A stretch of DNA of 64,000 nt, taken from Marsupella aquatica. Its lineage: Eukaryota > Plantae > Marchantiophyta. The stretch is taken from positions 8,453,539-8,517,538 of the forward strand of contig OZ316896.1 of NCBI GenBank assembly GCA_973895155.1. The letters are read 5' to 3'. A model generated the notes under the pieces. It was not told where the DNA came from and did no database searches. It saw only the letters and a program-made list of their open reading frames with translations. Shown here piece after piece: positions 1 to 64,000 of the stretch (position 1 is its first letter; each line of letters opens with the position of its first letter). A program made the translations under genes and the position numbers.

Positions 1-2078
1 GAAAGGTTATAGGTGTGTAATTTTTTCTACTAGGTGCCACCACTTCTATAACCCTATGCCCAGAAAATTTTGTCTTATAGTCTTTTTTTCTGGGCAGGTA
101 TTACGTTTGATAATGACTGTTTGGACTGAGGTTGCTATCTGAAACTTGTTCCCAAAAACTTGTTCTCAAAAAGCTCAGAAAGATTTCCTAGCTTATCGTC
201 ATCAATATTTCTTCACTTTTTGCTCGGAGTCGCCGATCAACATTTCTTCACTTTCTGTTCACAGGGTTACAGACTAGTAACCCGAGACCAATCTGTCATT
301 ACCCTATACAAGAGTCTAGTCATGAGTGGAGAAGGGTGACAGAAAATATAACAAGAGAGACCCGCCTGGAAATAGTCATGCATAATGCGTCATAATGGCC
401 CACCATAATGGCCCACCAAGGATCCATTGGTAAACTTTCTGGAGAGGGTCAGTTGTTGCCTGCCATAAACAGGCCTGCAATGATCTGACGCATACATAGA
501 ATGGGAATTCAGGTGTTGAAACACAATTTGTTGTACAGCCAAGTTTCAATTGTTCCCGACACAGACAGGCTCAAATTGTGTCTCAGATGTGAAAATGGGA
601 ATGGTGCCTGAGACACAATTTATTGTACTGACCTTGCACATCCCAGAACTTTTACATTGTATCAATATCCCTCTCTTGCAGATCCCAGAAAATTATGACT
701 CGTAAATGCAACTTTATGAGATGTAATTAGAGTGGCAGATTTAATTTGCCCAAATGCTTGTTTAGTCAACTGTTGCCCTTAACATGTGCACTAGATGAGT
801 TGAGAGACGAATGAAGAAGGGTAAGAAGATAATGAGAAAGGCTTCTAATAATGAAAAAAAATTCTTCAGATGGAAAGAATTTTTATTGGGAATTCAACAA
901 CCAAACAGCAACAACGCAGAGGCCCCAACAGTAAGATGACGTAGCATTATATCACCTCATGTACATCTACAGTCTTCAGGGTAGCGTCTCAATAAGTGAT
1001 ATTGTGTAAGAAACCAGTCAAGTACAAGGAACCCATAAAATCTAATATAAGCTGCTGTTAAACTAACTTTTCAATAAGGGGGATTCTACATGAAATTTTA
1101 GTTTTCTGCCTAGTAGGGGTTATATTTTTTGCCTGGTAAGGTTTTCATTCTTTTATTATTGTTCGGAACTCTTGGGCTCTTTGGTTTTCTTGGAGTTTGG
1201 CCCTTGTCTTTGCCCTATTATTGGGTCTATGGCCTTTGGGATCCACTCACCTGGTTGGCGGTTTTTGTTCTTTGGCAATGATTGATATTCAAGTATACTT
1301 ATGGTTGCCATCAATATCTGATACACACCATCTGTTATACTAAGAGATATTGTTGTTTTTAGGCTGAGTTCCCAGCAGCACAGATAGCTCTGGATAAGCC
1401 TGAATGTATGTGGAACCCAAGAAAATCAATTCCATTTGCTAAACTTCCTATTCTTGAGGGAGAGGTGGGAGAGCACATTGCTCCTCTCTCTCAGGTTTGG
1501 TAGTGCCATGGACTTTATGTAAAAGTCACCCTAATTACACTACACAATACCAAAACTAGCTCCAGTACTAACAAGAAAGTGTCAAGACCCTTTCCCTAAT
1601 GTTGGACATTAATGAAATTCCAATACCTTTCAGTATCCCATAGATGAGAACCTCACCAAAAATCCCCCCAACTTTGATAGCTTATTGCTCTTTGTTATAG
1701 AGAAGGGGAACAGAGCCAAGCAAGCGTAGTGTGCACCTGGGTGTGTTTGACCAAGGTGTGCGACTGCAGGTGGTGGTGCTGCACAGTAGGGTCTGCCCAC
1801 ATCTGGGTAGTGAGCCCATGTGTGCATGCACAAGCTGTGCAGAGCTCTGGCCATGTTCGGCCACAGTAGCTGACCTGGCCTGTTCCTGTTGTTAGTGTGT
1901 CTGTTGATGTGTTTTTGGCACTTAGATGGCAGGAATTGCCACAACAACTCACTGGCCTCCATAGCCAGTACGTTCGCACACTATATTTGTGTGTACAAGC
2001 CTCAATACCCATTCTTTCAATGATAATGAAATGATAACAAAAACCATCATACATGTACCATCCTCCTTTCCATGCACG

Positions 2079-2194
2079 TAAATGTTATTGCAGTGCTAGT
2101 CACTGTGCTTCGCTCTAGAAGCATAAACCCCAAGCATAAATGTTATTGCAGTACTAGAGTCATTGTGCTTTGCTCTAGAAGCATAGACCCCAAG
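2079..2194. repeat. Tandem duplication, ~58-bp unit x2
   Basis: taaatgttattgcagt...ctctagaagcata(a/g)accccaag starts at 2079 and 2137. Confidence 0.9.
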
Positions 2195-4376
2195 TCTAGA
2201 TTGTCTTTGCACTTTATCAGTAAGATTTGGGTGGTCGGGGAGACAGTCCAGGTGGCCATCTACTTCACCCTCTGCCCACCCCCCCCATCTCCTCCACAGT
2301 GAAGTGCATTCAGTTGCTTTTGCAGTGCTTTCTTATCTTTGGGCCTGTCTTTGGGCAATTGTCTTGGCTGGCCCGTGGAGGGAGTAGAGTGCTGATATCA
2401 GGCCAACAAAAGGTAGAACCTAATTGACATCCCACAACAATTGCATCTAGCATGAGTGTCCATTGTAGGTCATCCTCTCGCTATTTTTCCTATATGTCGT
2501 GGTCTTCTTGTAAGTCATAGCAATCTATTACTTTCTACTAATCCTCTCCCACCAGAATATGATAGAGGCCTTTCCAAGCAAATTCAATCTTGCCCTCACC
2601 TACAGATCATGTAATATTCTTGAATGTTCTTAAATTTACACCAGGCCGGTTGTCTGGTGTCCTGGATTTGCAAACATCATCAATCTGTCCTGGTCCCTTC
2701 TTTGAGAAGGGCACCTGAGCACTTGGGTACCAGCATAAGCGTGACTTTGTTGATACCTGGAGAAGGAGGTGAGAAAAGCAGCAGCCATCTGAAATTTGAA
2801 GTCCTGACCTTTCTGGGATGCAATATACCCCCATGTTTGTGGAACAAACCAAGGAATATGGATTCAAGTGTGAAATACGCAATGTTACCGCTGCTGTAAT
2901 TAAAGAGTCTCCTTTGTGTGCTTAACACGTAGTTCTCATAAGGGACAGTGTCAGGCCACGATACAACCCCATTTGCTCCTACACCTCTCCAATGCTGTTT
3001 GATCAACATTCATAGTTATGCCTATACTAAACCGTTAGATTAGATCTATGGCTCAAAATGTAGATCTTGAAGAGATCTCCAACTGGAAAAAAGATGACAG
3101 AAAAAAAATCAATGTAATCTCATTGGTTGGGACGTTTTTTGAAATTTGTCAAGCAGCTTTGGGAAGGTCACAGGTAGGTCAAGGGAAATATGAAGGACAG
3201 GCCTTGGGCAAATACACAGATCATTAGAAACCATGCATCAAACAGTGCCAACATCAAAAGTTATCCTTATGGTTGGACCATTCTAATATGATGGTGAGGT
3301 GTTGAGTTCAAATCTGGCATGAAAATTTTGAAATTTAAAATACTTTGTAGCTCATAGGCCCCATATAACTAATCCTAAAAGTTTTCTGATTGTACATACT
3401 TAGTGGGCCTTGCAAATACACTATGTTCATCCAATGGGTCCAACAGCTTACAATGATGAGACTCATGTATACTCGCTAGTGGAACTTGGAGCTAGTAAAT
3501 CCATGGTTCCATATGGTAGACGGGTAGTGCCCCTCGAGTGCATCCAATTAAAAGGAAAACGCAATATAATTGTTCATGCTGGCTTGTGATAAGAAGATTG
3601 AGTATTGTACCATCTTTGTAATGCATGGTGGATGAACTACCCATGTCTCTTGTTTTCCGCTGAACATGTCACTAACCAACAGAACCCATTTTGCAGACTA
3701 CAATGGGGCAAAGTTCCTATCTCTTAACTTACTTCAAACAGACTGTTGAGCAGACAAACAGACCAGAGTGAAAACAAATTCATTACACAAAATCACTAGA
3801 GGCACATAGGGATCACGCATGCATCTCAGAAAGACAATGGACGCAATAGGTGCCAAGCTTTCTAGGGTTTTAGTTCATAACAAGCAAAGAACCATACAAA
3901 TCCAATAAAACATATACACAAACGACTCCATTGAATGTTGTATTTAGATTTGCATTTATCTTTGGTAATTTCATACTGTAAAAGTTCTCCATCGATCTAC
4001 ACAACCTCTTGCAGCAATCAATCCCTCTACTAGGCTTGTAAAGTTGAAAGAGACTCCCGTTGAGCCAAACAAGGAAACCCTCCACTCTAAACCTACCTAC
4101 ATTTTTCCTACCAAGGAGAAAACTTTCTGTGCACGTCAACCTAAAAAATGGACTGAACATTTTTCGGATGGTATTGACTGAAAATTGCACCAAAAATGTT
4201 GACTATTCCTCTAGCTGTGCATCATTCCTTTGAGCAAATTTGGGTGTAGAGACTCTGCTCCCTCTTTGCTTGAAGACTTTGTCAAGATCTTCTTCTTTGA
4301 ATTTTGTTATTGCTTTCTCCCTGGTCTCCTTCAGCCTTTTCTTAGTAACTCTTTGAATGCTTATAGGAGGTATGCA

Positions 4377-4657
4377 CTAGGGGGGTTAATTAAGTGTATC
4401 TTTTAGTGTACCATGTGCGATCCTAGCCTTATATAAATAGATTTATTTTATAAAAAAAAAAATCCAAGAATATTCTTCATTTTCAAATAATATATTTTAC
4501 TTTATAAAAAGTATATTAGAGAATATTTTATAAACATGAGTTTATAATACCTTTTTTTTTATTTCCTACAGTTTAAAAAAAATAGTTAATTTCTATCAGA
4601 AATACATATTTTGGATCGCACATAGTTCCTAATAATTTTGATAGTCAACACCCCGAG
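4377..4657. mobile_element. AT-rich MITE with degenerate CTCGGGG-type termini
   Basis: Left ctagggggggttaatta vs reverse complement of right end ctcggggtgttgacta. Internal inverted atgtgcgatcc / ggatcgcacat. Flanks ggtatgca / ggttgtca (5/8) may be an eroded 8-bp TSD. Confidence 0.6.
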
Positions 4658-6204
4658 GGTTGTCAATTTCCAGGGCCTTTACACCTTTTATAAAGCTTGG
4701 AAGTGTGTCTATATACGCTTGTAGCCACTTTTGGTCTGCTTTAGGTGAAGAGAAGAAGGAAAGTCTCTTCTGCACCCTTCTTGAACATGAACATTTGCCA
4801 GAACTACAACCAATTTATTTAGTCCATTACAGTCCATCTGTTTGCCTTTCCAACAATATAATGTGGGAGTACTCATCCTTGTGGTCTTCACAATTCTTTC
4901 TTGTCTTTGGGCAATCATCTTGGCGGGCCTGTGGAGGGAGTAGTTTGGGTTTAGGGTGGTGTCTTCTCCAGTTTGGAAGTCCTTATGCCCCTGTTTCAAT
5001 TTCAAATCCTCACTGGCTTCTTTCAACAAACTGTCAGTTGCTCTCCCAGTTGCTCTACCAGAGAAGGCTCACACATCCCTTATTATTGTTTGTCAGACCA
5101 AGGAGATTGGATTTAGGATTTCTAGTCAAATTTCTCTTTGTGACCCTGCTAAGTCATTTATTCTAGAACTATACTAATATTTTCTCTTCATTGCTTGGTA
5201 GGCTTTGGTTCATTTGTCCCACACTCTCAGGCTTGTTGGCTTTGGGGCTATTGGGCTCGTTGGTCTTCCTGGGGTTTCCTTTGGTTTCATGGCTCCATTG
5301 CATTTCTTGCCTTTGGGTTCCTGTCTCCACTGATCTGGAGCCTTTTGCTAGTTTGCACTTTTTTGTATATCTTCATTCAACAAGTAAACCCTAGACCCCT
5401 CTCTTTGATCGGGGTTTATTTAGGGTTTAATTGTTGAACACAAATATACAAAACCTCAAGTTATATCTCTACCCGAAACCCACCCCTCTATTAGACGAGA
5501 TGACTCTCGTACTGAACTTTGAGCAAGTCACGGCACCCCATCCATTCAAAAAATTCCATTCCAAGTGCTATTGCAAAAGCTCAAAAACAGAACTCCAGGT
5601 ACTTCGTGGGCACAACTGATGACTTCTTGGATAGAAGCAACAATTGGACATCCCTACCCATTGACTGATGCCAACTAACTGGAGGGCAGCCAAGCCTTGT
5701 AGGGGCGGATATAGAATATAACCCAGTACACGGAAAGTATGTCTCCATAGATTCGAACCATGGACTCTGATGTGGTTCAATTCCGGCAGCTAGGGTTGCA
5801 AGATTGTGGTGAGGGAAGCTGTGGTTTTATCATGGATGAATGACGAGGTTCTGGTCGTCCATGCCCCCTACTGCTTCGCGACACTAGTTGCTTTCACCAA
5901 CTACGATTCATTGGCCCCAAGAATGTCCCTATCGACGGCTACGCTTTCAATATGCTACATTTCGTATGTCAGCAAACGTCCATTCTTTACGAGCACACAG
6001 AATGTCCTTATCCAAGAACCCCACTTACGTAGATCAATCACTTCAGCGGGGCAAACTAAATTATTCCCAGCTCTATAAGCAGCGCTGTTGTTCTTGAATG
6101 AACATGGTCAAGCAGTTTCATGAGGCCACAATCATCGAGAGAAAAGCGGGACATGCCTTCTGAAATCTAGGTTCGGTTCGGACTACATTGTATCATGTTC
6201 TTGT

Positions 6205-8588
6205 TTAATTTACAACTGCAGGAGACAGAAATTTTCTGTGCTTGGCTTTGTGGGACCTGTCTACTCTGATTTCAGAAGATTTATTTTTCTTTTGTTTCGT
6301 AGAGGGCAGTTGCTTCCGCTCCGACCCGTTTTTTGATGAAGTGCGTAAAGCTGCAGCTTGAGAAGATGTCTTGTTCCTGGTCTCCAAACCCTTGCCTTTG
6401 AGCTGCTGCTTGGCAGTTCGCTGTGAGACTGGCAGGACAACTTTGGCATGTTTCTCGTCCTTCGCAGCTAAAAGGGACTGAAAAAGATAACAGCACTGGG
6501 AGCTCAGTCTCCTACAATTTTGCTGCAGTGAAACATGTATACAGATGTCTGCAGTACCAATAGGTAAGTATCGTTCCAAAACTTACCTTTCGTTTCATCC
6601 TTTTCCGTTGGCGTTGGCGTCCAGAATCACGCTTCCTCTTCACAGTCTTTACTTCCTGTAGCGTACAGGAAGACAATTATTCTCTCCGGAAACACGCTTT
6701 CTCCTCTAGGAATGTTAATTGTTGGAGCATTTACTCTCTTACACAGGAGTCCCATCTAAGTAGCAGCAAGATATGTACCTTCAGCCTGAAAGAAGATAGG
6801 ATGAATCGTCCAAAAAATGCAGGGACAATGGAAGAAACAATGAGCAGAGAATTTTCGATGGTCTACCTGGGCCGTAGTAATTGTGCGGGCTAGTCTTTCA
6901 GTATGGGTTTCACCCTCCTCCTCCTCTTCCCCGCCACTGTCGAGTTGGACTTTGAGCTTTCCTTCTGCCAGCTGCTTTAAAGATCGAGCATGACCCTGCC
7001 AACACCCCCAAATATTCTCTTAGTTTTCTAGAAAAAGAGTCAACCGTCCACAATCAGGTGAAAGCCGTAAAAAAGATTGTCTAACCGATAAGTCCCCACT
7101 CATTACTCTTCTGAAGGAATTAGAATCTGAAGAAATTCAGGTATGAACAACCAACTGTCAACAGTGACTTGGAAGTGGTTTACGCAACATTGTCAGCTTA
7201 GAAACCTGCAACAAATGTATAGCACTTCCAACTGAGAAAAACTTGCCGTCTAAGGTTCCATCCCTCTTGACCCATTGGGTTTCTGATAAATGACATTTCC
7301 GTTCCAAAGACTGTTAATATGGTATTTCCAAACATTATTGAATGGACTGCGCATCTATGACCTGGTCACAGGGTTGGTCTCGTAGAGGAGAAGTGAGGAA
7401 CATAAGTTAGTTGTGGTGACACCATGATTTGATTTTACAGACAACATTGAGGAAAGCAAACATTAAACCATGTGACCAAAAATACTCCAACAGAAAACTG
7501 TCGGGCTAACCATAACAAATCAATCAGGATTTCTTACCTTGGAGGCCAGATGTGCTTCCATCGACTGTTCCGAGAGGCAGACAACTTTGGGACAAACTCT
7601 ACATTTGAGAACTTTGTTGCTTTCACCGACGCATAGCACGCTCGAGCCTTCAAATTTCTGTAGGACTCTTTCCCTTTCATCGTCATCAACAGCCTCCGCC
7701 CACTGGTTCGACAAGTTTGTTTTCCTCTGGCTCTGCCGAGGCTCGATATCACTGGTTTCTCCATCGTCGGCGTCCGAACCCTCGGCAACACCTTCAGACT
7801 CATCGTCTGAAGAAGCCACATCTCTTTGAACTGCGAAATGGAACGAAGAGGATCATATGACTGCAAACACATGTTGCACTGAACCAACTAAGACAAGAAG
7901 ATCTCAAAAGGAGAGTCAGAACCGGCCACAACTGAAACGTAGATTTGGCCAATCCTATCAACTTACTGCACCGCTACTTCAAAGCCAGAGTACGTGGACA
8001 GGGAACAGCACCGGTGTTGGTTAACTAACAATGCAAGAGTGTTTTACCACATCAAGCTCAGGGCAGGCAGGATCTAGGCAATTTGCTAAGGCCTGGCCGA
8101 AGCTAGCTTGTCACCTGAAGTAGCACCCTCCGCTTCGACTACCTCCTCTTCTGAAGTCGCATCACTTTCATGGCTGGATGCTGCCACACAACGAACTCAA
8201 CGAATAAGATATGCGATCATTCCAGCCTAAACCCTAACCCCTAAAGCCTAAACCCTCACCCTCACCCTCATTCCTAAAATCTCTCAGTAGAGCACACAAG
8301 AACGTGAAATGGCAAATCACTGGCCTGCCGGAAGGTGGAGGGATCACCGTATCTCAACACAATCTATCATCCGTCTTGCACTTCCACAAGAAAACGCTAC
8401 AATCGCAAAACTTCAACCGAGTTCAGAGATGAGGAGAGAAAAAAAACCGTACCAGGCCAGGCGCCGTCGTCTTCCACATCCGGGCCGCTTTCCACATCCG
8501 ACGCGGTGTCGAGAGACGACGAGGAGGAAGACGAGGCCGAGTCGCCGCGGTTGGAGTGTTCAAGAGCATAGAATTGCCGTTTAAACAT
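6205..8588 (-). CDS. Conserved plant protein (~321 aa): acidic N-terminal region, C2H2-type zinc finger, basic C-terminus; 6 exons
   Basis: Exons 8588-8453, 8180-8115, 7830-7538, 6995-6867, 6655-6587, 6477-6205, all GT-AG, total 966 nt in one frame. N-terminus MFKRQFYALEH. Finger CRVCPKVVCLSEQSMEAHLASK|GHARS is completed across intron 3. Downstream motifs EGETHTERLAR and KRDSGRQRQRKRMKRK. Confidence 0.9.
8226..8279. promoter_or_regulatory. Telo-box-like (telomere-like) cluster in intron 1 of the zinc-finger gene
   Basis: cctaaaccctaacccctaaagcctaaaccctcaccctcaccctcattcctaaa contains the telo-box core AAACCCTA plus degenerate copies. Confidence 0.55.
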
Positions 8589-9240
8589 CGCAAGGTGAAG
8601 AAGAAAAGCAAGAAATCAAGCTCAAACAAGAAAATCCTTGCGGGCAATATGGTGATGCGAAAATGCTTCCACCATAGGAATTCCTCGTGACAAGCAACAA
8701 TTCCCACTCTGCTGCTCAAGCTTATTCAACCTATGATGGATACTTGAAGATTGTCCAATTGAAGAATCACAATTGAAATGTGGTGAGGCTATGAAGATGA
8801 TGAATGACATTCGCGTCCACTCGGAATCGAAGGAATGGCGCAGAGGCTCGCACAACTCGCATGGACCTCAGTGAAACCCTGGTTTTGGTCAGATGATACG
8901 TATTGTACAGGTGAAATGTCACACGACAATAAGACAAATACCAACTACTAGTCATTTGGGACAGAAACCCACTTTTATGGCCTTCTAGGCAGTACCTCTG
9001 CCTGGTCCCCATAACTGCACATAAAAAATATGACATATATGGTTACTGGACATCAAATTAGGATATGTATGGTCCCATATCAGTGGATACCATGATAAAT
9101 CTAGTTAGTTTCTTTAAATCAATGAGTGCGCACTTTATATTATCACATTTTGATGTGTGATTACTGGCATGCAGAGCACTTAAACTTTGAAAAACAGGGA
9201 ATGGGGACAAATCATTAGTGAACTAGTTCAATACCTATGC

Positions 9241-10335
9241 GTTGCACAAAAGATGTCGTTAAGGAAAAAAAGATGTTGTGTCACCCAAGATGTCGTTAAG
9301 ACAAAAAGATATTGTGTCGCCCAAGATGTCATTAAGAAAAAAATATGCACTGTCGCCCAAGATGTCGTTAAGATTTTGTGTTGCCCAAGATGCCATTAAG
9401 GCAAAAAGCTGTGGTGTCGCCCAAGGTGTCGTTAAGAAAAAAGATGTCGTGTCACCCAAGATGTCATTGAGAAAGCAAATGTCGTGTCGCCGAAGATGTC
9501 CTGAAGAAAACTAATGTCGTGTCGCCCAAGGTGTCATTAACAAAAAAGATGTCATGTCACCCAAGATGTACTTAAGAAAAAAGATGTTGTGTCACCCAAG
9601 ATGTCGTTAATAAAAAAGATGTTGTGGCACCCAAGATGTTGTTAAGAAGAGAAAAAAGTTGCACAAAAGATGGTGTGGTGAGAAAAAGATGTCAAGGGAG
9701 AGGAAAGATGTAGAGGTGAGAAAAAGATGTCGAGGCGAGGAGAAGATGTCAAGGTGAACAAAGATGTTGATGAGAAAAAGAGATGTCAAGCTGAGAAAAA
9801 GAAGTCAAGCAAAAAATATGTCAAGGAGAGAAAAGATGGCAATGTGAGAAAAATATGTGATGTTGTGATGAGATAAAAATGTGAAAGTGAGGAAAAGGTC
9901 AGATGTCGAGGTGAAAACAAATGTCAATTCAATGAGAAAAAGAGATGTTGAGGTGAGGCCAAGAAGTCAAGGTGAAAAAAACTAGATGTCAAGGAGAGAA
10001 AACATGGCGAGGTGAGAAAAAGATATAAAGATGAGGAAAAAATGTTGAGGAGAGAAAAGATGTTGAGGGTGAGGGAAAGATGTTGTGGTGAGAGAAAGAT
10101 GGTAAGGTAAGAAAAAGATAAGATGTTGATGTGAGAAAAGATGTGGAGGTGAGAAAATATGTTGAGTCAAATGATAAAATATATGGAGGAGAGAAACAAA
10201 AATCAAAGATGTCGAGTCAGATGAGAAAATATATGAAGGAAGGAAACAAAATCAAGGACCTAAAAGATGTCGAGGGTGAGAAAAAAATTCTTGGTGAGAT
10301 AAAGATGTAAATGTGAGGCGAGATGAGAGATGTCA
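9241..10335. repeat. Two-part minisatellite built on an AAGATGTC core
   Basis: 9250-9650: ~35-bp unit aagatgtcgtgtcgcccaagatgtcgttaagaaaaa. 9665-10335: more degenerate ~19-bp unit aaagatgtcgaggtgagaa. Both sub-arrays start after gttgcacaaaagatg (9241, ~9658). Confidence 0.9.
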
Positions 10336-10742
10336 AGGCAAGGTAGAGTTGTTGTGGTGGTGTTTAACAACTCATGCATTTGCACATAGAAATTGGAGAC
10401 GCGAGATAATGGTCACTATAGCATACAGTCCAAGCACAACCGAATGATACAAAAAATTTGTTTTTAATTTTTTTTAGAGAAATTAATATTGTATACATTT
10501 TATTTATACTCAAGTTTTACCAAAACTTTAAGGCTAATATCCAATTCTTTAAAACTCAATTTTAATAATTAGTTTTTAATTAATATTCAATAAATTTGTT
10601 ATCTTTATCAAGTTTGGGGTTAGGCTAGGGGTAGCTTGGGTAGCTTGGGCAGAGGTAATTGAGATTAATAGGGGTATGATGGATCCGGTTGTTGCAGAAA
10701 ACAATCTTTCAACTAAGGGCTAAGATTTGTTCCCATTTTTTT

Positions 10743-12268
10743 GAGATATATACTTAGTGGACCTCCAAATGCAACTCTTTCTCTTAATGGACCAAAAGTT
10801 GCACACGCCCTCCCAATGGACCCCAACGTTTAGATTCTCTCCCAATGGACCCCTGGGCCCACTCCGTACAAGCATGTTCTTCTGAAACACCTTACCACAC
10901 AGTTCAGGTCCACTACGTACCCTGTGGACATCGTGGTTGGTCATGTGTAGTAGGCCATCGATAATGTCGCAGTCCACAAGCGTTGTAGCCCTGGCCGCAA
11001 TCGAGCTCTGCAACATCATGACTTCCTAGTTTTTGTGAATACAATATGGCTATTGTATTCAAACTACAATAGCCGCAATCTAGAACAATACAACATGGTC
11101 AATGTATTCACGTACTCTACGCATGCAATGACACGTATGTTGCGATTCTAGGTGGCGTCTACTTTGGATACATAGTGGACATTGTATTCAAAGATCGCAC
11201 TTAAACAAAGTCAGGACTCCCCTACCTTACATACAGGCAGCAAGGCTTGCTATAATGAACAGGACCAAAACCTGTTCAACATAGAACAATATATTTGTGT
11301 CTTGCATACAATATGCATGTTGTATGCACATTTCCCCCCGACTTTACGACGAAGACACCCCCCTGTTGAAGCCTTCCCAAAATTAATGGACAAAACTTAT
11401 CGTATTACAACACAAAAATATGATTTGTCATGTATACACTTTGCATGTTGTATTCAGATTTTCACACTTAGGAAAAAATTTGTCCCTCCGACTTTACGAA
11501 GACGCCCCCCACCAAAGCCTGCTCAAATGGACAAAACCTATTGTATTTCAACATAGAAATATGATTTGTCATCTATACACTTTGCACGCTGTATTTAGAT
11601 TTCACACTTAGAAAAAAACTTTGTCCCTCTGACTTTACGAAGACGCCCCCCTCTGAAGCCTGCCCAAATGGACAAAACCTATTGTATTACAACACACATA
11701 TATGATTTTTCATGTATACACTTTGCACATTGCATTTGGATTTCACAATTAGAATTCTATTTTGTCCCTCGGACTTTACGTACGAAGACGCCCCCCACCA
11801 AAGCCTGCCCAAATAATCAAAACCTTTTGTATTACAACACAGAGATATGATTTGTCATGTATACACTTCAAAAGTTGTATTCAGATTTCACACTTAGAAA
11901 AAAAATTTGTCCCTCCAACTTTACAAAACGCCCTCCCCCCCCTTCCGCCCCCCCCCCCCCCGCCAAAGTGACAGTTCATGTTTGTATGCATTGTGGCCAA
12001 TGTATACATTGTGGGATACATTGATTCACTCGGAACTGCAATCGTAGTCGACCGCGTTCGGCGATGCGGTCGGACACTGAAGAACATTAGAACATGCTGC
12101 GTTTTACAGTGACAATCTCGCGCTATAAGAACTGCACAATGTGTTAGAAGAACATCTCACACGAAATGGCACCTCTGGTGGGCCCGGAGGTCCATTGGGA
12201 GGGCGTGTGCAACTTTTGGTCCATTAAGAGAAAAAGTTGCATTTGGAGGTCCACTAAGTATATCTCTC
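10743..12268. mobile_element. Non-autonomous Mutator-like element (MULE), 1526 bp
   Basis: Long near-perfect TIRs starting GAGA (gaga(t/g)atatacttagtggacctccaaatgcaact...gttgcacacgccctcccaatggacc). Identical 9-bp TSD cattttttt at 10734-10742 and 12269-12277. No transposase ORF inside. Confidence 0.93.
11260..11965. repeat. ~141-bp tandem array (~5 copies) inside the MULE
   Basis: Unit atggacaaaacctattgtattacaacac...gactttacgaagacgcccccc...aagcctgcccaa starts at 11386, 11527, 11668 and ~11812, with a degenerate copy from ~11260. Confidence 0.92.
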
Positions 12269-13073
12269 CATTTTTTTTTTAGTTTGTAAATGTACCCTTC
12301 TAGAGTAAATGGTATTATAGTGACTTACAGTGCACTCAATATCGTTTTCTTGTGTATCTATGGTGGTAGAGTCAGGTTTCTCCTTGATACTCGTGCATGC
12401 AATTGAGTTAGTTTCATTTTTGTCTTTTGTCTCCATCATTTGATTCCCTTTTGTGTGAAAAAAATTACTGTACTTTTGGTCCACTCTATATTTAATTCGT
12501 TTTTGGTTTTATCCCTTGTGTCTCTTGATTCCTTTTTGTTGGCACTGCATTTTTGAATGAGGACCACCAGAAAAAAAGGCGCAAAAGTGTATTATAGTTT
12601 AGGATGGCAATAATTAATCCGTGGACCCCCATGTTACTTTAGAGGCACCATGTTACTTTAGAGACAGTTATATATCTAGAAACTGAAGCCTAGATGGACC
12701 TCCAAATCTAAAGGAATAAAAACTCAAAAATGGACAAGTCAAACAAACACTTGAAATAGTTGTCAAACTTACCATGGCAACCATAATTAACATCGATCGC
12801 AAAACCAGTTGCAATGTGAACTACTGTTTAATGGGTGGGTAGCTTAATTGCCCACTTCAGCAAATTTGTGCTCGACGGTTTCCTCCACGGTACCGAAGGG
12901 ATGCTAGATATATGCATTCAAGTTGCATTGAAAGTAATCACTTTTCAATTCCTACACTAGAGAGACGACGAGAGAGAATTCATCGGTGTCATCAAATCAC
13001 TAACTTTGCATAATCGTTTAAGACAAAAACTTTCATGGGAACAAATTTCCAATTGTGGAATTCAAAATCGACC

Positions 13074-13290
13074 GAAAGCTAGAGAAATTTAGAAATTCAT
13101 GATCACTTTAGTACTTGATAAAATCTCCCAATGTTATACTCATTGGAAAGCTAGAGAACTTTGGAAACTTATAATCTCTTCATAACTCAACTAAATCTAT
13201 CAATGTTAAGTTCATTAAAAAGCTAAAGAAATTCTAAAATTCATAATCTCTTTAGTATTGGATAAAATCTGTCAATAGTAGGTTCATTCT
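13074..13290. repeat. Degenerate ~72-bp tandem repeat x3
   Basis: aaagctagagaa...aattcataatctctt...aaatct..caatgtta..ttcatt repeated three times. Confidence 0.75.
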
Positions 13291-13960
13291 CATGGAAGGG
13301 GTCAACATTTTAGGGGTTGTACAACAAAGATTTCTATTCACGTTAGAGATTATGAAATCACGGGTAAAATTTATTTTTCAAATTACTTATTCAATTCCTA
13401 CCGAATGATGACAATGTTGAGCTTATCAGGACCGTCTCTTCAAGATCTTTCTAATGTTCACCATATTATATGTGAGTTTTCATTATGATTTGACTCAGCA
13501 ATGTCAAATTGAAAATTGTTACCGAGAAAATTTTATGTTTTGAATAAAATCAAAATGTAAATAAAACCATTAATGGGAGCAATTTTACCTCAATCTTTTT
13601 GTCTTTTGATATGCATGTCAATTTTTTTACATTCTTTTTTACAACATGGCGTCCCAATTTTTACAGCAAACTTGTCATAAACACGAATGCAAATGTTAAT
13701 TTTATCCAAAAACAAGTCTCTTCCTGTTTGTAGCATGCCATGATGATGTGGCGCTGTGTGGAGCCAGGAATTTTGCAAAGGACCCCTAATGGGGGTCCGT
13801 AATAAGTGAACCTTTTATTGCAAGGTTTTTTGTAGTCACTTAAATTTATGTTCAAAAGAACCTGTAGTCAGGCTAGTCTTTAGTACCATGGTTAGCTGGA
13901 AAATTTTTCTCACATGGTACGTATAACACAAGTGAAAGGCAAACATCCTGAGAAATTTCT

Positions 13961-14068
13961 AGACATTTCAATTCACAGTGAAAGTTGGCCATACCTGGAG
14001 TCTATGGAATTTTATAGACATTTCAATTCACAGTGAAAGTTGGCCATACCTGGAGTCTATGGAATTTT
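13961..14068. repeat. Near-perfect 55-bp tandem duplication
   Basis: agacatttcaattcacagtgaaagttggccatacctggagtctatggaatttt at 13961 and 14016. Confidence 0.92.
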
Positions 14069-14244
14069 CTGGTGAATTGATACAAGTACACCAGTAAAAT
14101 GTGACAAGAAAGAAGACAAACATAGTTTAAAATACCTAAATCTTTCAATGAAATACTCGGTTAGCTAGATTTTTTTTCTCAGATGATACATATTTAGAAA
14201 TCCCTAGCTCTTTCAAATTAATCTCAATTAAGTTGGCCTTATTG

Positions 14245-15050
14245 CTAGGAATTGACTCGAGTTCTCAACCTTAGTTAGTTTGGCCTTATTAACGTTAATT
14301 GACCCTTGGTTAGTTTAGGATAAGATCCACTTATTCAGGCTCACACATCTTAGTCCCCCTTGGGGGGTATAGGTTGGAGGGAGAGCATTCTCTCCCTTAT
14401 TCTTCACATGTTTAATCGAGTTATGGATCCTTCAAGAGTTTCTCCATGATCGTGGTGTCTTGTTGATGTAGTGTGAGATTGAGTGCTCTCATGTTCCACA
14501 TTGTTGTCTAGTCTAGATCTGACGATTTTTTTACAAGTGGTATCAGAGCTTCGTGTTTGAGGTTTGGTTGCCTGGGCAGTGGTGAGAGTGTTCTTTGTGT
14601 TGAATCGTGGTGATGGATCGGATTGTTTTTTCAACAATTTGTGTGATAGTGTCACTGGTCGTTGTGCGCTAGAGGTTTCGCGTTCAGAAGGAGGGACGGT
14701 TTCTTGATTGAAACTTCACATCAAAAGTGTCGGATGTGCTTTGGTTTTCTGAATGTACTGTCAGGCGGATAGTCTTGCGTTACATTGTGCGCATCGGCAG
14801 GCACTTAATTTGTCTTGGTGAAAGTTTCACAGCGTTTCATCTCACGAGTGCGGGGCAATATCATTTTACGTTTTGCTATTTATAGCCTAATTTCTTTGGC
14901 TATGGAGGCTAAGTGCTTGGTTTGACCTTGTACGGGGTCTTGGGTTGATGTTTTCTCGGGAAAACATCTATATTTTTTTTTTGTTGGAAAGTGATTTTTG
15001 GACATGATTTTTGGAAAGTGAACAATGATTTTGTCCAAAAATCAGGTAGT
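14245..15050 (+). mobile_element. Truncated LTR retrotransposon: 5' LTR (ends TTACA at 14535), PBS and leader
   Basis: TGGTATCAGAGC at 14538-14549 (canonical initiator tRNA-Met primer-binding site) lies 2 nt after ...ttaca. 14245-14535 aligns with the inverted copy at 48582-48858, and the homology stops at TTACA. LTR 5' end and element 3' extent are uncertain. Confidence 0.85.
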
Positions 15051-15055
15051 GTTTA

Positions 15056-15224
15056 ACTCTTTGCACTTGAAAATGCAATTAACATTGCAAAATGGTCAGG
15101 AAGAAGGGAAGAACCGGACTCCTTGCAATTACAGAGCAAGATATTCGTCGTGTAGTGGAGTACTCTTTGCACTTTAAAAAGTACACTATGGCTGGGCACA
15201 AGGGAAGAACCGGACTCCTTGCAA
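15056..15224. repeat. Tandem duplication upstream of GCS1
   Basis: actctttgcactt...aagggaagaaccggactccttgcaa present twice (from 15056 and ~15162). Confidence 0.85.
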
Positions 15225-15492
15225 GTAGGGAGGGTTTGTACTAACGGAGTGTGCACTTAGGGAGAGCCAGCACCGTGGTGAACGAATGCGGATTCTGTAG
15301 AGTGTGAAGGAAAAACAACTCTGTACAGTCAAGCTCTCCGAAACAGAGAGCTCAGGTGTCTCCTCACTTCCATTCCCTTCCGGCGATTGATGTAATGGAG
15401 GCCTAGAGTAGAGTCTTTCTCAGGCAGGCAGTGGAGGACGGGGGAGTAGATCGTCGTTGCAAAATTGGAATTTGGTTTTTCATGCACTTCCA

Positions 15493-18039
15493 ATGAAGGA
15501 ACCACGCAGGAGAACTCCGCGGCCGCCCTCCGCTGCTGCTGCTGCTGAGAAGGACCATGTGTCTGCCTCTGCCCTCTCGAAGGCCAGAACATCGAAGGCC
15601 AAACAGGGAGCTTGGTGTTGGGGAGGAGCTGCTTGGTATGCAACTTTCGTCGCCCTTGCGCTTTTCTTGTTTGCTTTTTGGTACTGGAAAATACTCTTTG
15701 GGGCGCCCGTTCTGAAGCCCAGGGCTATCACTCCCCTCCCTGTGGCCCGAGTCACCGACTTGCAGCAATTTCAGGGAGAGCACCGGGAACGCTTGTTTTG
15801 GGGGACATACAGACCTCATCTCTACTTAGGCATCCGGTCCAGGACTCCGAAATCGTTGCTGGCGGGGTTGATGTGGATTGGGGCCAAGGACGGGAGCTAT
15901 TCTCTTCGGCATACCTGTGAAGAAGGGGATAAGCTCAGTAGATATGGATGGCTGAGACATGATGGCGCCACCTATGGACAGCAGGAGCTGCTTGATCAGG
16001 GTTTGCTGGTGTCCACATCATTCGTCAAAAGCAATGATCAAGGCAGTGGCTATGGGGGAGACTGGGCAGTCCGAATCCGAGCTGAAGACGCAACAGAATC
16101 GAACAATACGGGTGAAAACAGGATGCCTCAGAGCAGGTTGGGGTCAGTGTTTTTCTACATGGCTGCAGAGGAAGGGTTGTCATTGAGACTCTGGCCAGAA
16201 GGTGCAAATAAGGAAGACGGTCCTTTTGCAGGAGGAGTGGCCGACGAGATTGGCAAGTGGGAGATACATGCCAAGTATAAGGACGGATTGACCATGAACC
16301 ATGTTGGATTCCGCCACCTTGAGATCCACGGCATGGCAAAGCATCTGTGGTCGATTTTGGAGACACAGGCGAGAACAAGGAGAGTTATACAACTTCCAGA
16401 CAATGCTGAAGCAAATTCAAACGTGGCAGTGATTCAGCTCACAGGCACATTACCTTTCGATTTGGATATCGTCTTTGTGTCAGGAGTGGAGAAACAGTCT
16501 TCTCAGGTGAAAACCCGTGTCGAGAATCTAATGGGGGCTGCACTTGGAAAAAGATTAGTTGAAAAGGAGCAAGAATTCGAAGATCGCTTTGAAGACACCT
16601 TCAAACTACGTGAGAAAGTTGAGAGCAGCAGGGAACTGGAGGTTGGAAAAGTTGCCCTTAGCAACATGCTTGGGGGCATTGGGTATTTTTATGGGCAATC
16701 CAAAATTGCCATTCCTCCTGAATTTGTGGATCCTCACTCTGACGGTCCTAATCACTGGCTGTACTGGCCCGCAGAGCTATACTCAGCTGTGCCCAGTCGA
16801 TCATTCTTCCCACGTGGATTTCTATGGGATGAAGGCTTTCATCAACTCGTTGTCAGCAAGTGGGATCGAAATATTAGCTTAGACATAATTGGCCACTGGT
16901 TAGATCTCATGAATGTTGATGGCTGGATTCCACGAGAGCAGATTCTGGGTTATGAGGCTCGTGGCAAAGTTGGGGAAGAATGGCACAATCAGTACACAAG
17001 CAATGCAAATCCACCTGCACTCATGCTTGTACTTAAGCGCCTTGCCCTTGACTTCAAGTCTGATGAGAGGAAAGGTCAATCAGAGAAGGAAGATTTGCAG
17101 TATTTCAAGACCATATATCCTAGACTACAAGCTTGGTTCAACTGGTTTAACACAACTCAGGCGGGCAAGGAACCAGGGACTTATTACTGGCATGGAAGAG
17201 ACTCAAATACGCATAGAGAATTAAATCCGAAAACTTTGAGTTCAGGCCTTGATGATTATCCGCGTGCTTCTCATCCATCTGACGATGAACGCCATGTGGA
17301 TCTCTGGTGTTGGATGGCGCTTGCTGCAGAGACAATGACCTTGATCGCTGGCATAGCTGGTGAGCCTCATGAAAAGTACGAAGCAACTGCTAGAAGCCTA
17401 ATGAACCTAACGCGACTAAATGAGATGCATTATGACTTCTCATCAGGCCGATACTCTGACTATGGGAATCATACAGAGAAGGTCAAGCTGAGGTGGCAAG
17501 AAGTTCAGGATCCAAACACAGGTTTTGTGCAGAGAATTCTACGTAGGGCCGTGCTACAGCAACCAAGGCTTACCTTGGTCCCGCATTTTGGTTATGTTAG
17601 CTTCTTTCCTTTTGCGATGCAGATAATCCCTCATGCTTCCCCTATTATTGGACACCATTTGGAGATGTTGCATAATCATCAGTTGCTGTGGACAGATTTT
17701 GGTCTCCGGTCTCTTGCAACTGACAGTTCTATATATATGAAGAGAAACACAGAACATGATGCACCATACTGGAGGGGCCCAATCTGGATCAGCATGAACT
17801 ATCTTATTTTATCAGCCCTCCACGAGTATGCCACAGTGGAAGGACCCTACCGAAAGACGGCTGCTATCATCTATCCTCAACTTCGTCAAAATCTCATCAG
17901 GAATATTGTCGACAAATACTATGAGAGCGGCTATCTATGGGAAAACTACAACGTTGCAGCAAAAGGTAAGGGACAAGGATCCCATCCATTTACAGGGTGG
18001 ACTTCATTAGTTCTTCTAATGATGGGAGAGATTTACTGA
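15493..18039 (+). CDS. GCS1: Mannosyl-oligosaccharide glucosidase (ER alpha-glucosidase I, GH63; MOGS/KNOPF), 848 aa, no introns in the CDS
   Basis: First ATG at 15493 (the ORF-track start 15457 is TTG). Arg-rich tail plus type II TM segment. Motifs LFWGTYRP, YGWLRHDG, VPSRSFFPRGFLWDEGFH, GWIPREQILG, PKTLSSGLDDYPR, YWRGPIW, WENY, FTGWT. Confidence 0.97.
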   Translation: MKEPRRRTPRPPSAAAAAEKDHVSASALSKARTSKAKQGAWCWGGAAWYATFVALALFLFAFWYWKILFGAPVLKPRAITPLPVARVTDLQQFQGEHRERLFWGTYRPHLYLGIRSRTPKSLLAGLMWIGAKDGSYSLRHTCEEGDKLSRYGWLRHDGATYGQQELLDQGLLVSTSFVKSNDQGSGYGGDWAVRIRAEDATESNNTGENRMPQSRLGSVFFYMAAEEGLSLRLWPEGANKEDGPFAGGVADEIGKWEIHAKYKDGLTMNHVGFRHLEIHGMAKHLWSILETQARTRRVIQLPDNAEANSNVAVIQLTGTLPFDLDIVFVSGVEKQSSQVKTRVENLMGAALGKRLVEKEQEFEDRFEDTFKLREKVESSRELEVGKVALSNMLGGIGYFYGQSKIAIPPEFVDPHSDGPNHWLYWPAELYSAVPSRSFFPRGFLWDEGFHQLVVSKWDRNISLDIIGHWLDLMNVDGWIPREQILGYEARGKVGEEWHNQYTSNANPPALMLVLKRLALDFKSDERKGQSEKEDLQYFKTIYPRLQAWFNWFNTTQAGKEPGTYYWHGRDSNTHRELNPKTLSSGLDDYPRASHPSDDERHVDLWCWMALAAETMTLIAGIAGEPHEKYEATARSLMNLTRLNEMHYDFSSGRYSDYGNHTEKVKLRWQEVQDPNTGFVQRILRRAVLQQPRLTLVPHFGYVSFFPFAMQIIPHASPIIGHHLEMLHNHQLLWTDFGLRSLATDSSIYMKRNTEHDAPYWRGPIWISMNYLILSALHEYATVEGPYRKTAAIIYPQLRQNLIRNIVDKYYESGYLWENYNVAAKGKGQGSHPFTGWTSLVLLMMGEIY

Positions 18040-18453
18040 GAACCACTGGAAAGTGTATGAACGAGAGTACTCCATTAGTTTTCCATTAGCCAAAGGATTG
18101 ATCTCCAAATGTAGATCCTGTGGAGATACGGATAGTAGAAAGTAGGAAAGTTAAGAGCAATTCGATTGTAAACAGTAGAACAGCTAAGGCGATTGCCCTC
18201 TATGTCTAAGGTTTGTCACGGGAGACCATGGACCAAGTCTGTGAATGTTGATTGAAAAGCTCATCCAAATTTAGAAAAACGAAGAATGGCACAAACCCCC
18301 CCTGTTGCATGCATACTCAGTATGCTTGATTGTTACCAGAAGGCACCGAGCTCGTACAACTGTCTTGTGACTACTGGGTATCCACTGCCTATTAAACCAA
18401 GCGTGCTGCTTCGTCATATATTGCACTGAAATTCAAAGATATATTGGCTTTAA

Positions 18454-18599
18454 ACCACCATTGCCCATAGAAAAGGAGAAGTGACCAAGACTTCTCCCTT
18501 TTCACATTCCTCTCCTCTAGAGTGAGAGCTCCACAACTTCAAGAAAAAGGTACTAAAAATGGTGAAACCCGGTGGATCCTTGTCATGGACAGTGGTGCT
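18454..18599. mobile_element. TTAA-flanked MITE, older copy of the family at 35731-35895
   Basis: TTAA on both sides. TIRs accaccattgcccat / atggacagtggtgct. Interior (gaagtg..aagactt, ctccacaa.ttca.gaa, atggtgaaacc) is collinear with 35731-35895. Confidence 0.75.
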
Positions 18600-18981
18600 T
18601 TAAATCACACCGGCCACTATAAAAGCCTCATTCCATGTCTCATTACTCACCATAAAAGGTGGAACACTAGCACCTTTTGTGGAGTACTTGTCAAAAAAAG
18701 GTTTTGCAATCAGCACCTTTTGTGGAGTTCAAAGTCCATTCTTGAACCAATATTCTTTACAATGAGAGCTACGGGTTACCCGTAGCCCTTTATAGTGACA
18801 GGTGTGGTCACAACCTTGGCCAGCAGCTGTTTTTGAACCATATGCTCAATATGAATTTTGAAAGATGTTTCCAAGGGTCATTGTGTTGCATGATGAACCT
18901 GTGGGGGGAAATCGGTTGCATCATTAGCCATTGGAACAAAGAGAGTCCTTTAACAAAGTTTTGAGAACTCTGGTTATTCTT

Positions 18982-19053
18982 AAGATTTGCACTATTTCAA
19001 GACCATGTATCCAGACAACAAGCTTGGTTTAACAGATGTAACACAACTCAGGC
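18982..19053 (+). pseudogene. Degenerate ~72-bp copy of GCS1 coding sequence (source 17090-17163)
   Basis: aagatttgcactatttcaagaccatgtatcc-agacaacaagcttggtttaacagatgtaacacaactcaggc vs aagatttgcagtatttcaagaccatatatcctagactacaagcttggttcaactggtttaacacaactcaggc. Confidence 0.92.
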
Positions 19054-20089
19054 CTAATCTGATGCTCCTTCTTAACCTTGGGAGATCTGGTGACCAGAAA
19101 CTAATGTAGAAACATCAGATAAGGAACGTTTGTAGCATCTTCTCATCCACCCAAGGTGTCATTCACTCAAGGGTTACTCACGGTGGCCAGAACTAATCTA
19201 CTCACGGTGTAGGGTCTCCAGTTTGCTCTAAACTAACTTAGCTATTAAAATAGTTTGAGGGGCAGTTCAGTATTTTGTGTGGTTTTGTGAATAGCAGTGC
19301 ATTTTTTACTGAATTCCTGAAGTGGTGTGAACGGCTAATGCAGCAACTTACCCTCTCTTAGCTGCTGGTGGCTTCTTGGAATATACCTACAACTTTATAT
19401 TAAACGTAGACTGTTAGATTCTATGGGATCACATTTACACAGTTAGATCTTGGCTTATGTTTCTAAATGGACTTGCTAAAATGGCAAACTCTTTCTTAAA
19501 ATCACAATTTTTCTCCTTTGAACTCTTTGAATAGTGCTGAGTTGGCTCAATTTTGCCATTAACAAATCTGTGGCGAGTAGGGTAGTTAAAACCAGTTATT
19601 AAAGATACAGCACCATCATATTAGAGAAACTAAACAAACTCATTTGAACATGCGGATAGCCAGCCAGGAAACTAAATTCTTGCAAAGTTTTCAAGTTAAC
19701 CACAATCTTCCAAATAGACTCTTTTCTTCATTCTGTTTGGACATGAATAGTTGGATTGTTATCTCGCTAACTATTGAGAAGGAAAAGGCACACTTTTTAG
19801 CATCCACTATCACTCTCACACAAAGATCCCCAGAGAACTTACAACCTCCCCTTCAACAGGTTTTATTGGGGCATTAGATCAAAGAAAGAAGAAGAGTGAA
19901 GTGAACCTAAAACATAGTTAATCAAGTACTTCAATGGCCACTAATCTATCACAGAGTAAAGAAATTTTGATACCTATCTCTAAATTGTGCTAAGATTATG
20001 CTTTCAAACAACTACTCTCTTCAATCTATTTGGACCAATGATGATTGTTTTAGCAAACCAATCCACTCAGTAGCAAAAGTCTCTTTGGT

Positions 20090-23000
20090 ACATGACCCTG
20101 GAGGTCCTAGAGTACTTCCCGCTTGTAATTTAGTAGCCTTTGTTTTGAAGAAGGTGGTATGTTAGGTTAGGTCAATCAAGGCCAGTGAAGAACGCAACAT
20201 GAAGGAGATCTGATGTGATGATTGTTGACAAAGCTAAGGATCAAAATTGGCTAATGAGGTAGACATCGTAGACCCGAGTGTACGAGGATATGCTGTGTGC
20301 TAAGCCTATAAGACAACCTGCTTGAGACTTACGAACTACATTATGAAGAAGGTCATGGAGAGGATCACTCACTGTAGGCAAAACTTTAGCCAGAATATTG
20401 TACACCAGATTGAGACAAGTTTTATGATTTCTTGTGTAGAGATTTGTGTATCATTATTTGCTAACAGATAACTGTTTTGCATAAATCTACATATTTTAAA
20501 TTCAATTTTAGATTGAATTGTCCACATTTCTAGAAAGACACACAAGAGCATAAGTTTAGCTACATTTTTCTTGTGGCCGTACTCATTCTGGATGATTGCT
20601 CACAAGTTAAATGAATGCATAGATTTATAACAAATAGAATTGAGTATCAACCTAGGTCTTAGGAGATATGCGACAAATCTTTGATACAAACTGTTGACTC
20701 TTTATTCTGGGAATTTTTTTGGATAATTGGTTTCTAGTTGGATTGAGCTATCTATCTAAAATTCCATGAAAGATCAGGCAAATTTTGACCTGTGGTGACG
20801 TCCAGCTAAACTTTTGCAAACCATGGGGTTTAAGTTTATGGTCACTTGATAGAAATTATAATTTCACACACTCTTGAATGAAACGATGTTTAGGCGACAA
20901 ATTTGTTTATCATTTCCATAGCCTTATCCAGGCACGTAATTCATTTTTTGTATGATTGTATCAAAGTCATGCATGCCATATGACGTTCAACTATAGAATG
21001 TTCAAAAAGATTTGAAGAGACCATATTAATACTCAGAGTTATGCTTTGATGTTTGTATATTGGAGAAACCCAAATCCAACCAAAGCTTGAATCTGTGCAG
21101 TTACCTGGAAAGTATGCAGAACCCACATGCAACATCTACAATTCTATTGGTCCTTGCACTGACATGTCTTTTTCAAGCCTCCCTTGGAAAGAATTATGGG
21201 AAAATGATTTTGGGGCAAGTTTACTTGGAAGAATTAAAAGACACTCCTCCCCGAATTATTCAGCAGGGCGACTGTGTGGAATACATTTTCCCACGGAAGC
21301 ACATGGGCAAATTTGGTATATGTTAATGCTTCTCTCAATTTATCGGTTGTCAGCCTGCATTTATGTGAGGAGCAGATAAATCTAAGCTGTACAGTATATG
21401 AAAACTATTTTGCATGGTCTTCAAATTATCTAAACCTGCTATTCTTCTAGCTTCATCACTAGTTTTTGATGACTATATTTAAGTTGTAGTGTTTTTCGTG
21501 GAATTTGAGTCGTATACCAATACTACACGACGCCAAATAGTCATTTTTATTATCAGTTTATTGGTAATTTCTCAAAGGGGCAACATATTGTGATTTTTGT
21601 CATATTCATTCATGAGTACTAGCCTGATTTACCCCTTTCTTTGAACATAAGTAGAGATGATGACAACAAAAATCTTGTAAAACAAAGATGCTCTTGTTCA
21701 TCTTTGCCTCCAACGCTTGTTTTTTCACCCTCACTTCTACTTTGTCTTTATTGAGAGTCACTCTTAGTTTTGTCATAATATAGAGTCAATGTCAGTTTTG
21801 TTAAATTTTGCTCCCATTACCGTTTTTGGGTCCACTTCAAAATTGAAACGTGAAAACTAGAGGCTTCACTGTAGACAGTAGCCCTTGAAAGTAGCTTTGT
21901 ATTGCACTTTATTAGTAAGAGTTATTTATACTTTATTTTTGGTAAAGTTTTGTCAATCTCTAGAAGATTATTTCAAACTTTAAGTCATTTCCTGGGAGAC
22001 CTGCAGTAGATGTTTTACTGTCAAATCTCTTGGTGTCAAAACTGAGCTAGGCAATGTGGCTTAATTGGACGAACCAAGAGTAGTTGCGTAAAACAGTAAG
22101 TGCTTCCCAATTAGAGACTAATCTATCGTTCATTTAGAGTGTATATCTACACTTGAGCTGGTAATTTGCTTGTTAATTGTAGGGCAGCCTGGTGGAGGAC
22201 ATGGGCAAGCATAAGAACTGAATTGTTGGTATGGTGGTCATTTTGGTAGATTAAATCCATCTTCCAGAATCCAGGTTGTTGATAGGCAATTGGGTATTAC
22301 AACTTTGTTTCCTCTTGGCCACTTAAATTTATAGAAATCTTTTGAATGTTGTCTTCTTCTTTAAACTTCATCCACATTTCTCAAATACATGTGTTTCATC
22401 CTCCGTAGATCATGGTCTCACTTTGAACCAAAAAACCTCTATAAATCTGACAGAAAATAAACAATGTTAATGCACCAGGTGCCATTGAAGCTTGTATGAG
22501 GGAGAATTGCAATTTTGAGATAACTGAAAGTGGGGTCATACCCCCCCACTATGAATCTAATACAGTTGGACAGGGGATTGATTGTTTCCTAAAACTTCAA
22601 GACAAGGGTGGACTTGATATTTTAGAAAACAATGAAAACCCACGTATGGTAAAGACACTGTTAGAGAACAGTGGCCCAAAGGCATCCGACACAGTTGGCT
22701 ATGAAATCACTCTAGAAGACACATACCAAACACAAGTTGATTATGAGAAAGAGTATGAACCTGGACGCTTCACACGAGAACCTACTTTGATCATCCGTAA
22801 ATATGAGTGGAGGTGGTTTGTGAAGGATCATGCTGTCAATGCTGAAATTGTTTCAACCCTTCCCAAAGCAAATCTTTCTAGTTTCTATTACTGATACTTA
22901 GATAAATCTTGGGGTCCTTGCAAAGGCTTTTGAAAATGAAAGATGATATTGTGTTTCTGGAATTGTCTTTTGGTAGACCATGATAGGATACAAACAGTGA

Positions 23001-23140
23001 ATCCAAGAGTTGTAATATAACAAGCAAGAAAATTTTAAAATAATTGGTGAGTAGGTAATTGCCATATCTTTGCATGTTATCACCAAAAGAATGTAAATAC
23101 CATGACAATATTGATAAAGAGTCTTTGGTGTGCCTGTAAG
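20090..23140 (+). pseudogene. Decayed coding-like remnant of unknown family
   Basis: Protein-like segments with scattered stops (KLANEVDIVDPSVRGYAVC ~20265-20320; ORFs 21053-21379 and 22496-22894) and splice-like signals (gtaag ~22096, caccag| 22478, gtaag ~23136). No family recognised. Confidence 0.35.
21617..21900. repeat. Dispersed repeat family; other copies ~25910-26190 and, partial, ~52525-52910
   Basis: Shared blocks actagcc...ttgaacat, tgtctttattgagagtca, ag(g/t)cttcact(g/c)taga and aaagtagcttt. Confidence 0.7.
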
Positions 23141-23383
23141 TTTAACAATTCTGGAGGTCATTCATATTCATTCTAAAAATCTCTATCATGATGTATTTTT
23201 TCAAGAGCATCCCCACCGTCTTGTTTTGTCCTAGAATCCTCACCATCTAGGCTGTACAATTAACTACAGTTCAACAACTATAAATCAGCTGGGTTCAGCC
23301 AATTTTGTTTTTGTTATCAAAATTTGCCAAGGTGGACACTTGTTCTAGAAGGATGGCAGGAACTCTACAGTACAACAATGTAG

Positions 23384-24574
23384 TTAGTGTACGGTAGTTA
23401 GGCAGTACAGATAGTCAACTGTACAGGAAGTTCTGGTGAACAATTCCACAGTGGATTTGATGGTGGCAAAATGACAGAGATTCTTTTTAATGTTAGCCCC
23501 AGTATCAAATGCCAAGTCATTTTTAAGGTAAGTGATTGGCAATTTCTTGCCAAAAATAAATGAATTATTAAAGTGGCAAATTTCTACACCATAATAGTCA
23601 TTGTCAGACCCATAGTCAATCACCTCTGCATAGTAGTACATGTCATTGACTATATTTAGAAGCCAAGTTCGGGGCCAAGTTAATACAATGAGCAACAGTT
23701 GTGGACTCTTTAAAAAACATGTGGAAACCAATATGCAACAGTTTTACAGCTTGCTAGATGTGTCCAAATATCACTACTAAGGAGCATTGATATTGTTCTT
23801 GAGTTGTCAGTGTCACTTGCAAATATGGAATCCATGAGATTTCTAAGATGAGCCAATAAAACCGATTAAAAGTGCCAAGTTTTAATACAGTCATAGGAAT
23901 GTAGTTCAATGCAGGCCAGGGACGGGTGGATTCATTTGGGAGATTTGAAAACTGGGTTTTACTATCTCGGGGGGGGGGGGGGGGGTCACTTCCACGGAAG
24001 TGGCACATCACGTGCGACGAAGTATAGGCCCATTTAAATAAGTGTGGCGGAAGACTTCCAAAGTTTGGTGGAAGAACACATAGGGCATGTTTTATTGACT
24101 GGTCAACTTTAAAGAACACATAGGCCTATTTAATTATAAAAAATACTTTCTTTAAAGTTTTTAGGAGTTTTTTAATAAATAATATCAAAATTTAAAGAGA
24201 GAAAGGGCTTTGCAAAAAAAAAAATTTCACTTATAAGTTAGGGGGTCAAACCCTAAAACATCGCACGCGATGTATGGCCCTCCATATAGTGACCCCCCCC
24301 GAGTTTACTATGTCTCCATCACTTGAGTCACAATTTCACACCTTTCCATAGTATTTAGTTTATATAGCAGGATGCGACCTTTTTGTTAGACATTTACTAT
24401 TGGGTCTAGAGTTACTTTGGAACTAGTGCAATCATAGTCAAGTATTTTATTAAGGTTCCATGTGCAATCAATGTATTCACTAGCATCACTTAGCTTGTAA
24501 TTCAAATTGGGCTCATTGTTACTAAACCATCTAAGAGATAGGGAGAACTTATATGTGGAGACTAGGTAGGCCAA
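23384..24574 (-). pseudogene. Decayed coding-like remnant interrupted by a MITE
   Basis: Protein-like minus-strand ORF pieces 24386-24574 and 23384-23731, with sparse-stop frames between them on both sides of the 23966-24303 insertion. Confidence 0.3.
23966..24303. mobile_element. 338-bp MITE with CTCG(G)nTCACT termini and 8-bp TSD
   Basis: Left ctcgggg...gggtcact, right agtgaccccccccgag. Inner inverted match acatcacgtgcga / tcgcacgcgatgt. Identical 8-bp TSD tttactat at 23958-23965 and 24304-24311. Confidence 0.9.
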
Positions 24575-25083
24575 TGACTTTAGAGTTTAATAAAGCTCTC
24601 TTGTGTGTTCCAAATGTACATAGACTCTAGAAAAGTGAATCATGTAGCTCTCGTGTCAACTACGTGCTCATTGGATGTTTTGCATGCACGTACATGCCAT
24701 CTTGAGTAGCAGTTGTTTACTGAAAACCTTATTGGTCATCTGTTAAATTAACAAAGGGGTTACCAGAACAATCCAGCAGGCAAAAGTCACCACCTTCTCA
24801 AATGAGGTGGCCACCACTTCCCTGAGCTTGAGCCTGGGACCCTTGATCACCCCTCATTGAGGAGAAGGGTGACATTGCTGTTAGCCAGTCCAATGTATGT
24901 GACCTGACAACACATTTAAGAAATTGCATAAGCCATTTGCTATGCACCTGTCATAGGATAAGTGCCGGCTTGAGAGGTCTTCCGGGGAGCCTGCTTTTAG
25001 ATCCAAATCTCATATGAGCAGCCTTGAATTGAGGAATGCGGCCATAAACCTGACTCATGCCAACATATAAGTGAGCAAGACTA

Positions 25084-25625
25084 CACTGTTTACCATAGTT
25101 AGTGTTACTAACACTAATTGTGTAGCTCCAAAAAATTTGAATCCCTCTTGAAATAGTCTTACTAACACTAAATCTGTATTAACAGTAATTGTGAGTGATT
25201 CAATTAGTGTTACCAGTAACACTAATTATGGAAATCAACTCACACTATTTATGGAGTGGCTATTGATACCAAAAATGTTGCATGAAACCATGAATCTTGT
25301 TTGTAATAGTAGTCACACTACTTGGGTGTGAAAAATGTGAGTTGAAAATGGTATGGAATTGGTTGAATTTTTGGACAATAGCATGGACAAAACATACATT
25401 AAATTGAGAGAGCCCAACTAAACCATGAGATTTACATTAATCATTCATTCATAAAGCATTCTATTGTGTGTTTTCATAGGAATTATTGATTTTTGTGCTA
25501 TGTTAGTATGTTCCATAATTAGTGTTATTTGAGCTCCAATACTCCTCTATTCACATATTAGTGTTACTCACACTATTTACAGTGTCACACTATTTCCGTA
25601 GTAACACTAACTACGGTAAACAGTG
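25084..25625. mobile_element. 542-bp non-autonomous DNA transposon, CACTG termini, TA TSD
   Basis: TIR cactgtttacc(a/g)tagttagtgttacta at both ends, flanked by TA. Many subterminal taacacta / tagtgtta repeats in both orientations. Confidence 0.9.
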
Positions 25626-27381
25626 TACATGCCTGAATCCCCTCCTGTGCCAGGCTGATGGCAATTTTTTGGACATTTCTCTGGCCCTAAAGGTCCCAAC
25701 CTCAACTTACTACCCTGAATGCCCATTCTGTGAATGACAATCGAGACCATGACAAAAATCAGCATGCATCATCATCTTCACATAAATTACATCCCATCTT
25801 TTTCCATCTACATACATTTGGTGGAGTCGTAGGGTTACAGTCTAGAGACTTCACTATAGAAGCAAAGACCCCAATTGTAGCTTCTGTTTGCTAATTAGTA
25901 ATAAGATTCACTAGCCCAATTACATGTCCTTGAACATAAATACATATGAAGAAAAGCAATAATGCACAAAAAGTCATTCTATGCTATTTCCTTGTTTTTT
26001 GCCAACGCTCATGTCAGTTTTGTCTTTATTGAGAGTCAATGTGCTATCTTTGCCCCCATCCTTGTGTTTTGTCCACCCTCAATTTGAATTTTGTCTTTAT
26101 TGAGGACTCTTTATCAGTTTTGTCTCTATTGTGAGTTAAGGTCTAGACTCGAGAGTCTTCACTGTAGACCATGAACTTTAAAGTAGCTTTCCTTAGCCAA
26201 TTATTACCGTACTTTCATCTGACTTTGCGCAAAAAAAAACAACTAGCCCAACAAATTAATCTGTAACATATCTTACTATATAATGGCAAACAAAAGATAC
26301 TTTTAAAGGCTACCTTATAGAGTGAAACCACTAGACCATAACAAACAAGGACAAAATGTACAGTGACTTTTAATAAATAAATCTAAGAGTTGCACAAAAC
26401 AATAGGTATGCAAAGCTAACGGAGGATAGATTTTGGTTTTCAATTCTATTTACTTTCAGGGAACTGGTAGTTAGGCTATATATGGTATTGTATTGTAAGT
26501 TTGATTAGTAAGATACGGTAGTGTACTGTATCTATGTTAACGTTATAGTACACTATACGTACCGGTCCTAAACATACCGGTATGACGGAAGTGTATACGC
26601 CGAACTGTACGGCGTTTTGAAATTGTGAGGGGTTCGAGACTTTCAGGAAACGTGTGATGATCGATGCTGTCTGTGATGAGGAGAGCTCGAGGAGTCGAGA
26701 CAATGTCGAGAGTGTCGGATTTCTTCTGCGATGGAAGACTGACCATTGACGTTTAGTAGAGATCAGGAATGCTGTTTATCGATACCAGGATGCTGCGATT
26801 TGCACAATGCAGCGAGAAGTGCCGATTGCAGGAGGAGTCATGGAGAGAAGACGACGCTCGCTCCTGCACGGGGCAGGCAGCAGGTCGATGATGAGCAGGA
26901 GAAGTCGAGGAAGGCCGACGAGTGAGGATCAGGTCCCGTCTCGAAGGTAGGATGGGCAGAGCATTTCGAAGCAGAGGTTGGACCCCGGACAATGCTTGAG
27001 GTCGTCAATTAGAGAGCTTAGCTGTCGCGTTTCCGGGACTGCTTGAGAGGGAACTGCGTACAGGCGGTCTGCGCGCACATCAGGTGGAAAAGGATGTTTC
27101 TCTTATGACTTAGCTATTTTGATGTTGTCAAACCGGAGCTAGCCTTACTGTTCAGCTCATGTTTGGCGTTTGTTCGAATTCCTTCTCTCAGAATATCGGT
27201 CTCGAGCTCGGTAGCTTTCATCGTCCCGACACGTATTTGAATGACGTTCTAGCTGTTCGGCTCTCACTAAAATCGTATTTTGATTGTCCGTTTGATGCAG
27301 TGAAGTCCCGAGATAAGAACATCGCGTCCTGGTTCGGACCGTCCGTGAGGTTTTCCGTCATTCCCTTTCACAGTGTCACCC

Positions 27382-30300
27382 ATGGGTCTGTGGTCGGAGG
27401 AGTCCTGCGTTCGTCGGTCCTGCGCTGGACCAGGCAGCTTGACTGCGCGCTACATCTACGGCGCCATCTTTCTGCTTACAACGATCATCGCATGGATGAT
27501 GCGCGACTACAGCTATCATGCTCTCAATGGTCTTTCTGGTAAGTATTCGATAACTCACGCTCAATTGAAAGATCAGTGTGCAGAGGCCAAGTTCTTTCAA
27601 GCACACCTGGTGGCCTGTCAACTTGGAAGTTGAATGATACTTGCAAACAAAGTCATGGAGTCATCTGGCAATTCTCTCTGGTGATTACGGTCCAATCTGC
27701 GCACAGCTGCTGAAGGCGGATTGTGCCATGTCTCTGATATAGCTCAATTTTTGGTCTTATACTCTTTAGCACAATTGTTCCAGCCTTGTACACTGTGTCT
27801 ACGGAAGACAAGGAACTAGGATCGGTTTTATGGTCAGCTATGGAGTATTTGTCACATCTCTTCCCCTCTCGAGTTCATATATGCATCAAGCAGATCCCAG
27901 CTCCTTGTGTACTAGAGTACGCTGTTGCAGTGAAGGTTGGAGACTCTGTCCTTCAGATCAATAACTTCGTTGGATCATCAGAAGGTTGTACTTGACGGGG
28001 CTAGTATAGGACCTTGGACTTCGAATTTTCCTCGAAATCTACCTTGTGGATGACACACCTGCTTGAATGGAGTTGACCATTTGTGCCAAAACATCTATCG
28101 GGCGCAATGTACTACGTGAGGAGCAATTTTTGCTTCTTCAGCTGTCGAGAATCTTAGAAGATGTTGATTTGAATTCGAAGACAACAAGGCAAGGTTTGTA
28201 TATAGGATAGATATGGGATCTGAGGCGGAGCATCAATTAAGAATGAGGAATACAAGTGATCTCTGGTACTTTCTCCATTCTATTGACCTGCATCCAATCC
28301 AATTCCATGCCGCACCTGCGGCGTGAACTAATAGAACCTCTTCTCATATCAAGCATGCGACCGTAAAACACGTATTATAGGAAGCAGTAAGGCGCGAATC
28401 TCGCGACACCAGGCCTTGACTAATTCACATGAACAGGGTAGGTGATGAAAATATCTTCAGATATTTCCCAAGAGATCCTCGGTGACCCAGTGAATAATGC
28501 AACAATGTCCTCCAGATTGTCTAAGCCAGGGTGGTGTAACTGACCTTCCAGCGTACAGGTGACGGAAGAATGGTCATGATTTAGACCTGACTGACAATAT
28601 CGTGATAAGAACCAAACGATGCAATAAATTTCGTTTTGAGCGATTCAAAGATAGGTTGTCCATCTTTAATCTTTAACAGTCATTCCCTAGTACGCTGAAA
28701 AGTAGCAGTGATTTCTATTCAGCTTTCACTTGCAAACCCTGTGAGACTGAGTAAATTTCAGTAAGGTCTTCCAGCAATTCAGTACATCATTTAATTCTAT
28801 GCGCCATTTGTCTGCAGCTCTAAATGGATGTCACGGAGAGCATAACTGTCTTGGCACGGAGGGCGTGCTGCGTATCAGTTTGGGTTGCTTCACATTCTTT
28901 TTCACCATGTATCTTACAACTGTCGGTACCAAAGACACAGATGACCCTAGGGATTACTGGCATTCTGGCTGGTGGCCACTCAAAAGTCTTTTCTGGGTGT
29001 TTACAACTGTCCTTCCTTTCTTCATTCCTTCTGCCTTCATTCAGGTCTACGGTGAGATGGCAAGGTTTGGTGCCGGGTGAGATTCTAAGTCCGGAGACGT
29101 TTTTTAACTGTTCGAAAGTCACATCGGCTCGTTTCCTTATCTGTCTTGAGTTCTGTATGGGGCTGTCGTATAATATCTTATATGTCACAACGAACAAAAG
29201 AATTTGTAGGGAAACAGAAACATCACTATAATACTCGTCACCTGTACTACATGAAGTTTCTACCTCGTAACTTGACTGACAATCTCTCATGTGGAATGGC
29301 TCAACAGGATTTTTTTGGTTATCCAGCTCCTTAGCGTGATCAATTTCGTATTTTGGTGGAACGAAAACTGGCTCTCGGAAAAAAACGTCCGCCGCTTGTA
29401 AATGCAAAATATCACCACTTTCCCCTTAGTTCTTGATGATTGTATCTTCCAGTTTTGAAATGTCCTTGGCTCCATACGTTGCAAGTGGATTGCGAAATCC
29501 AAAGCGTATACAAATAGCACTGACGTTCTCTGCTGTTCCTGATGGAAATCTGACAGGCAGTGGGCTACCGTGGCGGTGTCTGTCTTCGCCTATGTCTCCT
29601 CCCTTAGCGGTCTTATCATTATGTATGTTTGGTTCGCACCGGCAGCATCTTGTAGTCTCAACATATTCTTTATAACGTGGACTCTTGTACTCATCCTCGT
29701 CTTCACAATCATTTCCCTGCATTCAAAGGTATGTCAAGTCACAAAGATCTAGACGTTGAGCTGGGCACAGAGCAATCTCGTTTGTGTACGAGTGCCCAAG
29801 CAGTTGGTGTTACATGCTGTTACGTTGCACGTGAGCTCCAAGTCAAAATCTGAAAATGAGCAAATGTTTAAGTCTTACAGGTTAATGCCGGCCTTCTTAC
29901 TTCGGGACTTGTAGCGATGTACGTCGTCTTTCTCTGTTGGTCCGCCATAATGAGGTTGGAGACCTTCCACCCACCCAGAAGTTTTTGGCAGTCCTTACCT
30001 CAACTTGGAATGGTCATGTCTGACTTCTGTATAATGGATTTGTGCTTGTGATGATCAAATGATTGCATATTTTGTGGCCTAATTCATTCGAATACTTTAT
30101 TCTCGTTAAGGGAAAGTCGGTGCTTCTTGTGCTGTGCGAGAGTACTTACGTATCTCTGTTTCTAAATATGTTATCATTCATCTAGTGGACTTCCTTGTAG
30201 ACATTGTTCTTCTGAGATCGTGGTGATGAACAGTGGCAGAGGTGTGGTGACATTTTCTTGGTTGTACTCGTCGCAGTGAGCCGGCGGCGGTGACTTGCAA

Positions 30301-31666
30301 CACGAGGCCCAGGCAAACTGGGCACACAGATTGGATTACTGTCGTGGTATCTATCTTAAGTCCAGGCTTTCACCACTCTAAACGCTGTCAACTGACTTTC
30401 CTGCCTGTACACCTTGTGTTTGAAGATTAGTCCAGTGCTGTGTTCTCTCCGATTCAGAGGTTAACGAATTTTTTATTTTTGCGCAGAGTTTTTTGTTAGC
30501 TTTCTCTGCCATTATCTTGTCAACATTCTCGACGGGAATCGATTCCCAGGCATTCTCTGTAAGTTCACTACGCAGTTGTGAATTTTGAGGTCTCTTACAA
30601 TCTGACTGTCATCTTGGTGCTATACCATCCTTCTGGTCGTCCATTTGGAAAGGAAGAACATCTGTACGATTTGGAGGCCACTAAACACGGAAAGTACAGA
30701 ATTCTATCATTGGACAATGCCATGAACGTCAATGTGTGTGTTTCCTTTTCATGAGCCGTGCTTCAGATGTTTGCATAATTAAAATTGTGAAGATTTGATC
30801 TCAACTACTTAGACCAGCTAACTTGTAGTTTGTTATGGTCAGTTATTTGTCCTCGGACAGGAATGTTAGTATTCTTTGGACTCTTAACACGCTGGTTGTA
30901 TCCCTTACAGATGACAAGTAAGGATGGCCGACCGGAGGGTCACGTGCCTTACGGATACGGATTCTTTCACTTTGTATTTGCAATGGGCGCCATGTACTTC
31001 GCGATGCTCTTTGTGGGGTGGAATCTGCACCAAACAGCCCACAAGTACGGGGATTTCTCCTAATTGCTGTGCTGGCTGAAAATTGTATTCAAACAACTCG
31101 ATGTTTCTTGAAGTCTTGCCCTGCCGTAGAGCCATAATTGCTTCCTCGCCTTTAACTCGTTCCGGAGCTCCCTGTTGTGATCAGGTGGAGTATTGACGTC
31201 GGCTGGGCCAGTGTCTGGGTGAAAATTGTCAATGAATGGCTCGCAGCTTTGGTGTACAGTAAGTCTTACTCCACGCATCTCACTCACCATATTATCGTTT
31301 CCCTTCAAAGATCTTTAAAACATTTATGGATGCCAAAAGCCTTTGTAGATTGATGGAAATCTACTCAACGCATCCCACTCACCTTATTGATGTTTACCTG
31401 AGAAGATGTATGAAATGTTTGTGGATGCCAGAGACTTTGTAATTCGATGGAAAGCTACTCCACACATCCCACTCACCTTAGCATAGCTTTACCTGGGAAT
31501 CTCTTTGAAATATTTGTGGGTGCCAGAAGACTTTATTATTCGATGGAAAGCTTTAGGCAAATACCAAGCGAGAAGGCACTAGTCCAGCATTCGACTAAAA
31601 CATGCCTGCTCGTGCGCAGTTTGGTGTATGGTGGGACCATTTATCCTGCGAGATCGCAATTTTTGA
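27382..31666 (+). CDS. SERINC: Serine incorporator (Serinc/TMS) family membrane protein, ~382 aa, 10 coding exons
   Basis: Exons 27382-27538, 28818-29076, 29308-29397, 29557-29728, 29881-29954, 30277-30346, 30487-30558, 30911-31044, 31185-31258, 31620-31666 (1149 nt, GT-AG). Motifs ARYIYG, GVLRISLG, WHSGWW, NAGLLTSG, YGYGFFHFVFAMGAMYFAML, GWASVWVKIVNEW. Confidence 0.95.
31320..31551. repeat. ~95-bp tandem repeat (~2.4 copies) in the last Serinc intron
   Basis: ttt(a/g)tgg(a/g)tgcca...gatggaaa(t/g)ctactc.ac.catcccactcacctta...tttacctg repeated. Confidence 0.85.
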
Positions 31667-32043
31667 GGTGGAGGGATTAGACACTTCCGTGGATTATCCT
31701 TGCTTCTGTGAGTTCTGCACATTATTCTTTACCCGTTGAGAGGGCACCCAACTGTGGCCCCCGCGAGCCCACCCATTCACAACGGCATTGGCTACGCCGC
31801 ATCGCCAAATGAGGCTTTCCGATAAATATTGTACAGTGAGAGTTTTTTTCTTCAATTCATAAATCGTCCCATCTCTATTGTCCCCGAAGAAGTAGCCCCC
31901 ATGGGCTCTCATGTTTGACAAAATCTAAGGTCGACTGACCTGAAATATTATTTAAACTCTGATAGTATTTTATTTTGCTTGAATGTCCACACTTTTGGAC
32001 TTCCAAGCTATTTCAGTGTGTTCATGTTCTTCGGAGAAACCTC

Positions 32044-32232
32044 ATGCTTCATTTAGGCACCAACTTCGGTGTTCCCCGTATCATGACAATCAATGGCAGC
32101 AGGCTTATGCTTCATTTGGGCACCAACTTCATTGTTGCCCCCATATGACAATCAATGGCAGCAGGCTTATACTTCATTTGAGCGCCAACTTCATTGTTGC
32201 CCCCATATGACAATCTATGGCGGCAGCCTTAT
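32044..32232. repeat. ~61-64-bp tandem repeat x3
   Basis: atgcttcattt.ggcaccaacttcattgttgcccccatatgacaatcaatggcagcaggctt repeated three times. Confidence 0.9.
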
Positions 32233-33299
32233 TTTCTTGCAGGCTATTTGAATTTGTGGTATTAACTTGACAGGCTCCTACATTGTGGGACTGATTAGGT
32301 TCTTGTGATCTTGGAGGATGAGCGACCTCCTTTCTTTTTTTGTCTTGAATGCAATCATTCACCACTGTGAATGATGTGGATGTAACTCGAAGTGTAATTC
32401 AAAGTGTTTTACACTTTGAGAGATATATTTGAAGTATGTTACTATAAACTTGCAGACGTAAGGTGAATCATGTTTTATTTGTGTTGTGGTTTGAAAACAA
32501 ATCTTTACAAGTTCTAGAAGTGCATATTTCCACAATTGCATATGCAGTGTTTTGGGCTGACCTCTTGCAGATAGGGGGTTTCAGTGGTACTCCCACTATA
32601 GACTCGAGTGGGTTTGTACATGACTGGCTTTCCCTGTCAATGAAAACTTGTGTGGGGATTGGGGCTGGCTTGAACTTCTCTGCAAGTAATTCACAGCAGA
32701 TCGTCTTCCTAATTTTATTTGGGTGACTCCATAAAATTTGGACCTTGCAGGACATGTGCTTACCAAGATAATTTTGGAGCGACATCATTTCCCTGCGTGT
32801 TAAAGAGTAACTTGATAATATTATTTGAGGTATGCAGGCAGGAGCAATTCACTATATTTTTTTGAAAACAATTGTAATGGTGGTGGATTGTTGAAATTTT
32901 AGGATTGATGCTTATAAATCCACATATTTATTCATATGCAAGCTGGAAAGTCCAATGATCATACATCTTTTCCAAAAATCCGAGAGAATATTGCACTAGA
33001 CAACCAAGTCATTCTGAGAAACCAAAGTTCATTCATCCTTTGGCACATGGGTAGGCCAGCCTCGCATGGGGAGCCACTGTCTTTGTGCCAAAATTGATTT
33101 TAACCACATTACATCATACCATCATTACATAACTATTTTGGTGGTGGCCAACCCTTTGCAACAAGATGTTGTCGGGAGAGTAGAGGCAGGCAATGCGACA
33201 ATGGTGACAAGGACCAAAGAGACATCAGATATTTTCCTCCCCCTTGCTATTGAGATATTTGGATGACTCTGTCATCAGTTCGATGGACTACTTTGACTG

Positions 33300-35720
33300 G
33301 CCACTTGAATCACGGATGGGTGGGAGGGTTCCTTAGTGCTAGCTTTTCCCCCATTTTCTTTCTTCTCTAGATTTTGGGGTTTGGCTTCTTTAGTGTTTGG
33401 TGTTTGTCTGCATTGAACCTCTTTTGCTTTCCCCCATGCAAGCCAGTAACATTGACAACATGTTTGGTGACCAAGTTCAAGCCATGAAACCTCTTTCCAA
33501 ACTCCCTCCCCAGCCCTAAAATCACTCTAATGCCAACACCGGGCCTGGTGGGGAGTACCGGTGCGGACACTAAACCGACCCTAAACCACTCTGATGCCAA
33601 TACAGGGCCTGATGGGGAGTATTGGTGGGGATGCTCCAACTAGTTGACTCATGTTATGGACCAAGAAAGTTATGGATAGCCAAATTCATAATCCGTAAAG
33701 CTAAATTGGTAAAGAATGATATATAGTCGCGGAACTTGATTACCTTAACACTTAGCTCTGGCGTAGCTGACTCTAATGCCAAGTTCCCCTATGGTTCAGG
33801 CTCGGAACAACCATTTGTGGAGGACTTAGCATGGGGAGACTTGCGGGCAATGAGGCGTGACACTGACAAAGACAAGGCGCTAAGCTGGTGACACACACTA
33901 AAGACTTAGACTAGATGAGGGCTGGTTGGGTCTTGGGAAAGGGCTGGAGTCAAGGTGGACCATCCGTACCCCCGGACAGACTTTGAGTTTGGGGGGCTTG
34001 AGTAGGAATTTCTCTTGAGGCCAAGGCAAATGGAGTTTACTCCATGGGCAACGGACGCTTGGAGCACGAGTTATGGTCCGATCCAAGTTTGGCCACTCGA
34101 GGGCCCCGAGCGACGACGGGTTCTGAGTGCCTAGGCATGAGCAATGGGTTGGCCCGATCACAATAGACTAAGACACTCCGCTTACAAACGCCTAACTAGA
34201 AAGTTATGGGCGTAGCCAACTGGTAGCGCGCCCAGACATGCGGGTTGGGGTCCAGGTAGGGGGTCAAAATTTGGGGACCAAAGTAGGTCCGGGGGTGGCA
34301 AGTCTCCAAAAGCATATATGAGGGGAGTGGTGTTTCCCTGGGGGTTAAGGGCAAGCAGAAGTTGTGAGCCGCGGCGGTCGCAACACTAAGAAAAAACATC
34401 AAATTGAAACGATGATAACTTCCCAACTATAGTTTATTGGAGGACTTCTTGTTTGGAAAGCTTTCAAGGAGGAATACATCTTCCTAAGCTTAGCTGGGTC
34501 TAGGGTGTGTCATGGGTTCTCGGGGTTTATGAGGGCTATCTCACCCGTTTACCAAATCCTGTTGGAACAATAGCCAAGCCGAGTTCAGTCTCCCAAAGGA
34601 GCTTGCGTTGGTTAGGCAAGGCCAAGTAGGCATGGAGGTTGAGTTCCAAGGGCACTTGGCCCCTAAGCCATGAGTGGGAGAATCGAGAGTTGGTTACTAG
34701 AGTCGGGGCCATTCTGGCCCCGGCGTTGGGACAAGGGGATAAGCTTGGCGGTCAATTGGTGATGGATAGGTACGAGGGGGACCCAAGGTGCACCCTAAGA
34801 GGGGCTATTCTGGACGAACAGTGAGTGTCGGCTTTGGTTCCGGCTTATGGCAACGGAAAGACCTATCGCTGACCTACTTACCAATGTTTGTTGAGCTTGA
34901 GTTAGGATGCTAGACTTGGGGAGATCTAGATCCTGTTGGGTTTCTTACCGAGATACTTGGTTGTTTGTGAAGACAGTGAGGACCGTTGAGCAACGGTCGG
35001 GTTAGGGAGCAAGTGCGACTTCGTATGGGAGTGACCACAAACAGTGCAAGGGGCATCGAGTTGCTTGCTCAAGGACTTCTGTGAAGACATTCGGGCAACA
35101 AGGGCACTTAGGCGTGGGTGCTGAGATTGGTGAGGGCGTTGGGTGGCTAGGTCCACCACTTATATGCCATGACTGAACCTTTACTAGGTGACGTGGGAGA
35201 AATAAAGTCAGGGCCATTTCTTCATGGGGAAAGGCCATCACCTATAAAGTTTTGAGACTCCCTATTTGAATTAGCTGAAGTGTAATGAAGAATGAACAGA
35301 GCAACAAGCCAAGCCCTGAGAAGAAGAAGAGAACTCCACCTGCATCTGGCTGAGCTTTAGGCTTGATTGGTCTGCTATGTTGGTGGTACCATTTCATAGA
35401 CAAAGGGCTGTGCGTCAGAGGGTTCAAGCATTCATTATTCTTTGTAAGGGTGAGGCAATGGGTTTTAGGGCTTCTATGTAGATTCCCTTGCATGACCATC
35501 CCCTTGAAATTTACCTCAGAGATCTACCAGGCTCTGCCCTACCAGGACCTTCCCCATGCAATTTACCCCAGAGCTCTACCAGGCTCTTCAGTTTGCCACT
35601 GGTTAGGTTTTTAGGTAGAGTTTAGCTGCATTTGTCCTTAGGCCATTGTTAGGTCCCCCCCCCTGGGCTTTTTGGCTGTTTTGTTGCCTCCCCTTGGTTG
35701 GGCCTCTTGCCTTTGGGATC
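33300..35720. mobile_element. Degenerate G-rich repeat region, probably retroelement-derived
   Basis: No intact ORF. Ends in ttttggctgttttgttgc..ccctt..ttgggcct.ttgcctttg.gatc, which recurs at ~36220-36270 and more loosely at ~1200-1245. No RT motif could be read. Confidence 0.3.
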
Positions 35721-35730
35721 ATGTACTTAA

Positions 35731-35895
35731 ACCACCACTAGGCATGTAAGGGGGAAGTGTCGAAGACTTATCTGTTTTTCACTTTCCTCTCATTCTTCTC
35801 CTCTCCCGTTTCATATTGCTCCACAAATTCAGGAATTCAAGTATACTATCTATGGTGAAACCTTACACCAGGTTTGTGTCATGGCTAGTGGTGGT
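35731..35895. mobile_element. 165-bp TTAA-flanked MITE
   Basis: TIR accaccactag(g/c)catg at both ends (15/16). TTAA at 35727-35730 and 35896-35899. Second copy at 18454-18599. Confidence 0.85.
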
Positions 35896-35929
35896 TTAAG
35901 CCATTACTAGGGCGTGTCAATGTAGGTCT

Positions 35930-36150
35930 GTAACTCAGTTACAAATCAGGACATAAATTGCTTTTACAGCCAAAGACAAAATCATTATGGGAGACCAAAA
36001 TACATACCCATAAGCATTTTAAGTCCAAATATCCACAACCCGTAACTCACTTACAAATCAGGACATAAATTGCTTTTATAGCCACACACAAAATCACTAA
36101 AGGAGACCAAAATACATACCCCATTTAAAGTCCAAACATCCATAGCCGTA
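35930..36150. repeat. ~112-bp tandem duplication
   Basis: gtaactca.ttacaaatcaggacataaattgctttta.agcca...ggagaccaaaatacatacc at 35930 and 36042. Confidence 0.9.
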
Positions 36151-36522
36151 AGCAGAGGCAGTAATCTTACTTTAGGGAGAATCCTCTAAAGTGCCCCCCC
36201 CCCCCCCCCCCCCTCTCCTTTTTGGCTGTTTTGTTGCTCCCCTTATTGGGCCTTTTGCCTTTGAGATCAGGTCTTTGGTTGGGCACCTGTTTGTTGGGGG
36301 TGGGCGGCGCATATATGTAATTCTTATCCTCTACTTCTGGTGGAGGGAAGGCTCCTGGACGAGTTCACCTGAGAAGCTCACTGGACAGGTTGACTGGCCT
36401 GTAATCTAGTTAAAGTGCACTTGTGTCTGAAGCATCCTGCCTCGCATTCGTTGCATATGGTGCGTGCCCTCCTTGAGATTCTGGTCCCGCTTTATTTAAG
36501 GCTCGTGTGAATCTGCTGAGTG

Positions 36523-36951
36523 GCGTTTCTCACCAAATTCGGTGACAAATCTTGCAGGGCAGTGGGTGGCAGTGGGTGGCAGTGGGTGGGGGGTCCCAGT
36601 GGACGAGAACAGTTTGATTGAGGTTTTTTTTAGCTCAAATCAGTGAGAATCGGGATGTTGTGAGTCGTTGGTTCGTAGGAGTTGGGTAGCCGGTTTTCGA
36701 TTGTTCGCAGATAGAATTCTGGTGAAGGGTGGAGTTTCTGATCCCGCTTAGTTTAACGTTGATGCGAATCTCCGTGTGTTGCGTTTCTCACCAAATTCGG
36801 TGGCAAATCTTGCACCCAGTGGCAGTGAACAGTTTAACTGAGGAGTTTTCTCGCAAATCAGTAAATGGTTGGACTTTAATGAGATGTGAGTGCGGCCGAG
36901 TGGGGTGACAGTTTTTCGATTGCTCGCAGATAGAATTCTGGGGAAAGGTGG
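36523..36951. repeat. Tandem duplication of the P450 upstream/5' UTR segment
   Basis: gcgtttctcaccaaattcggtg.caaatcttgca ... ttttcgattg.tcgcagatagaattctgg.gaa.ggtgg at 36523-36732 and 36781-36951. Confidence 0.88.
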
Positions 36952-36985
36952 GAAGGAAGACTCTGGGTGAAGCTCTTGGGTTACG

Positions 36986-38515
36986 ATGGGACTATTTGGC
37001 ATAATCCTGTCGGTAGTGATCTCACCCTGGTCGATGACAATTGACTGGATTTGGAAGCCCTGGAGTTTGATTGTGGCTTGTCGGAAGCAAGGGATCACCG
37101 GTTTCTCTTTCGTACCTTTCGTGGGACAGCTTCTTCAGATTTCCAAGGCATTGACAAGGCCTCAGTCTGGGAATGACTGGGAAGCATTAAGCAGTGTACA
37201 GCAGTGTGTTGAGAAGCATGGAAAAGTGTTCTACTTCACAACTGGCAGAACTGTGAGAATTTGTATCTCAGACCCTGACCTGTTGAAGGATTTACTGGCA
37301 GACAACTCGGACAGCTATGCCAAACCGTCTTTCATTCATGTTCTGGGCATTCTGGGAGACGGGCTGTTTTCCTCGAGCGGGGAAGTGTGGGCTCCGCAAC
37401 GGAAACTACTGGGTCTTTCATTCACAAACAAAGAGATTAAGCCAGAGGTCGGCCATATCGTCAGCATTGCTCGGTCTGCCCTGGAGCAATGGTTTCAAGA
37501 GATTAACTCAAATTCTGGCGAACTGAACATCTATCACAAGTTACTTCAACTCACACTGAATGTCATACAAAAATTTGCGTTTGGACAAAATGCACCTGAA
37601 GAAGGATCACAACCACTCATAACAGGCGCCTATGACCGATATCTTCACAATTCTCGGCAGCTCGTGTTTGGTCCACCAGCTGCCATTCCTGGTTACCGGT
37701 TTCTTCCAACAAGTACTAATCGAGAAATCAATAGGGATCAAAAATGGTTATCTGGTGTCGCTGATGCATTGATCGAGGCTCGATCCAGAGGCTATTCTTC
37801 ATCACCAGCTGAGCTGAGGGATCACAAGGATGTCCTGGATTTGTTGATGGGTGCAGTACAGGACGACTCTAAAGCAGTCAGCAGTCAGCAATTGAGGGAC
37901 AACTGTCTCACTATTCTTCTGGCGGGCCATCACACTACTGCAAGTTTGGTGACATGGACGATGTACATGCTAGCTCTTGAGCCGCTGTGGCAAGATAAGG
38001 CACGGGCAGAAGTGGAAGAATTACGTGCAAGGGGAGAAGTGGGATGGGATACCTTGTCTGGCATGAAGATCACAACAATGATTTTGCAAGAAACATTGAG
38101 GTTTTTTCCTCCAGTTCCTCTGATAGGTAGATCCTGTTTGAAAGAAAACTCTGTAGGTCGCTACACAATTCCAGCGGGAGTGGAGATTTTAATTCCCACG
38201 GCAGTTCTCCATCGTGACAAGGAGTTATGGGGCGAGGATGCAGACCAATTCTTGCCAACGAGATTTGCAAAGGGAATTGGCACAGCGTGCAAGCATGCCA
38301 TGGGATATCTGCCCTTTGGGTCTGGCCCTCGCACATGTATTGGGCAGGCATTAGCTCTAGCTGAAGCCAAAGCTGTGCTGGCAGTGATGCTTTCAGCCTT
38401 TTCTTGGAAGCTTAGTCCCGGGTATCGGCACTCGCCAGATGTCTCTCTTTCTCTGCAACCCAAGTTTGGAATTCCCCTTATGATAGAGAAATTTAACGAT
38501 TCCGGAGCGAAGTGA
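36986..38515 (+). CDS. Cytochrome P450, CYP72 clan, 509 aa, no introns in the CDS
   Basis: Clan-72-like N-terminus WIWKPWSL...RKQGITG, C-helix WAPQRK, I-helix AGHHTT, WQDKARAEV, ETLR (ExxR), LWGEDA..FLPTRF, heme motif YLPFGSGPRTCIG. Confidence 0.96.
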   Translation: MGLFGIILSVVISPWSMTIDWIWKPWSLIVACRKQGITGFSFVPFVGQLLQISKALTRPQSGNDWEALSSVQQCVEKHGKVFYFTTGRTVRICISDPDLLKDLLADNSDSYAKPSFIHVLGILGDGLFSSSGEVWAPQRKLLGLSFTNKEIKPEVGHIVSIARSALEQWFQEINSNSGELNIYHKLLQLTLNVIQKFAFGQNAPEEGSQPLITGAYDRYLHNSRQLVFGPPAAIPGYRFLPTSTNREINRDQKWLSGVADALIEARSRGYSSSPAELRDHKDVLDLLMGAVQDDSKAVSSQQLRDNCLTILLAGHHTTASLVTWTMYMLALEPLWQDKARAEVEELRARGEVGWDTLSGMKITTMILQETLRFFPPVPLIGRSCLKENSVGRYTIPAGVEILIPTAVLHRDKELWGEDADQFLPTRFAKGIGTACKHAMGYLPFGSGPRTCIGQALALAEAKAVLAVMLSAFSWKLSPGYRHSPDVSLSLQPKFGIPLMIEKFNDSGAK

Positions 38516-39069
38516 GGGCGCTCGCAGGTAAACTTCGTGTCCGTCTGCACGGAGAAATGACTGGTGATGGGGGAGAGAAGTCGAGTGCGGCAGCGTTTGG
38601 CGATCGAGGAGCAACCCTACCTGTGCAATTATACTCCTCACATGTAACTTCAACGATCCCACCTCCACCATCTTTCCCTTCTAAACCACTGCTATGCTCC
38701 CTGGGGGAATAAGCCGCTTAAGTCGCCACATTTTGTCACTTCTGCTACTTCACCTAAACCTCCACTGTCTACCAGTCTTCACAGGATCGCACCTATAGAT
38801 AAAATCACTCACCGCAATTGCTCGGATCTGGCCAAGTATGATTAGGGCGGCTTGGCATCGAGGCCGCAGCCCACAAACTCCCCTGACTGCCAGACGATTG
38901 GCTCCCTCCTTGGACTTTAGTGGCTCTCAATTCATCAAGTGCACCAGGTTTGTACCGTACTCATGATTTCATCTTGATATTGAGTTGTTGAATTGCAAAG
39001 CTCAGATGTTGTTCTGCCGACTAGTTTTGCTCTGGGTTTAGTCATTTGTGAGCTAATCCTACAATATCA

Positions 39070-39727
39070 TCAGGTCTTACAAACTGGGAGAATTGTAGAT
39101 ACAATAAGATGGCTCATGCGAAGTGTATGGCATTTTTCATCTCGTATCCTGTCAGGAATGCGGCAGTAGTTCAGTTCAGCACGAGATGGAGTGAAGTGTG
39201 CAGAGAAATGACGCCCTTTGTCAACGACCCTTGCAAACGACACATCTTCATCACTATCATAAAGGTACTTCAGTCTTACTATACACGTAGTAGTACATAT
39301 TCTAGTAGTAGCTGTAACTTGTCTTACATTCCTCACCCTAACGTTCAGCCTCTCTAGGGTTGTACCAGTTGAGTATCTGGTAGCACTTCCATCTGTTATG
39401 AAGTGGGATTTGCAGTGGTAATCTTGACTATTCTCGGGGAAGAACTCACGTGAATGTTCAACTCTGCTCTTGTCCAGGTGGACGTCGATGACCACTGTCA
39501 TCTATGGAAACCAAAAATTGTGAATTTTGTGCTCACTGTCAAAATATAGAAGAATGGTTCAAACGTGACGAGCTCCTAGATGTAAACAGTGTAGCTGGAC
39601 GATCCACAAATATTTTTAGGGGGCTATAAATGCGTCCCGTTCCTAGCGATTGCCTGCGGCGCCTAATTGGCGACGACTCACTAAAATCATGTAGGATTGA
39701 ATAGCTGATTCGTACATGCTGTGACAA
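39070..39727 (-). pseudogene. Possible gene remnant of unknown family
   Basis: 143-aa ORF 39070-39501 preceded by an acceptor-like ttccatag and containing a donor-like gtaaga. Adjacent 62-codon ORF upstream. No family recognised. Confidence 0.25.
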
Positions 39728-40570
39728 TACTGTAGAGGATGTAGTGTAGACTAGATCCCTGATCCAATAAGATGAGCAAATTTAAGAATCTTAAATGCAA
39801 AATGCGCGGTGTAGCTGAGGCACTCTTGTTCTCCTTAATTGCTCGACAAAGAGCTGCTCGTAGAAATTTGATTATTCTTGTATACTAACGACGGTACTGT
39901 GTTTCTGTGGTAAGAAGAATTGGTCTTCTGCAAAGATGATGAGTCTTTTGCAGTGTCTACCCAGGTTATGAGTACAATTACACCGTATCAAGAGGGTCTT
40001 CTGGCTATTTATCGAGATTGAGTTGTTGCTGTTGATAGCTGTTGACAGGATTGGGGCAACATTGTTTAAGATTTCTATGTCTTCTTCTTAGTATCATTTG
40101 CCGGGCCACGCTTGACGTAAGATTTCTGAGAAAAGTATCTAACGTAAATGTGTTGTGTGAAGGGTTTTGGAGTGGGCTGAAACGTTGTCTCCGTACTACC
40201 TGTACTTAAATTGACTTCTCAAACTCGGTTTCCAATGTACTTGACCTCAAGCTTCCCTAGGTGGATGCTTTCAAACCGAATGTTCAAATTGACCAAACGT
40301 TCCAGCTGCTTGAAAGAGCATGGGGCATGAACGAGCATTGAGAAACATCCATCGTTGGGCCGTGTAGAAGTTGAACACTTTGAGAGGCAGAATTGAATGA
40401 AGCGTAGGATGAAAGAACAAATCTCAGAATGAATGAGCGAATTAGCAGAATCACTTTGACCGTTGGATTGAAAAGAATCACTTTGACCATTGGATTGAAA
40501 AGCAAAATCATAAGAACGAATCAATGGAATAGCAGAATTCCCCAATAAGAATTTCGGAGATAGAATCATT

Positions 40571-41316
40571 GTGAACCCGATTGAAGAGCATCTGGTCTAC
40601 ACTACATCCGCACTCTATTTTAGCTCCATGTGCACGAATTTCTCCACAGGAATGGGTGAAATGGCAGTGGAAGATGCTGTGAGTGATGAAGTGCTTGCAA
40701 TCAACCAACAGGAAATGATTGTTGGGCGACAAAACAATAGGGAGAAGGACAGGCGGAAAGAGATCAAGGGGCAAAAAAATGAAAGTGACGATGATGGAAA
40801 TCTAGAGCCGTTACCGACAGAGGTACTGTAGTGTGATCGAGAAGTGGAAGAGATGACTTTTGGTGCATCGCTGAAGTCAGACATTCCAATGCTTGGTCAG
40901 CACATCGGAGACTTTCGCTGAAAGCAGTGGTGATGATGATGGAAACAGGAAAACCCGTTGCAGACAGAGGCAGTGTTATCGATGAGAAGCGGAAGAGACG
41001 ACTTTTGGTGCATAGCTGAAGTCAAACATTTTAATGCTTGATCAGCACATGGAGGCTCAGAAGCAGATGAAGTCCAAGCGCTCGAGATAGTGCCGGAAAT
41101 GACGATCCAGCGTCGGAAGCCAACACTCAACCGCTGCGGTTGTGGAACATAATTTAAGAATCATCCCCTCTCCTCGGGAGTTGCAATAGTTTCCACAAAA
41201 GGGCATCAATCAAAGCTCCTCTATCCAGGCTTTGTTGACGCAGGATGATGTAGGAAAGGCAACGATATAACGACGTAGACTACATTTCTCAAGATCAAGA
41301 CATCGAGTCGAACGAC
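40571..41316 (+). pseudogene. Decayed coding-like 5' region upstream of the 518-aa ORF, with ~147-bp tandem duplication
   Basis: Acidic ORF 40571-40831 continues past TAG as protein-like sequence. Blocks ~40790-40905 and ~40935-41050 are duplicates with frameshifts. QDQDIESND just before ATG 41317 is in frame and matches the ORF's internal QDQDGESND repeat. Confidence 0.5.
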
Positions 41317-42873
41317 ATGGACAAAGAATCTATTCATGACATTAGCAGTACAAGCAGCAGTGAAGGATCTAATGGCACAAAACACGAGCAGACAAGTGAT
41401 TCTAGCGGAACGCAAGATCAAGATGGAGAATCGAATGACACAGAGGATGAGCAGACAAGTCATTCTAGTGGAACACAAGATCAACATGGAGAATCTTACT
41501 TGTGTAGGGACTGTGGGTCTAGGAATATAGCGCGTAGCTGTTCAGGGATGAGCAAGGGCAGAGCAGAAAGAATCCCCATTCAGATGGGTAGTCCCCTTTC
41601 TCCTCCTGGACAATCACCCTCGCCAGAGAATCTTGAGAAAGCTGAGACATCTGAAAGGTTAGAGAAACAGGATGAGGTTCCTTTACTTGACTGGCACGCA
41701 AAAGTGGAGATCACTGAGACGGAACCAATGCTGCCTCCACAACCCATCTCTAAAGGGTTGAAATTGAGGGTGATAGGACCAATGCCTGAAGCGGTCAACA
41801 GTGTCAAAGACGTGCTTGTAACTGGGATATTGGGAGGGTTTCGAGTCAGATACATGCGTTTTGAAAAGATATTGCTAACCGGGAATATAGCTGGCAGGAG
41901 TGGCCGCGTAGTGTGTGACTGCAACCTGTGTAAAGGAAAGACGACGGTAAGTCTTACTGATTTTGAGAGACACGCTGGAAGTACGGCTAAAAAAACTTCA
42001 AAATTCATTTACATTGACAACGGTAAGAGTCTATATGAAGTCATGGAAGCAGCTCGGACAGCTGCTGAGAATGGGAAGCCAGTGCGAAAGGCTCTACAGG
42101 TGGTGATGGGGCCAGACCCTGACAAAAGTCCTGAGAGCAGTTCTCAATCAGTGCCTCGCATAGAAGGAGATGAGGAGGAGATCACAGGTGATAGGAAGCA
42201 AAGGCCTTTGGTACCTAAAGACTATACTGCAAAGAAGACGAGAGCTATGTCAACTCCCAACCTTGCTGGTGCCTCGCCTCCTCCGCAAATTTCGCCCAGT
42301 ACAACTGCAGCTGGAGAGTTGTCAAGCACCTCGTCAAATACTTCAGGTTCAAACATCCTGTCTACGACAAACAACGAGGAGGGTGGGGATAGCGACAACA
42401 TCCTGTCTAAGACAAACAACGATGTGGATGGGGATAGCGACAACGAGCAGGAGAAAGATGATGTGGTTGAGAAGATTATCTTCGATGACCCCAAACACAT
42501 CTCGAATGCAGAAAGAGAAACATTTCTTTCACTACCAGTGGATAGCGAGCAGCTGTTGGCTTATCCAATAGATTGGGATATCTATGATAACAGTAATCTG
42601 CACCTACCAATGGAGCGTCTGATTTCAGAGGAGGTTACGGAGAGAGTTGGGAGAGTGGCCTTCACTGAAGAGGATCTCATTATGCTTAATTCTCTAAGAG
42701 CAAGAATCTTAAGGAAATTCAGCAAGCATGTAACTGCAGACAAGCTGCTGAACATGTTAAAGTTTTACTTCGGCCATGATGCTTATAGCTTATTCTACGT
42801 ATTGTGGCGGAATTTGATAAATGAGATTCGACTAATTGAAATCCTCGTCTCAGACTCCGAAGCACAACCTTAA
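41317..42873 (+). CDS. 518-aa intron-free ORF: Tify-domain-binding domain (TDBD) plus C-terminal RBM25-like PWI domain
   Basis: aa ~163-246: VKDVLVTGILGGFRVRY...VVCDCNLCKG..VSLTDFERHAGS...FIYIDNGKSLYEVM (TDBD of IDM1-like PHD/GNAT proteins). aa ~404-510: LPVDSEQLLAYPIDWDIYDNSNLHLPMERLISEEVTERVG...HVTADKLLNML...LWRNLINEIRLIE (RBM25 PWI pattern). In-frame 60- and 45-bp internal duplications. Confidence 0.8.
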   Translation: MDKESIHDISSTSSSEGSNGTKHEQTSDSSGTQDQDGESNDTEDEQTSHSSGTQDQHGESYLCRDCGSRNIARSCSGMSKGRAERIPIQMGSPLSPPGQSPSPENLEKAETSERLEKQDEVPLLDWHAKVEITETEPMLPPQPISKGLKLRVIGPMPEAVNSVKDVLVTGILGGFRVRYMRFEKILLTGNIAGRSGRVVCDCNLCKGKTTVSLTDFERHAGSTAKKTSKFIYIDNGKSLYEVMEAARTAAENGKPVRKALQVVMGPDPDKSPESSSQSVPRIEGDEEEITGDRKQRPLVPKDYTAKKTRAMSTPNLAGASPPPQISPSTTAAGELSSTSSNTSGSNILSTTNNEEGGDSDNILSKTNNDVDGDSDNEQEKDDVVEKIIFDDPKHISNAERETFLSLPVDSEQLLAYPIDWDIYDNSNLHLPMERLISEEVTERVGRVAFTEEDLIMLNSLRARILRKFSKHVTADKLLNMLKFYFGHDAYSLFYVLWRNLINEIRLIEILVSDSEAQP

Positions 42874-45139
42874 CCTCGTGAAGAATAATACGATATTCTC
42901 TTCCGGGATTTCTAGAGAAATGTCAGAGCAGTAAAGAAAATCAGTCTACACAACAACAACAAAAATAATTTATTACTCGGTTTGACATAACACTGCTAAG
43001 CCCACGCTGATCTTTTCGGCAATAGTTTGGGCAGAGTAACAAAGTACTCCTTGAATCAGCCTTCGCCCAACTTGAAGTCTTACTGACTTTACTGATGCTG
43101 CTAATGAGAAAATTATGCGCGGGCAGTTTTGTTTGACTAATGATCTCATTAAAGCTAAGAGATCATCATGCGCTCTATGGTCAAATCAACTTGCTAAGGT
43201 TGAAACTTGCTACTGTGAGGTCAACATACCAGCCGACCGTCCGCTGTCTTCAGCCAATGTGACGTTTGGTTAGTCCACAGGACTGGCTACTGGCAAAACT
43301 TACTGTCTTTGAGCATGATACAAGGTGCAGTTTGTGAATGTAATAACAGTCCCACTGTCGCGGTAAATGCCCGGCCAAAGTGATGGCTTTGGGCACTGTA
43401 CTCCGAGAAAGTATTGTCCAGTGGCTGCGTTTTGCTCAAACAAGCTCTCCCGGCCTGCCCAAACTTGCCTCTTCTCACCAGAACTGCCCGCACGGCTCAC
43501 CAAATACCATGGACAGTAGGGATGCACGGATCTTGATCTCAGCAGCTGGTCCTGCTCCATCAGAATCAGAAAGTCGAGGCATTTTATGTCACTTGCATTT
43601 TACGGTCATGTTGCTGGACTCACACCGTGTGGATAGGGTCACGCCAGACTGTATGTCATCTGCCTCTTTACTGAGTCGCGTTAATTGGGAATGCTCTAAT
43701 GGTTGCAACTGGCCGGTCTACTATCATCTACAGTAGCTTGAATAACTTATTCCCTCTATGATGGCTCGTCTTTTGGCCCTATCTTGGGCTTCCTATTGTG
43801 CTCACAGGATTGGATTTCACGTGGCCACGACATAAAACATTGCAGGTGTGACAAAGTCAGCACTTCCTCTGACTTTGTTGAGGATTTGATCTCGGATTTG
43901 AAACACTGCTTACTTATACTCTGGAATTAACGATTTGAACTTCCATACATGTTGACGAGGGTCTGATAATGTTTGCTCCCTGCATTGCAGTTGTCTATTG
44001 TTAGTTAGATGAAGACAGTACTCTGCCTGAACCTCAAACATGGACTGCAATGCAATTATGTATTGGTAGTCAGAGAAGCGGTACTCTGGCTGGACACCCC
44101 CCGCCAACGACAACCCCCGCCAACGACAACCCCCGCCAACGACTACAGTCTGTTTTGAGCTAGCTCCTCGCTCTAAACAAATCCTTTATGAACCATTCAT
44201 CGCAAACGATGCTCGTGAACTTTCATTTGTGCATGTGTGAAATCCCCGTAATCCAGTGGGTGTGTCTAAGTCGGTCAAGCCTTTCATGCATCTCAGTCTT
44301 GTGTTCCTCAAGTTTGTTCGCAGGAGCTCGTTCGACAACTTTAGACACCAATTCTCCTTATCGGTCTGAAACCCTCGTTCTCGGATTCTAGGTGTAGAAA
44401 ACTACAATGTTCGGAATGAAGGCGATGAGAGGACATCTAGGCCCATCTCGCAACCAACCAACCAAGGTAATCACAGCTGAAACATACAGCCATACCTTGT
44501 TGCAATAATGTCTATTCTACCATATTTAACTAGAAGATCATCAGTCACGTTCAATCGCAAACTAGAAGCTCATCGGTCACGTTCAATCGCAAAAGACGCC
44601 CAGAGATTACATAATTGATAGTATCTCTTCCCCTTGAAAATCTTGACCGAAGCCTTTTGTCATGAAAGGACATGGGAGATTGAGCGGCCTTTTGCCCCGG
44701 AACACGACATGATCGTCTGTGACTAGACAAACTTTTTGATTGAGAAGACATTTGCTACATTTACAAACAATTGAGTCGGGTTTTCCTTTGTTTGATATAC
44801 AATTGTCGGATTTGCAACTTGAGCGGGTCTCCACAGTAGTTGGGCCCCAATGACTCCATTCCGATGCAGACTTTGTCTAGATTAGGCAGATCGCTGATTG
44901 GTCTCGTGCTCCACTAGTTGGGCAAATTTAGACAAAGTCAACAGAAGCCAAAAATAATCCATTTCCCACAAAGACTTTGGATTTTGCTTTGGAGTCCATA
45001 ATTATGCATCTTTACCGGCAGTGGAGTACATTTCATTCAATCCACTCCCGTATAACCTTTCAACACGCACAGGTGACTTTCCAAATACAGTGGACTTTCC
45101 AAATAACAGAATCTTCCTATACATCCAGCTTCCAGGCTT

Positions 45140-45400
45140 GGGCATTCACTATTCTTTGGAGGAGTGAGACTGTTAGGGTTAGGGCATTAGGCATTCACTA
45201 TTCTTAGGAGGGGTGAGACGGTTAGCGTTAGGGCAGCTAGTCTATTCCATTGTTAGACCCCCCATAATTCTTAGGAAGGGTGAGATAGTTAGCGCTAGGG
45301 CAGCTAGTCAGATTCCATTGTTAGACCCCCCATAATTCTTAGGAAGGGTGAGATAGTTAGCGCTAGGGCAGCTAGTCAAATTCCATTGTTAGAACCCCCC
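45140..45400. repeat. ~70-bp tandem repeats
   Basis: attcttagga.gggtgaga..gttagcg.tagggcagctagtc.(g)attccattgttaga.cccc repeated about three times after a partial copy. Confidence 0.9.
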
Positions 45401-45415
45401 TAAACACTTCACCTA

Positions 45416-45783
45416 CACTCTTTATAGTATTTAGTGTCACTAACAATTAGTGTCACACACACTAATTAGGTGTAGCCCTTGATTTTCAGCCAAGTGACAC
45501 TATTAACCGTCACCCCTAATTTTGAAAATAAATTAATATATTGAAAAATATTGATAATTAGAGGTAATAATGTTATTGGTGGTAACCCTAAACTGGACCC
45601 ACTCCAAAGTTTTGACTATTGTTCTTTCTATTTGTTTTAACTTAAGTGTGTGTGACACTATTTGACATGTGACCATAATTAGTGACATATCATATTAGTG
45701 TCACACACCCTAATTACCGTCACTTATCTCAAATATAACCTCACAGTAATTAGAGTGTGTGAGACTAAATATTGTAAAGAGTG
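45416..45783. mobile_element. 368-bp non-autonomous DNA transposon, CACTC termini, TA TSD
   Basis: TIR cactcttta(t/c)a(g/a)tatttagt(g/c)tcac at both ends. TA at 45414-45415 and 45784-45785. Internal aattagtgtcac / gtgacacta repeats. Confidence 0.88.
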
Positions 45784-46862
45784 TAGCTCTACCAGGCTTT
45801 GCAGTTTGCCAATAGATAGGATTGCTGATAGGTTCCTCCGATCTGTGGGCCTTTTTCTTTATGGGTTTTTTGCTGGCCTCTCCTTTTTGAGACTTTTGCC
45901 TGGGGGCCGGGGGGGGGCTATCTCCCCTTTTGGGCTCCTCTTGTTCTTGTGCAGTGTGATATATACTTTTCTTGCGCTAGTTATAAGACTCTTAGAAATA
46001 TATTCCTAGTCAATCTAATGTCTCTAGTTTTTATGAATAGAAAATTAAGAATATAGTCTGTGTTATGCATTCTTTCTAAAGATTAATTCATAGCTCATTG
46101 TTTGTCACTTCCCAAAAACTTTTGAGGAACTAACTTGGGGTGATTAGAAACCCCTTAGAAGGATACTTTCAATGAGCTTAATGTTGCCAAAATTCTTTGA
46201 AAATTGAAATACCTACAAATGTCCAAAGATGACTCGTTGGGAAGTTTTCTTGTCACATTTCACTCATTGCTGTAATAATTATGTACTACGAGCCCTGTGC
46301 TTGCGTTACACGGCTAGCATGGGAGAAGTGTGCAGGGCAAGGCCGAGGCACAGACAGTGAGGTTGAGGATGCACAGGGAGGTCGCACAGGTGCTTACATT
46401 GGGTAAGCAAACTATAGCTCACAATGGAATGGATTGGATCTCTGCATCATGTTGTTTGATGTGAGCAGTAGGGTAATATTTAAAGTTGCTATATACTGTT
46501 TGATATGAGCAGAAAAGTTGGGTGTTTTCTGCAATCCATTCCTGTTTCAATATTATGTCCCAACATTTTGGCGATCTCAAAGCATCTTCCATGCGAAGCA
46601 GCGGAGCCACAGTAGCAAAGGCGACGATCAATGCACACTGTAATTTATTGTAATTAACAACCCTCAAAGGGCCGGATTGCTCTACTCTCGTAGTCTCGTG
46701 CCTTCCCCATGCTGAAACATAATATTTACTGCTCAAAAGCTCCACCTACCTAATATTGTACATGGCACAGATGGCGGCTTGAGATTGGTGTACCCGCTGC
46801 AACTTAATTAAAAAAGTTTCCCACCCATTCTTTCACTTTTTCAGGCCTCACCAAGTCTCCAC

Positions 46863-47220
46863 TATTAAGGACGAAAGCCAATCTCGAGGATAATTAATGC
46901 TAATCCGCATTAATTACCCCATCAGTGCTGCCCGCTGCCCGTATGTACTGCATCTGGATTTATAAATACCTGGAGCGAAAGAATGTTGTCACGAATTGTG
47001 GAGAGACTCAATGGTAGCACCGTTCAGTTAGGGATCGGGAGGTCCCGGGTTCGAAACCAGTTGTGTCAAAGAATGCATTTTAACATTCACCCCAGCCAAA
47101 AAGTGGCGATCATTCACGCTACTAACATTCAAAAAAATATGTAAAAGGGCGGGCAGTAGGCGCGGGCAGGTGTGTACTGAGGCTCTTAATGAGCCTCAAG
47201 ATTGCCTTTCGTCGCGAATG
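46863..47220. mobile_element. ~358-bp TIR element with 7-8 bp TSD, subterminal hairpins and an internal tRNA-like module
   Basis: Inverted match gacgaaagccaatctcgagg (46870) / cctcaagattgcctttcgtc (47194-47213). Direct repeat gtctccac at 46855-46862 and 47220-47227. Hairpins taattaatgc..gcattaatta and tgaggctc..gagcctca. Confidence 0.75.
46997..47066 (+). pseudogene. tRNA-derived (tRNA-Pro AGG-like) remnant or SINE-like head
   Basis: A-box-like gactcaatggtag, then ttagggatcgggaggtcccgggttcgaaacc, resembling the tRNA-Pro(AGG) 3' half with B-box GGTTCGAAACC. Acceptor and anticodon stems pair poorly, so it is not a functional tRNA. Confidence 0.55.
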
Positions 47221-48581
47221 TCTCCACACTGATTTTGTAATCATGAATTGGATCAATGCTACTGTACTGTTATAAAGATTTCACATTTTGAAAACAACAT
47301 ACACTTTGACTTCCTCCAATTCAGCTAATTCCAGGAAATCAATATACACTAACTCACTAAAATATTTGAACTTTTGAACTTCTCTTCGATAGAAGTCTAA
47401 GCCCAGATGGAGTGCAATGCTGGTTGTAGAGCCCAGATGTACCGGAGCCAAACCTAAAAACAAATCTTGGATAGCATCATTTACAGATTTGTCCAAAAGA
47501 TAACCTGTAAGTGGCTCATAAGGTATTAGACTTATACTTAAATGTAGAGGGTGGAACTCGAAAAGGTGAGGTGAGTTAGACCCTGAAAACTCAGGAGGAA
47601 AGTGTAACCGTAAAAACTATTCTGAAACGTCAACTCACTAAAAGTGAGGTTGAGTTTTGCATCTCGATAGTGCAAGTTGAGCAAGGACAGACATGCTAAG
47701 TAATAGCAACTTCTATTGAATTGAAGCAACACTAAATCATTCAAGGCAACCTCTCCAAGCTACTGTAAAGATTGCGCATGGTTCGCGCTAAGAACATTCA
47801 AAGAAATTTTCTAGCAAACAAAAAGAGAAAAATCAGTAGCAAATGTAGAGGATTGAGCAAAGACCAAGCTCTGCGCAGTTGCTTCTTGAGCGAAGATCAT
47901 GAGAAACAATTCCAGAGCCGCACACCGCATACATGTCCTCTCAATCATGAAGCCTCTATGACAACACTTGCATTCTTAAAGTCTCTATGTCAGCACGTTC
48001 ATTCTCAAAGCCCCTATGGCAGCACAAACAAACAAAGTTGGGGACACAAACTTAGGGTGCATACGACAATTGAACACACAACAGTTCATATTGAGGTGAA
48101 ACTTTAACTCACCGTGTATCCGAGTTGAAATAAGGGATGATTCACTTGCTTTCTGGCACTTGACAGAAAACTCTATTAGTCACTTAATAATTAGGTTTGT
48201 GCAGAAAACAATTAAGTAAAAAACTGGCTTCCAGCACAATCACTACGACATTCCAAAAAAGGTGGGCAGGCCCTTTTAGAAAATTGAGAGGAAGTACTAT
48301 TCTAGACACGGCAGCTTGAAAAGCAATACATCAATCAGTAGAAAAGCCCCATAACCCATGTCCTTTGAAATAGGCCACAAGCACAACACATGTTTTACCA
48401 AGGGGAAAAGTAGACTAAGAAAACCTCTGGGCTGGGAAAATTATTAATGGCCATGTGAGAAGGCCCGTACTCAAGTTAAAATTATAACTTTTGGCTATAT
48501 ATACAAACCTTGTGACTACTATGGTTCACAATGACTATAGGTTTTGGTTTAGTAACCGTCCTGGTTTCTGCCACTCAACTG

Positions 48582-48888
48582 TGTAAGAAACCATCGGCTT
48601 CGAACAACAATGCAAAACATGAGAGAGACACAGACTCCATTAGAAGCTACACTGACAAGACACTCCAAGTGGAGAAACTCCTGTTCAAGGATCCATAGCA
48701 TATGAGAGTACACGTGACGAATGAAGGAAAAAATGCTCTCCCTCCAAAGTCTAAGATGTGTGAGCCTAAATAAGTGGATCTTATCCTAATCTAACTAAGG
48801 GTCAACTAACACTAGTAAGGCCAAACTAACTAGAAGTCGGGAACTGAGAGTCAATTCGTGAAAAGCTGGTTGTCAATTCTCCTTTACA
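48582..48888 (-). mobile_element. Solo LTR (307 bp), same family as 14245-14535
   Basis: Termini TGTAA...TTACA. Reverse complement aligns to the upstream LTR (e.g. taggataagatccacttatt.aggctcacacatcttag, ttggagggagagcatt). No PBS follows. Flanks aactg / acctt (3/5) may be an eroded 5-bp TSD. Confidence 0.82.
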
Positions 48889-50294
48889 ACCTTGAGTGAC
48901 AACAAGCTACTTTATCTTATTTGGCGATCGTGCGAAAAGGTGAGCCTATACTTTCATGGGTTTGTGTTGTGTTTTGCAATGTGCAATGTATTTCCACCAT
49001 AGCTAATCCCTGTGAGTCATTCATACTAAACATCTTCTACTTGTCGTGTGAAAAGGAAGCATGTGCTTTCATGGCTTTCTCTGAACTGTATCCGACATTG
49101 CTAATCCATATGAGTGTTATTCATACAAAAGATAGCCTTACTTGTGTGACAAGTGAGCACATACTTTCATGGCTTTTTGTTGTCTTTTGCAAGGTGTAGC
49201 TCAACCCATAAGTTTTCCATTATAGCTAATTCATGTGTCTTCCGTACGAAAGGTGGTCACCTTCTCATGTTCTCACTCTGCTAAACAAATAGCTCCGGTA
49301 GAAGAGAGAACCTCTTGAGCTTCTTGCTACTTCAATTTTCCAAGGTCGGCTTCAACTTTTGTTTTTCAGTGGCTTCTGTTTAGTTCCATTCTTTGTTGTG
49401 AGTGACTACTGCTTTAGCCAATGGTCCGTCTGTTGCTCGGGCTGTTGCTCAGTGTTTGTTGCTTCCAAAATCTATGGTTCTGAGTGCATGTTGATATTTG
49501 ATTTTGAGGTTTTGCTGCAATATCTCGCCCAGTGTTGTCACAAACAGTGTGACAGAAGTCTCAGCCCTCTAACTAACAATGTGAATTAGCCTTGATAGGT
49601 GATGATTTGCTGCAGTGGTAGGCTTCTCTTTGCTTCCAATCTGTTATGTTCGTCTTTGTGTCTGCACATCTCAGTCTCTCCCTATGCGGTCATGCTTCTC
49701 TTTGCTTCCCAATGTCTTTGGTTTCCAATGTCCCAATGGAATACTTGTGTCACCTCCTAGCTTTCGAGTTGAAACCCGTGCCAACACTTTTTGAATCCAT
49801 ACCTGGCTCCAATACAGCTGTATTCATCAAAGCTACTTGGCCCACACCACCCCGAGCAAGTCTCCTTTTGTCAACCTCTTTGGCTTTATTTAGAAGAATC
49901 ACCATTCATTTTTGTGGTTATAGAAGGATTATTCTCTCCCTGTCAGAGAATCGAACTGAATGTGCAAGAATGGGATTACCGAGTATCCCCAACTAAAGAC
50001 TTGATTGGATTTAACTGAATGAATTGAATAGAATTGTATTCAGACATTCAATTAAATCATTAGGTTGGTCCATTCGTCGAAGAATTTGGATGTGCATTAT
50101 TTTAATTCTTACAACAACTTCAACGCTATTGATTTTGCGGCTTCAAATCCATTGTCAAAGGAACTTTCTTAACGTGGATACACTGGGAGGACCCCGAACG
50201 GAATATGTAAGGCGTCAATTGCAGGACCTGTTAATCACAAGCTTTGGGGATGAGGTATGTGCTTGGTGGAACCTCACAATGAAAATCCTTCCTT

Positions 50295-50720
50295 AGTGAT
50301 CCAGACCATCGATAGACCTTGAATCAGTGTCCAAAATAGTGAGTGATTCAGTGATTCAGACCATTGATAGACATTGAATATTGTACCCACCCAAAACAGT
50401 GAGTGCTTCACCCACCCAAAACAATGAGTGATTTAGACCATTGATAGACCTTGAATGATCCGGACCATTGATAGACCTTGAATCAACATACCCAAAACAA
50501 TGATCCAGACCAGACCATTGATAGACCTTGAATCAACCCACCCAAAACAGTGAGTGATTCTGACCATTGATAGACCTTGAATGATCCAGACCTTAATAGA
50601 CCTTGAATCAAGATACCCAAAACAGTGATCCAGACCATTGATTGACCTTGAATTGACGCATCCAAAAGAGTGATCCCGAGTGCTTTGCCTTTGATAAACC
50701 TTGAATCAACGCACCCAAAA
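50295..50720. repeat. Minisatellite with core gatccagaccattgatagaccttgaat
   Basis: About 9 core copies alternating irregularly with cacccaaaacagtgagt spacers. Confidence 0.92.
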
Positions 50721-51753
50721 CTTCAGGGATCCTATTAAGGAACACTTTTCATGATGGGTCCCATCAAACAAATACCTCACAGACCAGTGGAGATTGGTAC
50801 CTATGTTTGAATGTTCAGTTTCCATCTCATCAGAAGGAGAATTGGAAAGAAGCCAAGGAGGAGCCTTCTTTCCAATCATCTAAGCTTGCACCCAGGAATA
50901 AGTTGCAGGTCCTTAAACATGCAGGAAGTTTTGAATTGATCTCTGTAATGCAGCAGTGGGACTCACTAGATTGTCTTACTATTTTCTATTAATTGGGTGG
51001 TGCAAAAGTAAACTGAAACTAAGAAAGATTGTGATACTGGCTGTTACCATTTTTGGAGACATACTGACAACTGAAGAAAAGTTGATGCAAGAGCTGCCCT
51101 GCACCCTCCACCCTTCACCCTACACGGACCCCAGACAACTACCATCCCCTAAATTATTTTTGCCTGCATGCAACAAATTTTGCCCATTAGTGTTGGTGCA
51201 CACAACAAATTCGGTGAGAAGTAAAGTCCAAATCATAGAGAAAAATGATTGTTTGGATTTTAACACTGAACACCCAATGGTGCTAACATTCCAGGCTGCA
51301 CCCACATGCTGGTTATTGGTTGAGCTTTAGTTTAGCTGAGTGATGGGGACGCAAAACTGTCCCCATAACGCATTGTCAAAAACCGTATATCATGTATATC
51401 AAATTGTGAATCTGTATTGTTACAAAACCATGTTGTTCAGCATGTTGGGAGCATGTCATTTGGTCCGGGGCCTGGTATCATCCAGTGCTTTTTCAGTTGG
51501 CCAATTACTGGCAAATGCAAAAAAATAGGGCAAAAAACAATCAAAATGCACCAGAATCTGTCTTCATTGCAGTTAGATTTGACCCATCTTTGAAGATCTG
51601 ATGGTTATCCTAAAGACAAGTAAAGATCTTTAACATCAGGACATGTTATGACTTTCCATAATTTTAGTATTAGTTACAAGTAAATATTAGATGGGTCCCA
51701 TTTATTTTCCTTCCTAGACCATAGAGGCATTTGCAAATTCAACTCCCTCTCTA

Positions 51754-51890
51754 GAGGGATATAGTTGATGGACCCCCAAAATGAAAAGTGTTGCTTGATG
51801 GACCCCACGAGTGATCCCGTGAGTTGATATACCTTAAATCATCCTATCCAAAACCTCAATGGGCCATGGGGTCTATCAACTAACACTCTT
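51754..51890. mobile_element. Short degenerate MITE with termini resembling the MULE TIR
   Basis: Left gagggatatagttgatggacccc, right ggggtctatcaacta (inverted). Similar to gagagatatacttagtggacc of 10743-12268. No TSD match. Confidence 0.45.
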
Positions 51891-52292
51891 CCATTTAGAG
51901 TTCTATCAAGTACATCTCTTCCGCTCTCACATAGGGAAAAATTCACCATGGCAGTGCTCGGTGATGCGGGGTGACACCACAGAACAGGGTAGATGACATT
52001 CAGGGTTGTGCACATGTTTTCAACCAATGTGAGGGTAGGAAAGAACATGTTCAGTACAAGGGCAGACTTGGTTGGGTTAAAGTTTTTTACTGTTATTTGT
52101 GCTGGGGTGGGAAAAACAAAAATATTTAGCTTGTGTCATTGCTGGTAAAACTCATTGGCTCTGGAGGATGAAAATGTGTGATAGCAGTAAAACTCGCTTC
52201 CTGTTAAAACGCCTGAATGTATGGTTAGAGGCTATGGGACCTCGGGGCTATGGGTAGGAGGGGTATCCGATAGGAGGGCCATGGAGGAGGGC

Positions 52293-52331
52293 CATATACC
52301 TAGCCATAGGAGGCATATGGCTAGGTATATG
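52293..52331. other. Perfect 16-bp-stem hairpin
   Basis: catatacctagccata-ggaggca-tatggctaggtatatg. Confidence 0.9.
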
Positions 52332-53680
52332 ATTGGAGGGTGGGGAGGAGGTGAAGGGGATTGGAGGGCTATGGGTAATCATGAGATTGGGACCTAAACC
52401 AGGTTGATGATGTACAGCTTAATTAAATAAAGTAGGAAGCGCAGACTTGTGTGCCACTATTGTCAACCCTAAAGGACAAAATAAATAAGTTGTGCAATAT
52501 CTTAGAAATTTAACATTTAAATCTACTAGCCCTGACTATCCGTTCTTTGAACATGAATAACAGGGAAGACAATAAAAATGTCACATAAATATATTTTTTA
52601 TTCACATATTTTGAAGATTAATAAAATGATAAAAAAAATTATCATACATATCATCATTTTAATAATCAGACATAACATACCATAGTACTCTTTTCTATGC
52701 ACATTCCTAGTTTTTCTATCCTACATCCCACTCATGCACATATAATATGGTGCGGCCATAGAGATCAATTTTTAATATAAATATAAATCATAACAAAAAG
52801 CAGTTATGGTTATCATTTGACATGACATACATCATAGACATTAGTTTTCTCATGATGAGCCATGAAGTTAAGGTCTAGAGGCTTCACTCTAGAAGCCTAG
52901 GCCCCAACTCTAACTTGTAGTTGCAGATTTATAAATAAAATATTGAGAAAGGAGATTACATCCAATGCTAGCCCCACCTCTATATATTCCTAAATATTCA
53001 ACTTGCACATTGCATGGGTGCTCATCCTTTGAGTAATGGGACAATAATTTTAAAGTCCAATCAGACTACCAGACTGTACCGTCACCGTCTGACAAATGTG
53101 AGCCACAGACTAACTAATAAGACAATTGTGTGTCTCAAATATATGTCAAATTGTCAAAATGCCAAGGGACATGGTCACAAAGGCAAAGCAACCTAAGGGG
53201 AAATGGAAAAAGGCAACAAGAAGACCAAAGGAAACAAACAGGCCAAAATGTCCCTCCACAACAACCAAAGAAATAAAGACCTGGCGTCTCAAAGCTTCTT
53301 AGGTAGGCGTGATGGCTTTGGCCATTAACAGATGAGGGAGACTTTTGCTTACAAACATATTCATAGCTTTTTCACAAGGTTACATAACAATTTTAATTTA
53401 TTTTTCATTAACCTCTACAGTGACTTATTGTCATGGCCTAAGGACCAATGTTTACGACAAAAGGTATCGACCACGAATTGGTAATACATAATCCTTTATG
53501 TCTCTAACCTTAGCCACAATTAGGTACATCAAATTTTGAGTTTTGAGACCCCTAATAATCTATTTAATGCACAATCAGACTATTCCTACCAGACTGTACC
53601 GTCATCGTCTGACGAATGCGAGCGACAGCGAGCCTCCTCCTGGTCAACGACGTGCAGCTGGTTTCCCGGCTCCCGTTAGC

Positions 53681-53890
53681 ACCCGTCGCCGGCCCTCACC
53701 AGCGCCATTTCTCCCGTCGCCGGCCCTCACCAGTGCCATTTCTCCCGTCGCCGGTCCTCACCAGTGCCAGTTTACTAGTCGCCGGTATTCATCGCCGTTT
53801 CACCCGTCGCCGGTAATCAGTGCCATTTCACCACTGGCCGGTAATCGGTAATCAGCGCCGTTATACCCGTGGCCGGTAAGCACTGCCATT
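53681..53890. repeat. GC-rich ~30-bp tandem repeats upstream of the SYT6 leader
   Basis: cccgtcgccggccctcaccag(c/t)gccatttct x3, followed by degenerate gccggtaa/gccattt copies. Confidence 0.88.
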
Positions 53891-55050
53891 TTACCGATAG
53901 ACACAGAGAGAGGGAGATGAGCGAAGGAAGAAAAGAACGAATCATCGAAGCCAACGAAACAGAAATTGGAGCCGAGTGGAGAGTACAGTAGTAGTGGAGT
54001 GCAGTAGAGTAGACGGGGCGAGGAGGAGAGGAGACGAGAGGAGTGGAAGGAGAAGGAGTGGACGAAGGCACCGAAAAGCCGACGGCGTTGCGCAGATTCG
54101 CGGGCGAGAGAACAGGAGGGAAGGAGCCAGGGAGGGGAGGACACACGGTGGTCGATCATTCGAATTGGTTCCCCACGATCCGGTTGTCGTTGCTGCTGCG
54201 ATTCGAAGGGGCAGCATAGCCCTGCTGGAGCTCGGATTGAATGCTGGACCGTCCGGCACTGCGACGACTCGCCCTCCCACCTTCGTTCCCTCGTCGTGCC
54301 GACTGCCGAGGTCACGCTGGGCTCTCCTCCTCCTCACTCAGGCAGGTCTTTCGGTCTCTTCTCATTCTCATCGGTCTGATTCCGTCGCACCACGGCTTTC
54401 CGGGCCTGGCAGAATGGTACGAGTGAGTGAGTCTAGTAGTCTGTCTGCGGTGATGAGTGATTCTGTCGGAGAGAGAGACGGAGTGGGAGGGATGAGGGGG
54501 AGGAGCTGCCGATAGGAGACGGAACGACGAGTAGCTGCGGGATGCGGAGGCGAACGACATACGAGGGAGGCGAGAATAACTTCGGAGAACGAATAGGAAG
54601 CACGGGAGGGAGGACAGATTGTTCATCTGATTGTCTGGGCATGACAGGTCCGGTGTTGAGTTGGTTAGAGACATCAATTGGGGTTGTCAATTGAGTCGTT
54701 TCGGATGCGATTGCGGGCAAGGAAGGATTTCGGTAGTGGCTCTGTTCATCGCGCGGAACGACCAGATCAGGGAGCGGCTCGGCAGTGAATACGATTAGGA
54801 GTGAGTCGGTGGAGTTGAGCAGGCAGGAAGCCAGTCAGTCAGTCAGTCAGGCAAGTCGGTGGGTCTGCATAGGCATATTGGATCGGAAGGAGCTAGGAAG
54901 AACTGAAGAACAGAAAGAAATGGTCTAAGCAGAGGACCATAAGCATATGACACTTTTGGAGGACGGAGGTCTGGTTTCTAGGTTGTGAGTGAGTCGTTTC
55001 GAAACAGGATTGTCGTGTATGATCAGATCCATGGGTTTTTCCTGAAGAGG

Positions 55051-55351
55051 CATTACAGCACTAGGCAGAGACAGACCGACATCGTACGTACGTCCTTAGT
55101 ATCCACCTTTGGGAATTGTAGATGAAGCTGTGAAGCAAGAAGGAAGGAACGAGGCAAACATGCGATTAGTTTGGATGTCGCTTTCTCGGGCAACTACTGA
55201 GACATTACAGTTCTAGACAGAGAAAGACCGGCATCGTACGGACGTTCTTAGTATCCACCCTTGGGAATTGTAGATGAAGCTGTGAAGCAAGAAGGAAGGA
55301 ACGAGGCAAACATGCGATTAGTTTGGGTGTCGCTGTCTCGGGCAACTACTG
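55051..55351. repeat. 152-bp tandem duplication in the SYT6 5' region
   Basis: cattacag...ttgggaattgtagatgaagctgtgaagcaagaaggaaggaacgaggcaaacatgcgattagtttgg...tctcgggcaactactg at 55051 and 55203. Confidence 0.95.
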
Positions 55352-55746
55352 GTTTGGCATCTGATCCGCGACAAGAATATGTCAGCTGAAATTGTGGTAC
55401 TTGCACAGAGACGATACAGTTCCACCGTTTGTGAAATTGCGTTCGCTGATACCACTTCCTTCTACATCTACGATGTTATTTGGGGAAGAGTCAGAAAGAG
55501 GACCCATAGCGCAGCTGCTTTCTATTGTCCAGCATTTCGTGAACCCGAGTTTCCAAATCTGGTCTATGTTCTTTAATTCCCCCCTCCACCGAATGTTTGC
55601 TTGTGCACGGTAGCTCTTCCCGAATTGGGGCGGAAATGACTTAGCGCCCACCATATATTTCGTTGCCCCCTGAAAGAGAAGAACCAGATCTAGCGGAGAG
55701 TTGTTGGTTGTGTACTTTCTGGGCGGACTTGGATGATCAGAGCAAT

Positions 55747-58700
55747 ATGTCGCGACGGCTGGTGGAGAATGCTACCAGGGAAGCGCAAGCGTTGTGGAGT
55801 AATCTAGTCGAAGAGAAGCCCCTACTTCCATTTCTTATACCGCTGGTTCTGATCGCCTGGTTTCTTGAACGATGGATCATCCCCCTATCCAACTGGGTTC
55901 CTGTCTGCTTCATTGTTTGGGCTACTCTTGAGGTTTGCATTTCCTCAGCATGACTTTGCATAACTAATTTATAGCTCATTCAAAGTCGCATAGGAGTCTC
56001 AGTTTTGGTTGTGGTTACAGCTGGGAGACTGGACGATGCTGTAGTCGAAAGTTGGTACTTTAAGAAACTGATATATTTTTTCGTATCTGAAACTCTGCCC
56101 ATGCTTTCTCCAATTTCGTTGAAGCTAAGGGTCATCTCGCAATCATTGTCAGAGATTCGGTGTCGCATTTATGTCATGACAATAATAATATTCTTTGTTA
56201 GTTGGCATTGACAGTGACTTGCGTGTCGATTTTCGAAGAAATAGCTGTACCCGTGCAATCGATTATATGAGTGGTGTTTTTCTGACTGTTATTTTGCGCA
56301 GTATGGAAAATTCCAACGCAGTCAAGTAATAGAGGACCTTAATAATCGATGGAAACGCCACATCCTATCAAGCCAGGTGCGTTGTTTGGGATGACTACAC
56401 AGCGATAGATTTTTGAAAGCACGTAGTACGTCTAACAAGATTATTCTGGCACAACAGTCCTGGCTCTGAAGGTTGAACGTGCTCCGCTTGTTTGGAAGGT
56501 AATTTCTGGCCTTGCTCTTATCACATTTCGTTTACTTCGTGCAGCCAGATACCGCTCGAGAACCTACAGAGTGGCTCAACAAGCTTCTCATGAATGTGTG
56601 GCCCAACTTTGTCGAACCAAAGTTGGTACGAAAACTGCTCCGAAGTGTGCAAAGGAGGATTAAAGATAAGAGGCCCAGGCCCATTGTGAGTATTTTGACT
56701 ACTATACCCAGCTCCCCGTTGTCACTGAAGTGAATGAAGACTATCTCTTTTTGAGGTCAGGGACTGTATGCCCAAATCTCTTGTATATGCTCGGAACTTA
56801 GAACATGTGGTATTTTTAAAATTACAAAAGTTGGTTTCTTCTAGTTTACAGCCATGACACTATACTGGCAAAATTTGTTGAAATTCATGCTTGCTTTCTG
56901 CAGCAAAGTATTGAAATTCAAGAACTCTTTCTTGGTACTGCACCTCCGATTTTTGGTCTGGATCGAACTTATTGGTCATCAGAAAGCGGTCAGGTGGGTA
57001 TCTTTTGCTTCAGAAGCCTGAGGCAATGATTTGGACTTTATTGCTAACCATTCTATGTGGAGAGTGATCACTCATGACTTGAAATCAATAATGACTCTTA
57101 ATCAATGGCTTACCCGTTTTTGACATTAAGTGAGTAGCGAGGAAGATGTGGTTGAGCAATTACTCAACAATTGCTAGTTTTTTTTGTTTTTTTTTGTATA
57201 TGTGACAAGCCTTGCACCAGCATGATCTTCCCCTCACTAGAATCCCTTAATAGTCATCGAATTATAGCACCTCAAAGTGCGAATCAATCCTTATCTGAAT
57301 GAGATCAAGATCTAGCCGTCAACCCTGAATTGTGGCAATTAGGCAGATATCAGTCTTTCCTATTTTCCCACTCATTCAGGCTAAGGAGAGTAAATGTGTT
57401 TCAGGGTTTCTCGCTCATTCATAAGGTACATCTGGATTTGTGCAGCCAGTACTACATATGGGTTTCCAGTGGGATACAAACGAGATGAGTGTGCTATTGG
57501 CAGCAAAGCTTGGTGGTCCCTTGCGGGGAAAGATGGCTCGAATTGTTATTAACAGCGTTCATGTGAAGGGTGATGTATGCACGTTACTCTTGCCTGGCTG
57601 CATTTGAAGTGTATCAGTTGAGAAAAAGCAGCAATTTAGGCGTTTGATTGATTGAATTGTGTTGTCCATATGTGAGTCTAGAAGGGTGAAGTCTTTGTGA
57701 CAACCTGGATGACACCCCAAAATATGGTCTTGGCTCGTGCTTGAGCTGTTGTGCGTTACCTGGCCCTGCACGTTCTAATTTTTGAAAATGTGCACTTTGC
57801 AGCTCCGACTTCGACCTATTTTGGATGGACAAGCGGTGCTCTATTCATTTTACGATGTTCCTGATGTCAGGGTTGGAGTTGCATTTGGGAGTGGCAGCAG
57901 CCAAACTGCTCCACAGACTGAGCTTCCAGTTGTGTCATCATGGCTGGTATGCACCTCATTCTGTTACTTTATTACAAGTCTGAACTTAAGTGAGAATAAA
58001 ATTTCTTTCTTGTTTAGCCAGGCACACATGAATCCTTTCATTCTTTGGCCAATTTCAAAATTTGTTTTCGCAAAGGATTAAAACGTACTGTGTAAGAACA
58101 AAGAATTGCGATGATTGGAATTAAGGAGGAGCGTTTCTGGCGGCTTTACAAGTCTTATCTGAAATTGTCATTCTCTTGCGCAGGAGAAGCTTCTAAAGGA
58201 CACTTTTGTCAGGACAATGGTTGAACCCCGCCGAAGATGCTTCTCATTACCCCCAGTAGATTTAAAAAAGCATGCAGTTGGTGGGATTGTTAGTGTTACG
58301 GTGGTATCTGGCAGCAATCTTTCCAAACCAGTTACCACAAATATTGTAAGGGCGCACTCTGTTGACAGTAAGAAGTCGTCCTCCAATGGCCAGCATGTCA
58401 CTCATACTGATAAGGTCCAGCGGACTTTTGTCGAGATGACAGTGGAGGACTTAACCCGAAAAACCCGTTTGTGTCCAAAGGGGGGATCATGTCCTGGTTG
58501 GAATGATAGTTTTGATATGGTGCTACATGATGATACTGGAACCCTTCATTTGAATGTGTACGAGCAAGGAAACAGCAACATGAAGTTTGACTTCCTTGGT
58601 AGCTGTGAAATAAAGGTTAGCTGGAAACTTCCTGAGTCCTCATTCTGAATGGAAGCACTTTCATCCTTTCTTGCCCTGCTGCACTGTTTCAAGATGCCTG

Positions 58701-61679
58701 CCTAATTTCTGGCTGCTGAGTTTTCACTTACGTTGGACATTTGGCCGCAGATCAAGTACGCTGACGATGACTCGACATATTTCTGGGCTGTTGGAAACAG
58801 GCAGATTGCTATTGCCGCCCGGGCTGAAAGTTGCGGAAAGGAGGTCACCATGACCGTACCGCTAGAAAATACTGTGAAAGGAGAGGTTAGCTCTATATCT
58901 GCTTTCAAGGATAATTTCCTTTCTAGACAAGCTTTCTAGTTAGTGTCCTCAGGCAGGGCAGTTCAGTACGAATGCGTGGGGGCGGCAGTTCCAGATGCAA
59001 TTTTATGAAATTTTGGAATCGGTCTTCTCTTCCCCATAGGACTTCGATGACTTTAACAAGAAGACATTATGGTTTCTCTGATAGGTTGCTGATCTATAGG
59101 CCAGGATCTGCTTACCGTAAGTAAACTCTGCTGGATTTTTTGACTGGGGTCCCGTCTGTTGTACGGAATTGGCTTGTAGTACATGCTGACGAGATTTTTT
59201 GTTGGCAGGTAACTGTGAAACTTAATTTGAAAGAATGGCAGTTTGCTGATGGATCTAAGGCAGTGTCCACCTATCACCCTGTCTCAACAGTTGGGCAACA
59301 GTTGCACCAGCAGTCACTACTAGGCTCATGGCCATCTGTGCCATCCCTGACGGGCAGAAGATTGCAAATTGAAGCGGTAGAGGGAAGGAATTTGGCTCCC
59401 ATGGACAGAACTGGCAAGAGTGATCCATATTTGAAGCTGCATTATGGCAAGGTAATTGCGCGTTTTTTCTTGTTCAACTTGTCTGATGTGAACGTATGTT
59501 AGGGTATGGTATGCCCTGAGCAATGTTTTTTCACTGGTTCGATGAGGATTCCTGAGCCTTAAGTTGTCTGGGGCCTGTGCCTTCTCGGTATTTATTAAGA
59601 TGCCAATCCAAGTTGGATGATGAGCAACTGGGAAACTTCAAGCGTCTCCATTGTATAAGAATGTCTTGTTAAGCACTAGCTTAATGCAGTAGCTTATCAC
59701 AAGAAACAAATGAACAAGAAATCACGTTGTCAAAACAGCCACTTCGGGGAGATGGTCTAATTAGGACTGTTTAAAACATCCTTATTTGGGAGAGTGGCCA
59801 ATGCCAGAAAAGGAGTAAAACAGGTAGGAGGGGGAATGAGCGATATTGATACTCACATAACGGTTCGGCTCAGTATGTTCTCTCCTTCATCTCATGAACA
59901 AACTAATAAATAGAGCCCTGAAATCCGCCTCGTGAGGACAAAAGCTTCTCATGCTCAGGTTCTTCATGTGTATTACCACTCCTAGTTTCCACTCCTAGTT
60001 TGTCATTTGCTAAGAAACCCCTGAACTACAGTTATCATAGTGCTCGTATTGATGTTGGTTTTGTTACACTTGTTTGATTCGTTTTCCAGATAGTTCGGAG
60101 GACAAAAACTATCAACCAAGATCTGAATCCAAGCTGGAATCAGTCGTTCACGTTCCAGGAAATAGGTGGTGGAGAGTATTTGAAGCTCAAGTGTTATGAC
60201 GCAGATCGATTTGGGGATGAGAATCTGGGGAGTGCTCGTGTGAATTTGCAAGGACTCGAAGATGGTACTAAGAAAGATGTTTGGGTTCCTCTTGAGAAAA
60301 TAAAACAGGGGGAGATTAGACTCCGAATCGAGGTCGTAGGTCCAGACTACGAAATGGATGGATCTCAGGTCATTTTTCTCCCCTTGATAATGTCTGAAGT
60401 TTTCTCCTCTCTGTAGTCTCCAAACTGTTCATCACGACCTGGCAGATTTCTAGGCAGCTAAGTTTGGCGTGGATAATTTGTGCCTCTCGGTTCAGATTGA
60501 TGAACTCTGAATTTGACTGTGTATAAAAGCTTCGCATTTTGGGTGCTGTTCCTCGCTGCCATCTGAACTTGTGATAGAAATATTATCCTTGGCTATTTGT
60601 TCACAGAATGGGCATGGTGATGAGAACAGCCTCGTGCCGTCAGGTAGCTCGGTTGAGCTTGTCGTACTTGAGGCTAGAGACTTGGTAGCTGCGGATTGGA
60701 TGGGTACCAGTGATCCATATGTCAGTGTACGGTATGGGAATATAAGAAAGCGAACAAAGGTTTGTCCCTCCTAAGAAATTGAGTTGCTTTATGTTTATTC
60801 ACCTCTGTTTGCTCTCTCGTGACAAGTTGGTTTTTCATTGCGCGATTTCTCAGTTGATTCCTCAGGTAAGCACGTGGCAGGGTTCTATTGCTGATTTCTA
60901 ACAGTGAAAAATGTATCATGTTGCAGATTGTTTACAAAACCCTCAACCCCAGTTGGAATCAAACGATTGATTTTAGTGATGATGGAAGCAGCCCACTAGT
61001 ATTACACGTAAAGGATTATAATTACATGCTCCCTGTGACAAGTATCGGTCACTGCATTGTTGAATATAATCAGCTACCTCCCAATCAAACGGTTGATAGA
61101 TGGGTTCCACTCGAAGGTGTAACCAAGGGAGAGATACACTTCCAGTTGACTCGTCGACAACCAGAGGTTGAAAAGGGTAAGCAACCCAAGCCAGAGCAAA
61201 CAGTCGAGAATTTACTGACAGGGACAGAATTGGCGTCACCCGTGAGATTACCAGGGGGCACTACCAAGCTGCAAAGGACATCTGGAAAGGTAAAACTTTA
61301 CGAAAGTTATCTGTTGGTTGTTGCCTAAAAGTTTCCATCACGGATGCGGGCACTGAGTTTTGTGCCCCTTTTTAGCTAGGGGGCCCTCAGGGAATTCCTT
61401 AAAAACATATGGTGATATGCCCTAGCGTCTGTTGGAGTGGGAGCTTCCGTGTATGTTTAACAGTTGGAGCTGGTTGTATTCCAGGTCCGAGCACTCATTC
61501 GACGCGCAATGGCACTGGCAGAGGAGGATGAGGATACCGAAGACATCCGGGTCATGCTGGAAGAGTTGGAAACTGCAGAAGAAGAAAGAGACGGTGTTGT
61601 TTTGCAGCTGCAAAGGGATAGAGACATTTTGATATCCAAAGTGAAAGAGCTTGACGAAGCTATGTCAGGGTTGATATGA
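55747..61679 (+). CDS. SYT6: Synaptotagmin SYT6/SYTF-like (N-terminal TM, SMP, three C2 domains, C-terminal coiled coil), ~854 aa, 13 exons
   Basis: Exons 55747-55932, 56302-56376, 56545-56685, 56904-56993, 57446-57574, 57803-57946, 58184-58615, 58751-58885, 59209-59451, 60090-60368, 60607-60759, 60927-61289, 61485-61679 (2565 nt, GT-AG). Motifs ERW..LSNWVP, EWLNKLL..VWP, MVEPRRRC, GRNLAPMDRTGKSDPY, ARDLVAADWMGTSDPY; acidic helical tail. Confidence 0.93.
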
Positions 61680-62305
61680 AATTAAGCTTAGATGTGTATT
61701 TTGTAGGAATATTCATATTCCCAAAGTTAGAAGTGATCATGTGACATGAGGTGTTGCTTTGGGTCATCTTTGAATAAAGGCTTTAGGAGCTGGCAAAGGC
61801 AAAGAAGTTGATGAAAATTCTTCAGGATCTGCAGTCTTCAACCTCTCGTCTTGCACTCATCACGAATTTAGAGGTACCCAGAGCCGAAAGGATACATGTT
61901 GAGCTCTTCATCATTTACTCTTTCACAGGTAACATTTGTCTATGTTAACTTCAGTACTCTAGTATAGCTGCTCCTAATTACTGAGTAGCATTCGTGTTCA
62001 TCAGGATGCATATGCTACACGGAGAGCAGTGGCAGTAGACAATTTGTACTCCTGAACAGAGGGGATATGCCATCCGAAGCTGATAAGCTCGATGAATGTC
62101 CCGTATTGGAGCTTCGGGGATTAGTGCAGGTATCCTATAGGAGCTCTCGGCAATCCAATTCTACATGGTATCTCGGTACTTCAGCAGGATCGTGTGATTT
62201 CATCGGGAACTCATAGCACTGGCCACTTGTCTTAAAGTGAAAATAGTGCATTGGTCTATATCTAAGGAATATAGGTTCCCTTGTGCATTTTCTTTATCAG
62301 TATTT

Positions 62306-63290
62306 CAGGGATTTTCACCGCCTGGCTGAATTGGTAAAAGGCAAAACCAATTCTGGTGAGCAGGTTGTTATTGATCATTTTGTCCCCAGTCTGTATTATG
62401 AGGTGCCCATTGGATTGGAGGATCACTGGATTTCTGGTCACTGCTACTAATCTTTGAATGGAGGTCCATTTAGACGGGGATTCGTGAGATCTGGAGGTTG
62501 TCTAATACCTTCAAGTACTTCACTTTTGGACCTCAATTTTGGATCGGTTCTAGAGTTTCTTGATGATGTGGTCTTTATTACTGGAGTATATGAGCACATT
62601 CGGAGCTTGGAAAGAACTCACATGATCAGTCATCATTAATTGACGCAGGCGAGTGAAGCAGGACCTGTGAATGGAACAAGCTTGAAGAAAGGCCTATCTG
62701 AATCTAAACCACTTGTAAACGTTCAGTTTAGCTGTGGCAACTTACCAACGCGATTCCAAGACGAAACCCGGACGACATCGAGGGCCAGAAAAGATGAAGG
62801 ACTGGAAGCGTAGGTTTTTTTGAGAGAGTACGAGAGGGTATCCTGGGAAACAATAAGGGGAGTTCAATTCAGTGTATAAAGAGGACCGGTTTTGAAAATC
62901 TCCGACACTGAGGCCAAAGTCGCACCATTGAGATTATTTTGAACCTCATTTGGAATGGAGTGGACTGCTTCTCAGATGGCAGATTGGAACGTTTGGTTTC
63001 AACAGACTACGAAAATGTCCAACGTGTGGAAGAGCTTCATTAAACCACCAGTGCCCATATAAGAGAGGTGTGCAAAATGTCTCCTCTTTTCTCGGTTCGA
63101 GTTCAGTTCTTTGACTAAGCAGTACTAGGCTTCAGTGTGTCTCGGTCCCGAATAATGGAAAGTACCGTCAAACAGTAGCCACTACACGTACTGGGTGATT
63201 TAGATAAGCCAATATGTCCCGGAGTTCAATTGTGTCTTTCACAGCGGGAAGAAGTTGGTTCTTGAGACCTCACAAATGTTTTGGAGACAA
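62306..63290 (+). pseudogene. Decayed coding-like remnant of unknown family
   Basis: After an acceptor-like tttcag, one frame runs ~185 codons (DFHRLAELVKG...LYYEVPIGLEDHWISG...FLDDVVFITGVYEHI...) with about three isolated stops. Further protein-like pieces follow. Confidence 0.35.
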
Positions 63291-64000
63291 ATTGAAGCAT
63301 TGTACCATACAATCTTCACACTAGTGGATGTACGAATGTACTATATTCTTATCTAGTCGTTGTCATGTCTGATCCCACATATTATTTAAAACGCTGTACT
63401 TATTTGGATCTACCATGAATACAGTGGTAATGACGATCGTCCACCTTTTTTTCTGAGCTGCAAACAAAAGACAAGTGAGAAGCCAGGGTCGACACTTTTG
63501 CAGTCTCTTACGTGTGTTCTACATTGCTTCAGTCGGAATCTCTTTTCTTGTCCAGATTTCTCCCAAACAGCCTTGAGCGACATGAAAATCAAAGAATTTT
63601 GTAATCCTTATTTATATGCATTACTACAATATCGGCCAAAAATTTTGATATACAGAGCTCGGATGCAAAAAACTTCCGAAGTCGATCCAACTCCTTTGAT
63701 CCTACATTTGGATCAGCGCACAAACAGCTTCAATTCCATGTCACAGCATACTGTACCCAAACTGAAAATCAAATTGATGGTGAATTATTTCGCCGTAAGT
63801 TGTGGGTAGGAGGACTAAATCAAAATGAAGGTGAATTATTTCGCCATGAGGTGAGGGTAGGAGGACTGTACCAAGACTGGAGGCAGCATCTGGAAGGCTC
63901 CAAGACCTAACCACATGGCTACACGAGAGTTTTGTCCGGATTATTTTATTTTAAAAAATGGACTGGAAAAAAAACTTTCAACTGAATTTATCCACACAAG

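What the first reader, a model, noticed from the sequence alone, without database searches (positions are those of the whole stretch)
41317..42873. Apparent chimeric gene fusing a Tify-domain-binding domain to an RBM25-type PWI domain
Seen: an uninterrupted 1557-bp ORF with two ordered modules separated by low-complexity linkers. Knowledge: module 1 (~41803-42055, CDCNLC...FERHAG...IYIDNGKSL, preceded by VKDVLVTGIL) follows the TDBD of plant IDM1-like PHD/GNAT proteins; the same domain family mediates NINJA binding to TIFY/JAZ proteins. Module 2 (~42526-42845) follows the plant RBM25 C-terminal PWI pattern as I recall it (IP..KEELF.Y.I.W..YD...LH..M...IS....E.LG; HV.A..ML; .WR.LI.EI), but the PWI tripeptide itself reads RLI. 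PHD, GNAT and RRM domains of the parent families are absent. Inference: a lineage-specific fusion that could link TIFY/chromatin complexes with nucleic-acid binding or splicing. I know of no described protein with this architecture.
Basis: partly seen in the sequence, partly recalled or inferred. Interest (0 to 1): 0.85.

Follow-up and report, generated by a model that had tools for sequence, protein, structure and literature searches.

The report
Liverwort chimeric TDBD–RBM25 retrogene
This is a real, intron-less hybrid gene stitched from a chromatin-regulator gene and the splicing-factor gene RBM25, with a related hybrid in the leafy liverwort Calypogeia fissa; it likely acts through its conserved chromatin-type domain, while the splicing-factor half has lost most residues known to grip RNA, and expression is untested.

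Summary
The ORF and both modules are real. Residues 1-272 come from an IDM1-like TDBD-PHD-GNAT gene (TDBD E=1e-11). Residues ~277-513 come from the RBM25 tail (RPLVP motif plus a PWI-fold bundle; model Z 13.8 to 3V53; no Pfam PWI hit). A broken RBM25 piece lies upstream, so the locus reads RBM25|IDM1-like|RBM25. DNA contigs bridge the junction. Intron-bearing parent loci sit elsewhere in the same runs, so both halves are processed. The fusion is not unique to this genome: Calypogeia fissa CAM6124574.1 shares the junction (39% identity, no PWI core), and a second, apparently frameshifted copy is in the same runs. TDBD keeps its conserved residues beyond neutral expectation (P=0.002), and its model resembles RAMA/SAND folds. 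The PWI half shows little such constraint and has lost the PW pair and three of four RNA-contact residues. Listed allele differences look near-neutral (4 of 16 silent), and no RNA run was available. Verdict: a fast-evolving, probably leafy-liverwort chimeric retrogene with an architecture I did not find described. The proposed TIFY-to-splicing bridge is not supported.

The parts
40727..41004 (+). Decayed 5' RBM25 relic (Marchantia RBM25 aa 537-579), partly duplicated
   Evidence: 16/23 identity, 37.7 bits against a shuffled maximum of 22.3 in 30 controls; DEKRKRRL at 40981-41004 is 8/8 identical to RBM25 aa 572-579
40785..41057 (+). 145-nt tandem duplication spanning the first junction (RBM25 to IDM1-like gene)
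   Evidence: Self-BLAST and repeat D3; LKSDIPML at 40871 is 8/8 identical to P0010 aa 572-579, second copy at 41016
41007..41316 (+). Decayed IDM1-like segment upstream of the present start (at least 4 stops; at least 2 frame changes from 40930 on)
   Evidence: tblastn of P0010 aa 586-686, 44.7 bits; three-frame translation
41317..42873 (+). Chimeric ORF, 518 aa; the start Met aligns with internal Met662 of the IDM1-like parent and Met19 of C. fissa P0009
41317..41802 (+). N-terminal region from the IDM1-like parent: acidic and Ser-rich, in-frame 63-nt duplication (41361-41486), CxxC motif (C63, C66)
   Evidence: BLASTP to P0010, 41% over 313 columns, E=6e-58; repeat D4
41803..42132 (+). First TDBD unit of the IDM1-like gene, with C200/C202/C205/H219 (predicted Zn site); RAMA/SAND-like fold; parent intron(s) absent
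   Evidence: Pfam; model pLDDT 84.6; VIA rows 1-4; parent contig anchors 396 nt apart against 150 here, with a GT donor at the matching site
42133..42165 (+). Second junction (IDM1-like to RBM25), in frame, inside an exon of each parent, shared with C. fissa P0009
42166..42483 (+). RBM25-derived acidic patch, RPLVP-x-DY motif and eroded RE/RD-rich linker with an in-frame 45-nt duplication
42484..42843 (+). Degenerate PWI-fold bundle with flanking helices; PWI reads RLI, KK reads EE; parent intron after YD-x absent
   Evidence: parent contig continues into a GT donor behind 42588+3

Best explanation
This is an intron-less chimeric gene joining the front TDBD of an IDM1-like PHD/GNAT gene to the tail of RBM25, and it likely makes a nuclear protein that works through its conserved TDBD (predicted RAMA/SAND-like, zinc-bound) as a stand-alone chromatin- or partner-binding module, with the PWI bundle likely reduced to a fast-evolving scaffold that no longer binds RNA as RBM25 does. 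Origin (inferred): in a leafy-liverwort ancestor a piece of the IDM1-like gene (aa ~568-958) replaced aa ~580-705 of a spare RBM25 copy. The front part decayed and an internal Met became the start. Most likely the first chimera kept introns and this copy is a retrocopy of its spliced transcript. Action (inferred): lacking PHD and GNAT domains, the protein would occupy sites or partners of its parent without reading or acetylating histones, so it would act as a competitor or modulator. Shown: composition, junctions, intron loss, a relative in C. fissa, past constraint on TDBD. Not shown: expression, location, any binding.
For: Both halves align collinearly with liverwort parents. The junction is bridged in DNA contigs. 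Parent loci with extra length and GT donors occur in the same runs. In the TDBD tree the two chimeras are sisters (96/77) and nest among liverwort parents (100/97). TDBD conserved columns are kept 29 of 34 against 20.3 under neutral codon simulation (P=0.002); in P0009, 26 of 34 against 14.8 (0 of 2000 runs). The frame stays open although the PWI part is only 44/122 identical to Marchantia RBM25 (2% of neutral runs stay stop-free, indels not counted), while the relic just upstream is broken. The listed allelic length changes in the ORF are in frame: 4+5 nt lost, 45 nt repeated. The four VIA rows with Z>=5 are RAMA (7.8, 6.8) and SAND (5.7, 5.5); the MPND RAMA domain binds DNA and histones (PMC9963953, passages). 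K777/K778/K825 are RNA-contact residues in RBM25 (PMC3553564, passages) and are lost here. Hints that introns were kept elsewhere: copy 2 has 470 nt between anchors that are 305 nt apart here; P0009 has a 4-residue insertion at the position where P0054's exon begins.
Against: Of the allelic substitutions I could read (16 picked from the 40 rows shown; 59 further rows hidden), only 4 are silent. This fits omega 0.5-2 and rejects 0.3 (P=0.016). In the fully listed stretch 41876-42032, within TDBD, 6 of 7 changes alter residues, though none hits an invariant Cys, His, Phe or Glu. The PWI half shows no excess retention at conserved columns (23 against 23.0) and only a marginal hydrophobic excess (37 of 48 against 31.3, P about 0.05). 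Copy 2 looks frameshifted and P0009 lacks the PWI core, so the architecture is unstable. RAMA/SAND Z-scores under 8 can reflect a common arrangement, and Foldseek gave no match at E<=0.001. Both models were built with parent sequences in the alignment (7 and 5 rows). Net charge of the PWI part equals that of plant RBM25 (14 K/R each), and R828 is kept. Sister grouping of two long branches can be an artefact.
Confidence: 0.5

Rival explanations
1. A once-functional chimeric retrogene that is now released from selection and decaying; the frame is simply not yet broken.
For: Near-neutral allele pattern (4 of 16 silent); sister copy apparently frameshifted; C. fissa relative annotated without the PWI core; long branches in both trees.
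Against: No stop or frameshift among the listed allelic changes in three other runs. Sharp border between the broken relic and 1557 open bases. Invariant TDBD residues are untouched in the alleles read. A 518-codon frame survives 8% neutral substitution in 2% of simulations.
Confidence: 0.27
2. One reading: an adaptor that binds TIFY/JAZ proteins through TDBD and RNA or the spliceosome through PWI, coupling jasmonate-type repression to splicing.
For: Pfam names the domain for TIFY binding; NINJA binds the TIFY8 ZIM domain (PMC3885651, passages); the PWI fold is predicted intact; R828 and the RPLVP motif are kept.
Against: The TDBD comes from the PHD/GNAT lineage. The two PHD passages of the TIFY8 pull-down paper name OBE2 and TTA2, not IDM1-like proteins. 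Three of four mapped contact residues and the PW pair are lost. The C. fissa relative keeps TDBD constraint but not the PWI core.
Confidence: 0.1
3. A gene under diversifying selection (decoy or genetic-conflict factor): conserved fold, rapidly changing surface, for example in reproduction or defence.
For: Core residues kept but the surface changes fast in both chimeras; 6 of 7 allele changes in the TDBD stretch are replacements; repeated gain and loss of copies.
Against: The counts do not exceed neutrality overall (P(<=4 silent of 16)=0.57); no expression data; no conflict partner is known.
Confidence: 0.13
4. Rival for the origin step only: the chimera arose in one reverse-transcription event by a double template switch (RBM25 mRNA to IDM1-like mRNA and back), so no copy ever had introns.
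For: A-B-A layout; the second junction lies inside exons; both halves are processed; double switches are described (PMC2104539, abstract; PMC5470649, passages).
Against: Copy 2 carries at least 165 extra nt across the stretch where the parent has 246 extra; P0009 has an insertion at a parent exon border. No LTRs were seen among the repeats listed for 38500-46500 (20 of 41 direct-repeat families shown).
Confidence: 0.35

Closest known systems
IDM1-like TDBD-PHD-GNAT proteins (C. fissa CAM6090025.1 = P0010; Riccia KAL3696574.1 = P0011)
   Same: aa 1-272 collinear with P0010 aa ~662-958, 41% overall and 68/114 in the TDBD unit; all Cys/His of the TDBD kept
   Different: Lacks the second TDBD, the PHD fingers and the IDM1_C/GNAT domain; introns absent; far longer branch (0.79 against about 0 changes per column)
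RBM25 (Marchantia KAG6556371.1 = P0015; human PWI 3V53)
   Same: RPLVP-x-DY motif, flanking helices and four-helix PWI fold, in the same order at the C-terminus
   Different: No RRM; RE/RD region eroded; PWI reads RLI; KK reads EE; K825 reads V; F822 reads L; 9-residue insertion; no Pfam PWI hit
Calypogeia fissa CAM6124574.1 (P0009, 'unnamed protein product')
   Same: Same start region, TDBD, junction (QS-x-P-x-x-EGDEEEI-x-GD) and RBM25 linker; 39% over 405 columns
   Different: Annotated product ends without the PWI core; may keep introns (not checkable here)
Chimeric retrogenes (jingwei, TRIM5-CypA, plant cases; PMC5470649 passages; tripartite case PMC2104539 abstract)
   Same: Processed coding pieces of two genes fused in frame
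   Different: A-B-A layout with a dead front third and an internal start; these two parents; expression untested
NINJA/AFP C-domain (TDBD namesake; role of the C-domain recalled, original paper not held)
   Same: Same Pfam family
   Different: Different parent lineage; TIFY binding untested
RAMA (CcrM 6PBD, MPND 7YDT) and SAND domains (1UFN, 1OQJ)
   Same: Top four structural rows for the TDBD model, Z 5.5-7.8, rmsd 3.1-5.0 A over 68-83 residues
   Different: 12-16% identity; DNA binding untested; Z in the ambiguous range

Membership tests
TDBD (PF16135) | Profile score above Pfam cut-off | tested here: met
   44.8 and 48.1 bits against 23.6
TDBD (PF16135) | Binds a TIFY/ZIM domain | not tested
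PWI domain (PF01480) | Profile score above Pfam cut-off | tested here: not met
   No hit, while RBM25 controls score 45-55 bits
PWI domain (PF01480) | Pro-Trp-Ile signature with the helix-4 Phe | tested here: not met
   R434-L435-I436 and L492 (signature from PMC3553564 passages)
PWI domain (PF01480) | Four-helix PWI fold | tested here: met
   pLDDT 83.4; VIA rows 1 and 3 are 3V53 (Z 13.8) and 1MP1 (Z 8.7); Foldseek rows 1-5 are 3V53, best E=3.9e-3. The alignment held 4 RBM25 rows, so this is partly circular.
PWI domain (PF01480) | Basic nucleic-acid contact residues (K777, K778, K825, R828; flanking KRK) | tested here: not met
   E438, E439, V495, R498: 1 of 4 kept; flanking patch has K393-H394 only. 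Binding itself not measured.
RBM25 | RRM + RE/RD region + PWI in one protein | tested here: not met
   No RRM; only the C-terminal ~235 aa are in the ORF
IDM1-like PHD/GNAT proteins | Two TDBDs, PHD fingers, IDM1_C/GNAT domain | tested here: not met
   One TDBD only against P0010's full set
Chimeric retrogene | Coding pieces from two genes joined in frame | tested here: met
Chimeric retrogene | Loss of parental introns | tested here: met
   At least one intron per half, read from contig anchors and loose ends, not from whole parent sequences
Chimeric retrogene | Poly(A) remnant, target-site duplication or LTRs | tested here: inconclusive
   A-rich tract at about 42930-42968 and an 11/12 direct match at 40596/42944 seen by eye; chance is plausible
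Chimeric retrogene | Transcribed and translated | not testable with these tools
   No RNA holder listed
RAMA/SAND fold group | Structural match standing clear of unrelated folds | tested here: inconclusive
   Rows 1-4 Z 7.8-5.5, next row 4.2; Pfam SAND_ULT1 hits relative P0017 at E=3.2e-5; Foldseek best E=0.67

The most novel reading that the evidence does not exclude
Leafy liverworts carry a lineage-born, expressed and selected nuclear protein family built from an RBM25|IDM1-like|RBM25 chimera. It would couple a RAMA/SAND-like DNA- or nucleosome-binding TDBD to a charge-reversed PWI bundle repurposed for protein binding, and it turns over by retroposition under diversifying selection. As a by-product, plant 'Tify-binding' TDBDs would be RAMA/SAND-type chromatin-binding folds.
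Probability: 0.22. Interest if true: 0.75.

Novelty: new variant of a known kind. Interest (0 to 1): 0.52.

Why it matters
It is a traceable case of new-gene birth in a little-studied plant lineage. Both parents, both junctions, a dead front third, a decayed sister copy and a relative in another species are all visible, so origin and selection can be tested directly. It also gives a natural single-TDBD protein without PHD or GNAT domains, and a structural lead (RAMA/SAND-like) for what TDBDs of IDM1-like proteins do. The process itself, chimeric retrogene formation, is well known, and function is unproven.

Tried and rejected
Assembly artefact: rejected, contigs bridge the junction. Architecture common in databases: not seen. 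Among the best 150 of 230 representative hits plus earlier proteins (159 in all), only P0001 and P0009 match both halves; 80 weaker hits were not listed and no InterPro query was possible. Word-index searches were insensitive: one search found 4 RBM25s and missed P0009, one search found 1 protein, none. Expression: no RNA holder listed, which is no evidence either way. Two metagenome scans found no locus. No whole genome is held, so parents and copy 2 are known only from contig anchors and 30-nt loose ends; assigning loose ends to contigs rests on matching positions. The Atlas gave only TDBD clusters, below 0.9, for P0009. Four look-ups of earlier findings returned nothing. Literature: 'TDBD' + 'PWI' 0 papers; (listings) showed no such fusion; the original NINJA paper is not held; no supplements were read. 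The sigma-70 scan does not apply to a plant. Depth differences between loci in contig runs were not interpreted. Exact look-ups of the window's GCS1 and P450 proteins found no record, so the species is not fixed; 'leafy liverwort' is inferred from the trees and top hits. A complex prediction was not sent: no TIFY partner was available. P0020 is a repetitive chance hit.

Full report
Observation. The frame 41317-42873 is open for 518 codons. Pfam finds TDBD at aa 197-245, E=1.2e-11. Pfam PWI is not hit. The C-terminal half does match human RBM25 3V53 (E=5.9e-4) and a profile of four plant RBM25 tails over aa 282-509 (E=5.5e-24). An AlphaFold model of aa 387-518 (pLDDT 83.4) superposes on 3V53 with Z 13.8 and rmsd 1.6 A; its alignment held four RBM25 rows, so the test is partly circular. 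The fusion exists in DNA: contigs of two runs span the junction without a difference, one of which may be the source sample.

Parents. The representative search (names) gave liverwort top hits. Calypogeia fissa P0010 has two TDBDs, PHD fingers and IDM1_C and aligns with aa 11-272 at 41%, E=6e-58. Marchantia RBM25 P0015 aligns with aa 285-515 at 32%, E=1e-31. The 'linkers' are therefore parent sequence too. The host is inferred to be a leafy liverwort: the TDBD nests among liverwort parents with 100/97 support, and loose ends of the host's own parent contigs translate almost exactly as P0010 and P0014. The species was not determined.

A three-part locus. Upstream of the ATG the IDM1-like homology continues with stops to about 41007. 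Before that lies RBM25 again: aa 537-559 at 40727-40795 (37.7 bits; 30 shuffles reach at most 22.3) and DEKRKRRL at 40981-41004, 8/8 identical to RBM25 aa 572-579. A 145-nt duplication spans this first junction. So IDM1-like aa ~568-958 replaced RBM25 aa ~580-705. The front third is dead (at least 4 stops and 2 frame changes), and the ORF starts at a Met internal to the IDM1-like parent.

Introns. Run X1 holds separate 10.6-kb and 8.4-kb contigs that match only the TDBD side or only the RBM25 side. In the first, anchors 150 nt apart here are 396 nt apart. Loose ends run into GT donors after ...DRHGK and after ...YDQ. RBM25 predictions P0014, P0096 and P0134 read into non-homologous sequence at the same YD-x position. 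The window copy runs through both sites, so both halves are processed. This rests on anchors and 30-nt ends, not on whole parent sequences.

Relatives. Of 159 stored proteins only P0001 and C. fissa P0009 (CAM6124574.1) match both halves. They share the start region, the junction and derived linker motifs (39% over 405 columns) and group as sisters in both trees (96/77 and 99/98, long branches). P0009 as annotated lacks the PWI core. A second chimeric copy, 82-86% alike in the laid pieces, occurs in runs X1 and X5. Its loose ends read out of frame at two places. It has 470 nt between anchors 305 nt apart here, which may be retained introns or an insertion. P0009 has a 4-residue insertion where the Logan prediction P0054 begins its exon. 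I therefore favour a DNA-level chimera later retroposed (about 55%) over a double template switch (about 35%).

Selection. TDBD columns conserved in 139 family members are kept 29 of 34 times against 39 of 80 for variable columns. Neutral codon simulation expects 20.3 (P=0.002); for P0009, 26 against 14.8. The PWI half shows no such excess (23 against 23.0), only a marginal hydrophobic one (P about 0.05), but its frame has stayed open to 36% identity, which 2% of neutral runs manage. Against current constraint: 4 of 16 allelic substitutions are silent (neutral expectation 27%; omega 0.3 rejected at P=0.016, 0.5-2 fit). These 16 were picked from the 40 rows shown; 59 rows were hidden, and rows assigned to parents, to copy 2 or to the flanks were dropped. 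The listed allelic indels in the ORF are in frame.

Mechanism. In human RBM25 the contact residues are K777, K778, K825, R828 and a flanking KRK (PMC3553564, abstract and passages). Here they read E, E, V, R, and PW reads RL. Overall charge is like plant RBM25, so loss of RNA binding is predicted, not shown. The TDBD model (pLDDT 84.6) has RAMA and SAND domains as its four best VIA rows (Z 7.8-5.5, next row 4.2). Foldseek's best row was also MPND but not significant (E=0.67). The MPND RAMA domain binds DNA without sequence preference and binds histones (PMC9963953, passages). I commit to this reading: a single-TDBD nuclear protein that occupies chromatin or partners of its IDM1-like parent without PHD or GNAT activity, with a degenerate PWI scaffold (0.5). 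Rivals are a decaying gene (0.27), a conflict or decoy gene (0.13) and a TIFY-splicing adaptor (0.1). That the NINJA C-domain binds TIFY is recalled; the original paper was not held, and PMC11069243 states it in a passage.

Comparison and novelty. It is not an RBM25, not an IDM1-like protein and not a canonical PWI protein: each fails defining features. It meets the TDBD profile and the chimeric, processed-gene criteria. Chimeric retrogenes, including multi-switch ones, are known (PMC5470649, passages; PMC2104539, abstract), and another TDBD fusion, SET+TDBD, is reported in potato. No paper in the held library has both 'TDBD' and 'PWI', and the only database relative found is an unnamed C. fissa product.

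Noticed in passing
window 15493-18039 +: Intron-less 848-aa glucosidase I (GH63, E=2e-203). Angiosperm orthologues have many introns (recalled), so it may be another retrogene.
   Followed up: no
window 36986-38515 +: Intron-less 509-aa cytochrome P450, 2.8 kb upstream of the chimera on the same strand.
   Followed up: no
window 27349-31060 +, 58163-61325 +, 63390-63806 +, 7523-7852 -: Exons of a Serinc gene, a multi-C2 gene, a weak UCH fragment and a weak C2H2 finger; ordinary intron-bearing plant genes.
   Followed up: no
window 39737-40609: MITE-like element with 20-nt terminal inverted repeats just upstream of the RBM25 relic; a 433-nt internal skip is seen in two runs. It could supply a promoter.
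   Followed up: no
window 45138-46000: 49/68-nt tandem units, then a very high-depth repeat with 28-nt inverted arms at 45413-45440 and 45759-45786.
   Followed up: no
P0074 (Papaver californicum KAI3972843.1): Protein made of several degenerate RBM25-type PWI repeats; RBM25 tails have been duplicated and eroded in other plants too.
   Followed up: no
model m52098ec6a62f; P0017: The TDBD fold resembles RAMA and SAND domains, and Pfam SAND_ULT1 hits relative P0017 (E=3.2e-5); this bears on all IDM1-like proteins.
   Followed up: partly
window 41503-41541: CxxC...C motif upstream of TDBD, kept in P0001, P0009, P0010 and P0011 and, for CxxC, in copy 2; possibly a small zinc site with no Pfam name.
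   Followed up: no
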